Under the pieces are notes generated by a model that was not told the DNA's origin, did not search any database, and saw only the letters and a list, made by a program, of their open reading frames with translations. The position numbers were made by a program, and so were the translations under genes. Below are positions 1 through 50,900 of a stretch of DNA of 50,900 nt, in pieces; the stretch's first letter is position 1; each line of letters starts with the position of its first letter. The DNA comes from Bacteroidales bacterium (GTDB lineage Bacteria; Bacteroidota; Bacteroidia; Bacteroidales; G3-4614): assembly GCA_017416695.1 (NCBI GenBank), contig JAFQBL010000147.1, forward strand, positions 1-50,900, given 5' to 3'.

Positions 1-584
1 TTCCTCCACGCGATATCGACAAACCATTCTTGATGCCTGTTGAGGACGTATTCTCAATTACAGGTCGTGGAACAGTTGCTACAGGACGTGTTGAGACTGG
101 AGTTATCAAAGTTGGTGACGAGGTTCAAATCATCGGTCTTGGAGCAGAGGGTAAAAAATCAGTTGTAACTGGTGTTGAGATGTTCCGTAAACTTCTTAGC
201 CAAGGTGAGGCTGGTGACAACGTAGGTCTATTGCTTCGTGGTATCGACAAAAACGAAATCAAACGTGGTATGGTTATCTGTCACCCAGGACAAGTTAAAC
301 CTCACTCTGAGTTCAAAGCTCAAATCTACGTTCTTACTGAGAAAGAGGGTGGACGTCACACTCCATTCCACAACAACTACCGTCCTCAATTCTACATCCG
401 TACATTGGACGTAACTGGAGAGATCACTCTTCCAGAGGGAACTGAGATGGTAATGCCTGGTGACCACGTATCAATCCAAGTAAAACTTATCGCACCAGTT
501 GCATGTAGCGAAGGTCTTCGTTTTGCAATCCGCGAGGGTGGACGTACAGTAGGTTCAGGTCAAATCACTGAGATTATCGACTAA
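1..584 (+). CDS. tuf: Elongation factor Tu, C-terminal part (5' end lies outside the window; codons start at position 3)
   Basis: The translation [33 protein letters not shown]...[17 protein letters not shown] matches EF-Tu domains II-III. Stop TAA is at 582-584. Context is the canonical tuf-tRNA-Trp-secE-nusG arrangement. Confidence 0.97.
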
Positions 585-602
585 TCTTATAACTAAATAA
601 CC

Positions 603-634
603 TCAGCCGACTTAGAAATAGGTCGGCTGAATTT
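603..634 (+). terminator. Hairpin after tuf (9-bp stem TCAGCCGAC/GTCGGCTGA) with only a weak T tract
   Basis: Inverted repeat 603-611 / 622-630 read directly. It is followed by ATTT only, so it may be a terminator or a processing structure before the tRNA. Confidence 0.4.
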
Positions 635-707
635 ACGGGTCTAGCTCAGTTGGTAGAGCACTGGTCTCCAAAACCAGGTGTCGGGAGTTCGAGCCTCTCG
701 TCCCGTG
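635..707 (+). tRNA. tRNA-Trp (anticodon CCA)
   Basis: Manual cloverleaf: D arm GCTC/GAGC, anticodon stem CTGGT/ACCAG with loop CTCCAAA, and T arm GGGAG-TTCGAGC-CTCTC. The acceptor stem is 7 bp with one U-U mismatch. No CCA is encoded. Confidence 0.92.
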
Positions 708-722
708 CTAAATTTTACTAAA

Positions 723-914
723 ATGAAAAAATTATTTGCTAATATAAAGAATTCTTATGATGAATTAATTCATAAGGTATCTTGGCCAACTAAGTCTGAG
801 TTGAGCAATAGTGCTGTTGTAGTTATGACTGCTTCCCTCATAATTGCATTAGTTGTATTCGCAATGGATCAGTGCTTTGAGCACGTTCTTAAATTTGTTT
901 ACCAACACATTTAA
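723..914 (+). CDS. secE: Preprotein translocase subunit SecE
   Basis: 63-aa product starting at ATG 723 ([27 protein letters not shown]...) with one C-terminal TM helix ([18 protein letters not shown]). It sits in the canonical slot between tRNA-Trp and nusG. The tracked start at 678 lies inside the tRNA. Confidence 0.85.
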
Positions 915-928
915 TTAGCGTAACTATT

Positions 929-1483
929 ATGTCTGATACAGTAAAGAAAGCACCCAAAAGAGGGTGGTTTGTTTTGCGTGCCATCAGCGGTAAGGAACTC
1001 AAAGTTAAGGAGTACCTTGATGCAGAGATTGCCAAAGGTGATCTCGGCAAACACGTATTCCAAGTTTTGATACCTACTGAGAAAATATATTCAGTACGCA
1101 ATGGAAAGAGAGTAACAAAAGAACGTAATCTTTATCCTGGCTATGTTTTTGTTGAGGCATGTTTAGTAGGAGAAGTACCACACATACTTCGTAATACAAC
1201 AAACGTAATAGGGTTTTTAGGAGGTGGAACAAACCCCGATCCTTTACGTCCAGCCGAAGTAAACAGAATGTTAGGCTCTGTTGATGAACATCAAGAGGCT
1301 GAAGAGCCAATGATTCCTTACACAGTAGGTGAGAGTGTAAAAGTTACATTCGGTCCTTTTAGTGGATTTACAGGAATTATTGAAGAGGTTAACAACGAGA
1401 AGAGAAAACTCAAGGTAATGGTTAAGATATTCGGACGTAAAACACCGTTGGAACTTAACTTTATGCAAGTAGAAAAGGAGTAA
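929..1483 (+). CDS. nusG: Transcription termination/antitermination factor NusG
   Basis: NGN domain ([18 protein letters not shown]) and KOW motif ([21 protein letters not shown]). Conserved position upstream of rplK. Confidence 0.95.
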
Positions 1484-1541
1484 TTGCGTGGTTACGAACG
1501 TAAGTCTCCAATGATTTAACAATCTAAAAAAACAGAGAACA

Positions 1542-1985
1542 ATGGCTAAAGAAATTGCTGGACAAATTAAATTGCAAATTAAAGGTGGTGCAGCAAACCC
1601 ATCTCCTCCAGTAGGACCTGCATTAGGTTCTAAAGGTATCAATATCATGGAGTTTTGCAAGCAATTCAATGCCCGCACTCAAGACAGAGCAGGAAAAGTG
1701 CTTCCCGTAGTTATTACATACTATGCGGACAAAACTTTTGATTTTATAGTTAAGACTCCTCCTGTAGCAATCCAATTATTGGAGGCTGCTAAAGCAAAAT
1801 CAGGATCTGCGGAGCCTAACCGTAAAAAAATTGCTTCAATCACTTGGGAACAAGTAAAAGTTATTGCTCAAGATAAGATGGTTGACTTAAACTGTTTTTC
1901 ACTTGAGTCAGCAATGACTATGGTTGCAGGCACAGCTAGAAGTATGGGTATCACCGTAACAGGAGAATTCCCGGTTAATAACTAA
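1542..1985 (+). CDS. rplK: 50S ribosomal protein L11
   Basis: The N-terminus [29 protein letters not shown] is the L11 signature. Confidence 0.97.
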
Positions 1986-2000
1986 TAAACTTCAATTGAA

Positions 2001-2699
2001 ATGAGTAAATTGACAAAAAATCAAAAAATTGCCTCTGAGAAAATTGAAGCAGGGAAGATGTACTCACTCAAAGAAGCTGCTGAATTGTTGAAAGAGATAA
2101 CTTTCACAAAATTCGATGCATCAGTTGATATTGACGTGCGTTTGGGTGTTGACCCTCGTAAAGCCAACCAAATGGTAAGAGGTGTAGTATCTCTACCAAA
2201 CGGAACAGGAAAACAAGTACGTGTGTTGGCACTATGTACCCCTGATCAAGAAGCAGACGCTAAAGCTGCCGGAGCAGATTATGTAGGATTAGACGAGTAT
2301 ATCGAGAAAATCAAAGGTGGTTGGACCGATATAGACGTAATTATAACAATGCCCGCTATAATGGGTAAACTTGGTGCTCTTGGACGTGTATTAGGACCTC
2401 GTGGTCTTATGCCTAACCCAAAGAGTGGAACAGTAACCAACGAGATTGGTAAAGCAGTAAAAGAGGTAAAACAAGGAAAAATCGACTTTAAAGTTGACAA
2501 AGGAGGAATTGTTCATACTTCAGTAGGTAAAATTTCGTTTGATGCACAAAAAATAGCAGAGAACGTAAAAGAGTTTATGGCAACAATCATTAAACTTAAA
2601 CCAACTGCAGCAAAAGGAACATACGTTAAGAGCGTATATCTTTCAACAACAATGAGCCCTGGAATCAAAGTTGATCCTAAAACTGTTGATGAGATTTAA
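2001..2699 (+). CDS. rplA: 50S ribosomal protein L1
   Basis: 232 aa with L1-typical segments ([34 protein letters not shown]). Position is after rplK. Confidence 0.97.
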
Positions 2700-2713
2700 A
2701 AAACTAAAGCACT

Positions 2714-3226
2714 ATGAAAAAAGAAGATAAAGGCATTATTATTGAAAAGATTGGTGCAACTCTAAAAGAGTACAGCCACTTCTACCTTGCCGATACAACA
2801 TCTCTCGATGCAGAGGCTACAAGCGAGTTGCGTCGTGCGTGCTTTGGTAAGGAGATTAAATTAATGGTTGTTAAGAACACTTTGTTGAAAAAAGCACTTG
2901 AGACTCTTGGAGGAGATTACTCACCACTTTATTCAGCATTGAAAGGTTCAACTGCTTTATTGCTTTCAAACACAGGTAACGCACCTGCAAAACTTATTAA
3001 AGAATTTACTAAGAAAAACGATAAAGTACGTTATAAAGCAGCATATGTAGAGGAGTCGTTCTACGATGAAACACAACTTGATGCACTTGTTGCAGTTAAG
3101 AGCAAAAACGAACTTATCGCAGACGTTATCGCAATGTTGGAAAGCCCAGTACAAGGAGTTATTTCAGCACTTGAATCTGGAGCAAACACCATACATGGAG
3201 TTTTGGAAACTCTTGAGAAAAAATAA
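2714..3226 (+). CDS. rplJ: 50S ribosomal protein L10
   Basis: 170 aa between rplA and rplL, with an L10-like N-terminal region (FYLADTTSLDAEATSELRRACFGKEIKLMVVKNTL). Confidence 0.94.
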   Translation: MKKEDKGIIIEKIGATLKEYSHFYLADTTSLDAEATSELRRACFGKEIKLMVVKNTLLKKALETLGGDYSPLYSALKGSTALLLSNTGNAPAKLIKEFTKKNDKVRYKAAYVEESFYDETQLDALVAVKSKNELIADVIAMLESPVQGVISALESGANTIHGVLETLEKK

Positions 3227-3267
3227 TCAAAAATTAAATTGTAAAACATTATTAAATTATAACTAAA

Positions 3268-3642
3268 ATGGCAGACATTAAAGCTTTTGCAGAACAATTA
3301 GTAAACTTGACCGTTAAAGAGGTAAGTGAGCTTAAACAAATTTTGAAAGATGAGTACGGAATTGAGCCTGCTGCAGCAGCAGTAGCAGTAGCAGCCGGAC
3401 CAGCAGCAGCAGCTGAGGCAGCTGAGGAGAAAACATCTTTCGACGTAGTACTTAAAGCAGCAGGTGCAAACAAACTTGCAGTTGTTAAAGCAGTTAAAGA
3501 ACTTACAGGTCTTGGCTTGAAAGAGGCTAAAGAGATGGTTGATGGCGCACCAAGCGTAATCAAAGAAGGTCTTGCTAAAGCAGACGCAGAAGGTTTGAAA
3601 AAACAACTTGAAGAGGCAGGAGCAGAAGTTGAACTTAAATAA
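3268..3642 (+). CDS. rplL: 50S ribosomal protein L7/L12
   Basis: Ala-rich hinge ([20 protein letters not shown]) and a conserved C-terminal domain ([41 protein letters not shown]). Confidence 0.97.
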
Positions 3643-3664
3643 TACTTCCTGTTTTCAGGCTTAT

Positions 3665-3703
3665 GGTAAAGAGACCTCAGAGGAGAGGGCTCTTTACCTT
3701 TTT
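3665..3703 (+). terminator. rplL-rpoB intergenic hairpin plus T-run (partial terminator/attenuator)
   Basis: GGTAAAGAG (3665-3673) pairs with CTCTTTACC (3690-3698) and is followed by TTTTT. An attenuator at this position is classical for the rplJL-rpoBC unit. Confidence 0.55.
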
Positions 3704-3832
3704 GTGCATTAAATTAATAAGATACCTAAATCTCTCATTTTCAGCACATAAGGGAGTGGTTTGTATTTGAATAACAATATATAAATCAAAAAATTTAGGT
3801 TCTTAATAAAAATAAAAAATTAATTGCGTACA

Positions 3833-6800
3833 ATGGCTTCGAACGTAAAACAGCGAATAAATTTTGCTTCCATTAAAAATCCACTATCTTACCCCGATTT
3901 TTTGGAAGTACAATTAAAATCTTTCCGAGATTTTCTCCAATTAGACACCCCTCCCGAAAAACGTAAAAACGAGGGACTATATAAAGTATTTGCAGAAAAT
4001 TTCCCCATTTCAGATACCCGCAACAACTTTGTATTGGAGTTTTTAGATTATTTTATTGATCCCCCCCGATATACAATTGATGAGTGTCTCGAAAGAGGTC
4101 TAACATATAGTGTACCTTTAAAGGCTAAACTTAAACTTTATTGTACAGATCCTGAACACGAGGATTTTGAAACAAAAATACAAGACGTATATTTAGGTCC
4201 CATCCCATATATGACTGAGAAGGGAACTTTCATTATCAATGGTGCAGAGCGTGTAGTAGTATCACAATTACACCGTTCACCTGGAGTCTTCTTTGGACAA
4301 AGTTTACACACCAATGGTAAAAAATTATACTCTGCGAGAATTATACCATTCAAAGGATCTTGGATTGAGTTCGCGACAGATATAAACAATGTTATGTACG
4401 CTTACATCGATCGTAAGAAGAAGTTACCTGTAACAACACTTCTTCGTGCAATCGGATTTGAGAGCGACAAAGATATACTTGATATATTTGGCTTGGCAGA
4501 AGAGATTAAGGTTACAAAAACAAACTTAAAGAAAAGTCTTGGTCGTCGTCTTGCAGCACGTATATCACGCACAAGTTTTGAAGATTATGTAGATGAGGGA
4601 ACAGGCGAGGTAGTATCAATTGAGCGTTCAGAAATAGTAGTAGAGCGTGAGACTATCCTTGAAGAGGAGCATATCGAAAAAATACTTGAAGTAGGAGTTC
4701 CTTCAATTCTATTGCACAAGGATGATCAATTAACATCTGACTATGCAATAATCTACAACACTCTTAAAAAAGACTCAAGTAACTCAGAGCAAGAGGCAGT
4801 AACATTTATTTACCGTCTATTGCGTAGTGCCGATCCTGTTGATGATGCAAGTGCAAGAGAGGTAATCAACAACCTATTCTTCTCTGACAAGCGTTACGAT
4901 TTAGGAGACGTAGGACGTTACAGAATAAACAAAAAGTTAAATCTTACAACATCATCTGATGTAAGAGTCTTAACAAAAGAGGATATTATAGAGATTATCA
5001 AATATCTAATTGAACTAATTAACTCACACGCTGACGTTGATGACATTGACCACTTGAGCAATCGTCGTGTACGTACAGTAGGTGAACAACTATATAACCA
5101 ATTTGGTATTGGCTTAACACGTATGGCACGAACAATACGTGATCGTATGAATGTTCGTGACAATGAGGTGTTTACACCAGTTGAGTTGATCAATGCAAAA
5201 ACAATCTCATCTGTAATCAACACCTTCTTTGGAACCAATGCGTTATCTCAATTCATGGATCAAACCAACCCATTGGCAGAGATAACACACAAACGTCGTA
5301 TGTCAGCGTTAGGACCTGGAGGACTTTCACGTGAGCGTGCAGGATTTGAGGTTCGTGACGTACACTACACACACTACGGACGTTTATGTCCAATTGAGAC
5401 ACCAGAGGGACCAAACATTGGTTTGATATCATCACTTTGTGTATATGCTAAGATAAACGATTTGGGATTCATTGAGACACCATATCGTAAAGTAGCAAAC
5501 GGAAAGGTTGACCTTTCAGAGAATGGTATCACATACCTAACAGCCGAAGTAGAGGAGAATCAAATAATTGCACAAGGAAATGCTCCATTGAATGATGATG
5601 GAACATTCATCCGTACACGTGTAAAATCACGTTTGAATGCCGACTTCCCAGTTGTAGCACCACAAGAGGTAGCATTGATGGACGTATCGCCCACACAAAT
5701 TGCTTCAATAGCAGCATCATTAATTCCATTCCTTGAGCACGACGATGCTAACCGTGCGTTGATGGGATCAAACATGATGCGTCAGGCAGTACCACTATTG
5801 CGTAGCGAAGCACCTATTGTAGGAACAGGATTGGAAGGACAACTAATACGTGACTCACGTACACAAATCACTGCTGAGGGAAGTGGAGTAATAGAGTATG
5901 TAGATGCAACAACCATCCGCATCAACTATGACCGCACAGCAGATGAAGAGTTTGTAAGTTTCGATTCTTCAGTAAAAGAGTACAACATACCAAAATTCCG
6001 CAAAACCAACCAAAGCACAACAATCGACCTTCGTCCAATATGCAAAAAAGGACAAAGAGTTGTTGAGGGCGACATCCTAACCGAAGGATACTCAACAGAG
6101 AATGGTGAGTTAGCATTAGGACGCAACTTAAAAGTAGCCTTCATGCCTTGGAAAGGATATAACTATGAGGACGCTATTGTACTTAACGAGCGTATCGTAC
6201 GTGAAGACATACTAACATCGGTACACGTAGATGAGTACACATTAGAGGTTCGCGAGACAAAACGCGGAATGGAGGAGTTAACAGCCGATATACCTAACGT
6301 AAGCGAAGATGCAACAAAAGACCTTGACGAAAGAGGAATCATTCGTATAGGAGCACACGTTGCACCAGGCGATATAATGATAGGTAAAATTACACCTAAA
6401 GGAGAGTCAGATCCTTCACCAGAGGAGAAACTATTACGTGCAATCTTTGGAGACAAAGCAGGTGACGTAAAAGATGCATCATTAAAAGCATCACCTTCAT
6501 TAAAAGGAGTAGTAATCGGAACAAACCTATACTCAAAAGCCGAGAAGAAAAAAGGCAAAAAAATAGAGAGCGAGTTACAACCTTTAGAGGAAGAATACGC
6601 AGCACGTCAAGAGGAGTTGAAATCAATTCTAATTGAGAAGTTGAGTGTATTGACAAAAGGCAAAACATCGCAAGGAGTAAAAGACTTCTTAGGAATAGAG
6701 ATAATACCAAAAGGAGCCAAGTTCTCTCAAAAAGCGTTGGCTGAGATAGATTACTCGTTAGTACAAGTAAGCAAATGGACAACAGACAATGAGAAGAACG

Positions 6801-7636
6801 AGTTGATACGACAAACCATTATCAACTATCTTAAAAAGTCGAAAATATACGATGCCGAGTTACGTCGTAAGAAAGCAGACTTATCAATCGGAGATGAGTT
6901 ACCATCAGGAATCATGAAGATTGCGAAAGTATATATTGCTAAGAAACGTAAAATCGGTGTTGGAGACAAGATGGCGGGACGTCACGGAAACAAAGGTATT
7001 GTATCGCGTGTAGTACGTCAAGAAGATATGCCATTCTTGGAAGATGGAACACCAGTAGATATAGTGTTGAATCCCCTTGGTGTGCCTTCACGTATGAACT
7101 TAGGACAGATATTTGAAACCGTATTAGGATGGGCAGGACGTGAGTTAGGAGAGAAATTTGCAACACCAATCTTTGATGGAGCAAGTCTTGATGACCTTAA
7201 CGCATGGACCGACAAAGCAGGAGTACCACGTTACGGAAAAACATATCTATACGATGGACACACAGGAGAGCGTTTTGACCAACCAGCAACCGTAGGAGTA
7301 ATCTATATGTTGAAACTCGGGCACATGGTTGAAGATAAGATGCACGCACGTTCAATCGGACCATACTCTCTTATTACACAACAACCTCTTGGAGGTAAAG
7401 CACAATTCGGAGGTCAACGTTTTGGAGAGATGGAGGTTTGGGCACTTGAGGCATTTGGAGCATCTCACATTCTACAAGAGATCTTAACTATAAAGAGTGA
7501 CGATGTAGTAGGACGTTCAAAAGCATATGAGGCTATTGTTAAAGGCGAGAAGATGCCAACACCAGGTATCCCAGAGTCACTTAACGTATTGCTTCACGAG
7601 TTAAGAGGATTAGGATTAAGCATTAAATTAGATTAG
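3833..7636 (+). CDS. rpoB: DNA-directed RNA polymerase subunit beta
   Basis: Motifs [39 protein letters not shown] and [18 protein letters not shown] 833 ([11 protein letters not shown]) is preferred over the tracked TTG at 3824. Confidence 0.97.
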
Positions 7637-7702
7637 GAGAGGGCGTAAACTTAGGTTTACGCACCCACCTGATAATTACCAAATCTGTTTATATATAAAA
7701 AT

Positions 7703-10700
7703 ATGGCATATAAAAAAGATAGTAAGGTAAAAAGTAATTTCTCAAAAATTACCATCGGATTAGCATCACCCGAAGAGATAAGAATCAACTCTCGCGGTGA
7801 GGTGTTGAAACCCGAAACAATAAATTACCGCACCTACAAACCCGAGCGTGACGGATTGTTCTGTGAAAGAATATTCGGTCCCGTAAAGGATTACGAATGT
7901 TTTTGCGGAAAGTATAAAAGAATCCGCTATCGTGGTATCGTTTGTGACCACTGTGGAGTAGAGGTAACAGAGAAAAAAGTACGTCGTGAGCGTACAGGAC
8001 ATATACAATTAGTAGTACCTGTTGCACACATCTGGTATTTCCGTTCGTTGCCCAATAAAATAGGATATTTGTTAGGCTTGCCCACTAAAAAGTTGGATGC
8101 AATCATCTACTATGAAAAATATGTAGTAATTCAACCAGGATTAAAGTCTGACGTACTATCAACATACGATTTATTGACAGAAGAGGAGTATTTAAATGTA
8201 CTTGAGACTCTTCCTGCCGAAAATCAATATCTTGATGATTCTGATCCCGACAAATTCATTGCTAAGATGGGAGCAGAGGCGGTACAAGACCTATTGATGC
8301 GTTTAGACTTGGATTCACTATCATACGAGTTACGCCACCGTGCAAATACCGATGGCTCACAACAACGCAAAACAGAGGCATTAAAACGCCTACAAGTAGT
8401 AGAGTCGTTCCGTTCATCACGCGATATCAACCGTCCAGAGTGGATGATATTAAACGTAATTCCAGTTATACCACCCGAATTGCGTCCATTAGTACCATTG
8501 GATGGAGGTCGCTTTGCAACATCAGACCTTAACGACCTATATCGCCGCGTAATCATACGTAACAACCGATTGAAACGATTAATCGAGATAAAAGCACCCG
8601 ATGTAATCTTACGTAACGAAAAACGTATGTTACAAGAGGCAGTAGATTCACTACTCGATAACTCGCGTAAATCAAGTGCATTCAAAACAGAGGCAAACCG
8701 TCCATTGAAATCACTTTCAGACAGTTTGAAAGGAAAGCAAGGACGTTTCCGTCAAAACCTACTCGGAAAACGTGTCGATTACTCAGCACGTTCAGTAATT
8801 GTTGTAGGACCTGAGTTGAAGATGCACGAGTGCGGTCTTCCAAAAGATATGGCAGCAGAGTTGTACAAACCATTCGTAATACGCAAATTGATAGAGCGTG
8901 GAATAGTTAAGACAGTAAAATCTGCTAAGAAAATCATCGACCGCAGAGAGTCCGTTGTATGGGACATCTTGGAACACGTGATGAAAGGACATCCCGTGTT
9001 GTTGAACCGTGCTCCAACACTACACCGTTTGGGTATTCAAGCATTCCAGCCACGAATGATTGAAGGTAAAGCAATTCAACTTCACCCATTAGCATGTACA
9101 GCGTTCAACGCCGACTTTGACGGTGACCAAATGGCGGTACACCTACCATTAGGTAACGAAGCAATTTTGGAGGCACAAATCCTAATGTTAGGATCGCACA
9201 ATATCCTTAACCCTGCCAATGGAGCACCAATCACAGTGCCATCACAAGACATGGTATTGGGATTGTACTACATAACCAAAATGCGTAAAGGCGACAAAGG
9301 AGAGGGATTAACATTCTACGGACCCGAAGAGGCAGAGATAGCATACAACGAAGGAAAAGTAACCCTACACGCACACATAAAGGTATTGGTAAAAGACCTT
9401 GATGAAAACGGAAACATAGTAGAGGTAATGCGTGAAACATCAGTAGGACGCGTACTTGTAAACCAATATGTACCCGATGAAGTAGGATATATCAACGAAA
9501 TCTTCAAGAAAAAATCATTACGCGACATTATCAGCCGAGTAATTAAAGTATGCGGAATGGTACGAGCAGCACAATTCCTTGACGACATCAAGAACTTAGG
9601 ATACAAGATGGCGTTCAAAGGAGGATTGTCATTTAACCTATCAGACGTAATCATCCCTGAGGAGAAAGAGAAACTAATCCAGGATGGATACGAGAAGGTA
9701 GAGCAAATCGTATCAGACTACAATATGGGATTCACAACCTACAATGAGCGTTACAACCGTATCATTGACGCATGGACAAGAGTAAATGCTGAGTTATCAA
9801 AAATATTGTTGACACAATTAACAAACGACCGTCAAGGATTTAACCCAGTATTTATGATGCTTGACTCAGGAGCCCGTGGATCAAAAGAGCAAATTTGTCA
9901 GTTGTCAGGTATGCGTGGATTGATGGCGAAACCCCAAAAATCAGGAGCAGAAGGCGGACAAATTATCGAGAACCCAATTCTTGCGAACTTTAAAGAGGGA
10001 TTGTCGGTGTTGGAGTACTTTATCTCAACACACGGTGCTCGTAAAGGTTTGGCGGATACAGCGTTGAAAACAGCCGATGCAGGATACCTAACACGTCGTT
10101 TGGTTGACGTAGCACACGATGTGATAATCCATGAGGATGATTGTGGAACACTTCGCGGATTGGTATGCACCGAGTTGAAGAACAACAAAGAGACAGTAGC
10201 AACACTATATGAGCGTATATTGGGACGTGTATCGGTACACGATGTACAACACCCAATAACAGGCGAAATAATAGTAGAAGCAGGACAGGAGATAACCGAA
10301 GAGATAGCACAACGCATTGAAGAATCTCCAATAGAGCGAGTAGAGATACGTTCAGTATTAACATGCGAATCTAAAAAAGGAGTATGTGCAAAATGTTACG
10401 GACGCAACCTTGCAACAGGTAAGATGGTGCAAAAAGGCGAGGCAGTCGGAATCATTGCAGCACAATCAATCGGAGAGCCAGGTACACAGTTGACATTGCG
10501 TACATTCCACGTGGGAGGTATTGCGTCAAACATTGAGACAGTATCAAATGTAACATCACGTTACGACGGTATCCTTGAGATAGAGGAGTTGCGTACTGTA
10601 GATGCAAAAGATGAGGCAGGAAAAGATATAATGGTAGTGGTAGGACGTTTGGCAGAGATGCGTATCGTAGATCCACACACTAAGATAGTCTTAACCTCAA

Positions 10701-11959
10701 CCAACATACCTTACGGTTCAAAACTATACTTCAAAGATGGAGCAACAGTTAAGAAAGGCGATGTAATCTGTGAGTGGGATCCATTCAACGCAGTAATCAT
10801 CAGTGAGGCAACAGGTAAATTGCAGTTTGAGAACGTAATTGAGGGAGTAAACTACAAACTTGAGAGCGATGAGCAAACAGGATTTAGCGAGCGAATAATC
10901 ATAGAGTCAAAAGACCACACTCGTATCCCTTCAGCATTAATTGTGGGAGCAGACGGAAATGTAGAGCGCAGTTACTCATTACCTTTAGGAGCCCACATCA
11001 TGGTAGAAGAGGGACAAGAGATAAAAGCAGGAGACATATTGGTTAAGATACCACGTGCCGTAGGAAAAGCGGGAGATATCACTGGAGGTCTTCCACGTGT
11101 AACCGAGTTGTTTGAGGCACGTAACCCATCAAATCCAGCAGTAGTAGCAGAGATTGACGGAGAGGTAAAATTAGGCAAAATCAAACGTGGTAACCGCGAG
11201 ATCATAATCACATCAAAGACAGGAGAACAAAAGAAATATTTGGTATCACTATCAAAACAAGTACTTGTACAAGAGAACGATTATGTAAGAGCAGGAACAC
11301 CATTGTCAGATGGATCAATAACACCAGCCGACATCCTTGCAATTAAAGGTCCCACAGCAGTACAAGAGTACATTGTAAACGAGGTACAAGATGTATATCG
11401 CCTACAAGGTGTGAAGATTAACGACAAACACTTTGAGGTAATTGTACGTCAGATGATGCGTAAAGTAACAATTGTCGATCCAGGAGATACACGCTTCCTT
11501 GAACAACAAATAGTTGACAAGTTAGAGTTTATGGAGGAGAACGACCGCATCTGGGGTAAAAAGGTTGTAGTAGATGCAGGAGACTCACAAAATCTACGTC
11601 CAGGACAAATCGTAACAGCACGAAAACTTCGCGAGGAGAACTCATTGTTGATACGCCGCGACCAAAAACCAGTAGAAGTACGTGATGCAGTACCTGCAAC
11701 ATCAGAACAAAACCTACAAGGAATCACACGTGCGGCACTACAAACAAGCAGTTTCATGTCAGCAGCATCGTTCCAAGAGACAACAAAAGTATTGAACGAG
11801 GCAGCAATCAACGGAAAAGTTGACAAGTTAGAGGGTATGAAAGAGAACGTAATTTGCGGACACTTGATACCAGCGGGAACAGGACAACGTCAATTCAATA
11901 AGTTGATAGTAGGAGCGCAGTCTGATTTTGATCAATTGATTAATGAGGATGAGGAGTAA
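7703..11959 (+). CDS. rpoC: DNA-directed RNA polymerase subunit beta'
   Basis: Zn-binding [23 protein letters not shown] and catalytic [12 protein letters not shown]. Length 1418 aa. Stop TAA is at 11957-11959. Confidence 0.97.
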
Positions 11960-12033
11960 AATTAGTTGTTAGAGGCTGACAATACACCAAATAGAGTAGG
12001 AGGGCTATCCAAAGGGGTAGCCCTCCTTTTTTT
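11952..12033 (+). repeat. Left copy of a perfect 82-bp direct repeat (last rpoC codon, stop and terminator)
   Basis: Base-by-base comparison shows it is identical to 13279-13360 (AGGAGTAAAATTAGTTGTTAGAGGCTGACAATACACCAAATAGAGTAGGAGGGCTATCCAAAGGGGTAGCCCTCCTTTTTTT). Confidence 0.95.
11999..12033 (+). terminator. Intrinsic terminator after rpoC (copy 1)
   Basis: GGAGGGCTA / TAGCCCTCC stem followed by T7. Confidence 0.8.
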
Positions 12034-12059
12034 GTAATAGAGTAATCAAAATTGAATTA

Positions 12060-12082
12060 AATTTTGTTTTCTAAACAAAATT
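12060..12082. promoter_or_regulatory. Perfect 10-bp inverted repeat (AATTTTGTTT-n3-AAACAAAATT), candidate operator of the HTH/NTase cassette
   Basis: Palindrome read directly. It lies immediately upstream of a -7 box and of the HTH gene. Confidence 0.35.
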
Positions 12083-12085
12083 GTT

Positions 12086-12093
12086 TATTTTTG
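12086..12093 (+). promoter_or_regulatory. Bacteroidota -7 promoter box TATTTTTG (TAnnTTTG consensus)
   Basis: Exact match to the TAnnTTTG consensus. It ends 4 nt before the ATG at 12098, which implies a very short or absent leader. Confidence 0.35.
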
Positions 12094-12097
12094 CAAT

Positions 12098-12616
12098 ATG
12101 AATACTACTATAGAGATACTCAAAGGATTGCATCCTGGTTTATTTTTAAAGAGAGAACTTAATAAACGTAACCTAAAAAGTGGATATTTTGCCGAGTCAA
12201 TCGGAGAATATCCGCAGACGCTTAGTGCCATTATTCGAGGTCGTAGATCTATGAATACGCCACTATCGCTACGCATTGAAAGAGCGTTAAATTTGGAAGA
12301 GGGATTATTAATGACTTTACAAGTATATTACGACATATATGAAGAGAAACGCCGCTTAGAACAAATCAATCGTTTGGATATAACAAAATTCCGTCCTATA
12401 TTATTTTGGGATACACGAATTGAGAATATCGAATTCTTTCAACACAGGCGTTATGTAATTAATAGAGTATTTGAGCGAGGCACAGAGGAAGAAATTTTGG
12501 AGACCATACGTTTTTATGGAGAAGAGACAATTCTTGAAGCTATAGATATATCAACCAAATCTCCTTTTGTTGAAAATGTAAAAAGAAATCTTAAAGCATA
12601 TCTTAACTATGAATAA
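12098..12616 (+). CDS. HigA-family HTH (antidote-type) protein with an additional ~90-aa C-terminal domain of unknown function; putative antitoxin/regulator
   Basis: The N-terminal segment LHPGLFLKRELNKRNLKSGYFAESIGEYPQTLSAIIRGRRSMNTPLSLRIERALNLEEGLLMTLQVYYD follows the HigA/VapI pattern (HPG..L..E..., ..I..G.R......L.L, ..L...YD). The C-terminal part (FWDTRIENIEFFQHRRYVINRVFERGTEEEILETIRFYGEETILEA) was not recognised. Its end overlaps the next gene by 8 nt. Confidence 0.8.
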   Translation: MNTTIEILKGLHPGLFLKRELNKRNLKSGYFAESIGEYPQTLSAIIRGRRSMNTPLSLRIERALNLEEGLLMTLQVYYDIYEEKRRLEQINRLDITKFRPILFWDTRIENIEFFQHRRYVINRVFERGTEEEILETIRFYGEETILEAIDISTKSPFVENVKRNLKAYLNYE

Positions 12617-13280
12617 CATAAAATTACAATATCAGACAGTTAAGCCAATACTTCGTTCAGTACTTGAACGTTTAATGCAAATGAAAGATTTTGATCCCTT
12701 TTGCCTTGTTGGAGGTACATCTCTTTCGTTACGTTACGGCCATCGTATGTCAGATGACATAGATCTCTTTACAGATGCAGAGTATGGCTCGTTGGATTTT
12801 TGCAAATTACAGGATATTTTGAGAAAAGAGTTTGCATATTGTTATGGCGATTATGGAACAATAGTTGGATTAGGAGTTTCATATCTTGTTGGCAATACTA
12901 AAGATGATTGTGTAAAACTCGATCTTTTTTATACCGATAAATTCATACGACCAATTACTTTGCAGGACAATATACGTATTGCATCGGTTGATGATATTGT
13001 GGCAATGAAGATGGATGTACTTTCACACGGAGGGCGAAAAAAGGATTTTTGGGATTTACATCTATTGCACAATTACTACTCTATAAAACAAATGGTTTCA
13101 TTGTATGAAGAGCGATACCCGTATGGAGTAGAACGAGAAGATTGCATAAGGGGACTCATAAATTTTAAACTTGCCGAATTTGATCCCGATCCAATATGTA
13201 TGAAGGATAAGGTTTGGCAGTTGATAAAACTCGATTTCACCGAATGGGTTGAAGATTTTGAGAAAGCAACATTAACATAG
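12609..13280 (+). CDS. AbiEii/AbiGii-type nucleotidyltransferase (putative type IV TA / abortive-infection toxin)
   Basis: The NTase-fold motif LVGGTSLSLRYGHRMSDDIDLFTD (GGT...D.D) plus the downstream VKLDLFYTD are characteristic of the DUF1814/AbiEii family. The ATG overlaps the upstream stop (ATGAATAA). Confidence 0.8.
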   Translation: MNNIKLQYQTVKPILRSVLERLMQMKDFDPFCLVGGTSLSLRYGHRMSDDIDLFTDAEYGSLDFCKLQDILRKEFAYCYGDYGTIVGLGVSYLVGNTKDDCVKLDLFYTDKFIRPITLQDNIRIASVDDIVAMKMDVLSHGGRKKDFWDLHLLHNYYSIKQMVSLYEERYPYGVEREDCIRGLINFKLAEFDPDPICMKDKVWQLIKLDFTEWVEDFEKATLT

Positions 13281-13360
13281 GAGTAAAATTAGTTGTTAGA
13301 GGCTGACAATACACCAAATAGAGTAGGAGGGCTATCCAAAGGGGTAGCCCTCCTTTTTTT
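13279..13360 (+). repeat. Right copy of the perfect 82-bp direct repeat
   Basis: Identical to 11952-12033. The TAG stop of the NTase gene (13278-13280) overlaps the first 2 nt of the repeat. Confidence 0.95.
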
Positions 13361-13361
13361 T
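13326..13361 (+). terminator. Intrinsic terminator (copy 2, T8) now serving the cassette
   Basis: Same hairpin as 11999-12033, offset by 1327 nt. Confidence 0.8.
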
Positions 13362-13397
13362 ATGAAAAATAAATTTAGCAATTAATCTAATTGGTTA

Positions 13398-13412
13398 AAT
13401 AAGTCCAATTAG
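13398..13412 (+). promoter_or_regulatory. 15-nt motif AATAAGTCCAATTAG shared with the upstream region of the next T9SS cargo gene (20048-20062)
   Basis: Exact 15-mer found in both upstream regions, each 30-40 nt after a terminator. In this copy it forms the right arm of an 8-bp inverted repeat (CTAATTGG 13387-13394 / CCAATTAG 13405-13412). Confidence 0.35.
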
Positions 13413-13528
13413 TCATCCTATTTATTTTTATTCTAACAACAGATTAGGTGGCGGAGGTAAATTTGTTAAAAAACTCACTAATAGGTAAAATTTTTCAGAA
13501 AAAAACATAATATTCAAAAATAAAAAAC

Positions 13529-13536
13529 TAAATTTG
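13529..13536 (+). promoter_or_regulatory. Candidate -7 promoter box TAAATTTG upstream of the giant gene
   Basis: Matches TAnnTTTG and lies about 120 nt upstream of ATG 13656. Other AT-rich matches are possible. Confidence 0.25.
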
Positions 13537-13655
13537 AAGTTGCTAAATTGTCGTTAATAGTGTATTAATGACGATCAGTGTATTGTAAAATATTGAAAAA
13601 CAATATATTATAACTATTTTTAATTAACATTTTTATTAACTAAATTCAAAAAGGT

Positions 13656-16600
13656 ATGAAGAAAAGTTACTTTTGGGGATTATTATTTGCTGTAATAGCA
13701 CTTATCCCCGGGCAAAATGTTTTTGCTCAAGTTGCTGCTGATCAATTACCAACGGGTTATTGTTCAGTTACCAAGAGAATGAATGAAAGTTGTACCGGAT
13801 CAGATTTGGACAATGTTCATTCTCATTCAATACAAGGACTTACTGCAACCTATGAGGGGTCTGAAGTATTGAGTTTGTCAGCAACTTCAACAACATTTAA
13901 CGATTTGACTTCAAGTAAACAATTTACTGTAGGTCAAGGAGGAACAATCGAAATTTCATTTACTAATGGAGCTTGGTCAAAGAACGTATGGTTCGGATTT
14001 GACTGGGACAGAGATGGAGATTTTGAAGATGTTGTTGCTGCTTATGGTGAAGAAGGTCGTGTTGGAGGAACTTCAGATCAAGGATCTGTAACAATTTATG
14101 TTCCAGATGATGCACAAGCAGGAAAATCTGTTATGCGTATCATCTCTGATGGTGTTGATTGCGCTACAAGTTGGAGCGAAGAGACTCCAATGTGTGGAAC
14201 ACACGGAACAGGTTATATTGGTTATGCAGGATCATTGCACGATGTAACAATTATTGTTGAGGAGGTAGAACTTGAAGGAGAGATTTTCACAATCTCTGTA
14301 TCTTCAAATGATGATACAATGGGTGCAGCAACAGCAGAATCAACATCTGTAAGAGATGGACGCCCTGCAACCTTGACAGCAACTGCTAATGAAGGTTACA
14401 AATTTGTAAATTGGACAGTTGAAGGAACAGAGGTTTCAACTGAAAATCCATACAAACCAATAATCACAGCCGCAACAAACTTTGTTGCAAACTTTGTTGC
14501 ACTACCAACATATGCAGTAAGCGTAGCAGCGAACAATGATGCTTTTGGTAGCGTAGAGGCTTCGGCAGAATCAGTATTTGAAGGTTCTACAGTAACACTT
14601 ACAGCAACTGCTAAAGAGGGTTATCGCTTTGAAAACTGGACAGTAGCAGGAAGTGTTGTTTCAACTGAGAATCCATATACAGCAACAATAACTGCCGAGA
14701 CAGCATTTGTTGCAAACTTCAAAGAAGTTATAACAATAGCAACTGGTAAAGAGTATCGTATTAAAGATATATCTGCAAATCAATATTTAACAGCATTTAA
14801 TCATGATGCCCACACAAGTGGTGCCTATGGTGGTGTTGGAACAAGTGCATATGATGAAGATAATGAAGATCAAATCTTTATATTTGAGGAGAGCGGAGAA
14901 AACTACAAGTTAAAAACAAAGAGTGGTTACTATATCTATGCACAAGCATGGAATGTTGACGCATTGTCTTCTCAATCATCGGAATTCAAGTTCCCCGAAA
15001 ACGGAACATCTGGCTATTACATGCAAGTATATAATACCAATAATGGTAATGCTTGGTACTATGTTAAGAATGAGTATGTAGCGGCTGCAAGTGGTTATTA
15101 CCTATTTGGCGATGCTGCTATTGGCGCTGCCGCTACTTGGGTATTGGAACCAGTGGCACCAGCAGTTGTAACATTTACTGTAACAGCAGTTCCTTCTGAC
15201 GGAGCAATGGGAGCAGTATCTCCTGAAACTTCAACAGTTGAAGAGGGACAAACAGTAACTCTTACAGCTACTGCAAACGAGGGTTATGAGTTTGTAAATT
15301 GGACTTCAGGAACAAACACATTAAGTGAGGAGAATCCTTTCACAATAACTCCAGCATCAGATACAACAATTGTTGCTAACTTCCAATTAATACCTACAAC
15401 TGTAACATATCCTATCACAGTATCATCATCAGATGAGACAATGGGTACAGTTGAAGCATCAGCAACAGAGATTGTAGAGGGCGAGACAGTAGTTCTTACA
15501 GCTACACCAGTAGCAGGATATGTATTCAAAAACTGGACAGTTGGAACAGAAGAGGTTTCAACAGAGAATCCATATACAGCAACAATAACTGCCGAGACAG
15601 CATTTGTTGCAAACTTTGAAAAAGCACCTGCCGATGATGCAACATTGGCACTTATTGAAGAGGCTAAAGCACTTATCGTAAAAGACGGAGTAGGTTATCC
15701 TTCTGCAGCAGCAAAAGCAACATTCAAAGAGGCTCTTGACGTAGCAGAGAATAATCCATATGCTGGTGCAGCAACAGCACTACAAGCAGCAATGGATGCT
15801 TACATTGCTACTGACGATATAGTATTGCCAACAGCAGATAAAGCATATGCATTTATCTCTCGTGGAAAAACTGCAAACTTCTACATGTATAACAATGTAG
15901 GAACTTTGGCATTGGCATCATACACCGAAGGAATGGAGTTGCCAGCAACAGCAATGTTCGTTTGTCAATACGATGAAGAAGCATCAAAATATGTATTCAA
16001 AACATCTGACGGAGCATATTATTTAGCATATCCTTCACCAGGTAAAGCATGGTTGAATGATAAGAGTGAAACAGGTCTTGAAACAGAGTTAAGAAGAGTA
16101 TCTCAATTTAGTATCGAGACACTTACAATAGACGGAACAAATGTAGTTGCAACACCTGAAGACTTGTTCGGATATGTTCACCTATGGGGTTATCGTGGAA
16201 ACGAAACTAAAAACGGAGTAACATCTGACTTTAATGGTCCTATGATAGTTACCTCAGCAGGAGCATTTGATGGAGCAGGAGGTGATTTCTATAACTCAAC
16301 AACATCTTCAGCATTCTCAGTAATAGAGGTTGAGTTGCCAACTCCAACATTTGCAGTATCTGCAGTATCAGCAGACGCTACAATGGGATCAGCAACAGTT
16401 AGTGCAGCAGAGGTAGAAGAGGGAGCAGAGGCAACCTTTACAGCAACTGCAAACGCTGGATACAAATTCACTTGCTGGACAGTAGGAACTGACACTATCT
16501 CAACAGAGAACCCATACACTGCTACAATTTCTGCAGCAACAGAGTTAACTGCAAACTTTGAGGCACTTGTTCCCTCAATTGTATTGACAGCAACACCTGA

Positions 16601-19600
16601 TGTAGAGCGTCAATTCTTATTCACAGTAGAGAATGAAACAAAATTATATATCGATTGGGGTAATGGCGAACTTAAAGAAACAGAAGATATTTATGAGGCA
16701 TGGAAAGAAGGTGGAGTAGTTGATCCTTCATGGGTATCAGATGGAGCAACAACAATTATCGGAACTCCTGTAGGAGAAGGAATTGTTAAGATTTATGGAG
16801 ATGGAATTACATATTTTGATTGTGGCTATAGTTCAAGTTATGCATCAAAAGTAACAGCATTAGATGTAACAAAAGCAACATCACTTATCGAGATTAACAT
16901 TTCAAGTAACGAAATTGCGGCTCTTGATTTAACTAACAATACAGCGTTGTATAAAATTACTGCAGACAATAATGCAACATTGGCAATATTAGAATTGCCC
17001 GAAAGTGAGATGAATGTTATATCAGCAGTAAATTGTGCATTAACATCAATAGACGTGTCAAAATTGACCACATTGACATCGTTGAAATTAAACAACAACA
17101 ATATAGGAAATATTGATTTAAGTGCAAATACCGCTCTTGTAACATTGGAGTTGAATAACACAGGAATCACATCAATAGATTTGAGCAATAACACAGCACT
17201 AACATCATTGTATATTAACTTCAATAATATACCAACATTAGATGTAACAGCACTAACATCATTGAAATACTTCCATTGTGAAGGATCTCAAATCTCTGAT
17301 TTGAAATGTACTGCTGTAAAATCACGTGCAAGAATAGTAAACAATAACTTGACATTGGCAACAATGCCAGCTATTACAACATCAACATTTGTATATGCAC
17401 CACAAAATGCAATGGCAATTGCAACAGAGATTAACGAGGGTGAGGAGCTTGACCTATCAGCACAAAACAACATTGTTGGATTGGCAGATGAGGCTCAAGC
17501 AACAGACTATACTTGGTATTTAGCAGACGGAACAGAGTTTACTAACTACACTGAGGCAGATGGTAAATTTGTATTTGATGTAACAGAGGACACTGAGTTG
17601 TATTGTACAATGACAACTGCTGCGTTCCCAAGCTTCTCTGGAGCAAACGCATTCAAAACTACAAACATTGTTGTTAAGAATGTAGCAGTTCCTGTTACAA
17701 TCTCAGTTGCAACAAGCAATGAGTACTACGGAACAGCTGCTATTGATGGCGTTACAGGAACTTCAACAGAGGTTATGGCTGGAGATGATGTAACAGTTGT
17801 TGCAACTCCTGCAGAGGCATTTGCCGATTATATTGTATATGAGTTTGAGGCTTGGACTGCTGGAACTGATACTATCTCAACAGAGAATCCTTATACATTC
17901 ACTGCTGCAGAGGCTCTATCATTAACAGCAAACTTCGGTTGCTATATGATGGTAAATGTAACTGCATCAGAGGGTGGTTCAGCATACATTAACGATGCTG
18001 TGGCTGAGGCAACAGTTAAATTGCCATATCAATCAAAAGCAACTCTTCATGCAGTTGCAAATGAAGGATATGCATTCTCTCACTGGACATATACGACCTC
18101 AACAGGAACTGAAACTGTTTGGAATGAATCTACAGCAGATCAACAATTTACAGTAGGTCAATATACTGCATTTACTGCATATTTCGTTCCAGTTGCAACT
18201 GAGCGTAAAGTTCAAATCCAATCTAACGATATTACAATGGGTTATGTAACTATCATATCTCCTTCACTTGGTGGCACAGGAACAGGTACTGGCACAGGAA
18301 CAGGTACTGGCACAGGCACAGGAACAGGTACAGATTCTGCTACTTCTGGTGGTGGACAAAAACCATGGATAATTACAAGTGAGGATGTAACTGCTCAAGC
18401 ATTTACAAATGGAAGTACATATGAGTTTGTAAACTGGACAATCAATGGTGAAGAGGTAGGAACTGAAACTACTTATACTTATACTGGTAGCGAGGAAGCT
18501 GTAATTCAAGCAAACTTCCGAGTTAAAGTTGTTACTTATAATGTAAACATTGCAACTGCTACAGGTCAAGAAACTTTTGGTACAGTTGAGATAGTTGGTT
18601 ACGAAGGAACTTCGGCTAATATTGAGGCTGGTACTGAAATAACTATTGTTGCAACTCCTGCTGAGGGTTATCAATTCATGAGTTGGTCAGACGCTTTAGG
18701 TTCTGATGTTTCAACAGAGGCTTCTTATACATTTACTGTAAATAGTTCTGTATATCTTGAGGCTTGGTTTGAGAGTGCACCTGTTGCAACTACTTACGCA
18801 GTATCTGTTCAAGCAGCACCAACTTCAGATTATGGTACAGTTGCTATTGAAGGTGCTGAAGGAACAACTGCTCAAATTGAGGAGAACGCTTCGGTAACAG
18901 TTGTTGCAACTCCTGCTGAGGGTTACGCTCTTGAGGGATGGTACGATATTACAGGCGCTACTCTATTAAGCACTGACCTTTCATACACATTCACTGTAAC
19001 TGCTGAAACAACAGTTGTTGCATGGTTCATGGAGGCTACACCTGAGGAGCCTGAGTATTGTATAGATTTCGGTACTTCAACTCGTTCAGGAGGTCGTTAT
19101 ATGGAATCACTTACATTCTCTGATGGTGCACATGAAACTACAGTTAATGTAAATCAACAAAATGGTTACGGTGCCCCAATTTACTTCGACAAAACAGATG
19201 TAAATGTTTCGCTTGAGGCAAGTAAAACTATCACTTCTAATGTAAACTGGCATGGAGAGTGGATGCACTCATACTTGTTTGTGGATTGGAACAACGATGG
19301 AGAGTTTACTCGTAACTTAGGTACTAACTTTGTTCCTGAAGAGGATAGCGAGTTGATAGCATTCTCATTCTGGAGTGGTGTTGACGGAAACTCTCAAGAG
19401 AATGAAGGATACAACAGTGCTGGTCAATATATAACAGGAAATGATCGTTCAGTATGGGCATTGCCAGAATTTACTATTCCTGCATCTATCGCTGAGGGTA
19501 CTTATCGTGCTCGTTTGAAAATAGACTGGAATACAGCAGATCCTTGCTCAGTAATGTCAGCAGGAGATGCTCCTTGCGTAGTTGACTTTATGATAACAGT

Positions 19601-19826
19601 AACATATCCTGATGGAATTGCAGATGCTGACGCTGATGCAGTTCAAGTATATGCTACAAATGGTGTTATCTACATCAATGGTTACGAAGGCAATGTTAAA
19701 GTTGTAAATGCTGCTGGTCAAGTTGTTAAAGACGTTATGGTTAACGGTGCTGAGCAACTTAATGTAAATGCAGGTCTTTACATGGTAGTAACAGGCGATA
19801 AAGTAACCAAAGTTGTGGTTAAGTAA
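13656..19826 (+). CDS. Giant (2056 aa) T9SS-sorted cell-surface protein: signal peptide, GEVED-like domains at both ends, about 10 InlB-B-type (Listeria-Bacteroides) repeat modules, a beta-trefoil-like insert, an LRR block, a (Gly-Thr)10 linker and a Por C-terminal sorting domain
   Basis: Signal peptide MKKSYFWGLLFAVIALIPGQNVFAQ. DW[DN]xDG[DE]F motifs (FDWDRDGDFEDV and VDWNNDGEFT). Recurrent modules such as TLTATANEGYKFVNWTVEGTEVSTENPYKPIITAATNFVANF. LRRs (LDLTNNTALYKI..., IDLSANTALVTLELNNTGITSIDLSNNTALTSL). The C-terminus VQVYATNGVIYINGYEGNVKVVNAAGQVVKDVMVNGAEQLNVNAGLYMVVTGDKVTKVVVK is typical of T9SS CTDs. Confidence 0.9.
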   Translation: MKKSYFWGLLFAVIALIPGQNVFAQVAADQLPTGYCSVTKRMNESCTGSDLDNVHSHSIQGLTATYEGSEVLSLSATSTTFNDLTSSKQFTVGQGGTIEISFTNGAWSKNVWFGFDWDRDGDFEDVVAAYGEEGRVGGTSDQGSVTIYVPDDAQAGKSVMRIISDGVDCATSWSEETPMCGTHGTGYIGYAGSLHDVTIIVEEVELEGEIFTISVSSNDDTMGAATAESTSVRDGRPATLTATANEGYKFVNWTVEGTEVSTENPYKPIITAATNFVANFVALPTYAVSVAANNDAFGSVEASAESVFEGSTVTLTATAKEGYRFENWTVAGSVVSTENPYTATITAETAFVANFKEVITIATGKEYRIKDISANQYLTAFNHDAHTSGAYGGVGTSAYDEDNEDQIFIFEESGENYKLKTKSGYYIYAQAWNVDALSSQSSEFKFPENGTSGYYMQVYNTNNGNAWYYVKNEYVAAASGYYLFGDAAIGAAATWVLEPVAPAVVTFTVTAVPSDGAMGAVSPETSTVEEGQTVTLTATANEGYEFVNWTSGTNTLSEENPFTITPASDTTIVANFQLIPTTVTYPITVSSSDETMGTVEASATEIVEGETVVLTATPVAGYVFKNWTVGTEEVSTENPYTATITAETAFVANFEKAPADDATLALIEEAKALIVKDGVGYPSAAAKATFKEALDVAENNPYAGAATALQAAMDAYIATDDIVLPTADKAYAFISRGKTANFYMYNNVGTLALASYTEGMELPATAMFVCQYDEEASKYVFKTSDGAYYLAYPSPGKAWLNDKSETGLETELRRVSQFSIETLTIDGTNVVATPEDLFGYVHLWGYRGNETKNGVTSDFNGPMIVTSAGAFDGAGGDFYNSTTSSAFSVIEVELPTPTFAVSAVSADATMGSATVSAAEVEEGAEATFTATANAGYKFTCWTVGTDTISTENPYTATISAATELTANFEALVPSIVLTATPDVERQFLFTVENETKLYIDWGNGELKETEDIYEAWKEGGVVDPSWVSDGATTIIGTPVGEGIVKIYGDGITYFDCGYSSSYASKVTALDVTKATSLIEINISSNEIAALDLTNNTALYKITADNNATLAILELPESEMNVISAVNCALTSIDVSKLTTLTSLKLNNNNIGNIDLSANTALVTLELNNTGITSIDLSNNTALTSLYINFNNIPTLDVTALTSLKYFHCEGSQISDLKCTAVKSRARIVNNNLTLATMPAITTSTFVYAPQNAMAIATEINEGEELDLSAQNNIVGLADEAQATDYTWYLADGTEFTNYTEADGKFVFDVTEDTELYCTMTTAAFPSFSGANAFKTTNIVVKNVAVPVTISVATSNEYYGTAAIDGVTGTSTEVMAGDDVTVVATPAEAFADYIVYEFEAWTAGTDTISTENPYTFTAAEALSLTANFGCYMMVNVTASEGGSAYINDAVAEATVKLPYQSKATLHAVANEGYAFSHWTYTTSTGTETVWNESTADQQFTVGQYTAFTAYFVPVATERKVQIQSNDITMGYVTIISPSLGGTGTGTGTGTGTGTGTGTGTDSATSGGGQKPWIITSEDVTAQAFTNGSTYEFVNWTINGEEVGTETTYTYTGSEEAVIQANFRVKVVTYNVNIATATGQETFGTVEIVGYEGTSANIEAGTEITIVATPAEGYQFMSWSDALGSDVSTEASYTFTVNSSVYLEAWFESAPVATTYAVSVQAAPTSDYGTVAIEGAEGTTAQIEENASVTVVATPAEGYALEGWYDITGATLLSTDLSYTFTVTAETTVVAWFMEATPEEPEYCIDFGTSTRSGGRYMESLTFSDGAHETTVNVNQQNGYGAPIYFDKTDVNVSLEASKTITSNVNWHGEWMHSYLFVDWNNDGEFTRNLGTNFVPEEDSELIAFSFWSGVDGNSQENEGYNSAGQYITGNDRSVWALPEFTIPASIAEGTYRARLKIDWNTADPCSVMSAGDAPCVVDFMITVTYPDGIADADADAVQVYATNGVIYINGYEGNVKVVNAAGQVVKDVMVNGAEQLNVNAGLYMVVTGDKVTKVVVK
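16842..17310 (+). repeat. Leucine-rich-repeat block within the giant protein (approximate bounds)
   Basis: About 22-24-aa periodic L..L.L..N.I..IDL units in the translation. Confidence 0.7.
18273..18332 (+). repeat. In-frame (GGN-ACN)10 repeat encoding (Gly-Thr)10, including an 18-nt unit GGCACAGGAACAGGTACT repeated twice
   Basis: Codons read directly: ggc aca gga aca ggt act ggc aca gga aca ggt act ggc aca ggc aca gga aca ggt aca, followed by GAT TCT GCT (D-S-A). Confidence 0.95.
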
Positions 19827-19830
19827 GAGT
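19808..19830 (+). repeat. 23-nt segment spanning the giant gene stop; repeated at 19886-19908 with 1 mismatch
   Basis: CAAAGTTGTGGTTAAGTAAGAGT versus CAAAGTTGTGGTTAAATAAGAGT. Both read K-V-V-V-K-stop. Confidence 0.85.
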
Positions 19831-19988
19831 AAAAGCCAAGAGATTGGCTTTTACCGAACGACAACAAGTTAGAGGTCAGAGACCTCAAAGTTGTGGTTAA
19901 ATAAGAGTTTTTAGTTTTTAGTTGTCAACTTTGTTGTTCCTTTGGGATAGTTGTTGGCAATTAAATAAAACTAAAAATACCTGATAAA

Positions 19989-20017
19989 GGAGAGGACTTA
20001 GGTTCTCTCCTTTTTTT
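19989..20017 (+). terminator. Intrinsic terminator downstream of the giant gene
   Basis: GGAGAG...CTCTCC hairpin followed by T7. Confidence 0.7.
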
Positions 20018-20047
20018 GTCTTAAAAACTTATGACTCTTATTAGTAC

Positions 20048-20062
20048 AATAAGTCCAATTAG
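20048..20062 (+). promoter_or_regulatory. Second copy of the AATAAGTCCAATTAG motif
   Basis: Exact match to 13398-13412, about 180 nt upstream of ATG 20242. Confidence 0.35.
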
Positions 20063-20241
20063 AGTAATAATCCTTTGACCAGTATATGCCAATAGTTAAT
20101 AACTAAGGAAACTACCCCACATCATAGTTTTACACAGTTTTAAAATTTTGAATAAAAATTGGTTAATACTAATAAAAAAGTTATTATAATAGTTTTTTTT
20201 ATTAGTTTTGTCTTGTGAATAATTTTAAGAATTAAATAAAG

Positions 20242-22215
20242 ATGAATTTTTTAAAAACTTTTATTCTTTTGCTTCTCTTGTTTGTAACAATAAGAGTAGA
20301 AGCATACAATGAGATAAATCTGACATTTAACCGTTCAGGGTCATCACCTTCAACAGTTATTATAAATGTTACAGATGAAAATGGTGCTGCTATAAGTGGT
20401 GTTTCGGCTGAATTAACATCGAATACAGACTTTAAGCCATCTTCTAATGCAGTAACTTCATCAATATTGTGCCCTAATGTTAATGCAACTGCATCTCCAA
20501 CAATTGAATTGACATTTACATTGACAGGAGTAAAGAGCGATTTTGTATTCTCTACGGCAAGTTTTGATATTCACGCTCTTAATGGACAGAGTGGTTATCA
20601 AGAGAATAATGATGGTAGAACTCGTCAATGGACGGTTGAGTTATTACAAGGTGTTTCTTCATCACTTTCTTCTTTTGGTTCGCTTGAAAATATTGATATT
20701 GCAGACGGGGTTGGTAGTTCGGGTGCCGTACATAAATTTTGGGATATTGCAGGTACTCCACAAACAACGAATTCTCCTTTTACATTAAAAATGATAATAA
20801 CAGCAGGGGATGAAAATGTTGGTTGCTTTTTCGGCTTGTCTCAAATAAAATTATCTACTCCTCAGACTCCTTCTGTTGAAGTTCCTCAGCCTTTTATATC
20901 AAGTTCTGCTCTTGGAAGTGTTGAAGCATCATATTCAATAAAGAGTATCGGAGGTAAGTGGCTTACTATAAATTCTCGAAATTCTCTCACACTCTCTGAT
21001 AATTACGATTTGAATAATAATCAGCAATGGTATTTTGTGGGAACAGATAATGAAAATGGCTGGAAAATAGTTTTGGATGCAGAGCCTGACAGGATTATAG
21101 GTTTGTCAGGTACTTCAATAGTATTGAAAGAGGATTTACCTACTACTTGGAGATACAATGCAAGTGTAGAAAATCCTGGTTATTTTTACTTTACAAGTAA
21201 TGATGCTGTAGCAAAAACTCTTAAAGTAACGGGTGATAGTCTTTTCTGTTTTGATAAACTGCACCCAAAGTATGCACGGGAGATGCAGATATATGATAAT
21301 CCTTGCGGAGCAGTTGGTTCGGTTTTTGCAAAAGAGGTTTCTGCCTCAGGTCATTCTGTAATATCTTCTTTAATATATACATCTGACTCAAAACCTGCGA
21401 CATGGCATGTGATGTATAGTCTTGATAAAGCCGTTGTGTCAAAAGAAAACAGTTTTGATATAAATGTTGAACTATCTCAAAATACTTCTGCCAATATGGT
21501 TGCTTTTGTATATTTTGATTGGAATGCAGATGGACTATTTGAAACTTCGCAACAACTTTTGTTAAGTGCTAAAGAGTGTTCAGGGGAGGTATATGTCCCT
21601 GCCTGGGCAGTTGAGAAGGAGTCTCGAATGAGAATAAGATTGACAACGAATGATTTAATTTCTGCCGAAGATGAGGTAAATGGTTTTGTATATGACTTTG
21701 TTGTTTATCCTAAATCATATCAATCATATAGGAATATAACGCTATCTTCAAACTCATGGAAGAGAGGTACTACCTCTATTTCGCCAACTGGAGGAGTTTA
21801 TGAATATGGTACTGAGGTTACTATTACAGCATCGCCTTTTGGAACAAGTGCATTTTTGTTCTGGAAAGATGGGAATAATGTTGTATCTCTTGATGAAGAA
21901 TACACGTTTGATGTAGAGGAGAGTATGAATTTAGTGGCGTGTTTTTCTCCTAACACAGATAAAACTACTTGGCCTGTTGGAGTTGAGAATAGCAAAGTAG
22001 ATTGTAATTTGTCTGTCGTGCAACGTGGTAGTGTTCTTATGGCTACCTGCGACAAGGATGTACTTGCAATGTTTATCTATTCAATAAATGCTATAAAGGT
22101 TGCAGAATCTCAAAATTCAGTAATTGATGTATCTGCTCTTAATGATGGAATATATATTGTTCAAGTTGTAACCCCTGATGGTTATGAGACAACAAAAGTG
22201 ATGATTAAGAATTAA
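20242..22215 (+). CDS. T9SS-sorted secreted protein (657 aa) with a ricin/beta-trefoil-like lectin segment, a GEVED-like domain, one InlB-B-type repeat and a Por C-terminal sorting domain
   Basis: Signal peptide MNFLKTFILLLLLFVTIRVEA. QxW-like lectin segment (WLTINSRNSLTLSDNYDLNNNQQWYFVG). FDWNADGLFE. B-repeat (TITASPFGTSAFLFWKDGNNVVSLDEEYTFDVEESMNLVACF). CTD (IYSINAIKVAESQNSVIDVSALNDGIYIVQVVTPDGYETTKVMIKN). Confidence 0.8.
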   Translation: MNFLKTFILLLLLFVTIRVEAYNEINLTFNRSGSSPSTVIINVTDENGAAISGVSAELTSNTDFKPSSNAVTSSILCPNVNATASPTIELTFTLTGVKSDFVFSTASFDIHALNGQSGYQENNDGRTRQWTVELLQGVSSSLSSFGSLENIDIADGVGSSGAVHKFWDIAGTPQTTNSPFTLKMIITAGDENVGCFFGLSQIKLSTPQTPSVEVPQPFISSSALGSVEASYSIKSIGGKWLTINSRNSLTLSDNYDLNNNQQWYFVGTDNENGWKIVLDAEPDRIIGLSGTSIVLKEDLPTTWRYNASVENPGYFYFTSNDAVAKTLKVTGDSLFCFDKLHPKYAREMQIYDNPCGAVGSVFAKEVSASGHSVISSLIYTSDSKPATWHVMYSLDKAVVSKENSFDINVELSQNTSANMVAFVYFDWNADGLFETSQQLLLSAKECSGEVYVPAWAVEKESRMRIRLTTNDLISAEDEVNGFVYDFVVYPKSYQSYRNITLSSNSWKRGTTSISPTGGVYEYGTEVTITASPFGTSAFLFWKDGNNVVSLDEEYTFDVEESMNLVACFSPNTDKTTWPVGVENSKVDCNLSVVQRGSVLMATCDKDVLAMFIYSINAIKVAESQNSVIDVSALNDGIYIVQVVTPDGYETTKVMIKN

Positions 22216-22236
22216 ATCTAAAATTATATAAAGAGA

Positions 22237-23748
22237 ATGAATAATAAGTTATTGTTTTTAGGATGTGGTTTAGTTGCTTCGACTGTACCTGTAAAAGGAG
22301 AACAAAGACCAAATATTATTTATATAATGTGCGATGACTTAGGTTATGCCGATGTGGGTTGTTACGGGCAACAATATATAAGTACTCCTAATCTTGATCG
22401 TATGGCACAAGAGGGTATGCTTTTTACTCAGGCATATGCAGGGAGTCCAGTGAGTGCTCCTTCAAGAGCAACATTTATGACGGGACAACATACAGGTCAT
22501 ACACATGTGAGAGGAAATAAAGAGTACAGAATTGGTCCAAATATAACTTACGGAATTAATAATTCAGTTGACCCTACGCAAACAGGTCAGGAGCCATATG
22601 ATCCCAATCATATAATATTACCTGAAATTATGCAGCGTAATGGATATAATACTGGTATGTTTGGAAAATGGGCAGGAGGATATGAAGGCTCTGTTTCTAC
22701 CCCTGATCAACGAGGTATTGATGAATATTATGGATATATGTGTCAATTCCAAGCCCACCTATACTATCCCAATTTTCTTAATTCATACTCAAAAGAGGCT
22801 GGAGATACTGCTGTAAAAAGAGTAGTCTTGGAGAATAATATTAATCATGCAATGTATGGCGATGATTATAAAAATCGTAAAGATTATTCAGCTGATCTTA
22901 TTCATCAAAAGGCGATGGAGTGGATTGATAAACAAGATGTGTCTACTCCCTTTTTCGGAATATTTACATATACGCTTCCTCATGCAGAGTTAGCTCAACC
23001 CCAAGACTCTATTTTTGATGCATATGAGAATGCATTTTGTATTGAGAAAAGTTTCTCAGGAGATAATCCTTCGCGTTATAACCCTACCAATTGTGCTCAT
23101 CGTCAATTTGCTGCAATGGTAACACGTTTGGATACATATGTTGGTGAGGTATTGGCAAAACTTAAAGAGAAAGGTTTTGATAAGAACACACTTGTTATCT
23201 TTACAAGTGATAACGGACCTCATACTGAGGCTGGTGGTGATCCAGATTATTTTAATACCGAAAAACTTATGAGAGGAACAAAACGTTCTACTAATGAGGG
23301 TGGTATAAGGGTTCCTTTTATAGCGTGGTGGCCAGAGACAATAACTCCTGGTTCTGTAAGTAATCATAAACTTGCTTTTTATGATATGATGCCAACATTC
23401 TGTGAGGTTGCAGGTATTGAGGATTATGAGAATAAGTACAGAAATACAAATTTGGAAGTAGACTATTTTGATGGTATCTCGTTTGCTCCAACTCTTATAG
23501 GAGAGGGAGAACAAGAGGAGCATGAATTTTTATATTGGGAGTTTCACGAAACAAATATGATGGCATTGAGAATGGGTAACTGGAAACTGGTTGTTCAAAA
23601 TGGTATAAGTTATTTGTATGATTTGGCTAATGATTTGCATGAGGATAATAATCTGGCTTCGCAATATCCTGAGATAGTTGAAGAGATGGAGCAAATTATA
23701 AGAGAGGAGCATACAAATAGTTCGCTATTCCAGGTAACATTACCATAG
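22237..23748 (+). CDS. Sulfatase (arylsulfatase family), Ser-type formylglycine signature
   Basis: PNIIYIMCDDLGYADVGCYG metal-binding N-terminus. The signature S-A-P-S-R-ATFMTG has Ser73 (22453-22455) at the FGly position. It starts 21 nt downstream of the previous gene. Confidence 0.9.
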   Translation: MNNKLLFLGCGLVASTVPVKGEQRPNIIYIMCDDLGYADVGCYGQQYISTPNLDRMAQEGMLFTQAYAGSPVSAPSRATFMTGQHTGHTHVRGNKEYRIGPNITYGINNSVDPTQTGQEPYDPNHIILPEIMQRNGYNTGMFGKWAGGYEGSVSTPDQRGIDEYYGYMCQFQAHLYYPNFLNSYSKEAGDTAVKRVVLENNINHAMYGDDYKNRKDYSADLIHQKAMEWIDKQDVSTPFFGIFTYTLPHAELAQPQDSIFDAYENAFCIEKSFSGDNPSRYNPTNCAHRQFAAMVTRLDTYVGEVLAKLKEKGFDKNTLVIFTSDNGPHTEAGGDPDYFNTEKLMRGTKRSTNEGGIRVPFIAWWPETITPGSVSNHKLAFYDMMPTFCEVAGIEDYENKYRNTNLEVDYFDGISFAPTLIGEGEQEEHEFLYWEFHETNMMALRMGNWKLVVQNGISYLYDLANDLHEDNNLASQYPEIVEEMEQIIREEHTNSSLFQVTLP

Positions 23749-23792
23749 ATGATAATATAATGTAAGTAAGCGCTACAATTTGCTGAAGTGGG

Positions 23793-23820
23793 CCCTAAAG
23801 TTTGGATAAAAACTTTGGGG
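23793..23820 (+). terminator. Imperfect hairpin after the sulfatase gene (possible terminator, no clear T-run)
   Basis: CCCTAAAGTT / AACTTTGGGG with one mismatch. Confidence 0.3.
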
Positions 23821-24000
23821 TTCATTCATATTATAATCGTATATCTATTCTTTAATAAAGAACTTATTGACCTAATATTTATAACTTAAATATTCTAATA
23901 AATAAAAGAAATATAGTAAATAATTCAGAAAAATTTACTATTTTAGCAAAATGTATATTATAGGGTTTCTGTTTTAAACATTATACAATTATCAATATCT

Positions 24001-24021
24001 CCCCTCTCTACGGGAGAGGGG
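24001..24021. repeat. GC-rich hairpin CCCCTCTC-TACGG-GAGAGGGG (REP-like) 26 nt upstream of the amidase start
   Basis: Perfect 8-bp stem read directly, embedded in otherwise AT-rich spacer. Confidence 0.5.
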
Positions 24022-24046
24022 CAGGGGTGAGGAGGTTTATTGATTT

Positions 24047-24808
24047 ATGAAAATAACGCTATTGCAAACTGATATTAAGTGGTGTAGCCCAAAGGAGAAC
24101 TTGGCTCGTGCTGAAGAACTTATTCTTGGGGCTGAGAAGAGCGACATATATATTCTACCCGAAATGTTTACAACTGGTTTCTGTATGAATCCGTTTGAGA
24201 TTACCGAGCCTGTTGGCGGTGTTGCCTATGAGTGGATGATGCAGATGGCTAAACGTATGGATGCTGCCATAGTGGGTAGTGTTGCTGTTGAGGATGGGGG
24301 TAGATTTTATAATAGGATGTACTTCTGCAAGCCTGATGGTGATGTTGAGGTGTATGATAAACATCATCTCTTTTCGTTTAGCGGTGAGGATAAGGTATAT
24401 ACTGCTGGTGTGGAGCGTAAGGTGGTGGAGTTTAGAGGTGTGAAAATTCTCCTTCTTGTATGTTACGATTTGCGTTTCCCTGTGTTTATCCGTAACAGAA
24501 ATGATTATGAGTTGATTATATGTGTGGCAAATTGGCCTCGTGTACGTCGTTACCCATGGTGTACGCTTGCAAAGGCTCGTGCCATTGAGAACTTGTGTTA
24601 TGTTGCTGCTGTTAATCGTGGCGGTACTGACGAGTGGGGCGACTACTCTGGTGATACTATGCTTATTGACCCTTACGGACAACCCGTTGCTGAGTGCAAA
24701 GAGGGAGTGGAGGATGTTGTTACTGCATCTATTGATTTAGATCTTATTAATAACTTTAGAAATAAATTTCCAGCACTTAATGATGCTGATGACTTTATAT
24801 TAAAATGA
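24047..24808 (+). CDS. C-N hydrolase (nitrilase superfamily), YafV-like omega-amidase (2-oxoglutaramate amidase)
   Basis: MKITLLQTDIKW..., Glu motif ILPEMFTTGF, Lys motif YDKHHLFSF, Cys motif ILLLVCYDLRFPV, and ANWP..R...W..L..ARAIEN. These are collinear with my recollection of E. coli YafV. The stop overlaps the iorA start (ATGA). Confidence 0.8.
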   Translation: MKITLLQTDIKWCSPKENLARAEELILGAEKSDIYILPEMFTTGFCMNPFEITEPVGGVAYEWMMQMAKRMDAAIVGSVAVEDGGRFYNRMYFCKPDGDVEVYDKHHLFSFSGEDKVYTAGVERKVVEFRGVKILLLVCYDLRFPVFIRNRNDYELIICVANWPRVRRYPWCTLAKARAIENLCYVAAVNRGGTDEWGDYSGDTMLIDPYGQPVAECKEGVEDVVTASIDLDLINNFRNKFPALNDADDFILK

Positions 24809-26424
24809 GTTTAGATACAAAAAAAATGATGTTGCTTGGCGACCAGGCTATTGCTCTTGGTGCAATCAACGCTGGACTATCGGGGGTGTATGCTTATCCT
24901 GGTACTCCCTCAACTGAGATAACTGAGTTTATTCAAACTAATAAACTTGCTAACGAGAGAGGAATACACTCTCGTTGGTGTACTAATGAGAAGACTGCTA
25001 TGGAGGCGGCATTGGGTATGTCGTACGCTGGAAAACGTGCTTTGGTTTGTATGAAACATGTTGGTATGAACGTTGCTGCCGATCCATTTGTTAACTCTGC
25101 TATTACTGGTGTTAATGGTGGTGTGGTGGTGTTGGTTGCCGATGATCCATCGATGCACTCCTCTCAAAACGAACAAGATACCCGCAACTATGGACGCTTT
25201 GCTTTGGTGCCTATGTTGGAGCCTTCTTCGCAACAAGAGGCTTACGATATGATGGCTTATGCGTTTGACTATTCTGAAAAGATGTCGGCTCCTGTGCTGA
25301 TGCGTGTTGTAACCCGTATGGCTCACTCTCGTGCAGTAGTAGAGGTTGGTGCGGTTGCTGAACAAAACTCTATTTCAATGCCTAAAAATCCTGTTGATTG
25401 GGTGTTGTTGCCTGTTAATGCTCGTCGCCGTTATGCTCAAGTGGTGGCTCAACAGGAGGAGTACAGCCTTGCTTCTGAGGAGAGTAAATATAATAGGTTG
25501 ATTATAAATAAGAAAGGGGCAAAAGGTATTGTTGCATGCGGTATTGCCTATAACTATGTTATGGAGAATGTTGCTGAGGCTGAGGAGATGAATATCCTTA
25601 AAATATCGCAATATCCTATACCTACTGCTCTTTTGAAGGAGTTGGCCGATAACTCTTCGGAGATCTTAATTGCTGAAGACGGACAGCCTTTTGTTGAAGA
25701 GTTGGTGCGTGGTGTGTTGCCAAATGAGAAGTTGATTGTTAAAGGTCGTCTTACTGGTGAGTTGCCACGAACAGGAGAACTTACTCCTGATAATGTTCGT
25801 GTTGCAATGGGATTGCCTGCTCACGAGACATTTGATAAATCGGAGGCTGTTGTTGCCCGCCCCCCTGCATTGTGTCAAGGTTGCGGTCACCGCGATGTTT
25901 ATGCAACTTTAAAACGTGTTATTGCTGAGTATCCGCAAGGTAAAGTGTTCAGCGATATTGGTTGCTATACTTTGGGTGCGTTGCCTCCATTCAAGGCTAT
26001 TGATAGTTGCGTTGATATGGGTGCTTCAATAACTATGGCTAAGGGTGCTGCCGATGCTGGATTGTTCCCTGCCGTTGCCGTAATAGGAGACTCTACATTT
26101 ACCCACTCTGGAATGACAGGGCTTTTGGATGCTGTTAATGCAAAATCGCCTATTACTGTGATTATATCAGATAACCTTACTACCGCTATGACAGGTGGTC
26201 AGGACTCGGCAGGTACTAACCGCCTGCAAGCAATTTGTCAAGGTATTGGTGTTGAGCCTGAACATATTCGTTGCGTAGTGCCTATTCCTAAAAATCACGA
26301 TGAGATTGTAAATATAATTAGAGAAGAGATTGAGTATAAAGGTGTGTCGGTGATTATTCCTTGCAGAGAGTGTATTCAAACTCTAAACCGTCGTCTTAAA
26401 AAACAAAAAGCAGAGAAGAGATGA
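24805..26424 (+). CDS. iorA: Indolepyruvate (arylpyruvate):ferredoxin oxidoreductase, alpha subunit
   Basis: 539 aa with AYPGTPSTEI, a CxxC motif (PPALCQGCGHRD) and TPP-binding GDSTFTHSG. Translationally coupled to iorB. Confidence 0.88.
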   Translation: MSLDTKKMMLLGDQAIALGAINAGLSGVYAYPGTPSTEITEFIQTNKLANERGIHSRWCTNEKTAMEAALGMSYAGKRALVCMKHVGMNVAADPFVNSAITGVNGGVVVLVADDPSMHSSQNEQDTRNYGRFALVPMLEPSSQQEAYDMMAYAFDYSEKMSAPVLMRVVTRMAHSRAVVEVGAVAEQNSISMPKNPVDWVLLPVNARRRYAQVVAQQEEYSLASEESKYNRLIINKKGAKGIVACGIAYNYVMENVAEAEEMNILKISQYPIPTALLKELADNSSEILIAEDGQPFVEELVRGVLPNEKLIVKGRLTGELPRTGELTPDNVRVAMGLPAHETFDKSEAVVARPPALCQGCGHRDVYATLKRVIAEYPQGKVFSDIGCYTLGALPPFKAIDSCVDMGASITMAKGAADAGLFPAVAVIGDSTFTHSGMTGLLDAVNAKSPITVIISDNLTTAMTGGQDSAGTNRLQAICQGIGVEPEHIRCVVPIPKNHDEIVNIIREEIEYKGVSVIIPCRECIQTLNRRLKKQKAEKR

Positions 26425-27002
26425 AAACAGATATAATTCTTTCGGGTGTTGGCGGACAAGGAATTTTGTCGATTGCCACAGTTATTGGCGATGCTGCCCT
26501 TAACGAAGGTTTGCATTTGAAACAGGCAGAGGTTCACGGAATGAGTCAACGCGGTGGTGATGTTCAATCGAATTTGAGAATATCATCTGAGCCTATTCAC
26601 TCTGACCTTATTCCTTTGGGCTCGGCTAACGTTATAATTTCGTTGGAGCCTATGGAGGCTTTGCGTTATATGCCGTATCTTGCTCCTGATGGTTGGGTTA
26701 TAACTTCATCAAAACCTTTTATAAATATACCTAACTATCCCGAACAGGAACTTTTAGAGAAAGAGTTGGCAAAGATTAAAAATATTGTATTGATTGATAC
26801 TGCTCAAATTGCGGCAGATAATAATATTGCTCGTTCTGAAAATATGGTGTTGTTGGGCGGTGCTGTTGATGCAATTGGTTTGCCAATGGAGATGATTTTG
26901 GATAGTGTTAAACGTATATTTGCTTCAAAAGGTGATACTGTTATTGAGCAAAACCTTAAAGCGGTTATGTTAGGGTATGAGGCAAAAGGTAGTAGTCTTT
27001 AG
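26421..27002 (+). CDS. iorB: Indolepyruvate:ferredoxin oxidoreductase, beta subunit
   Basis: 193 aa with the GVGGQGILS motif of the 2-oxoacid oxidoreductase gamma-type domain. ATGA overlap with iorA. Confidence 0.88.
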   Translation: MKTDIILSGVGGQGILSIATVIGDAALNEGLHLKQAEVHGMSQRGGDVQSNLRISSEPIHSDLIPLGSANVIISLEPMEALRYMPYLAPDGWVITSSKPFINIPNYPEQELLEKELAKIKNIVLIDTAQIAADNNIARSENMVLLGGAVDAIGLPMEMILDSVKRIFASKGDTVIEQNLKAVMLGYEAKGSSL

Positions 27003-27025
27003 CCTAATTAGTAAGAATGTAAATA

Positions 27026-28345
27026 ATGAATAATAGAATATTTTCAGAGGAACTTGTAAATGAGGTTGCCGAAGAGTTGCTTATTGCTGACCTCCAACGT
27101 GCCACTATTGGCGAGGTGTTGCTGTTGTCGAGCGAGTTGGAACGACGTACAGGCATTCCCTTTATTCGTATGGATCAAGGCTCTCCAGGATTACCCTCTT
27201 GCGTGATTGGACGTGAGGCAGAGAAGGAGGCTCTTGATCGTGATGTTGCTTCGCAATATCCTGCTGCAGCAGGTGTGCCTGAACTTAAAAAAGAGGCATC
27301 GCGTTTTGTTAAGGCATTTATAGATATTGATATTCCTGCCGAGTGTTGTATTCCTACTGTGGGTTCGGTTGCCGCTTCGTATGGCTCGTTTATTGCAGTT
27401 ACACAGGCTAACCCCAAAAAGAATAAAGTTCTTTTTATTGATCCTGGTTTTCCTATACAACGTTCGCAACTTAAGATAATTGGAACTGACTATCTCCAGT
27501 TTGATATTTATTCATATCGCGGTGAGGCTTTGAGAGCAAAGATTGAGAGTTTTTTTGAGCGTGGTGATATTGCTGCTATAATATACTCAAACCCTAATAA
27601 TCCTGCTTGGATTTGTTTAGAGGAGAGCGAACTTAAAATAATTGGTGAACTTGCCGATAAATATGGTGTAATTGTTTTGGAGGATTTGGCATATTTCTGT
27701 ATGGACTTCCGCCAATATCTTGGAAAACCATTTACTCCCCCATTTGTACCTACTGTTGGTCGCTATTGCAGTAACTATATAATTATGCTTTCGTCATCAA
27801 AAATATTCTCATACGCTGGACAACGTATGGCGGTGGCTTGTATTTCGCCTAACCTCTGGAATAGTTGTTTTGATGGATTGGCATCGCGTTATGGGGGCAA
27901 AGGTCATTTTGGCTCTACATTCACAGCCTCTATTATGTATATGATAACTTCGGGTGTTACTCACTCAACTCAATATGGGTATGCTGCAATGCTTAAAACG
28001 GCAACAGATGGTGAGTTGGATTTTGTTGCCGAAACCGAAGAGTATGCACGTAGAGCAGCACGAATGAAAAAGATTTTTACCGATAACGGATTTTATATTG
28101 TTTATGACCACGATGTTACTCGCGAGGTGGGAGATGGTTTCTTCTTTACAATAGGTTATCCAGGCATTAAGAGCGGTGAACTCCTAAAAGAGTTACTCTA
28201 TTATGGAGTAAGTTCAATCTCTCTTTCTACAACAGGTAGCGAGGAGGAGGGCGTTAGAGCCTGCACATCAAGAATGAGAGAGGAACTCTACCCCGTATTG
28301 GAGGAGCGTATGCGTAACTTTAAAATGGATCACCCTATTGTTTGA
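27026..28345 (+). CDS. PLP-dependent aminotransferase (class I/II fold)
   Basis: 439 aa with NPNNPAW and the PLP-lysine motif LSSSKIFSYAGQRMA. Substrate is not assignable from sequence alone. Confidence 0.8.
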   Translation: MNNRIFSEELVNEVAEELLIADLQRATIGEVLLLSSELERRTGIPFIRMDQGSPGLPSCVIGREAEKEALDRDVASQYPAAAGVPELKKEASRFVKAFIDIDIPAECCIPTVGSVAASYGSFIAVTQANPKKNKVLFIDPGFPIQRSQLKIIGTDYLQFDIYSYRGEALRAKIESFFERGDIAAIIYSNPNNPAWICLEESELKIIGELADKYGVIVLEDLAYFCMDFRQYLGKPFTPPFVPTVGRYCSNYIIMLSSSKIFSYAGQRMAVACISPNLWNSCFDGLASRYGGKGHFGSTFTASIMYMITSGVTHSTQYGYAAMLKTATDGELDFVAETEEYARRAARMKKIFTDNGFYIVYDHDVTREVGDGFFFTIGYPGIKSGELLKELLYYGVSSISLSTTGSEEEGVRACTSRMREELYPVLEERMRNFKMDHPIV

Positions 28346-28378
28346 GTTGTTAGTTCTCAACTGCATTGCCCCGTTGGG

Positions 28379-28446
28379 TAGTTGTTAGAAATAAATAGGA
28401 TAAATAGAATAAAAAGAGTTGTGGTTTTTGATTTGTCTAACAACTA
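28379..28446. repeat. 11-bp perfect inverted repeat TAGTTGTTAGA (28379-28389) / TCTAACAACTA (28436-28446) in the aminotransferase-paaK spacer
   Basis: Read directly. It is followed by the tandem ACAACTAAAAAC (28440-28451 and 28454-28465). Confidence 0.8.
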
Positions 28447-28472
28447 AAAACAGACAACTAAAAACTAAAATT

Positions 28473-29774
28473 ATGATTTGGAATAAAAACAAAGAGTGTA
28501 TGTCGCGTGAGGAGATGCGACAACTTCAAGGTGCAAGATTAAGAAAATTAGTTGATAATGTATATCACAATGTGCCTTTCTATCGCGAAAAGATGCAGGC
28601 TATGAATATTATGCCTGATGATATTAAGACTATTGATGATATTAAAAAATTACCCTTTACTACAAAACAAGACCTTCGCGATAACTATCCGTTTGGATTG
28701 AATGCTGTTCCTCAATCGGAAATTGTGAGAGTTCACGCTTCATCGGGTACTACAGGACGTCCAACTGTTGTGGGTTATACTCGCAGAGACCTTGCCGTTT
28801 GGTCAGAGGCTATTGCCCGTTGTTTGGCCGCTTTTGGTGCATCACGCCAAGATACTATCTCGGTGGCATATGGCTACGGATTGTTTACAGGTGGTTTGGG
28901 ATTGCATTACGGCGTTGAACATTTGGGTGCTTCGGTTGTTCCTACATCAAGCGGTAACACCGACAAACATATACTTTTAATTAAAGACTTGGGTATTACA
29001 GGTGTGGCTTGTACTCCTTCGTATGCTTTGCATATGGCTGAGGTTATGCGTAAAAAAGGTATTACCCCCGAAGATATTAAACTTCGTATTGGTATATTCG
29101 GTGGAGAGCCCTGGACTGAGAATATGCGTAAGAGCCTTGAGGAGAAGTTGCAAATCAACGCCTATAATATTTATGGATTGAGCGAGATTATGGGTCCTGG
29201 TGTGTCGCATGAGTGCGAATGTAAGTGTGGTTCGCATATCATAGAAGACCACTTCTTCCCCGAAATAATAAACCCCGAAACCTGCGAGGTATTACCCGAA
29301 GGTGAACAAGGTGAGTTGGTATTTACTACTCTTACTAAAGAGGGTATGCCTCTGTTGCGTTACAGAACTAAAGATCTTTGTTCTTTAATTTATGAGCCTT
29401 GCGAGTGTGGACGTACAAGTGTGAGAATGACTCGTATTATGGGACGTAGCGATGATATGTTGATTATTCGTGGTATTAATGTATTCCCATCGCAAATTGA
29501 GAGTGTTATCCTTCAATTACCTGAGTTTGAACCTCAATACTTGCTTGTTGTTACTCGTGAGAATAATCGCGATAACCTTGAGGTGCAAGTTGAACTTAAA
29601 GAGGAGTACTACTCTGATGAGATTAACAAAACAATTGAGATGCGTGATCGCCTTGCTCGTCGCCTGCAAAGTGTGTTGAGTATATCGGCTGATGTTAAGA
29701 TTGTTTCGCCAAACACTCTTGAACGTAGTGTTGGTAAATCAAAGAGAGTAATTGATAATCGTGTTCTTGAATAA
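28473..29774 (+). CDS. paaK: Phenylacetate-CoA ligase family (aryl-acetate:CoA ligase)
   Basis: MIWNKNKECMSREEMRQLQGARLRKLV..., AMP-binding motif SSGTTGRPTVV, and PaaK-like length. The tracked start at 28419 reads through the spacer repeats and is rejected. Confidence 0.88.
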   Translation: MIWNKNKECMSREEMRQLQGARLRKLVDNVYHNVPFYREKMQAMNIMPDDIKTIDDIKKLPFTTKQDLRDNYPFGLNAVPQSEIVRVHASSGTTGRPTVVGYTRRDLAVWSEAIARCLAAFGASRQDTISVAYGYGLFTGGLGLHYGVEHLGASVVPTSSGNTDKHILLIKDLGITGVACTPSYALHMAEVMRKKGITPEDIKLRIGIFGGEPWTENMRKSLEEKLQINAYNIYGLSEIMGPGVSHECECKCGSHIIEDHFFPEIINPETCEVLPEGEQGELVFTTLTKEGMPLLRYRTKDLCSLIYEPCECGRTSVRMTRIMGRSDDMLIIRGINVFPSQIESVILQLPEFEPQYLLVVTRENNRDNLEVQVELKEEYYSDEINKTIEMRDRLARRLQSVLSISADVKIVSPNTLERSVGKSKRVIDNRVLE

Positions 29775-29805
29775 AATTATAAACCACATCTAAAATATTA
29801 AAGTT

Positions 29806-30186
29806 ATGATAGTAAAACAGTTATCGGTATTTCTTGAAAACCGTGCAGGAAGAATTAATGAGGTAGCAAAGGTGTTGGCTGCTAATGGTGTGGATATGTT
29901 GGCTTTCAGCCTTGCTGAAAGTAGCGACTTTGGTATTCTTCGCCTATTGGTGTCGGATAATGCTCTTGCTTCAAGAATTCTTAAAGAGGCTCACTTTGCA
30001 GTTAAAGAGAGTGATGTTGTGTGTGTTGAAGTTCCTAACAAACCTGGAGCATTAGCATCTATTGTAGAGAATATCTCTTCAAAGAATATCTCAATTGAGT
30101 ATATGTATGCCTTTGCTCAAGGTGGCGTTGCAAATATTGTTATTAAAACTGCCGATATTGATGCCTGCGTTGCAGCAATTAAATAG
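29806..30186 (+). CDS. ACT-domain protein (small-molecule binding, regulatory)
   Basis: 126 aa. IVKQLSVFLENRAGRINEVAKVLAANGVDMLAFSLAE shows an ACT beta-alpha-beta pattern, and a second half-domain is present. Confidence 0.7.
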   Translation: MIVKQLSVFLENRAGRINEVAKVLAANGVDMLAFSLAESSDFGILRLLVSDNALASRILKEAHFAVKESDVVCVEVPNKPGALASIVENISSKNISIEYMYAFAQGGVANIVIKTADIDACVAAIK

Positions 30187-30331
30187 TGTGCTTTTACATA
30201 ACAATCAATAATTCTCATAATTTATGTTTATATCGTTAATCTTTTTTGTATTATACTAATTTACAGATTAATATAAATTTTATCAATAATCCAAAAGAAT
30301 AATACAATTATGGATTCTAATAGGCTTTAAT

Positions 30332-30368
30332 AAAACAAAAGCATCGAGTATCTCGATGCTTTTGTTTT
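30332..30368. terminator. Bidirectional terminator between the convergent ACT gene and leuS
   Basis: Perfect 17-bp stem AAAACAAAAGCATCGAG / CTCGATGCTTTTGTTTT with a 3-nt loop. A/T tracts on both sides. Confidence 0.85.
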
Positions 30369-30388
30369 AGTGTGTTGTTTTTGTAATT

Positions 30389-33157
30389 CTATATTACAAT
30401 GTTTACAAGTTTGTTTGGTACAACAATAATCTTTTTAGGTGTTTTGCCGTCAATCCATTTTGCTGATTGTTCAGCCTCTAATACTGCTTTCTCAATCTCT
30501 TCTTTTGCAGCATCTGCTGGGAATGACATATTGAAACGCATTTTGCCATTAAAAGATATTGCGTAGTTTATTGTACTCTCTTTTGTAAACTCTGCATTGT
30601 ACACAGGCCATGGAGCATCGCAAACTGATGGCTCAAATCCTAATAGACTCCATAACTCTTCGCAAAGGTGAGGAGTAAATGGTGCAAGTAGAATTACCAA
30701 CTCTTTTAGAATTGCTCTCTTGCGACACTTCAACGATGTTAACTCATTTACACATATCATAAATGCACTTACCGATGTGTTGAAAGAGAAGTTCTCAATG
30801 TCTGAGCCAACTTTATTGATAAGTTTATGAAGTGCTTTTAACTCATCAGCAGTAGCCTCTTCGTCGGTAATTGCCAATGTATCTTTGTCGTAGAATAGAT
30901 TCCAGAGTTTTTTGATGAAACGGTGAACTCCGTCAATTCCGTTTGTATCCCAAGGCTTGCTTTGCTCTAAAGGTCCAAGGAACATTTCATACAAACGTAG
31001 AGTATCTGCTCCGTAACGCTCAACTATATCATCTGGGTTTACAACGTTGAACATCGATTTTGACATCTTCTCAACTGCCCATCCGCAAACATACTCGCCA
31101 TCTTCCAAGATAAACTCTGCATTTTTATACTCGGGATTCCAATTACGGAATGCTTCAATATCTAAGCGATCGTTGCTTACAATGTTTACGTCAACGTGAA
31201 TAGGTGTTGTTTCGTAATTGCCTTTAAGGTTTAGAGATACAAATGTGTTAGTATCCTTTATACGATATACAAAGTTTGAGCGTCCTTGAATCATTCCTTG
31301 GTTTACAAGTTTCTTGAATGGCTCATCTTCGCAAACAACTCCTAAGTCAAATAGGAATTTATTCCAGAAACGGCTATATATCAAGTGTCCTGTTGCGTGT
31401 TCTGTTCCTCCTATGTAAAGATCTACATTTCTCCAATACTCATTTGCCTCTTTTGATACAAGTGCTGTTGGATTGTGAGGATCCATATATCGTAGATAAT
31501 ATGCCGATGACCCTGCAAATCCTGGCATAGTGCAAAGTTCTAAAGGATAGTGTTCTGCAGTCTCCCAGTTTTTTGCTCTTCCCAATGGAGGTTCTCCACT
31601 CTCGGTTGGTAAATATTTGTCAATCTCAGGGAGTTGTAGTGGTAACTTCTCATCAGGTAACATATATGGCATTCCCTCTTTGTAGTAAACAGGGAATGGC
31701 TCTCCCCAATACCTTTGACGGCTGAAGATTGCATCGCGTAAGCGGTAGTTGATTTTTACCTTTCCAAGATTGTTCTCTTTTATAAACTCTTTGGTTTTGG
31801 CAATAGCCTCTTTTACCTCAAGCCCGTTAAGGTTAAGTCCGTTGCCTTCTGAGTTCATCATTTTACCCTCTTTTGCATCAAAACTCTCTTCTGAAACATC
31901 GCATCCCTCAATCAATGGAATTATAGGAAGGTTAAATGTTTTAGCAAATGCGTAGTCGCGACTGTCGTGTGCAGGAACTGCCATAATAGCACCTGTTCCA
32001 TATCCTGCCAATACATAGTCGCTTATGTAGATAGGTATCTCTTTATTATTAAGAGGATTAATAGCGTAGGCTCCAGTAAATACTCCAGTAACTTTGCGGT
32101 CGGCAATGCGTTCACGCTCTGTTCTGTGTTTAATGCTCTCTAAGTATTGTTTAACCTCTTCGGCTTGCTCTTCTGTTACAACTTGGCTTACATACTCGCT
32201 CTCAGGAGCCAGCACCATAAATGTTACACCAAATATAGTATCTGCACGAGTTGTGAATATTGTAAAGACAACGTCAGAGTTTGCTACTTTAAATTGCATT
32301 TCGGCTCCTTCGCTTCTGCCAATCCAGTTGCGTTGTGTCTCTTTTAGCGAGTCGCTCCAATCTATTTTGTCAAGTCCGTTCAATAGACGTTGTGCATAAG
32401 CCGATACTCTCAAGCACCATTGACGCATAACCTTTTGCTCAACAGGATAGCCTCCACGAATTGATACTCCTTCGCTAACCTCATCGTTTGCAAGAACAGT
32501 TCCCAACTTAGGACACCAGTTAACCATTGTGTCTCCAAGATATGCAATACGATAGTTTAATAAGATTTTCTCTTGCTCAACCTTACTCATAGCGTTCCAC
32601 TCCTCAGCAGTAAACTCTATCTCCTCGCTACAAGCAACATTAAGATTGTAAGTACCCTCTTTGCTGAATTTGTCAATCAATGCTTTAATTGGCATTGCTT
32701 TATCCTCGCTGTTATCGTAATAACTATTAAACATTTGTACAAATGCCCATTGTGTCCAGCGATAGTAACCAGGATCGCAAGTGCGTACCTCTCTGTTCCA
32801 ATCAAAGCAGAAACCTATTTTGTCTAATTGATTGCGATAACGTTCAATATTCTTTTGAGTTGTAATAGCAGGGTGTTGTCCTGTTTGAATAGCATATTGC
32901 TCGGCAGGTAAACCATACGCATCATATCCCATTGGGTGAAGAACGTTAAATCCTTTTAAGCGTTTGTAACGTGCAAATATATCAGATGCTATGTATCCGA
33001 GAGGGTGTCCAACATGCAAACCTGCTCCTGAAGGATAGGGGAACATATCAAGAACATAGAACTTGGGTTTTGATTCATCCTCTTTTACGCGATAAGTGTC
33101 GTTGTTTTGCCAAAACTCTTGCCAACGTTGCTCAATTTCCCTAAAATTGTATTCCAT
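30389..33157 (-). CDS. leuS: Leucine--tRNA ligase
   Basis: 922 aa with the HIGH motif (HVGHPLGY) and the KMSKS motif ([10 protein letters not shown]). Confidence 0.97.
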
Positions 33158-33297
33158 TTCGTCTATTTATATTATTGATTTTTATTCACTTTTTTATAAA
33201 ACTTTGCAAAGGTACTCATTTTTATGGGTACTTCTATAATTTATCGGCTATAATTTTTGTTTTAAATAATAGCGCTGTCAATGTCTGAAATTTCGTG

Positions 33298-35241
33298 TCA
33301 GAATTTTGCAGACGGTCTGTTTGAATATATGGGGTCGTTATCCTCTTCAATGGCCTTAGGTTTGTTTTTGTCTTTCTTGGGCTTGTTTTTTATCAAATCG
33401 TAAGGCTTTTGTTTGGTAATAGGTTTCTCAAAAACATCCCAAGTCTGCTCAATATCCCAATTTGCCTTTAATTCAATAAGTTTTGAATAGTAGTATGTCT
33501 TCTCGGGTTGCACTCTCTTTTTAAAGTTGCCAGTAGTGAATTTTTTGTTGTTGTCACTGTCAATTACCAATCTTACATAATACTTGCCTGGTTTTACAAA
33601 GGGAAACTCAGCACCGCCATTCTTTATGGTAGCAAATCTTACAGGAATATCTTTTGTGTTCAATAGTTCGGCAAAAGCCCCTGATTGAACTCCAATTGTC
33701 TCAATATACAAGTTTGAATATTCTGAACTCTTTTTAACCTTAAAATCAAGACCTATGCTATCATTTGATAGTCCGTAAACAGATGTTGCACAAGCCGAAT
33801 CAAGCGAGAGAAGATATTTTTTGTCAAACTCCCATTTGTGTTTTATAATATATCGGCGAGGAGATAGTGAGTCTATCTCTATACTCCAATCATTTACATC
33901 AACCCAAGTTGAGTCTAATATCGTTTTAAGAGATATTTTATCTTTGTTGAGTTCTCTTAATGGTGCTTCAAATCTTATGGCTGGTGATGAGAAAATATCT
34001 ATTACTCCCGATATTGATTCGTCAAGTTCTAAACTCTCAACTCTAATTGTGTCGGTTTTTGCCCTGCGGCCACGTCTTGTGGAAGTGGTTTCACCACTAT
34101 TGGAGTTTTTACTCGACATAGGACCCTCTCGGTATATAAAGTTAAGAGTGTCATTTGCAGGAATGATATTTAGAATAGAGTCTGTTTTCAGATAATCGGC
34201 AATAACTTGTAGGGTGTCAAGGTTGAATACAAGCGAATCCTTTATCCAGAACGTAAGTGTATCATTAGTTATATTACGCTCAATTATAGACCAATCCTCC
34301 TTTGCTTCAAAATTAACAGGAGTTAGTTTCATCAATTTTTTTGTGGCATCAGAAAGAGTAATGGTTAATTTTTCTCTATCCCTTCTGTCGTGCTTGGCAA
34401 GGTATAGTGGTTTTTGCCCCTCGTTAAAAGCAAACATTACTATTGAATCGGGCAAGAACCTGGTTATGTTGTGAATCATAATAGTATCTATAGTGGTGCG
34501 AGTGCTGTCACTAAAGATTGTATCTGTATGTGAAGTTACCTCCGCAGAGGGGATGATAATCTCGTCATAGAAAGCAATATTCTCTGTTGGAGCATTGAAC
34601 ATATAGTTACGGTCAGCATCAAGCACACCATATATCTTATATTTACCTTCGGCAAGATTCTTTATAGAGAATCCGCCATACAGGTCGGTGCGTGTAACTC
34701 TTGAAAATGGTAATGTTGTAAAGGCTGTATCGTTATCGGCAGGATGCAGACCAATTGTCATTCCTGTGACAGGCTCTAAGTCACTTGCATTCAAAACCGT
34801 ACCAGATATTTGTAGAGAGTCTAATCTCTTCCCTGTTGAAAAAGCCAGACTAAAACCATTTAATATATTGCCTTCGTTATTGTCTTTTATAGCGCTTCCA
34901 AAATCAATAGTGTACGAAGTGTTAGGTAGTAGTGAGTCAATAAGTTCTATATCTATTTTTTTTAAGTTCGCTTTAATCTTAGGCATCTCTTTTTGAGGAG
35001 GAGATATGACCACATTCTCCGCTGGATTGTCTAATTGCAAAACCTCATCAAACTCCAGAGTGAGTTTTTTACTTTTTACTTCGGTTTGATTTGGTGCAGG
35101 ATTACTTTTTTTGAAAACAGGTGGTGTGTAATCGCGAGGACCTCCTGTTGGAGTTACAATGCTTGCACACGAAACAATAATTATTGAGGATAATATTACC
35201 GAAAAAAGTCGTGTAAAAAATTGTATTCTGCTATTTTTCAT
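33298..35241 (-). CDS. Ig-like (SbsA/Big_5-type) domain lipoprotein, function unknown
   Basis: Lipobox IIIVSC. The segment GGPRDYTPPVFKKSNPAPNQTEVKSKKLTLEFDE is typical of Bacteroidota Ig-like-domain lipoproteins. The rest was not recognised. Confidence 0.6.
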   Translation of the reverse strand: MKNSRIQFFTRLFSVILSSIIIVSCASIVTPTGGPRDYTPPVFKKSNPAPNQTEVKSKKLTLEFDEVLQLDNPAENVVISPPQKEMPKIKANLKKIDIELIDSLLPNTSYTIDFGSAIKDNNEGNILNGFSLAFSTGKRLDSLQISGTVLNASDLEPVTGMTIGLHPADNDTAFTTLPFSRVTRTDLYGGFSIKNLAEGKYKIYGVLDADRNYMFNAPTENIAFYDEIIIPSAEVTSHTDTIFSDSTRTTIDTIMIHNITRFLPDSIVMFAFNEGQKPLYLAKHDRRDREKLTITLSDATKKLMKLTPVNFEAKEDWSIIERNITNDTLTFWIKDSLVFNLDTLQVIADYLKTDSILNIIPANDTLNFIYREGPMSSKNSNSGETTSTRRGRRAKTDTIRVESLELDESISGVIDIFSSPAIRFEAPLRELNKDKISLKTILDSTWVDVNDWSIEIDSLSPRRYIIKHKWEFDKKYLLSLDSACATSVYGLSNDSIGLDFKVKKSSEYSNLYIETIGVQSGAFAELLNTKDIPVRFATIKNGGAEFPFVKPGKYYVRLVIDSDNNKKFTTGNFKKRVQPEKTYYYSKLIELKANWDIEQTWDVFEKPITKQKPYDLIKNKPKKDKNKPKAIEEDNDPIYSNRPSAKF

Positions 35242-35459
35242 TCCTGATTTTTAAAATTTGGCTGTAAAGGTAATCATAAACGCTCACTTTCCCTCATTTT
35301 ATATGTCATTTTATTACTTAAAACAAGAATATCCCCTTTAAAAGTTGATTTATGTTAACTATTTTATTGTCATAAAAGAAAAAAGTTCTATCTTTGCACG
35401 ATATTGAATTAAAATCCCCTTAAAGGGGTAATAGGAATATAACTGAAACATTAAATATT

Positions 35460-38303
35460 ATGCAAAACAAAGGATTTATTAGAGTTTTTGCGGTGCTATT
35501 GACTTTGGTATGTATCTTTTACCTATCATTCTCGGTAGTAACAAACCGCCAAATTAAGAATGCCGAAGAGTTTGCCGCAGGAGATGAGCAAAAGTATGCT
35601 GATTACCTTGACTCAATCTCAACTGAAAAGGTATATCTTTGGTACACATTCAAACAATGTCAAGAGATGGGTGTAGGTCTTGGATTGGACCTAAAAGGAG
35701 GTATGACAGTAACTCTTCAAGTTTCTGTTGATGAGGTACTTCGTAAACTTTCAAGAAACAACCCTGATGAAAACTTTAACTTGGCAGTTGAAAGAGCAGC
35801 CGCTCAAAGATTAGATGGAGGAAACTTCCTTGAAATTTTCATGGATGAATATCAAAAAATTGATCCCGATATCCAATTGGCTTCAATTTTTGCAAACTCT
35901 TCTAACAGAGGACAAATTGGTCCTGGAGATTCAAACGATAAAGTTTTAGGCGTATTGGAAACTGAGTTGGATGATATTGTAAATAGTACAGTAGAGGTAC
36001 TTCGCAAACGTATCGACCAATATGGAGTTGTTTCTCCCAATATCCAAAAAATTAAAGGATCAGGACGTATCTTAATTGAGTTACCTGGTGTAAAAGAGCC
36101 TGAGCGTGTTGAGAAACTTCTTCAAGGAAGTGCAAACTTAGAGTTCTGGGAAACTTACAACTTTGATCAAGTTAGTTCATCATTGATGGCTGCTGATACA
36201 AAATTGCAAGAGATGTCAAATGTAGAGAACGATTCAGTAAAAGCAACAACAATCTTCTCTCTTCTCTCTCCCTCAAATGTTCCTGGAAGCCCAGTATTAG
36301 GATATGCTCGTGAGAGTGATATGGCTGCTATCGATAGCATGTTTGCTTTGCCACAAGTAAAAGATATGTTGCCAGCAGACTTGGTACTTCGTTGGAGCGT
36401 AAAACCTATTGAGGAGGGTTCAAAAATCTACCAATTGGTTGCATTGAAAGCAACTCCAGCAGGTAAAGCATCACTTGGAGAAGAGGATATTATAAATACC
36501 GCAAGCGATGATTTTGATCGTTTTACTAACCAATCGGTGGTTAGCATGAGCATGAACGAAGTTGCTGCTGAGAAATGGGCTCAAATAACAAGAGACAACA
36601 TTGGCCGTTGTATAGCAATCGTGCTTGATGGTCATGTATATTCATTCCCAGTTGTAAATACAGAGATTAAAGGTGGTAACTCACAAATCAGCGGAAACTT
36701 TACAGTAGATGAGGCAAGAGACCTTGCAACAGTGTTGAAGTCAGGTAAGATGTCTGCATCTGTTGAGGTTAAACAAAAAGCAGTTATCGGACCTTCTCTT
36801 GGTCAAGAGGCTATTGACAGCGGTATTGTTTCATTTATATTGGCAATCGTGATATTGATGATATATATGATTGCAGTATATGGAGTAGTTCCTGGATTGG
36901 TTGCTAACGTGGCTCTTATCATCAACTTGTTCTTTACAATTGGTATTTTAGCATCGTTCCAAGCAGTGTTAACTTTGTCAGGTATTGCCGGACTTGTGCT
37001 ATCACTTGCAATTGCTGTGGATGCTAACGTACTTATTTATGAGCGTGCAAAAGAGGAGTTGCGTAGTGGAAAATCACTTGCTGCATCAATTGCAGATGGT
37101 TATAAAAATGCATTCTCGGCAATCTTCGATGCAAACATTACATCAATCATCACTGGTGTAATCTTGTTTACCTTTGGAACAGGTCCTATCAAAGGATTTG
37201 CAACAACTCTTATAATAGGTATTATTGTATCGTTCTTTACTGCAGTATTCTTAACTCGCTTGTTCTATGAATTTGCGTTATCTAAGAACTGGATTAAGAA
37301 CCTTACATTCTCAACTCCTTTAACTAAGAATTTCCTAACAAATACTAACTTCAACTTCTTGAAGAATCGTAAAGTTTCTTTCATAACATTTGCAATTATC
37401 TCATTGGTTGGAGTAGCATCTCTTTCTACATTAGGATTGGATAAAGGTATTGATTTTACAGGAGGTCGTAACTATGTAATTGCTCTTAACGAGAAAGCAA
37501 ATACTCAAGAGATTGCAGCAATGGTACGTGCTCAGTTTACAGATGAGGAGGGAGCAGCAGTATCAGTTATTACAATTGGTAGCGACAACCAAGTTCGTAT
37601 ATCAACCAACTATAAGATTACAGATAGCAATCCTGACGTTGAGACTTTGATTTTAGATAAACTATATACAGCATTACAACCAAAACTTGGTGATGTAACA
37701 TTAGATGAGTTCAAATCACAAGAGTCAGGAATTGTTGCAAGTATCGAGAAAGTTGATAACTCAATTGCAAAAGAGATTGCATACGGAGCAATTTGGGCAG
37801 TTATCCTATCGTTGATAGCAATTGCTCTTTATGTGTTAGTTCGCTTTAGCGACATAGCATTCAGTGTTGGTACATTGGTTGCGTTGACATTTGATGCGTT
37901 GTTTATCTTGGCATTCTATTCTCTATTCAGCGGATTATTGCCATTCTCTATGGAGATTGACCAAGCATTTATTGCAGCAATCCTAACAGTTATCGGTTAC
38001 TCAGTAAATGACAAGGTGGTGGTATTTGACCGTATCCGTGAGGAGACAGGACTATATCCAAAACGCGAGAAACTACTATTGTTCAACAATGCTCTTAACG
38101 CAACATTGTCTCGTACAATTAATACATCATTGAGTACAATATTGGTACTACTTTGTATGTTTATATTAGGAGGTGATACAATCCGTAGTTTCATCTTTGC
38201 AATGACATTAGGAGTTATATCAGGAACAATCTCAACATTGTTCTTGGCTGTGCCTACTGCATATTCAATATTGAATAAAAAAGCAAAAAAAGCAGAGAAA
38301 TAA
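35460..38303 (+). CDS. secDF: Protein translocase subunit SecDF (fused)
   Basis: 947 aa with an N-terminal TM helix, a large periplasmic domain and two blocks of 6 TM segments. The fusion is typical for Bacteroidota. Confidence 0.93.
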   Translation: MQNKGFIRVFAVLLTLVCIFYLSFSVVTNRQIKNAEEFAAGDEQKYADYLDSISTEKVYLWYTFKQCQEMGVGLGLDLKGGMTVTLQVSVDEVLRKLSRNNPDENFNLAVERAAAQRLDGGNFLEIFMDEYQKIDPDIQLASIFANSSNRGQIGPGDSNDKVLGVLETELDDIVNSTVEVLRKRIDQYGVVSPNIQKIKGSGRILIELPGVKEPERVEKLLQGSANLEFWETYNFDQVSSSLMAADTKLQEMSNVENDSVKATTIFSLLSPSNVPGSPVLGYARESDMAAIDSMFALPQVKDMLPADLVLRWSVKPIEEGSKIYQLVALKATPAGKASLGEEDIINTASDDFDRFTNQSVVSMSMNEVAAEKWAQITRDNIGRCIAIVLDGHVYSFPVVNTEIKGGNSQISGNFTVDEARDLATVLKSGKMSASVEVKQKAVIGPSLGQEAIDSGIVSFILAIVILMIYMIAVYGVVPGLVANVALIINLFFTIGILASFQAVLTLSGIAGLVLSLAIAVDANVLIYERAKEELRSGKSLAASIADGYKNAFSAIFDANITSIITGVILFTFGTGPIKGFATTLIIGIIVSFFTAVFLTRLFYEFALSKNWIKNLTFSTPLTKNFLTNTNFNFLKNRKVSFITFAIISLVGVASLSTLGLDKGIDFTGGRNYVIALNEKANTQEIAAMVRAQFTDEEGAAVSVITIGSDNQVRISTNYKITDSNPDVETLILDKLYTALQPKLGDVTLDEFKSQESGIVASIEKVDNSIAKEIAYGAIWAVILSLIAIALYVLVRFSDIAFSVGTLVALTFDALFILAFYSLFSGLLPFSMEIDQAFIAAILTVIGYSVNDKVVVFDRIREETGLYPKREKLLLFNNALNATLSRTINTSLSTILVLLCMFILGGDTIRSFIFAMTLGVISGTISTLFLAVPTAYSILNKKAKKAEK

Positions 38304-38328
38304 TTGCCGACAGGCTTTATATATGAGA

Positions 38329-38358
38329 AAGAGGAGTTGTATGACTCCTCTTTTTTTT
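38329..38358 (+). terminator. Intrinsic terminator after secDF
   Basis: AAGAGGAGT / ACTCCTCTT stem followed by a T-run. Confidence 0.8.
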
Positions 38359-38740
38359 GTGCTGATATTTTTATTTCTATTTGATAAAAGAGTAGAATTT
38401 ATATATAATATCAACCAATTATTGATTTATGTTTCTTATGATATTTTGATTGTTTTGCTGTATGAATAGGTATAATCAAATGTATATCGGCCTATTGTCG
38501 CTAAATAAAAGAAAAGTAATTTATTTTGTTAAGGTTGCTTATATTGTATGTAAATCTCTCTCTATTTATTGCTGCTTTTTGAGCGAGTTCCTCTCTGCTT
38601 ATTCTCCCTGAAGCAATAATATAACTATTGAGTATGAAGGGGATAATAAACAAAGTAAGGTATAGTACAGTCATAACAGTAACTATCCCAGTTACTATTA
38701 ATAGTAGTAGGGATAAAGAGTAGTATCAAAGAGATAAATC

Positions 38741-40777
38741 CTATCTCTTAGCCTCAGGGTAACTTATGCGTGGGTGGAAGATTGCCTCTAATCTGCCAAT
38801 CAGAACTTTGCGAATTTCTGTTACGTCGCGGAAGGTTAGAGGAGTGTCTGATAGTTGACCTTCGGCAACAATATCATCGATAGTGCCATTAACAATTCTG
38901 CTTAGCGACTCTTGAGAAAAATCTTTAAGAGAACGTGATTTAGCCTCTACAATGTCGGCAATCATTAAAATACCCTCCTCCTTAGTTCTTGGTTTAGGCC
39001 CTTCGTAGGTGAATAGTGTTTCATCAACCTCCTCTTCGGGATGCTCGTTTTTGTACATGGTATAGAAATATTTTGCTTTGCTTACACCATGATGAGTTGC
39101 TATGAATCCCTTTATTGATTCAGGTATATGATAACTCTTTGCCAATTTCATACCCTCTTTAACGTGAGAGATAATTATTCTTGCACTCTCTTTGTATGAT
39201 AGGTTCTTATGTGGATTTATCTCGTGTTGATTTTCTGTAAAGAACATAGGATTTGCACTCTTACCAATGTCGTGGTATAGGGCTCCTGTTCTAACAAGTA
39301 AGGCATTTGCCCCTATTGCTTTTGCTGCTTCGGCTGCAAGGTTAGCAACCTGAGTGGCGTGTTGGAATGTTCCTGGACATTTCTCTGACAATGTTTTCAA
39401 AAGTGGAGAGTTGAGGTCTGCCAACTCCACCAGCATAACGTTAGATGTAAATCCCCATAACTTCTCAATCATATATATAAATATGTATGCGAAGAGAAGC
39501 ATAAAGCAGTTTATACCTAAAAATAGGAACATAGATACATTTATCTTCATAAAGTCCCCCTCTGTCATTAGTACGTATGCCACGTATGTTGTGCAGTATG
39601 CAACAAACATTAATACAATACTACGGAACATTTGCGAACGTTTTGTTAGTTCTTTTAGCGAGTTAATTGCCGTCATACTAACAATTAGTTGCAGAAGAAC
39701 GTATTCTATTGGGAATGGCGAAGACCAACATGATAACATTATTGCAACTATACTTGCATATAGGGCGGTTCTTGTATCCATAAAGGTAACAACAATAATA
39801 GGGAGAACGGCAAATGGTACCATATATACACCCAATAACCAGCGTTGCGATAGTAGATACGAAGAGATTACAATAATCAGTATCATCAGCATTAATAGAG
39901 ACAACTGTCTGATATTGTTGAATATTCTCTTGCGGAAGAGTGCCAAATAGAGATACAAGAAAGAATATATTATTAGAACCAATAATATCTCGCCACTAAG
40001 AGTGTACCAACCCTCGTTTATATCAACTTTGTTCTTTAGTGTCTCTTTCTCGTATGAACTTAGTACTCTGTATATTTCGGGGGTGACAATTACTCCTTTA
40101 TCTATTATTCTCTCTCCCTTTTGAATCATTCCAGCAGTTGGTTGAATGTTGTCAATCTGTTGGTTAATGGTTCTGTTGTTTGATTCTGTATCGTATATAA
40201 TATTTGGTTCTATATATAAGTTTAAATTTATCGACCCTGCTGTCTCTTTTACTTCAGGTGTTTGACAATTTCTTAATATATATTCGTATGCCATTCTTGG
40301 AGTCAATAGATTTTCAATGCTATACTCTGTTGCTATTGCTCCATTTTTTATTCTAATCTTGGTTTTATCTCCTTTTAATGAGTCGTAACTTTCAATATCT
40401 ATAACACCTTTTTCATAAACCTTTTTCAGCAATCCCTCTATTTGAGTAAACATAGCCATAGAGTCTATGTCAAAAGATTTGTTGTTTGCTCTAAAATCAG
40501 CCAACTCGTTTTTAGACCTATCCTTATCGCTCAGAAAGAAAGGGATATGGGAATTTATGATATTGTTTCTCTCTGTTGCTATGTCTTGCTCACTTTTGTA
40601 TATAGGAAAGTCAAAAGGTGCGGTAAGTAGTCCGTATCTCCATGGTTTGCCCTCTTCAAAGTGGTAGCGAAATTGTTTTTCGCGAGGGATAAAAGTAATT
40701 GTTAACGAAACGGCAAATATGAAAAATAGAGTTTGCCATATTATTCTACTTGTATTTTTTAATTTACCTTTATTCAT
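38741..40777 (-). CDS. 7TM-receptor-type HD/HDIG phosphohydrolase (YqfF/PgpH family; the family includes c-di-AMP phosphodiesterases)
   Basis: 678 aa with an N-terminal TM helix plus extracytoplasmic domain, about 7 TM segments, and a C-terminal HD domain with ALYHDIGK. Confidence 0.85.
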   Translation of the reverse strand: MNKGKLKNTSRIIWQTLFFIFAVSLTITFIPREKQFRYHFEEGKPWRYGLLTAPFDFPIYKSEQDIATERNNIINSHIPFFLSDKDRSKNELADFRANNKSFDIDSMAMFTQIEGLLKKVYEKGVIDIESYDSLKGDKTKIRIKNGAIATEYSIENLLTPRMAYEYILRNCQTPEVKETAGSINLNLYIEPNIIYDTESNNRTINQQIDNIQPTAGMIQKGERIIDKGVIVTPEIYRVLSSYEKETLKNKVDINEGWYTLSGEILLVLIIYSFLYLYLALFRKRIFNNIRQLSLLMLMILIIVISSYLLSQRWLLGVYMVPFAVLPIIVVTFMDTRTALYASIVAIMLSCWSSPFPIEYVLLQLIVSMTAINSLKELTKRSQMFRSIVLMFVAYCTTYVAYVLMTEGDFMKINVSMFLFLGINCFMLLFAYIFIYMIEKLWGFTSNVMLVELADLNSPLLKTLSEKCPGTFQHATQVANLAAEAAKAIGANALLVRTGALYHDIGKSANPMFFTENQHEINPHKNLSYKESARIIISHVKEGMKLAKSYHIPESIKGFIATHHGVSKAKYFYTMYKNEHPEEEVDETLFTYEGPKPRTKEEGILMIADIVEAKSRSLKDFSQESLSRIVNGTIDDIVAEGQLSDTPLTFRDVTEIRKVLIGRLEAIFHPRISYPEAKR

Positions 40778-40801
40778 AACTATCTTGTATATGTATGGTA
40801 T

Positions 40802-43060
40802 TTATTCAATTCTTGTGGCAGATTTAACTTCTGCAATTTTTTTGAGGCTTGAACATAGTGCAGTAATCTTTTTTGCATCATTAACCATAATAGAGAGTCT
40901 GCCAGTGAAAAGTCCATCTTTAGTCTCAATTGTAATAGCACGAATATTTATTGCCATATCGCGAGATATGATTTGTGTAATATGATTTAATACTCCAACG
41001 GAGTCAATTCCGTTTATCTCAATTGTTGCAGCAACAGGTTTCTGTCCAACTCCTTCAATCCATCGTGCAGCAACGAGTCTCTCTCCAAAACTGCTTTTTA
41101 GACGAGTGGCAACAGAACAATCAACCTTGTGTATTGTAACTGTTTCGTTGTCGTTTACATAGCCAATAACCTCTTCGCCTGGAATAGGGGTACAACACGA
41201 AGCAAATGTGTATCGTTTTCCCTCCTCTTCGGGGCGGATATAGAATATTGATGTGCGATCAATAAATTCGTTGTCATCCTCCTCCTTCTCTTTCTCTTTG
41301 TCGGGAGTTTTGTTTAAGGTAAGGGCAGAGAAAGGTTTCTTAAGGTATCTGATAATAATATTGTCGCTCTTCTCTCCTGTAACTTTCAATATGTTAGCAT
41401 CAAGGGTAATATCTCCGTTGCCTATAAGAAAGAAAAGTTCATCTCTGCGATTTACCTTGAAGTGGTTTATTAGTCGCTTTATTAGAGCCTCAGTATCAAT
41501 AGTTTCACTTTGAGACTCGATAAAAGCCTTAAACATAACCTCTCCTTTTGATGCTATGTTTTTTCTGTCTTTTCTAAGAGCCGCAATAAGTCTGGTCTTG
41601 GATTTTGCAGTTGTAATAAAGTTTATCCACTCCTGTTTGGGACGTTGTGATTTAGATGTTAATATCTCTACCTGATCTCCACTTTGTAACCTTTGGCTTA
41701 AAGGTACAAGTTTATGGTTTACTTTTGCTGCAATACAATGGTATCCAATGTCAGAATGTAGTGTGAATGCAAAGTCAAGGGCTGTGGCATCTTTGGGGAA
41801 TGTTTTAATATCTCCTTTGGGCGTGAAAACAAAAATCTCAGATGCGTATAGATTGAGTTTTATAGTATCCAGAAAGTCAAGTGCGTTAGGTTCGGGATGC
41901 TCTAAAATCTCCTTAATGGTTTTTAGCCATGTATCAAGTTCATTTTCGCGTTCGTTGTAGTCTGTATTCTCTCCTGTTTTGTATTTCCAGTGAGCGGCAA
42001 ATCCACGTTCGGCAATCTCGTCCATCTTCTTTGAACGAATTTGTACCTCAACCCAGTTGCCATCTTTACCCATAACCGTCACGTGTAGAGCCTGATAGCC
42101 ATTTGCTTTAGGCCTGCTGATCCAATCTCTGATGCGATCGGGATGTGGACGATATATATCGGTTATTATAGAGTATATCTCCCAACACTCACGTTTTTCA
42201 TCCTCTTCTCTTTTAGGGGTGAAAATTATTCGTGCAGCATAAAGGTCATATACCTCTTCGAAAGGGATATGTTTATTCTCCATCTTCTTCCAGATAGAGT
42301 ATATGCTCTTTATTCTTGCTTTTATCTCGTAACTTATACCGAGTTCGTTGAGTTTTTCAACAATAGGAACAGAGAAGTTCTTAAACTCGGTTTCCCTCTC
42401 AGATTCCGAAGCAGAAATCTTTTGTTTTATCTCGTTGTATATTTCGGGTTGTTCATATTTAAAACTCAGATCCTCCAACTCTGTCTTTATTGCGAACAAT
42501 CCCAACCGATGAGCAAGAGGTGCATAAATATATAACGTTTCTCCTGCTATTTTGTGTTGTTTGCTTTTGTATAGCGATGATAGGGTACGCATATTGTGGA
42601 GACGATCAGCCATCTTAATCAGAATGACGCGAATATCTTCCGACATTGTAATAAGCAACTTTCTGAAGTTTTCTGCCTGTTGTGATGCTTTATCTCCAAA
42701 TATACCCCCTGCAATTTTTGTTAGTCCATCAACAAGTTGAGCAATCTTTTTACCAAACAGATTCTCAATGTCTTCGATGGTATATTCTGTGTCCTCTACA
42801 ACATCGTGAAGTAGAGCGGCACATATTGAAGTGGAGCCCAATCCTATCTCTTTGCACGCAATGCGTGCTACGGCAATCGGGTGTAGAATATATGGTTCTC
42901 CTGATTGTCGTAGAACGCCTTGGTGAGCCTCTTTTGCAAAGTGATAAGCACGCTCAATTATTTCGGTTCTTTTGCGGTGATTTGAAGATAAGTATTCCGA
43001 AAGCAGTTTCTGAAATTCCCCTTCAATCAACTCCTCTTCCGATATTTTGCTATTGGGCAT
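40802..43060 (-). CDS. Bifunctional (p)ppGpp synthetase/hydrolase (RelA/SpoT homologue)
   Basis: HD hydrolase motif (LLHDVVEDT), a synthetase region (YQALHVTVMG), a TGS region and a C-terminal ACT-like domain. 752 aa. Confidence 0.93.
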   Translation of the reverse strand: MPNSKISEEELIEGEFQKLLSEYLSSNHRKRTEIIERAYHFAKEAHQGVLRQSGEPYILHPIAVARIACKEIGLGSTSICAALLHDVVEDTEYTIEDIENLFGKKIAQLVDGLTKIAGGIFGDKASQQAENFRKLLITMSEDIRVILIKMADRLHNMRTLSSLYKSKQHKIAGETLYIYAPLAHRLGLFAIKTELEDLSFKYEQPEIYNEIKQKISASESERETEFKNFSVPIVEKLNELGISYEIKARIKSIYSIWKKMENKHIPFEEVYDLYAARIIFTPKREEDEKRECWEIYSIITDIYRPHPDRIRDWISRPKANGYQALHVTVMGKDGNWVEVQIRSKKMDEIAERGFAAHWKYKTGENTDYNERENELDTWLKTIKEILEHPEPNALDFLDTIKLNLYASEIFVFTPKGDIKTFPKDATALDFAFTLHSDIGYHCIAAKVNHKLVPLSQRLQSGDQVEILTSKSQRPKQEWINFITTAKSKTRLIAALRKDRKNIASKGEVMFKAFIESQSETIDTEALIKRLINHFKVNRRDELFFLIGNGDITLDANILKVTGEKSDNIIIRYLKKPFSALTLNKTPDKEKEKEEDDNEFIDRTSIFYIRPEEEGKRYTFASCCTPIPGEEVIGYVNDNETVTIHKVDCSVATRLKSSFGERLVAARWIEGVGQKPVAATIEINGIDSVGVLNHITQIISRDMAINIRAITIETKDGLFTGRLSIMVNDAKKITALCSSLKKIAEVKSATRIE

Positions 43061-43108
43061 CTCTCTATAAGTTAATCTATACCTTTACTTATCACTAAAT
43101 AACTCTTT

Positions 43109-44092
43109 TTAGATAGAAAGAGTTTTTAGAGTGTTAAGCAGGTCTCTGTTTATAGGTTTGTCATATTTGATGGCTTTTGAGAAAGGTACATAAACAATCT
43201 CGTTGTTTCTCACGCCAATCATTACGTTGCGTTGGTCATCTAATAGAGCCGATATTGCAGCCTCTCCCATTCTGCTCGCAAGTATGCGGTCTTCTGCTGT
43301 GGGAGAACCTCCGCGTTGAAGGTGTCCTAATATAGATACTCTAACGTCGTATTTGGGGAACTCCGCTTTAACACGTTCAGCCAAGTGTATTGCACCTCCT
43401 GTATGAGGACTCTCGGCAACCAATACAATACTACTGTTTTTTGATTTTCTGAAACCATTGTTAATCAACTCCTCAAGTTGGTCAACCTCTGTTGAAATTT
43501 CAGGAATGATTGCTGCCTCTGCTCCAGCAGCAATGGCACCATTAAGTGCAAGGAATCCAGCATCGCGTCCCATAACTTCAATAAAGAACAAACGCTCGTG
43601 CGAGGTGGCTGTATCTCTAATTTTATCTACGCACTCCATAATTGTGTTTAGTGCAGTGTCGTAGCCAATAGTGCGATCTGTTCCATAAAGGTCGTTATCA
43701 ATAGTGCCAGGAATCCCAATAATAGGGAAGTTAAACTCCGTAGCAAACACTCTTGCTCCAGTTAAAGTACCATCTCCTCCAATTGCTACTATGGCATCAA
43801 TGCCATGTTTTTTCATATTCTCGTATGCAATTTTTCTTCCTTCCGGTGTGGTAAACTCTTTGCAACGAGCAGTTTTTAGAATAGTACCGCCCATTTGAAT
43901 GATATTACTTACGTTTTGAGTTTTAAAGTCAACAATATCGTTGTCTATAAGACCTTTGTATCCTCTATAAATACCTTTTACGCTGAAACCATTGTAGATT
44001 GCTGTGCGTGTTACGGCACGTATGGCCGCATTCATACCGGGGGCATCACCTCCTGAGGTGAGTATGCCTATACATCTCTTTTTTTCGCTCAT
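43109..44092 (-). CDS. pfkA: ATP-dependent 6-phosphofructokinase
   Basis: [24 protein letters not shown] and PGTIDND motifs. 327 aa. Confidence 0.95.
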
Positions 44093-44215
44093 TGTAGTAA
44101 ATTATTTACTGCGAAGATAATAAATATTTTATAAAAGTGTATAGGATTACAAGAAAAGAGTATTGGACCCTTTTAAAATTTAAAAAAATAAGATTGTTGA
44201 ATTGTTGTCTCTTTT

Positions 44216-45091
44216 TTACAGTTTGCCATTAACTATGTTTATTACATATTCGGCAATCTCTTCCATAAGCCATTTTGGTGTAGATGTGGCACCACATATA
44301 CCAATGCTCTTTTTGTTGGTTAGATATTGATTATCAATCATTGATATATTTGAAATCATATGAGTGTCGGGGTTGACTTTTTTACACTCTTCAAACAAGA
44401 CCTTGCCGTTTGAACTCTTTTCGCCACATACAAAAAGAACAACATCGTGTTTGGTTGCAAACTCTCTGATATTTGGTATTCTGTTTGCTACCTGGCGGCA
44501 AATAGTGTCGTGATACTCAAGCATATTGTCGTTTGCCTGTAAACTGCGTAGTCCTTCTGCCATTTTGTTTAGTCCCTCAACTGACTTTGTTGTTTGAGAG
44601 TAGAGGAGAATCTTTTTTGATGTATCAACAAGACTCCAGTCTTCACTGCCCTCAATTACAATGGCTTTGCCTTCGGTTTGCCCAACAAGACCATTAACTT
44701 CGGCATGTCCGCGTTTACCATAAATAACAATCTCTTCGTTCTCACTGCTTCCGTTGATGTACGACTCTTTTATTTGTTGTTGTAAGCGAAGTACCACAGG
44801 ACATGTGGCATCTATAATTTCAATGTTATTCTCTTTTGCAATGCGATATGTTTCGGGGGGTTCTCCATGAGCCCTTAGTAGTACTTTTACATTCCTCAAA
44901 CGTTTAAACTCTTCATGGTTTATAGTAACCAGTCCCTTCTGTTTAAGCCTTTCAACCTCTTCGTTATTATGCACAATATCTCCAAGACAATATAGAGTAT
45001 TGCCCTTTTTGAGTTCCTCTTCGGCTTTTTTTATGGCAGTTACCACTCCAAAACAAAAGCCCGATTTACTATCTATCTCAACAATTGGCAT
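44216..45091 (-). CDS. ispH: 4-hydroxy-3-methylbut-2-enyl diphosphate reductase
   Basis: MPIVEIDSKSGFCFGV..., ATCPVV, and LytB-like length. The start is set at the internal ATG (45091), which removes the overlap with the upstream gene. Confidence 0.9.
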   Translation of the reverse strand: MPIVEIDSKSGFCFGVVTAIKKAEEELKKGNTLYCLGDIVHNNEEVERLKQKGLVTINHEEFKRLRNVKVLLRAHGEPPETYRIAKENNIEIIDATCPVVLRLQQQIKESYINGSSENEEIVIYGKRGHAEVNGLVGQTEGKAIVIEGSEDWSLVDTSKKILLYSQTTKSVEGLNKMAEGLRSLQANDNMLEYHDTICRQVANRIPNIREFATKHDVVLFVCGEKSSNGKVLFEECKKVNPDTHMISNISMIDNQYLTNKKSIGICGATSTPKWLMEEIAEYVINIVNGKL

Positions 45092-45114
45092 AATTATTTT
45101 TGTTTTTTTTTGAG

Positions 45115-45963
45115 TTACTCCTCTATGATATTGGTAAAATCTTGCCACTCTTGAATTCTAATATAGCCATTCTTTGTATTGGGAGGGACAATAAGAGTCA
45201 TATTTATTGGGCGAATATCTCCAAAAGCAAATTTCTCGCAGAAGGGGATGTATGCTGTTCCGTTACAGCGAACAACTTTTAATTTGTAACAATTGCCAAA
45301 AGCATACAAACCAATAAGTTTTGTTTTGTGCCATATGGTAATCTCTTCGCCCAAATTGTAGCAATTGAAGAATGCACTTCTTCCCAAACGTTCCAGACCT
45401 ACGGGTAAATTAATCTTCTCAAGTTTATGACAATCCATAAAAGCATAGTCGCCAATAACCTTTGTACTATCATGTAAGATTACCGATTTAAGATCTTTGC
45501 AACCTTTAAAAGCCATACCATCTATCTCTGCTACGGCAGGAATTTTAACCTCTTTCAAACCTGTGTTGCCAAAAGAGTAGTATCCAATCTTAGTAATATA
45601 TTCTGGTAGAGAAATATTAGTGATTGTAGTGCAGTTTCTGAATGCATCATCGCCAATGTACTCAATACCTATTGGAAGAGATACGCTTGTTAAAGCATTG
45701 CAATTTTTGAAAGCAGCATTGTCTATGCCACCAACAATATATTTTGTTCCGTCAATTGTAATGTATGTTGGAATTACAATATCACCAACGTAGCAACCCT
45801 TATCAGCATCTTTGTATGTTACGTAAACAATTTTAGGATTTTGGGTTTTGTTGTAGTAGATAGTGTCGCCCCCGCTAACATCCTTAAGATCATATGCACT
45901 TATATTGCTAAAAGTAAGTAAAGCAAAAATAACAGCAAGTGTAGTTTTTAATGAATGTTTCAT
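45115..45963 (-). CDS. BspA-type leucine-rich-repeat protein, secreted
   Basis: Signal peptide MKHSLKTTLAVIFALLTFSNISA. Repeated I(G/E)..AF..C..L..(I/V).LP units. No T9SS CTD is evident. Confidence 0.8.
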   Translation of the reverse strand: MKHSLKTTLAVIFALLTFSNISAYDLKDVSGGDTIYYNKTQNPKIVYVTYKDADKGCYVGDIVIPTYITIDGTKYIVGGIDNAAFKNCNALTSVSLPIGIEYIGDDAFRNCTTITNISLPEYITKIGYYSFGNTGLKEVKIPAVAEIDGMAFKGCKDLKSVILHDSTKVIGDYAFMDCHKLEKINLPVGLERLGRSAFFNCYNLGEEITIWHKTKLIGLYAFGNCYKLKVVRCNGTAYIPFCEKFAFGDIRPINMTLIVPPNTKNGYIRIQEWQDFTNIIEE

Positions 45964-46118
45964 ATTATGTAAGTTTAATTTAAAATTAAATTCATCGCAA
46001 ATTTAATTAATTATACCATAATTTTTACCTCTTGATATAATCAAAACGATATTTTTACGTTATTATTTTGTAGTTTTGCTAACTAAATAGTGTCTTAAAA
46101 CTCTTTATGCTTGAGTTA

Positions 46119-46134
46119 TTGATAAGATTATCAA
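46119..46134. promoter_or_regulatory. 16-nt palindrome TTGATAAGATTATCAA 15 nt upstream of the porQ-like start
   Basis: 7-bp arms TTGATAA / TTATCAA with a 2-nt spacer, read directly. Confidence 0.25.
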
Positions 46135-46149
46135 GGAAATAGAACTATA

Positions 46150-47169
46150 ATGAAGAGAATTGTTTTTTTTGCGCTAATGCTCTTGGTGTCGGTAACGGCA
46201 AAGTCGCAGGAGGGAAAGTCGGCATTTGATTTTCTCGGTTTGCCTGTGTCGTCGCATGCCAATTCGTTAGGAGGGAACAATATCTCTATTATTGAAGAAG
46301 ATGTCTCTATGGTTCGTTATAATCCTGCACTGTTGGGCCCTGAAATGGATATGATAATTGACCTTAACTATATGCGATATATGGCAGGGACAAACTCGGC
46401 AGGAGCAATGTTTGCAAAGGCGGCAGGAGATAGAGCAGCGTGGTCGGCAGGGTTGCAATATGTAGGTTATGGTAATTTAACCGAAGCAGATGCTCAAGGG
46501 AATATATTGGGTACGTTCTCGGCAAAAGATATGGTGATAAGCGGAGGTTATACCCACGACTTTGGAGCAAGGTGGCGAGGAGGATTTCAAGCAAAACTAA
46601 TATATTCTGCTTATGCCGATTACTCATCGTTGGCTCTTGCTGTTGATTTAGGTCTTAACTACTATAATCCCAATAAAGAGTTTTCAATGTCGTTAGTATT
46701 TAAAAACTTGGGAGGTCAGTTAAAACGCTTTACCGAAACTCACGAACGCTTACCATGGGATATACAATTTGGATTATCAAAAACGATGCGTAGTGTACCA
46801 ATTAGGTGGTCAGTAACAGTTGACCATTTAAGCAAGTGGCACTTGCCATATACTAAACCGCGTACCGATGAATTTTCGGGTGGAGAAGTTCTTGAAACAA
46901 AAGATACCTTCTTCTCAAATCTGTTCCGACATATGATTTTTGGTGTAGAGTATATTCCAAGTCGAAATTTTTATATAGCTTTGGGATATAATTATAAAAC
47001 GCACACTGATATGCTTCGTTACGGAAGAAATTTCTTGTCGGGATTTACATTTGGAACAGGCGTGCAGGTAAAGATGGTAGGACTTGGAATATCAGTGGCA
47101 AATCGCCATGCAAAGGCTACAATGTTTATGTTCAACATTAATATGCGTTTAAACGATTTTAAGCGATAA
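46150..47169 (+). CDS. porQ: Type IX secretion system outer-membrane protein PorQ family
   Basis: 339 aa with a signal peptide and N-terminal [38 protein letters not shown], which fits the PorQ-family pattern as I recall it. It has beta-barrel-like alternating sequence and lies upstream of cmk. Confidence 0.6.
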
Positions 47170-47182
47170 AAGAACTTTAAAT

Positions 47183-47872
47183 ATGAAAAAAATTACGATA
47201 GCCATCGACGGATTTTCATCATGCGGAAAGAGTACCATGTCAAAAGAGTTGGCAAAGAGAATAGGGTATGTATATGTTGATACAGGTGCTATGTATCGCG
47301 GAGTAACTCTATACTGTTTGCGAAATAACATGATTAAGGGTAATGAGGTAGATGAAGAGGCTTTAAAAGCCGAAATAGACAATATTTCAATTACCTTTGG
47401 AATTGATGAGGCTGGTACCCAATACCTTATGCTCAACGGAGAAAATGTTGAAAAAGAGATACGCGGGATGGAGGTCTCGGGTAAAGTAAGTATTGTTGCT
47501 GCAGTGCCATTGGTGAGAGAAGCGATGGTTGCTCTTCAAAGAAAAATGGGTGATAGCAAAGGTATTGTAATGGATGGTAGAGATATAGGAACAACTGTAT
47601 TTCCCGATGCCGAAATGAAAATATTTGTAACCGCATCGCCACAAATAAGAGCACAACGAAGATTGGATGAGATGCGTTCAAAAGGCAATAATGAAGTAAC
47701 CTTTGAAGAGGTGCTTTTTAATGTAGAAGAGCGAGATCGTATTGACCAGACACGTGCTGTAAGTCCGTTGAGAAAAGCAGATGATGCACTTGTGCTGGAT
47801 AACTCCAATATGAGCCTTGCAGAGCAGGATGAGTGGTTGATGAATGAGTTTCAAAAGAGAGTTACAGAGTAA
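47183..47872 (+). CDS. cmk: Cytidylate kinase
   Basis: P-loop [13 protein letters not shown], then DTGAMYR and [12 protein letters not shown]. Confidence 0.93.
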
Positions 47873-47898
47873 ATAATTACCAGAAAAAGATAGTAGCC

Positions 47899-48855
47899 GT
47901 GCAAACCGTTGAAGGATACATTGAACTAATAAACAGAGCAGTTGCAAATATTGAATACCCACAAACACCATTTGGGTTGTATGAGCCTGTAAAATATCAG
48001 TTAGACATGGGAGGTAAGCGAGTAAGACCTCTCTTGACTCTAATGGCATGTGATATGTTTGGTGGAGATGTAAACAGTGCTATATCTCCAGCATTAGGTT
48101 TAGAGATATTTCATAACTTTACACTATTGCATGATGACGTTATGGATAAGGCTGAGATACGGCGAGGACGTCCAACGGTACATATTGCGTGGAGTGAAAA
48201 TACTGCTATCCTTTCGGGCGATGCAATGCAGATTATTGCAACACAAAAGGTGTGCGATGCTCCTGCAAATGTACATAAAGAGGTACTTGACCTATATAAC
48301 AAAACGGCTTTAGAGATATGTGAGGGGCAGCAATACGATATGGAGTTTGAAAACCGCGATGATGTGACCGTTGAGGAGTATATAAATATGATTCGCTTAA
48401 AAACTGCTGTGTTGATAGGTTGTGCCTTAAAAATGGGAGCAATCATTGCAGAAGCAGCACCCGAACAGTCTGAGGCTCTGTATAAATTTGGCGAGAATAT
48501 AGGTTTGGCATTTCAATTGCAAGATGACTATTTGGATGTATATGGCGATGCCAAGACGTTTGGTAAGAAAATAGGAGGAGATATACTTAATAATAAAAAG
48601 ACCTATATGCTTATCTCTGCAATGACTTTAGCCAAAGGAGAAATCAAAGAGAGGCTTGTATCTCTTTTAGAGGGACCACAGGATGACAATAAGATAGAAC
48701 AGGTAACAGCCATATATAGCGAGTTGGGAATAGATAAGATGGCTCGCGAAAAAATATCGAAATATAGTCAAAAGGCATTGACTTACCTAAATGGAATACC
48801 CAATAACGAAGAGTTAAAGGCGTTTGCCAATTCGCTAACAGAGCGTAAATTATGA
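47899..48855 (+). CDS. Polyprenyl diphosphate synthase (trans-IPPS; short-chain FPP/GGPP-type likely)
   Basis: Asp-rich motifs LLHDDVMD and QLQDDYLD, and GKRVRPLL. GTG start at 47899 is assumed. Confidence 0.85.
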   Translation: MQTVEGYIELINRAVANIEYPQTPFGLYEPVKYQLDMGGKRVRPLLTLMACDMFGGDVNSAISPALGLEIFHNFTLLHDDVMDKAEIRRGRPTVHIAWSENTAILSGDAMQIIATQKVCDAPANVHKEVLDLYNKTALEICEGQQYDMEFENRDDVTVEEYINMIRLKTAVLIGCALKMGAIIAEAAPEQSEALYKFGENIGLAFQLQDDYLDVYGDAKTFGKKIGGDILNNKKTYMLISAMTLAKGEIKERLVSLLEGPQDDNKIEQVTAIYSELGIDKMAREKISKYSQKALTYLNGIPNNEELKAFANSLTERKL

Positions 48856-49613
48856 TATTTGATACTCATACCCATATATATCTATCGGAGTTTGATGAAG
48901 ATTGCCAGTTGGTAGTGCAACGAGCAAAAGAGAGTGGGGTAGTAATGATGATGCTACCCAATGTAGATATAGAGACAATAGAACCCCTAAAACGAGTACT
49001 AAACAGATATCCTGATTGCTGTATTGCCGCAATGGGGTTGCATCCTACTTCGGTAGAAGAGGATTACATGCAACAACTTCAGCAGGTTTATAATGAGTTG
49101 CTGTGTGGTAACTACAGAGCAGTTGGAGAGATAGGGATAGACTTGTATTGGGACAAAACCTATCGCTCTCAACAGATTGAGGTATTTGCAGAGCAGTTAA
49201 AGTGGGCAAAGGCTATGTTGTTACCAGTAATCATCCACAACAGAGAGGCTCTTAATGATACACTTCAAACCCTAAAACAAAACCCTGTTGAGAAATTTGT
49301 TATGCACAGTTTTGGAGGAACTCCCGAAGATGTAAAACGTGTGCGTGAGGTGGGTGATGCCTATTTTGGTATAAATGGAGTGGTAACATTTAAAAATGCA
49401 AGATTAGATGATACAATAAGGGAGATAGGTATCAGCAGGTTATTGGTTGAAACTGATGCCCCCTATTTAACTCCAGTTCCATATAGAGGAAAACGCAACG
49501 AACCCTCATATATAGTAAATACTATAAATAAGATAGCGGAGGTGCTTGAAATCTCTGCGTCAGATGTTCAAAAAGCAACCTTTGATAATGCTGTAAAATT
49601 CTTCTCTTTATAG
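48852..49613 (+). CDS. TatD-family metal-dependent hydrolase/DNase
   Basis: MIFDTHTHIY..., GEIGIDLYW, IHNREA and ETDAPYL motifs. ATGA overlap with the upstream gene. Confidence 0.9.
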   Translation: MIFDTHTHIYLSEFDEDCQLVVQRAKESGVVMMMLPNVDIETIEPLKRVLNRYPDCCIAAMGLHPTSVEEDYMQQLQQVYNELLCGNYRAVGEIGIDLYWDKTYRSQQIEVFAEQLKWAKAMLLPVIIHNREALNDTLQTLKQNPVEKFVMHSFGGTPEDVKRVREVGDAYFGINGVVTFKNARLDDTIREIGISRLLVETDAPYLTPVPYRGKRNEPSYIVNTINKIAEVLEISASDVQKATFDNAVKFFSL

Positions 49614-49691
49614 CCAATAAAGGTATCAATTCCCGAATTATCAACTCACTCTAATTTGTAAATATATTTTTGCAGATTTGCAATAAAAGAG

Positions 49692-49699
49692 TATTTTTG
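49692..49699 (+). promoter_or_regulatory. -7 box TATTTTTG upstream of tRNA-Pro
   Basis: Matches TAnnTTTG and ends 10 nt before the mature tRNA 5' end. Confidence 0.4.
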
Positions 49700-49709
49700 C
49701 ACCGCATTT

Positions 49710-49782
49710 CGGGGTATAGCGCAGTTGGTAGCGCGCCACGTTCGGGACGTGGAGGTCGGAAGTTCGAATCTTCTTGCCCCGA
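49710..49782 (+). tRNA. tRNA-Pro (anticodon CGG)
   Basis: Manual cloverleaf: acceptor CGGGGTA/TGCCCCG, D arm GCGC/GCGC, anticodon stem CCACG/CGTGG with loop TTCGGGA, and T arm GGAAG-TTCGAAT-CTTCT. Confidence 0.92.
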
Positions 49783-49786
49783 CAAA

Positions 49787-49828
49787 AGAGTAAGGAGCAA
49801 TTACAGTAATGTAGTTGCTCCTTACTCT
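49787..49828 (+). terminator. 14-bp hairpin after tRNA-Pro
   Basis: AGAGTAAGGAGCAA / TTGCTCCTTACTCT, followed by TATTTGT. Confidence 0.6.
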
Positions 49829-49979
49829 TATTTGTAAAAAAAAATGCCCACTCTCCTATAAATTTAAACTTCGGGTTTTCAATAGATTGCATAGGTAAAA
49901 TTATACAAAATGGTAATAATACCACAAAATGTATTGTAAATTTACAATATTGATTTTATCTTTGCACAACAATATTAAT

Positions 49980-50462
49980 ATGAATATAAAATTAGGAGTT
50001 ATGAGAATGAGAAGTTGTAAGTTTAAGGAGGAGAAATCACACGATTTTATTAAGGCATTTGAAGAGGAGTTGAAGGAGTTAGGAGATATGGCTCCATTTG
50101 AAGACCGCGAGAAGATAATAATGAAAACACTTTATAGTGGCAAGGGCCGTTACTATATAACTTTTGAAGAGGCTGCCCGAAGTGTGCGGAAAGTGCTGGA
50201 TCATCAAGCAATCAGATGTAAAAACGGATGTAAAATGGCTATGTATGAGGAGATGGCATTGAAAGTTGCAGATTATATGCAACGTCATCCTTCATATGAT
50301 TATAGGGCGGCTCTATACAGAGTATTGGCAGAGAGTAGAGCATCGCGTTTTTTCTTTGGAATGCAAACGGCAAAACTAATATTGTATCAGCACTATCGTA
50401 GCCGAGAAGAGCAAAAAGAGATTTGGCAAAACTTCGAGCAAACAAACAGACAGTTTAAATAA
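49980..50462 (+). CDS. Hypothetical protein (no recognisable family)
   Basis: Long ORF with coding-like composition. A -7 box TATCTTTG at 49957-49964 lies downstream of the tracked ATG 49929, so ATG 49980 (or 50001, preceded by AGGAG) is preferred. Confidence 0.5.
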   Translation: MNIKLGVMRMRSCKFKEEKSHDFIKAFEEELKELGDMAPFEDREKIIMKTLYSGKGRYYITFEEAARSVRKVLDHQAIRCKNGCKMAMYEEMALKVADYMQRHPSYDYRAALYRVLAESRASRFFFGMQTAKLILYQHYRSREEQKEIWQNFEQTNRQFK

Positions 50463-50489
50463 TAAATATATAAAAAGAAAAAGGTAGTT

Positions 50490-50900
50490 ATGAAAAAGAT
50501 TTCGATCAACTTAAAAATTAACAAAGGAGAGATTTTAAATGAACTAACACGACGTTCATCATATACAGCACTCTCGGTGTCGCCTGCTGTGGGCGAGGAT
50601 AACGGAATAGTAGATAAATTAGTATTGAGTAGTGATGACTATCCGTGGTGTAAAGATAAATTACGTATGATATTTTATAAACTACGGGATATTCTTTTAC
50701 CATTCTCTTCGGGAGATGATGAGTTTGCAGATGAAAACGAGACTGAGTTTAGTTTTAAAGTAACCATAGGAATGGGTTGTGAAGATTCGGTAATACACTA
50801 TATGAAAGAGATGATAACAACCTATCTGTTGTCGCAATGGTATTTAGATAAGTTAAATGAGAAAGCGGCATACCTGGCGATGCAGTGTGATGATATGAAA
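50490..50900 (+). CDS. Hypothetical protein, 3' end outside the window
   Basis: Not in the supplied track. ATG 50490 opens a frame that stays open to the window edge for 137 codons: MKKISINLKINKGEILNELTRRSSYTALSVSPAVGEDNGIVDKLVLSSDDYPWCKDKLRMIFYKLRDILLPF... Confidence 0.5.
   Translation, partial: MKKISINLKINKGEILNELTRRSSYTALSVSPAVGEDNGIVDKLVLSSDDYPWCKDKLRMIFYKLRDILLPFSSGDDEFADENETEFSFKVTIGMGCEDSVIHYMKEMITTYLLSQWYLDKLNEKAAYLAMQCDDMK

Follow-up and report, generated by a model that had tools for sequence, protein, structure and literature searches.

Within the 50,900-nucleotide stretch of DNA analysed here (the window; Bacteroidales bacterium, GCA_017416695.1, JAFQBL010000147.1:1-50900), rpoB is preceded by the genes for tRNA-Trp, NusG, L11, L1, L10 and L7/L12 (by gene order, and by Pfam on identical contigs), and the end of rpoC is followed by a compact accessory cassette enclosed by two copies of the rpoC 3' end and terminator. 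The features of this region are listed below; L numbers denote the contigs and loci compared, and "antitoxin" and "toxin" stand for predicted roles.

7703..11959, + strand: rpoC, 1,418 aa (ORF list; Pfam RNA_pol_Rpb1_1-5 on the identical product in contigs)
11952..12033, + strand: left 82-bp direct repeat, comprising the GAG-GAG-TAA tail of rpoC, a 38-nt spacer, a hairpin and T7
11998..12033, + strand: intrinsic rpoC terminator with 13-bp stem, 4-nt loop and T-run (terminator scan and fold)
12034..13278, + strand: unique inserted DNA, the cassette proper, 1,245 bp, absent from the empty alleles L026, L195, L197 and L201
12060..12082, no strand: perfect 10+3+10 palindrome AATTTTGTTT-TCT-AAACAAAATT, between the -33 and -7 boxes
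12063..12093, + strand: putative Bacteroidetes-type promoter, with -33 TTTG (12063-12066), 19-nt spacer and -7 box TATTTTTG (12086-12093)
12098..12616, + strand: predicted antitoxin gene, 172 aa, N-terminal HigA-like Xre HTH and C-terminal DUF6922
12609..13280, + strand: predicted toxin gene, 223 aa, AbiEii/DUF1814-type nucleotidyltransferase
13279..13360, + strand: right 82-bp repeat, forming the cassette 3' UTR and terminator
13325..13361, + strand: second copy of the terminator hairpin, then T8 (terminator scan)
13361..13463, no strand: intergenic stretch travelling with the 82-mer-type haplotype (E1/F, see below), from alignment
13656..19826, + strand: downstream gene for a 2,056-aa repeat-rich surface-type protein (Pfam Flg_new_2 x8, GEVED, PKD_3, LRR_4)

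Repeat pair and cassette genes

The 82-nt copies at 11952-12033 and 13279-13360 do not differ at any position and lie 1,327 bp apart from start to start, as a sequence-only reading of this DNA had stated, and no such match occurred in any of 100 shuffles of the window, even with up to three mismatches tolerated. Neither edge can be extended, the left copy being preceded by G (rpoC ...GATG/AGGAG) and the right by T (...AACAT/AGGAG), with T7 plus G against T8 plus A at the other end. Each copy contains a terminator-like hairpin, AGGAGGGCTATCC-AAAG-GGGTAGCCCTCCT followed by a T-run, with 13 pairs (8 of them G-C) and a folding energy of -34.6 kcal/mol (z = -5.2); the 82-mer as a whole folds into just a short 5' stem and this 13-bp terminator stem, and the hairpin has no dispersed copies elsewhere in the window. 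The left copy opens with the last two codons and TAA stop of rpoC (11952-11959), while the TAG stop of the toxin ORF straddles the boundary between cassette and right repeat and shares 2 nt with the start of the latter, again as originally read. The placement of the cassette "between rpoC and its terminator", as first proposed, is indistinguishable from one after the terminator, since the rpoC stop and terminator are complete either way.

Only two real genes, overlapping by 8 nt, lie between the repeats in DNA whose G+C content is 33.9%, against 38.5% for the window, and positions ~12060-13250 correspond to a module that is conserved in relatives at other loci. The product of the first gene matches Pfam DUF6922 (2.5e-20), a domain for which no mention was found in the literature searched, and HTH_3 (1.4e-4); its residues 8-87 match HigA chains in the PDB (E 5e-7), and NCBIfam antidote_HigA is hit at 1.7e-10, under that model's cut-off. 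The second product matches Pfam AbiEii (PF08843, E 1.4e-19, score 71.4 against a cut-off of 22.5) and the PADLOC AbiEii model (4e-11) and carries a motif, GGTSLSLRYGHRMSDDIDLF, that is unchanged across 14 homologues; no PDB relative is detectable by sequence. Together, these domain assignments suggest that the cassette is a toxin–antitoxin pair. In L013, L017, L018 and L199 the toxin gene bears a nonsense mutation (Q161*), and the truncated toxin beside an intact antitoxin (L013/L199) fits a toxic gene without proving it; in strain L022/L198 the toxin TAG is lost, and the duplicated, in-frame rpoC TAA closes the ORF.

Promoters of Bacteroides follow the consensus TTTG/TAnnTTTG. The antitoxin ATG lies 4 nt past the putative -7 box, so that the mRNA would have little or no leader. 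The palindrome, whose motif TTTGTTTTCTAAACAAnATTGTTTATTTTTGC has been retained by relatives that sit at unrelated loci, is the presumed operator for the HTH antitoxin, by analogy with the autoregulation of AbiEi (PMC7319586).

In agreement with the earlier description of a compact cassette of two overlapping genes, now assignable to an HTH/DUF6922 antitoxin and an AbiEii toxin, no recombinase was found inside the repeat-bounded segment, where the ORF list gives two genes only, or elsewhere in the window, whose remaining genes are housekeeping; no integrase occurs among 20 ORFs scanned at 20-50 kb, and terminal inverted repeats of the cassette were not found. An Xer-like recombinase gene lies ~13 kb upstream in every haplotype, filled and empty alike, and the repeat hairpin, with its 13-bp arms and a spacer of just 4 nt, is unlike dif.

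Alleles of the locus and their exchange between strains

The order rpoC, 82-mer, cassette, 82-mer recurs in more than 25 contigs from differing samples and assemblers, which run through both repeats into unique flanks and in some cases exceed 100 kb. MEGAHIT k141 assemblies are among them, and because this k-mer is longer than the repeat, reads must cross each copy and reach unique sequence to its left and right; recovery of the same structure in so many independent assemblies rules out an artefact.

Three haplotypes coexist at this locus within the species, namely a filled allele (F), a precise empty allele (E1) and a commoner empty allele (E2), so that the arrangement is not an ancient, fixed one; among the ~40 contigs of this species sampled across the rpoC site, only these three were seen, and no larger element. 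In E1, observed once (L026), an identical RpoC is followed by one 82-mer and then by the downstream DNA found in the filled allele; this is both an empty site of the kind that had been anticipated and the expected product of recombination between the repeats. E2, the commonest empty allele, has a different, diverged rpoC terminator: among 21 contigs with an identical L7/L12 protein, 13 are empty and carry it (L195 and 9 similar contigs, L197 and 1 other, and L201), and 8 are filled. The difference extends into positions 13361-13463, just ~65-70% of which can be aligned to E2 (192 of 295 nt match over a 300-nt downstream segment), before near-identity resumes from ~13464; the 2,056-aa surface-type gene forms the right-hand flank in all haplotypes. 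Since E2 has another terminator, the 82-mer-type rpoC 3' flank represents one haplotype of a variable intergenic region.

Precise excision, which the same reading had predicted, is matched by L026 in arrangement; however, a private G-to-T substitution sits at position 42 of its 82-mer, and a simple crossover in L022, the filled allele closest to it, would not yield this sequence, so that E1 may be the ancestral pre-insertion state instead. Nor did any circular junction, tandem array or intermediate of excision come to light.

The filled allele is present in two genomic backgrounds (~99% and ~97% identity), and the breakpoints of recombination lie within rpoC; it thus moves by homologous recombination through its flanks. 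In filled L196, of the 97% clade, rpoB/rpoC differ from the window by 2.7% and the cassette by 0.9% (11/1,245), and mismatches to its empty clade-mate L195 rise from 0-5 per 500 bp to 20 and 16 within the last 1.6 kb of rpoC; empty L201, in the 99% clade, is the mirror image of this pattern. By its presence/absence alleles and its breakpoints in flanking core genes, the cassette is an accessory islet exchanged through core flanks, and self-mobility is unnecessary to account for its distribution within the species.

Between strains, dS is 0.008-0.033 for the cassette genes and 0.024-0.045 for rpoC, and private SNPs have accumulated in the left or right repeat copy of L004, L010, L013, L022 and L196, the last being the most diverged pair (3/82); repeats and toxin gene decay independently. 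The insertion is not recent, and the cassette has co-diverged with the strains. Perfect identity of the repeats in the window, taken at first as a sign of a recent event or ongoing gene conversion, is simply the expectation for 82 bp at the observed divergence.

The cassette family and comparison with known systems

More than 4,000 homologues of the cassette are scattered over Bacteroidales chromosomes, and in the relatives compared the neighbouring ORFs span 116 and 124 different Pfam families, including other defence-type genes (OLD/AAA_15, Fic). Flanking direct repeats scoring at least 58 occur in 17 of 122 relatives (~14%), against 3 of 258 shifted placements within the same loci and a null maximum score of 31 over 600 mismatched pairs. 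In the relatives that are not attC-like these repeats measure 42-85 bp, and they are locus-specific, being built from the neighbouring gene end or terminator: the last five codons of mnmE plus 28 nt in L139, a tRNA 3' end and terminator in L053, where the tRNA 3' end on one side of the cassette is intact and its copy on the other side degenerate, and the 5' end of a response-regulator gene in L145. Weak flank similarity (score at least 14) is found at 33 of 128 loci versus 4.6% in the null; part of this excess may stem from a composition shared within one genome, since each null pair combines two genomes.

Nearly identical cassettes from different surroundings cease to match 14-39 nt upstream of the operator and -28 to +11 nt from the toxin stop; in the window, the left junction of the insert lies 29 nt before the operator and the right one at the stop codon of the toxin gene, both of them family-typical positions, and the left end differs among subfamilies (14, 16, 19, 29 or 39 nt). 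No conserved sequence lies just inside the repeats of the window, L043, L051, L139, L145 or L190, and neither linked recombinases nor conserved termini were found among the relatives, where an integrase adjoins the cassette in only 3 of 126 cases. The hybrid flanking hairpins of subfamily L029-L032 are expected from crossover of a cassette-borne terminator with a similar chromosomal one, and the distant relatives L155 and L173 are flanked by 100-143-bp imperfect palindromes (TAAC...GTTA) of attC-like appearance. A non-autonomous transposon of MITE or PATE type does not fit, as no terminal inverted repeats were found, the six repeat-bearing loci share no sequence just inside their repeats, and the repeats are not of one fixed length (42-85 bp).

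The cassette resembles AbiE (AbiEi/AbiEii) type IV toxin–antitoxin and abortive-infection systems (PMC3985639; autoregulation, PMC7319586) in the AbiEii/DUF1814 nucleotidyltransferase domain of its predicted toxin, with a Pol-beta-type G-[GS]...D-x-D motif, in its bicistronic operon with the antitoxin first and overlapping frames, and in the inverted repeat within its promoter, as expected for autorepression by the antitoxin. Unlike AbiE, it has no match to the AbiEi model (winged HTH plus COG5340), the antitoxin combining instead a HigA-like Xre HTH with DUF6922; judged from these domains, it probably works like AbiE without being a canonical AbiE pair. MenAT toxins of M. tuberculosis, which belong to the same DUF1814 superfamily and are accompanied by diverse antitoxins, modify tRNA acceptor stems and thereby block translation (PMC7450476, PMC10435456, PMC11375011); this is the best-supported mechanism for such toxins, although the relationship is distant.

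As far as its organisation is concerned, the cassette shares with integron cassettes its small toxin–antitoxin type of cargo, its own promoter, the lack of a recombinase and stacking beside other small cassettes, and the attC-like flanks of L155/L173 add to this likeness. In contrast to integron cassettes, the 82-mer belongs to the host as its rpoC terminator and occurs once in the empty allele; by inspection it contains neither attC R''/R' core sites nor a long imperfect palindrome, and IntI and attI were not found. Phage 21 and e14, which insert at icd, are prophages of tens of kilobases that duplicate the 3' end of their target gene by means of an integrase. They resemble the cassette in that the duplicated 3' end belongs to an essential or central gene, which stays intact, but differ from it in that the duplicated segment is element-borne and usually diverged. 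Islets at defence hot spots likewise vary in presence between conserved core genes and are transferred with breakpoints in the flanking core gene; they normally lack an exact duplication of the upstream gene end and terminator.

Origin and role of the duplicated insertion site

On balance, the cassette is probably an accessory toxin–antitoxin unit that occupies a duplicated insertion site behind rpoC, possesses no mobility machinery of its own and spreads by host homologous recombination. The duplication would have arisen once, on an 82-mer-type (E1) rpoC 3' flank, through duplicative insertion; the observed topology would result both from insertion-duplication of the Campbell type and from a repair or template-switch event. 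Cargo held between two copies of a host segment and reversible by recombination also follows the logic of insertion-duplication and of IS26 translocatable units, and the hybrid hairpins of L029-L032 resemble Campbell-type crossovers; unlike these systems, the cassette comes without vector, IS or transposase, and no circular intermediate was observed. Against this reading, conservative recombination, homologous or site-specific, cannot make the duplication unless the incoming DNA already bore the 82-mer; the family-typical junctions are easier to reconcile with the insertion, in one step, of a defined unit that duplicates a long target than with two-step illegitimate capture; and the clustering of repeat lengths at 42-85 bp, rather than a broad spread, could reflect a dedicated mechanism.

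Such a mechanism is the core of the least unlikely alternative, in which a defined unit of ~1.2 kb is inserted, and target-site duplications of ~40-85 bp are made, by an enzyme whose gene lies at another place in the genome or on a co-resident element. This enzyme could be transposase-like, Cas1-like or a structure-specific recombinase that acts at terminator hairpins, and recognisable repeats would have been lost from older insertions. It would account for the recurrence of repeats made from the local gene end or terminator at independent loci (rpoC, L139, L053, L145 and others), for their strong enrichment over shifted controls and clustered lengths, for the excess of weak flank similarity, itself open to the compositional effect noted above, and for the sharp break positions shared by near-identical cassettes, exactly where the junctions of the window fall. 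It is opposed by the lack of a conserved terminal sequence or inverted repeat inside the repeats at six loci, by left ends that vary between subfamilies, by the absence of a recombinase consistently nearby and of clear repeats at 86% of loci, and by the demonstrable movement of the allele through flank homology within the species; moreover, we know of no enzyme that generates variable 40-85-bp duplications.

Slightly less likely is a single accident of replication or repair that produced the duplication by microhomology-mediated template switching at the hairpin or by homology-facilitated illegitimate recombination with the illegitimate end 82 bp upstream; the repeats would then be functionless, the cassette would not be excised at all and E1 would simply represent the ancestral haplotype. 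Terminator hairpins are hot spots of template switching (quasipalindrome-associated mutagenesis), and duplications beside the ends of essential genes would be tolerated where deletions are not, a selective filter that would explain why the repeats comprise gene ends and terminators; the private SNP of L026 and its mismatch to the L022 product, the lack of circular or tandem intermediates and the free divergence of the repeats all agree with this view. It explains poorly, however, why repeats of similar length recur at a dozen or more independent loci, and fails to account for the hybrid hairpins of L029-L032, which resemble crossovers between cassette-borne and chromosomal sites; furthermore, as 82 bp of identity exceed the usual RecA-dependent minimum, occasional deletion is expected on general grounds.

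It is very improbable that the locus is the remnant of an integrase-bearing ICE, IME or prophage that once occupied the rpoC 3' end, brought a replacement rpoC 3' end and terminator, and decayed to attL, toxin–antitoxin genes and attR. Repeats of housekeeping-gene 3' ends are a hallmark of the att sites of tyrosine integrases, toxin–antitoxin genes resist loss, and the cassette relative at L053 lies between an intact tRNA 3' end and its degenerate copy. By definition, cis-mobilizable elements of this kind (CIMEs) have lost the genes for integration and transfer and retained attL and attR (PMC5704250), and the cassette likewise pairs direct repeats of a housekeeping-gene 3' end, in the position of attL and attR, with an interior devoid of such genes. 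Unlike in CIMEs, its repeats are an exact duplication of native DNA rather than an attP/attB identity block, the unit is just 1.2 kb long, and relatives occupy many loci, each with its own repeat sequence, which a single integrase could not all recognise. Neither a partner ICE/IME nor an integrase for the rpoC site was found, with no larger autonomous element among the ~40 contigs across it; between left repeat and promoter there are just 26-29 nt, and between toxin stop and right repeat 0 nt, trimming that is equally tight at many unrelated loci, and integrase neighbours are as rare as stated above. Finally, a mis-joined repeat or collapsed extrachromosomal circle is effectively refuted, even though L007, L016, L017 and L018 start within the left copy, L010 and L025 end within the right one and L027 ends exactly where the 82-mer does, because the contigs described above cross both copies into unique flanks, with k141 k-mers longer than the repeat, and private SNPs distinguish the two copies in several strains, a difference that would not arise from a collapsed repeat.

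In the favoured reading of an accessory cassette in a duplicated insertion site, the left repeat would keep rpoC whole and terminated, insulating the cassette from the strong rpoBC transcript; the cassette would be transcribed from its own promoter, probably under autorepression by the antitoxin, and the right repeat would serve as its terminator and shield the downstream gene. Once formed, the filled allele would pass between strains by host recombination via rpoC and the downstream flank, and recombination of the two 82-mers would allow its precise loss, by which E1 may have arisen. By analogy with the AbiE and MenT families, the pair that is maintained and exchanged in this way may act as an addiction module, an abortive-infection module, or both.

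Anatomy of the cassette behind rpoC

The two 82-bp copies at 11952-12033 and 13279-13360 agree at all 82 bases, confirming what the sequence-only reading had noticed, with a spacing of 1,327 bp; shuffled window sequences yielded no match comparable to this repeat. Neither end can be extended (upstream, G on the rpoC side versus T on the cassette side; downstream, T7 followed by G versus T8 followed by A). The 82-mer begins with AG-GAG-TAA, which in the left copy supplies the final two codons and the stop of rpoC, and ends in each copy with a hairpin (13-bp stem, 4-nt loop) and a T-run; this hairpin was scored as an intrinsic terminator in a terminator scan and folds at -34.6 kcal/mol (z = -5.2). 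A dispersed REP-like repeat was rejected for the hairpin, the 50.9-kb window containing no copies beyond the two at up to 3 mismatches, as was a known RNA family in repeat or cassette, Rfam matches being at chance level only. An exact hairpin scan of JGI metagenomes gave no match.

Features of the rpoC 3' end and cassette (window positions)
7703-11959, rpoC (from the ORF list)
12034-13278, inserted DNA between the repeats, 1,245 bp
12060-12082, perfect palindrome (10+3+10) inside the cassette promoter region
12063-12066, -33 element (TTTG) of a Bacteroidetes-type promoter pair
12086-12093, -7 element (TATTTTTG) of the same pair
12098-12616, first cassette ORF, antitoxin, 172 aa
12609-13280, second cassette ORF, toxin, 223 aa

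The antitoxin ATG lies only 4 nt beyond the -7 box, the two ORFs share 8 nt, and the toxin TAG spans the junction between cassette and right repeat. In a circular, outward-facing form the cassette would read AACAT, the 82-mer and GTAATAGAG in succession; neither tandem arrays nor circle-like permutations were present among 192 loci.

The antitoxin N-terminus is a HigA-like Xre helix-turn-helix (Pfam HTH_3; PDB HigA chains, E 5e-7 over residues 8-87; NCBIfam antidote_HigA at 1.7e-10, under that model's cut-off), followed by a C-terminal DUF6922 domain (2.5e-20). The toxin is an AbiEii/DUF1814 nucleotidyltransferase (Pfam 1.4e-19; PADLOC AbiEii) whose motif GGTSLSLRYGHRMSDDIDLF is unchanged across the homologues compared. 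Because the antitoxin comes first, the genes overlap and a palindrome lies in the promoter, the organisation is that of a predicted toxin-antitoxin operon of the AbiE/MenT kind, for which we infer toxicity, neutralisation and binding of the antitoxin to the putative operator. Type IV toxin-antitoxin/abortive-infection modules of the AbiE kind are bicistronic, and their antitoxin represses its own expression (PMC3985639, PMC7319586); MenT toxins, which are related, act by modifying the acceptor stems of tRNAs (PMC7450476). The module may work analogously to AbiE and MenAT, but its antitoxin is not AbiEi and the pairing is thus a different one. DUF6922 is not mentioned in the literature searched, and the combination of an AbiEii toxin with a HigA-like/DUF6922 antitoxin is abundant (>4,000 homologues) and uncharacterised.

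The segment bounded by the repeats holds these two genes only, bearing out the earlier remark that it contains no recombinase. None was found among 20 ORFs scanned at 20-50 kb of the window either, all of which encode housekeeping or surface proteins (including a sulfatase, oxidoreductase subunits, LeuRS, SecDF, RelA/SpoT, PFK, LytB and Cmk). Integron attC sites, transposon ends and a linked integrase were looked for, and none was found for the cassette. Outside the window, ~13 kb upstream of the rpoC end, a gene for a 303-aa Xer-like tyrosine recombinase (L195:4426-5337, on an empty-allele contig) lies between rpsU and a ribosome hibernation factor gene, upstream of tuf-secE-nusG-rplKAJL-rpoBC, in filled and empty haplotypes alike.

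Filled and empty alleles at the rpoC site

Public assemblies were queried with the exact toxin, antitoxin and RpoC proteins. The order rpoC, 82-mer, cassette, 82-mer and the same large downstream gene recurs in >25 contigs from various samples and assemblers (L001 being the window's own contig). The species is placed in Bacteroidales by its promoter type, its relatives and the ruminant-gut MAG series to which L004 belongs. With so many independent contigs crossing both copies, and the copies differing by private SNPs, the assembly artefact raised in the sequence-only reading is rejected and has a negligible probability. The empty sites it had proposed looking for were found in two forms, so that an ancient fixed arrangement is likewise rejected. 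One, E1, is represented by contig L026, in which an identical RpoC is followed by a single 82-mer with one SNP and then by a sequence exactly matching the window downstream of its right repeat. This SNP is private, and L026 is not a simple crossover product of its nearest filled relative; it may be either the result of excision or the ancestral state.

Strains were sampled more widely through an identical L7/L12 protein with 10-kb flanks, giving 21 contigs, of which 8 are filled and 13 carry the second empty allele, E2 (three inspected contigs, L195, L197 and L201, plus 10 grouped as similar). The sequence after the rpoC stop in E2 is AACACCTCTAACCCAATATTAGAATAGCGGAAGAGCAATCTTCCGCTATTTTTTT, another hairpin terminator; past it, ~120 bp are only ~65-70% alignable to the E1/filled flank, and near-identity returns ~190 bp ahead of the downstream gene. 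The rpoC 3' intergenic region is hypervariable and mosaic among strains, with near-identical sequence on both sides, and it follows from the comparison of the three haplotypes that the duplication arose on an E1-type flank, itself one allele of this variable region.

E2 is also the commonest rpoC 3' flank allele in the species, with a wholly different 3' UTR and terminator (AGCGGAAGAGCAATCTTCCGCT plus T7) at L195:18695-18850 and the equivalent positions in L197 and L201, matching window 11960-13463. The downstream gene (13656-19826) encodes 2,056 aa with eight InlB-B-repeat/Flg_new_2 domains, GEVED, PKD and LRR domains and a Gly-Thr dipeptide run; called lengths range from 1,970 to 2,160 aa across strains, and the gene contains internal 139-nt repeat families and diverges between strains far more than rpoC (dN up to 0.011).

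One contig, L019, considered as a case of other cargo at the site, was rejected as most likely a chimeric assembly. It matches the window to ~13060 (rpoC, left repeat, antitoxin and two thirds of the toxin) and then continues at ~70% with a foreign flank; it is probably chimeric because the switch (L019:3430-3711) falls within the invariant GGRKKDFWDLH-coding stretch of the toxin.

Between strains, dS is 0.008-0.033 for the cassette genes versus 0.024-0.045 for rpoC, so that the insertion is about as old as the strain diversity or somewhat younger, and not fresh. SNPs private to one repeat copy occur in L004, L010, L013, L022/L198 and L196 (at most 3/82, in L196); the copies do not evolve in concert, and at such divergence it is unremarkable that they are perfectly identical over 82 bp in the window strain. 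The suggestion of a very recent event or ongoing gene conversion did not survive these comparisons, since each repeat copy diverges on its own and the cassette has accumulated differences along with the strains. Decay has begun in some lineages: four contigs (L013/L017/L018/L199) share the toxin nonsense mutation Q161* (CAA to TAA; window 13089, L013:6992) with an intact antitoxin. Loss of the toxin with the antitoxin kept is the usual path of toxin-antitoxin decay. In one further strain (L022:10578-10584 and L198:20013-20019; window 13277-13286) the toxin TAG is lost (CATAGG to CAATGG), and translation would continue for two more codons until the in-frame duplicated rpoC TAA, giving 225 aa.

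The strains form two backgrounds, ~99% and ~97% identical to the window in rpoB/rpoC, and both contain filled and E2 alleles. L196, a filled contig of the 97% clade, differs from the window by 2.7% in rpoB/rpoC and at 11 of 1,245 positions (0.9%) in the cassette. Compared with its empty clade-mate L195, it shows 0-5 mismatches per 500 bp across the first 6.5 kb of rpoB-rpoC and 20 and 16 per 500 bp in the last 1.6 kb of rpoC; L201, an E2 contig of the 99% clade, is its mirror image. These jumps are recombination tracts with a breakpoint within rpoC. They show that strains exchange filled and empty alleles by homologous recombination in the conserved flanks, with no element-encoded function required.

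Relatives of the cassette and their flanks

Toxin homologues number 4,230 at E <= 1e-10, the closest outside the species being only 77% identical. Genomes, metagenomes and viral contigs together supplied 166 related loci. The part of the window to which relatives are similar in DNA begins at ~12060 (operator) and ends at ~13250 (last toxin codons); the toxin C-terminal tails vary among homologues. The 126 upstream flanking ORFs represent 116 Pfam families and the 134 downstream ones 124, with neighbours including enolase, GMP synthase, MnmE, topoisomerase, aminotransferases and some defence-type genes, and an integrase adjoins the cassette in only 3 of 126 relatives. Cassettes 88-98% identical in DNA occur in different flanks, their homology stopping 14-39 nt upstream of the operator and between -28 and +11 nt of the toxin stop; because it ends so tightly on both sides, the relocating unit is approximately the minimal functional operon. 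A plasmid or phage origin was rejected: the relatives found on Bacteroidetes plasmids and on a single phage contig are all distant (<=46% identity). Relatives 47-70% identical are present on six IMG/VR contigs.

Direct repeats (local score >=58) lie directly outside the cassette at 17 of 122 loci with adequate flanks, against a maximum score of 31 in 600 mismatched left/right pairs and 3 of 258 shifted placements at the same loci. A tight-window flank analysis gave 10 of 128 loci at score >=30 (null 0.03%), plus an excess of weak similarity. The repeats are locus-specific, measure 42-85 bp where not attC-like, and are often built like the 82-mer of the window.

Flanking repeats of individual relatives
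L139, last five mnmE codons, stop and 28 nt
L043, L048 and L118, 48-68 bp with terminator
L051, 55 bp
L053, tRNA 3' end and terminator
L117, 42 bp
L145, first 16 codons of the downstream response-regulator gene

Two distant relatives from environmental metagenomes (~53% identity) are flanked by imperfect palindromes of 100-143 bp (L155:946-1088 and 2505-2646; L173:645-746 and 2206-2304) that read TAAC...GTTA and fold end to end. These look like integron attC sites, which suggests that the toxin-antitoxin family also travels as integron cassettes.

In the subfamily L029-L034, one cassette, 86-97% identical, occupies several sites: after enolase in L032, after a thioesterase-like gene in L029 and L031, ~600 bp further in L030, and elsewhere in L034. 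L030 keeps an uninterrupted version of the site occupied in L031. The hairpins at the flanks are hybrids, all from one family of similar terminators. In L032 a 25-bp core is identical, the left parts are only ~80% alike and the right hairpin halves differ, the half adjoining the cassette being the one that travels with it at other loci. Such hybrids are what a single crossover would leave if a terminator carried by the cassette recombined with a similar one in the chromosome (Campbell-type insertion-duplication). L034 has the cassette-borne terminator on the right, an unrelated native one on the left, and no repeat.

Several other loci have distinctive surroundings. In a Rikenellaceae MAG, a ~40-bp inverted repeat, GAAAAATCCTCTGAGAAGGGGATGGTGAGTTGGAGGGTGG, encloses a relative (L053:4285-4325 and 5640-5680), and cassette and inverted repeat together sit between an intact tRNA 3' end/terminator and a degenerate copy of it. 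Another relative is flanked by a 143-bp repeat (L106:4250-4392 and 5911-6053) with a terminator hairpin inside and AAAGTTGCAACC at both ends; this unit recurs downstream of the cassette in L083 (~1030-1100) and may represent a dispersed family of repeats. In some Bacteroidaceae (L036:1517-1696 and 3166-3345; same interval in L035 and L039), guaA and a thioesterase-like gene enclose an islet whose small genes are set apart by repeated elements containing terminators; its 180-bp repeat begins 13 nt before the guaA stop, and the toxin-antitoxin cassette is directly followed by a duplicated 3' fragment from a gene of the resolvase-like HTH type. In Alistipes/Rikenellaceae MAGs (L052:5650-6000; L055:5640-6000), the same left flank (metallophosphoesterase and terminator) and cassette are followed, within ~25 nt of the toxin stop, by a gene that differs between genomes; in one case its start resembles that of an OLD/AAA_15-type ATPase. 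The arrangement resembles a stack of sharply bounded defence-type cassettes.

Origin of the duplication

The secure description is that of a toxin-antitoxin cassette with an 82-bp target duplication, polymorphic as three haplotypes, spreading by flank recombination and lacking a recombinase. The explanation we favour, with slightly better than even confidence, is that the duplication would have originated in a host-recombination or repair event, by insertion-duplication or by its template-switch variant, after which homologous recombination would have spread the cassette, and recombination between the repeats could remove it precisely. The cassette looks like an insertion-duplication product, but without a vector. 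Three points weigh on the other side from a purely recombinational view of the insertion: both window junctions coincide with the typical unit ends of the family, repeat lengths are fairly narrow, and the exact 82-mer would need to be pre-loaded onto the incoming DNA, for which we know of no mechanism.

A dedicated trans-acting mechanism that produces long target duplications is unlikely, given that conserved element termini, tandem copies and a linked enzyme are all absent. To our knowledge, no insertion mechanism explains the family-wide, locus-specific flanking duplications of 42-85 bp without a recombinase. It is conceivable, although doubtful, that HTH-DUF6922/AbiEii cassettes are undescribed minimal mobile units of ~1.2 kb, without recombinase or conserved termini, which would insert at gene ends and terminators with target duplications of ~40-85 bp through a trans-acting enzyme or hairpin-triggered replication/repair, the rpoC case being young and well preserved. 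If so, the long target duplication leaves host gene and cassette each with a terminator.

Less probable still is a one-off replication or repair accident without excision. The remnant of a larger element, of the CIME type, is very unlikely: the cassette is alike in look, but has no partner integrase. The features tested exclude an integron cassette, a transposon and a MITE. The part that could be new is the architecture of a gene-end/terminator duplication without recombinase, recurrent in the family.

A cassette that looks mobile can thus cross a population by host homologous recombination alone, and with filled, precise empty and alternative empty alleles all segregating in one species, its gain, loss and spread are directly measurable. 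The flanking duplications offer a testable lead on how small defence or toxin-antitoxin cassettes enter core neighbourhoods of Bacteroidales. The rpoC site is a clean natural case in which an addictive or defensive module of two genes sits directly downstream of a bacterial operon that ranks among the most conserved and most highly transcribed, and in which the duplicated terminator would insulate both operon and cassette.

Follow-up and report, generated by a model that had tools for sequence, protein, structure and literature searches.

Nucleotidyltransferases of the DUF1814 (AbiEii/MenT) superfamily are among the most abundant defence and toxin-antitoxin (TA) families, and the way in which they are neutralised is under revision, moving from type IV to type VII. 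For AbiE, antitoxin-induced auto-phosphorylation of the toxin, i.e., a type VII mechanism, has been reported (2026 preprint), and on that basis the label “type IV” is contested. In the MenAT systems, unrelated antitoxins, namely the small MenA1 and the COG5340 protein MenA3, both neutralise their toxins via auto-phosphorylation of a Ser or Thr residue beside the DxD motif. In Streptococcus agalactiae AbiEii, motifs I-IV (hG[G/S]...R.x.DhD, K...R, +DxxD) are all needed for toxicity, which is abolished by mutation of R63, D67, D69, K173, R180 or D192 (PMC3985639). DUF1814 also includes enzymes that are not toxins, such as ANT(2'')-Ia and JHP933 (2026 preprint).

Here, we describe a two-gene locus from a 50.9-kb stretch of Bacteroidales DNA (“the window”), in which a putative toxin of this superfamily (ORF2) is preceded by a putative antitoxin and autorepressor (ORF1) of different descent. 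Judged from its sequence, the pair appears to join an already known family of growth-arresting enzymes to a partner not yet described in the literature searched. The locus had originally been predicted to be a non-canonical relative of type IV AbiE; the assignment to the AbiE toxin family stands, while the class itself is now disputed as outlined above.

Organisation of the Locus

The cassette is positioned directly behind rpoC and comprises two genes only (Table 1). Its upstream neighbour is rpoC with its terminator, the sole partner of ORF1 is the downstream nucleotidyltransferase, and within the window the module stands alone, outside any island. Between the rpoC stop (11959) and the ORF1 start (12098), no ORF of at least 40 aa is present on the + strand, and a gene for a HigB/RelE-fold toxin was not found upstream of ORF1. 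The 8-nt overlap of the two genes is located where the original prediction had placed it and is consistent with translational coupling; small overlaps, or gaps of a few nucleotides, are recurrent between the two genes in homologous loci. Each gene of the pair already carries a RefSeq annotation, which is generic, and in the NCBI annotation ORF1 is a 121-aa hypothetical protein (P0077).

Table 1. Features of the ORF1-ORF2 locus (positions refer to the window).
Feature	Position	Strand	Description
Left 82-bp direct repeat	11952-12033	+	last rpoC codons and stop, intrinsic terminator; hairpin 11998-12027, then T-run
Second palindrome	12060-12082		AATTTTGTTT-TCT-AAACAAAATT, formed with a further half-site
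Candidate Bacteroidota-type promoter	12063-12093	+	TTTG (12063-12066), 19-nt spacer, TAnnTTTG (TATTTTTG, 12086-12093)
Candidate operator	12072-12087	+	TAAACAAAATTGTTTA (TAAACA-N4-TGTTTA, 16-bp palindrome); overlaps the -7 box
ORF1	12098-12616	+	172 aa; putative antitoxin and autorepressor
HigA-type HTH of ORF1	residues 1-~90		long linker helix at 70-90
DUF6922 of ORF1	residues 98-149 (nt 12389-12544)	+	followed by helical tail to residue 169
ORF1/ORF2 overlap	12609-12616	+	ATGAATAA, 8 nt; ORF2 ATG at 12609, ORF1 TAA ends at 12616
ORF2	12609-13280	+	223 aa; DUF1814/AbiEii nucleotidyltransferase, putative toxin
ORF2 motifs I and II	nt 12711-12770	+	G35-G36 ... R46-x-S48-x-D50-x-D52
ORF2 further motifs			K103-L-D105; motif III K134...R143; motif IV K145-D146-x-x-D149
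Right 82-bp direct repeat	13279-13360	+	starts inside ORF2 stop (T|AG); terminator hairpin 13325-13354

Bacteroides promoters follow the consensus -33 TTTG/-7 TAnnTTTG. The candidate promoter of the locus ends 4 nt before the ATG of ORF1, implying a leaderless or near-leaderless mRNA, and the “TTTATTTTTGC” block ahead of the ATG is conserved across loci. Across the 50.9-kb window, the 16-bp palindrome occurs once only. Of 135 distinct upstream regions from homologous loci, 112 carry it in perfect form and 121 with at most one mismatch (background, 151 of 8156 windows); most commonly, it ends 10 nt before the ATG. Being conserved and overlapping the promoter, the palindrome points to autoregulation and is, hence, regarded as a candidate operator. 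A promoter scan with the sigma-70 model, which is unsuited to Bacteroidota, returned six promoters versus 9.0 expected from shuffled sequence, and a search of positions 11900-13700 against Rfam gave sub-threshold, terminator-driven matches only.

The Nucleotidyltransferase ORF2

That the downstream gene encodes an AbiEii-type nucleotidyltransferase, as originally predicted, is corroborated by matches to Pfam AbiEii (PF08843; E = 1.4e-19; 71.4 bits at a cutoff of 22.5; residues 18-214, model positions 2-227 of 238) and to the PADLOC AbiEii models (best PDLC02307; E = 4e-11); an NCBIfam equivalog match was not obtained for ORF2. All four AbiEii catalytic motifs are kept, and by these sequence features ORF2 can be regarded as a complete AbiEii-family nucleotidyltransferase with its catalytic motifs intact. 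The length of 223 aa, which had been noted as short for the family, is real, but does not reflect truncation, since nearly the whole Pfam model is covered and the closest solved relative, JHP933, has 232 aa. JHP933 is also the only PDB relative found by the ORF2 sequence profile (E = 4e-6; residues 29-165), while MenT sequences in the PDB were not reached at E ≤ 10. The AF2 model of ORF2 is poor (pLDDT 69), and Foldseek with that model was uninformative. The tail of ORF2 exceeds that of its homologs by a few residues, the stop codon being formed at the repeat junction.

Among 95 non-redundant pairs with a mean p-distance of 0.43, residues G35, R46, S48, D50, D52, D105, K134, R143, D146 and D149 of ORF2 are invariant, and the invariant catalytic residues map onto those required for AbiEii toxicity (R63, D67, D69, K173, R180, D192). 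Ser48, present in 95 of 95 homologs, precedes the first catalytic Asp by two residues (S48-x-D50-x-D52) and is in register with T65 of AbiEii (T65-x-D67-x-D69) and S78 of MenT3, for which the phosphoacceptor position has been reported in the 2026 preprint.

The Partner Protein ORF1

The N-terminus of ORF1 is related to TIGR02607 (E = 1.7e-10; 40.6 bits, under the cutoff of 47.7), to HigA in the PDB (4mcx; E = 5e-7), and to Pfam HTH_3 (22.3 bits, slightly under the cutoff of 23). The AF2 model is all-helical (pLDDT 91.3), and Foldseek aligns its N-terminal half only with HigA structures (TMt ~0.78). Pfam matches at E ≤ 1 comprise HTH_3 and DUF6922 only, and no AbiEi model in Pfam or PADLOC matches ORF1, in agreement with the proposal that the partner is no AbiEi protein but joins a HigA-type HTH to a second domain.

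The C-terminal portion of about 90 residues, initially considered unassignable, does belong to a catalogued family: residues 98-149 cover the entire Pfam model of DUF6922 (PF21956; E = 2.5e-20; 72.1 bits at a cutoff of 27; model positions 1-52 of 52), a family to which Pfam assigns no function. Foldseek of the ORF1 model against the PDB and BFVD gave matches to the HTH half alone and none to the DUF6922 part, and the DUF6922 profile yielded only chance-level matches to Pumilio and CK2 among PDB sequences (E ≥ 0.027). Since these searches revealed no relative of known function, either by structure or by sequence, it is the domain architecture that suggests a neutralising role of DUF6922. In the 95 non-redundant pairs, the polar DUF6922 residues D105, R123, E132 and Y140 are invariant. 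The 317 homologs of ORF1 are mostly 170-175 aa in size. True stand-alone DUF6922 antitoxins were considered and rejected, with many of the inspected short entries being internal-Met starts of the fused protein or fragments.

Occurrence in Bacteroidota

The combination of a HigA-HTH–DUF6922 protein with an AbiEii nucleotidyltransferase is a widespread and conserved family that is common in Bacteroidota. In antitoxin-anchored and domain-anchored surveys of 160 loci, the nucleotidyltransferase is found directly downstream in about 80-90% of the testable loci. In the antitoxin-anchored genome survey, a full-length or near-full-length nucleotidyltransferase ORF directly follows in 59 of 73 testable loci, and a degraded one in seven more. 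The metagenome survey, queried with a 10-sequence DUF6922 alignment, revealed the HTH fusion in 75 of 80 loci and the nucleotidyltransferase, or part of it, in 65 of the 72 HTH-fused loci that are not cut by a contig end; the four stand-alone DUF6922 loci found there were all without toxin. The antitoxin gene comes first in 59/73 and 65/72 of the loci surveyed. A DUF6922 gene is also present upstream in toxin-anchored loci; for the most part, the surveys are anchored on the antitoxin.

The host range of the pair spans several Bacteroidota orders, with cultured Parabacteroides and Phocaeicola among the carriers, and extends to Phocaeicola and Microscilla plasmids, including one copy near parG. 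Related copies are found beside restriction-modification (R-M) genes, methylases and integrases, while none was detected in PHROGs or the phage collection. Orphan antitoxins occur, as do decayed toxins beside intact antitoxins; together with the plasmid copies and the presence/absence polymorphism described below, this resembles the way in which TA systems behave in populations. The ORF1 and ORF2 families co-diverge as a unit (r = 0.83-0.85); in the mirror-tree comparison, co-variation with the toxin is similar for DUF6922 and the HTH (partial r of 0.60 vs 0.57), so that DUF6922 is not favoured as the toxin-contacting part.

No paper naming DUF6922/PF21956 or describing the HigA-HTH–DUF6922 + AbiEii pairing was found in the literature searched. 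The original proposal of the module as a candidate for an undescribed one, thus, holds for the pairing, but has to be qualified given the catalogued DUF, the widespread family and the generic RefSeq annotation.

Flanking Repeats and Mobility

The two 82-bp direct repeats that flank the cassette are 100% identical and spaced by 1327; their terminator hairpin has a 13-bp stem with eight GC pairs and a T-run. An exact empty site, retaining the 82-bp unit once, exists in another assembly, from a strain with identical RpoC; the site is occupied in ERZ25021425 and empty in ERZ25021427. The cassette itself recurs, with identical or near-identical sequence, in at least nine independent assemblies. Presence and absence of the cassette are, hence, polymorphic on the background of an identical RpoC: the cassette is dispensable, and the 82-bp repeats mark the exact points at which it has been gained or lost, which upholds the excisable-cassette context initially proposed. 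Terminator duplications of 30-82 bp are found here and at at least seven other loci. An interpretation of the flanking hairpins as IS200/IS605-like element ends or integron attC sites was rejected, since a single 82-bp unit remains at the empty site, the repeat sequences differ between loci, and the repeats resemble ordinary intrinsic terminators.

Proposed Function and Alternative Explanations

We consider it probable that the locus is an autoregulated, mobile two-gene TA-type module of the DUF1814 superfamily, in which a HigA-type HTH–DUF6922 protein replaces the COG5340/AbiEi antitoxin. Comparative sequence data suggest that the HTH of ORF1 would bind the palindrome over the -7 box and repress the operon, and the sequence of the locus indicates that both proteins are produced from one short, terminator-insulated transcript, with translation probably coupled by the gene overlap. 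ORF2 would be neutralised by direct contact with the DUF6922 half of ORF1, most likely through a repositioning of Ser48 that leads to auto-phosphorylation of the toxin, as reported for AbiE and MenAT1/3, or else by simple sequestration. Upon loss or titration of ORF1, e.g., by cassette or plasmid loss or by phage-induced shut-off, ORF2 would be set free and, as the biochemistry of the family suggests, may add nucleotides to tRNA 3' ends and stall translation. The module is gained or lost at its 82-bp repeats, and related copies lie on plasmids and beside R-M genes, methylases and integrases. A more far-reaching proposal, which we advance tentatively and hold to be rather doubtful in its entirety, is that DUF6922 represents a novel class among the antitoxin domains acting on DUF1814 toxins, has no structural kinship with the others and induces auto-phosphorylation at Ser48, which would make it the third independent solution next to COG5340 and MenA1, and that the promoter-to-stop cassette spreads without its own recombinase by inserting just after intrinsic terminators and duplicating them.

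A strict abortive-infection system, with phage resistance instead of addiction or stabilisation as the main role, would be compatible with a TA module and concerns the selected role only. The toxin family is linked to the phage phenotypes of AbiE and SanaTA/RlegTA, and some homologous loci adjoin type I R-M, DNA methylase, HipA and ATPase genes, i.e., defence-island-like settings. However, the module at hand lies by itself behind rpoC and would not be called AbiE by PADLOC, no AbiEi component being detected; AbiE of S. agalactiae failed to protect against 32 coliphages, and a role in stabilisation would account just as well for the plasmid copies near partition genes, making a primarily anti-phage role unlikely. 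Less probable still is that the pair is no TA system and that ORF1 is a local transcription factor for a benign or adaptive DUF1814 enzyme involved in nucleotidylation of small molecules or antibiotics or in RNA maturation, with DUF6922 serving ligand sensing or oligomerisation. The invariant polar DUF6922 residues could equally form a ligand site, ANT(2'')-Ia and JHP933 are not described as TA toxins, the latter being the only PDB relative of the ORF2 profile, and an equivalog match from NCBIfam is absent for ORF2. Such a function is, however, difficult to reconcile with the gene overlap, the strict antitoxin-first order and the candidate operator over the promoter, with the patchy mobile distribution, the decay of toxins beside intact regulators and the exact gain or loss between strains, and with the retention of all residues needed for AbiEii toxicity together with a Ser at the regulatory phosphoacceptor position.

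It is very improbable that the cassette is a decaying remnant or hitch-hiker, non-functional and kept only through a recent duplication or insertion behind rpoC. Although the ORF2 stop made at the repeat junction, the slightly extended tail and the 121-aa annotation of ORF1 might be read in this way, both ORFs are of full length and align end-to-end with hundreds of homologs, the invariant residues as well as the candidate promoter and operator are intact, and the cassette recurs in its identical or near-identical form in independent assemblies.

If the TA-type interpretation is correct, a first function would be attributed to DUF6922, and annotations that are now generic or truncated would be corrected in genomes of gut Bacteroidales. 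A large conserved Bacteroidota lineage in which AbiEi is swapped for HigA-HTH–DUF6922 constitutes a natural test of toxin auto-phosphorylation; if this reaction resides in the toxin and any binding partner can trigger it, the present pair should show it. Cultured Parabacteroides and Phocaeicola carriers and the naturally occupied and empty alleles downstream of rpoC provide tractable material. Furthermore, the signature of insertions that duplicate a terminator hints at a so far uncharacterised route by which small TA cassettes move.

Comparison with Known Systems

To type II HigBA, the locus is similar in the N-terminal half of ORF1: residues 8-87 are ~30% identical to Proteus vulgaris HigA (PDB 4mct/6chv), an operator-binding antitoxin on which the predicted ORF1 fold superposes (TMt ~0.78). 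In contrast to the toxin-first higBA operon, the antitoxin gene comes first here, the partner is a nucleotidyltransferase and not a HigB/RelE toxin, and ORF1 has DUF6922 as an extra domain. The putative toxin resembles Helicobacter pylori JHP933 (PDB 4O8S/4OK0), a short DUF1814 nucleotidyltransferase of the same size class (232 aa) with the motifs R-x-S-x-D-x-D, KL[DE] and K...R..D..DL in common with ORF2; however, identity is low, and JHP933 has been discussed in connection with virulence, as a protein of the plasticity zone, and not as the toxin of a TA pair with DUF6922. The type VII systems MenA1-MenT1 and MenA3-MenT3 of Mycobacterium tuberculosis likewise possess DUF1814 toxins, and the invariant Ser48 of ORF2 occupies their phosphoacceptor position, whereas ORF1 has no sequence or detected structural relationship with any MenA.

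From AbiE (AbiEi/AbiEii; COG5340-COG2253) of Lactococcus lactis pNP40 and S. agalactiae, the locus is set apart by ORF1, which is unrelated to COG5340/AbiEi, carries a HigA/Xre-type HTH_3 and not a winged HTH, and has the all-helical DUF6922 (Pfam core of 52 residues, ~75 with the helical tail) in place of the COG5340 C-terminal domain, as well as by ORF2, which is ~60-70 residues shorter and is placed by profile searches nearer to JHP933 than to MenT structures. [quoted passage not shown]

Gene Pair and Genomic Setting

The window belongs to a Bacteroidales MAG and represents a chromosomal contig; both ORFs of the original prediction were found on its forward strand. ORF1, the putative antitoxin gene, and ORF2, encoding the putative nucleotidyltransferase (NTase) toxin, overlap by the predicted 8 nt (ATGAATAA), with the ATG of ORF2 lying within the 3′ end of ORF1. 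The cassette is surrounded by core genes; its upstream neighbour encodes a 1418-aa product matching RNA polymerase Rpb1 domains (rpoC), which is preceded by a 1267–1270-aa product matching Rpb2 domains (rpoB). In the large ORF downstream, an imperfect 6-nt repeat codes for a (Gly-Thr)n tract; the length of this ORF is 2056, 2059, 2139, 2149 or 2160 aa among the otherwise near-identical assemblies L169–L174. The NCBI annotation reduces ORF1 (IJA09_06785; protein collection entry P0077) to a 121-aa “hypothetical protein”, read from an internal Met, so that the whole HigA-type HTH is lost. Many inspected “short DUF6922” database entries seem to have arisen likewise, from a wrong start site or as fragments.

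Coordinates of the cassette, its candidate control elements and the direct repeats at homologous loci (L-numbers)
Feature	Locus	Position	Strand	Remarks
Left direct repeat	window	11952-12033		82 bp; rpoC stop codon and intrinsic terminator
Right direct repeat	window	13279-13360		100% identical to left repeat; spacing 1327 bp
TTTG	window	12063-12066		5′ element of candidate promoter
Candidate operator palindrome TAAACAAAATTGTTTA	window	12072-12087		immediately upstream of ORF1; sole TAAACA-N4-TGTTTA site in window
TAnnTTTG box	window	12086-12093		19 nt 3′ of TTTG; overlapped by palindrome
ORF1	window	12098-12616	+	172 aa, ORF call
ORF2	window	12609-13280	+	223 aa, ORF call
Downstream ORF	window	13656-19826		2056 aa
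(Gly-Thr)n tract	window	18272-18333		inside downstream ORF
Flanking repeats	L043	209-256/1518-1565
Flanking repeats	L042	3878-3928/5189-5239
Flanking repeats	L050	3864-3918/5320-5374
Flanking repeats	L011	3845-3886/5212-5253
Flanking repeats	L009	3836-3871/5199-5234
Flanking repeats	L013	3868-3897/5237-5266
Flanking repeats	L036	3405-3440/5216-5251
Empty site	L174	4625-4710		single 82-bp unit; one SNP
Truncated/frameshifted NTase	L056	4550-4872		Parabacteroides goldsteinii
Truncated/frameshifted NTase	L057	4506-4727		Parabacteroides gordonii

ORF1 Combines a HigA-Type HTH with DUF6922

Residues 8–89 of ORF1 are HigA-like, as originally predicted (TIGR02607, E 1.7e-10, under the curated cutoff; PDB HigA 4mcx, E 5e-7), and the AF2 model (pLDDT 91.3) superposes on HigA structures with a TMt of ~0.78. 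The C-terminus, initially regarded as unassignable, is a catalogued domain, since residues 98–149 match the entire Pfam DUF6922 model (PF21956, E 2.5e-20). For this half of the protein, no relative was found among PDB sequences with the DUF6922 profile or by Foldseek with the full-length model, and the searched literature holds no mention of DUF6922 or PF21956. The predicted non-AbiEi nature of the partner was borne out, with no match of ORF1 to the AbiEi models of Pfam and PADLOC. Rare stand-alone DUF6922 genes (L104, L107, L108, L127) lack both the HTH and a neighbouring NTase, and one 167-aa protein (P0250) carries two DUF6922 repeats; these genes may be orphan antitoxin remnants or reflect another use of the domain.

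The TTTG and TAnnTTTG elements (12063-12093) are arranged as in the Bacteroides promoter consensus. Of 135 distinct upstream regions at homologous loci, 112 have a perfect TAAACA-N4-TGTTTA palindrome and 121 have one with at most one mismatch, against a background of 151 in 8156 windows. The palindrome most commonly ends 10 nt 5′ of the ATG, and it is kept across proteins of just 45–60% identity. This conservation is the strongest new evidence for the ORF1 HTH being an operator-binding autorepressor, as judged from sequence. An extra upstream half-site in the window creates a second perfect palindrome, AATTTTGTTT-TCT-AAACAAAATT, and the three tandem half-sites (12060-12087) could support cooperative binding.

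ORF2 Is a Complete AbiEii-Type Nucleotidyltransferase

The AbiEii assignment of ORF2 was confirmed by Pfam (PF08843, E 1.4e-19, model positions 2–227 of 238) and by several PADLOC AbiEii models. Because nearly the whole PF08843 model is covered, the domain is complete; the original remark that the NTase is short therefore holds in terms of size class, not of truncation, given that the single solved relative retrieved with the family profile, the Helicobacter pylori DUF1814 nucleotidyltransferase JHP933, has 232 aa (E 4e-6).

Four motifs have been defined in AbiEii, the toxicity of which needs G49, R63, D67, D69, K173, R180 and D192 (Dy et al. 2014; PMC3985639). The active site of ORF2 is intact, comprising the motif residues G35-G36, R46-x-S48-x-D50-x-D52, K134...R143 and K145-D146-x-x-D149. 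Across 95 non-redundant toxin sequences with a mean pairwise difference of 43%, G35, R46, S48, D50, D52, D105, K134, R143, D146 and D149 are invariant, and G36 and K145 are each kept in 94. According to a 2026 preprint, in which AbiE is reclassified as type VII, binding of AbiEi to AbiEii leads to auto-phosphorylation on T65, the equivalent of MenT1 T39 and MenT3 S78. Since the invariant S48 of ORF2 precedes D50 by two residues, in register with T65 ahead of D67, phosphorylation-based control of ORF2 is plausible by analogy.

The TAG stop codon of ORF2 (13278-13280) spans the cassette/repeat junction, split into T and AG, and at its tail ORF2 exceeds homologs of 213–220 aa by a few residues (225 aa in the L171 copy); insertion may have substituted another 3′ end for the native one.

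Distribution and Mobility

Detectable homologs in the protein collection number 317 for ORF1 and 4232 for ORF2, and the co-occurrence of the two families raised in the original prediction was recovered in two surveys of 80 loci each. The antitoxin-anchored scan, with one genome per species, covered Bacteroidaceae, Muribaculaceae, Rikenellaceae/Alistipes, Paludibacteraceae, Parabacteroides, Barnesiella, Chitinophagaceae, Pedobacter and Prolixibacteraceae. A full-length or near-full-length NTase ORF lies directly 3′ (overlapping or after a few nt) in 59/80 loci; seven are cut by a contig end (toxin start still visible in six), seven pair an intact antitoxin with a truncated or frameshifted toxin, and the toxin is absent from seven. 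In metagenomes, anchored solely on DUF6922 motifs, the domain is joined to a HigA-type HTH in 75/80 loci, and a whole or partial NTase adjoins 65 of the 72 HTH-fused loci free of contig-end cuts; all four stand-alone DUF6922 loci lack the toxin. Toxin-anchored look-ups likewise placed a DUF6922 gene upstream.

RefSeq names the copies of cultured species “helix-turn-helix transcriptional regulator” or “HigA family antidote” (ORF1) and “nucleotidyl transferase AbiEii/AbiGii toxin family protein” (ORF2). The type strains of Parabacteroides goldsteinii and Parabacteroides gordonii carry an intact antitoxin with a broken NTase, and in Parabacteroides segnis (L055) both genes are intact, which offers a ready natural comparison. 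A toxin-less cassette with 77% identity to the antitoxin of the window occurs in a “Bacilli bacterium” bin (L010, JAFVUY010000262.1); mis-binning of a Bacteroidales contig probably accounts for this, not cross-phylum transfer.

Contigs that share the identical 1418-aa RpoC are of two kinds, occupied (L169–L173, L175) and empty (L174; ERZ25021427). In the latter, the right flank directly follows the single 82-bp unit, and rpoC and the next gene are 370 nt apart; at occupied loci this distance is 1697 nt, exactly 1327 nt more. This exact empty site implies either a recent gain of the module or its deletion between the repeats, so that “excisable”, as the cassette had been called, is fair wording. 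At least seven other loci are flanked by analogous 30–55-bp direct repeats, most of which resemble terminator hairpins by eye. With a different sequence at each locus, these repeats point to duplication of the target and away from an attachment site common to the loci; insertion may have copied the terminator at the target. The cassette has no recombinase gene of its own. Plasmid copies are found in Phocaeicola vulgatus (near parG and a recombinase) and Phocaeicola dorei, with antitoxin and NTase genes annotated under the match, in Bacteroides fragilis, with only the antitoxin gene under the match, and in Microscilla; a search of the phage collection returned no copies of the pair.

Proposed Function and Relation to Known Systems

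The data establish the domain content, intact active site, conserved synteny, gene overlap, conserved operator-like palindrome and mobility signature. Best supported, and in our judgement somewhat better than an even bet, is the reading as a DUF1814 toxin-antitoxin module that regulates itself and whose antitoxin has a novel architecture. ORF2 would then act as the toxin, presumably through tRNA nucleotidylation, and DUF6922 would neutralise it via binding, via induced Ser48 phosphorylation, or both; in a mirror-tree test, the two ORF1 domains co-varied alike with the toxin and were not separated. The three rival readings are that the pair serves a dedicated anti-phage Abi role, that ORF2 is a benign regulated NTase, or that the cassette is a decaying remnant.

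As a toxin-antitoxin module, the pair is predicted from its genes to work like AbiE and MenAT; however, it falls outside AbiE on the antitoxin component, ORF1 not being AbiEi, and the lack of a HigB sets it apart from HigBA systems. The known partners of DUF1814 toxins are COG5340 (AbiEi, MenA3, RlegA, SanaA, SdenA), COG4861 and the small MenA1; a HigA-HTH–DUF6922 partner is absent from the searchable literature, in agreement with the original view of an undescribed pair. The module is common in nature and generically annotated, yet undescribed as a system. Antitoxin swapping is an already known theme; this lineage nevertheless provides a clean test case of DUF1814 toxin neutralisation, and DUF6922 gains its first functional hypothesis.
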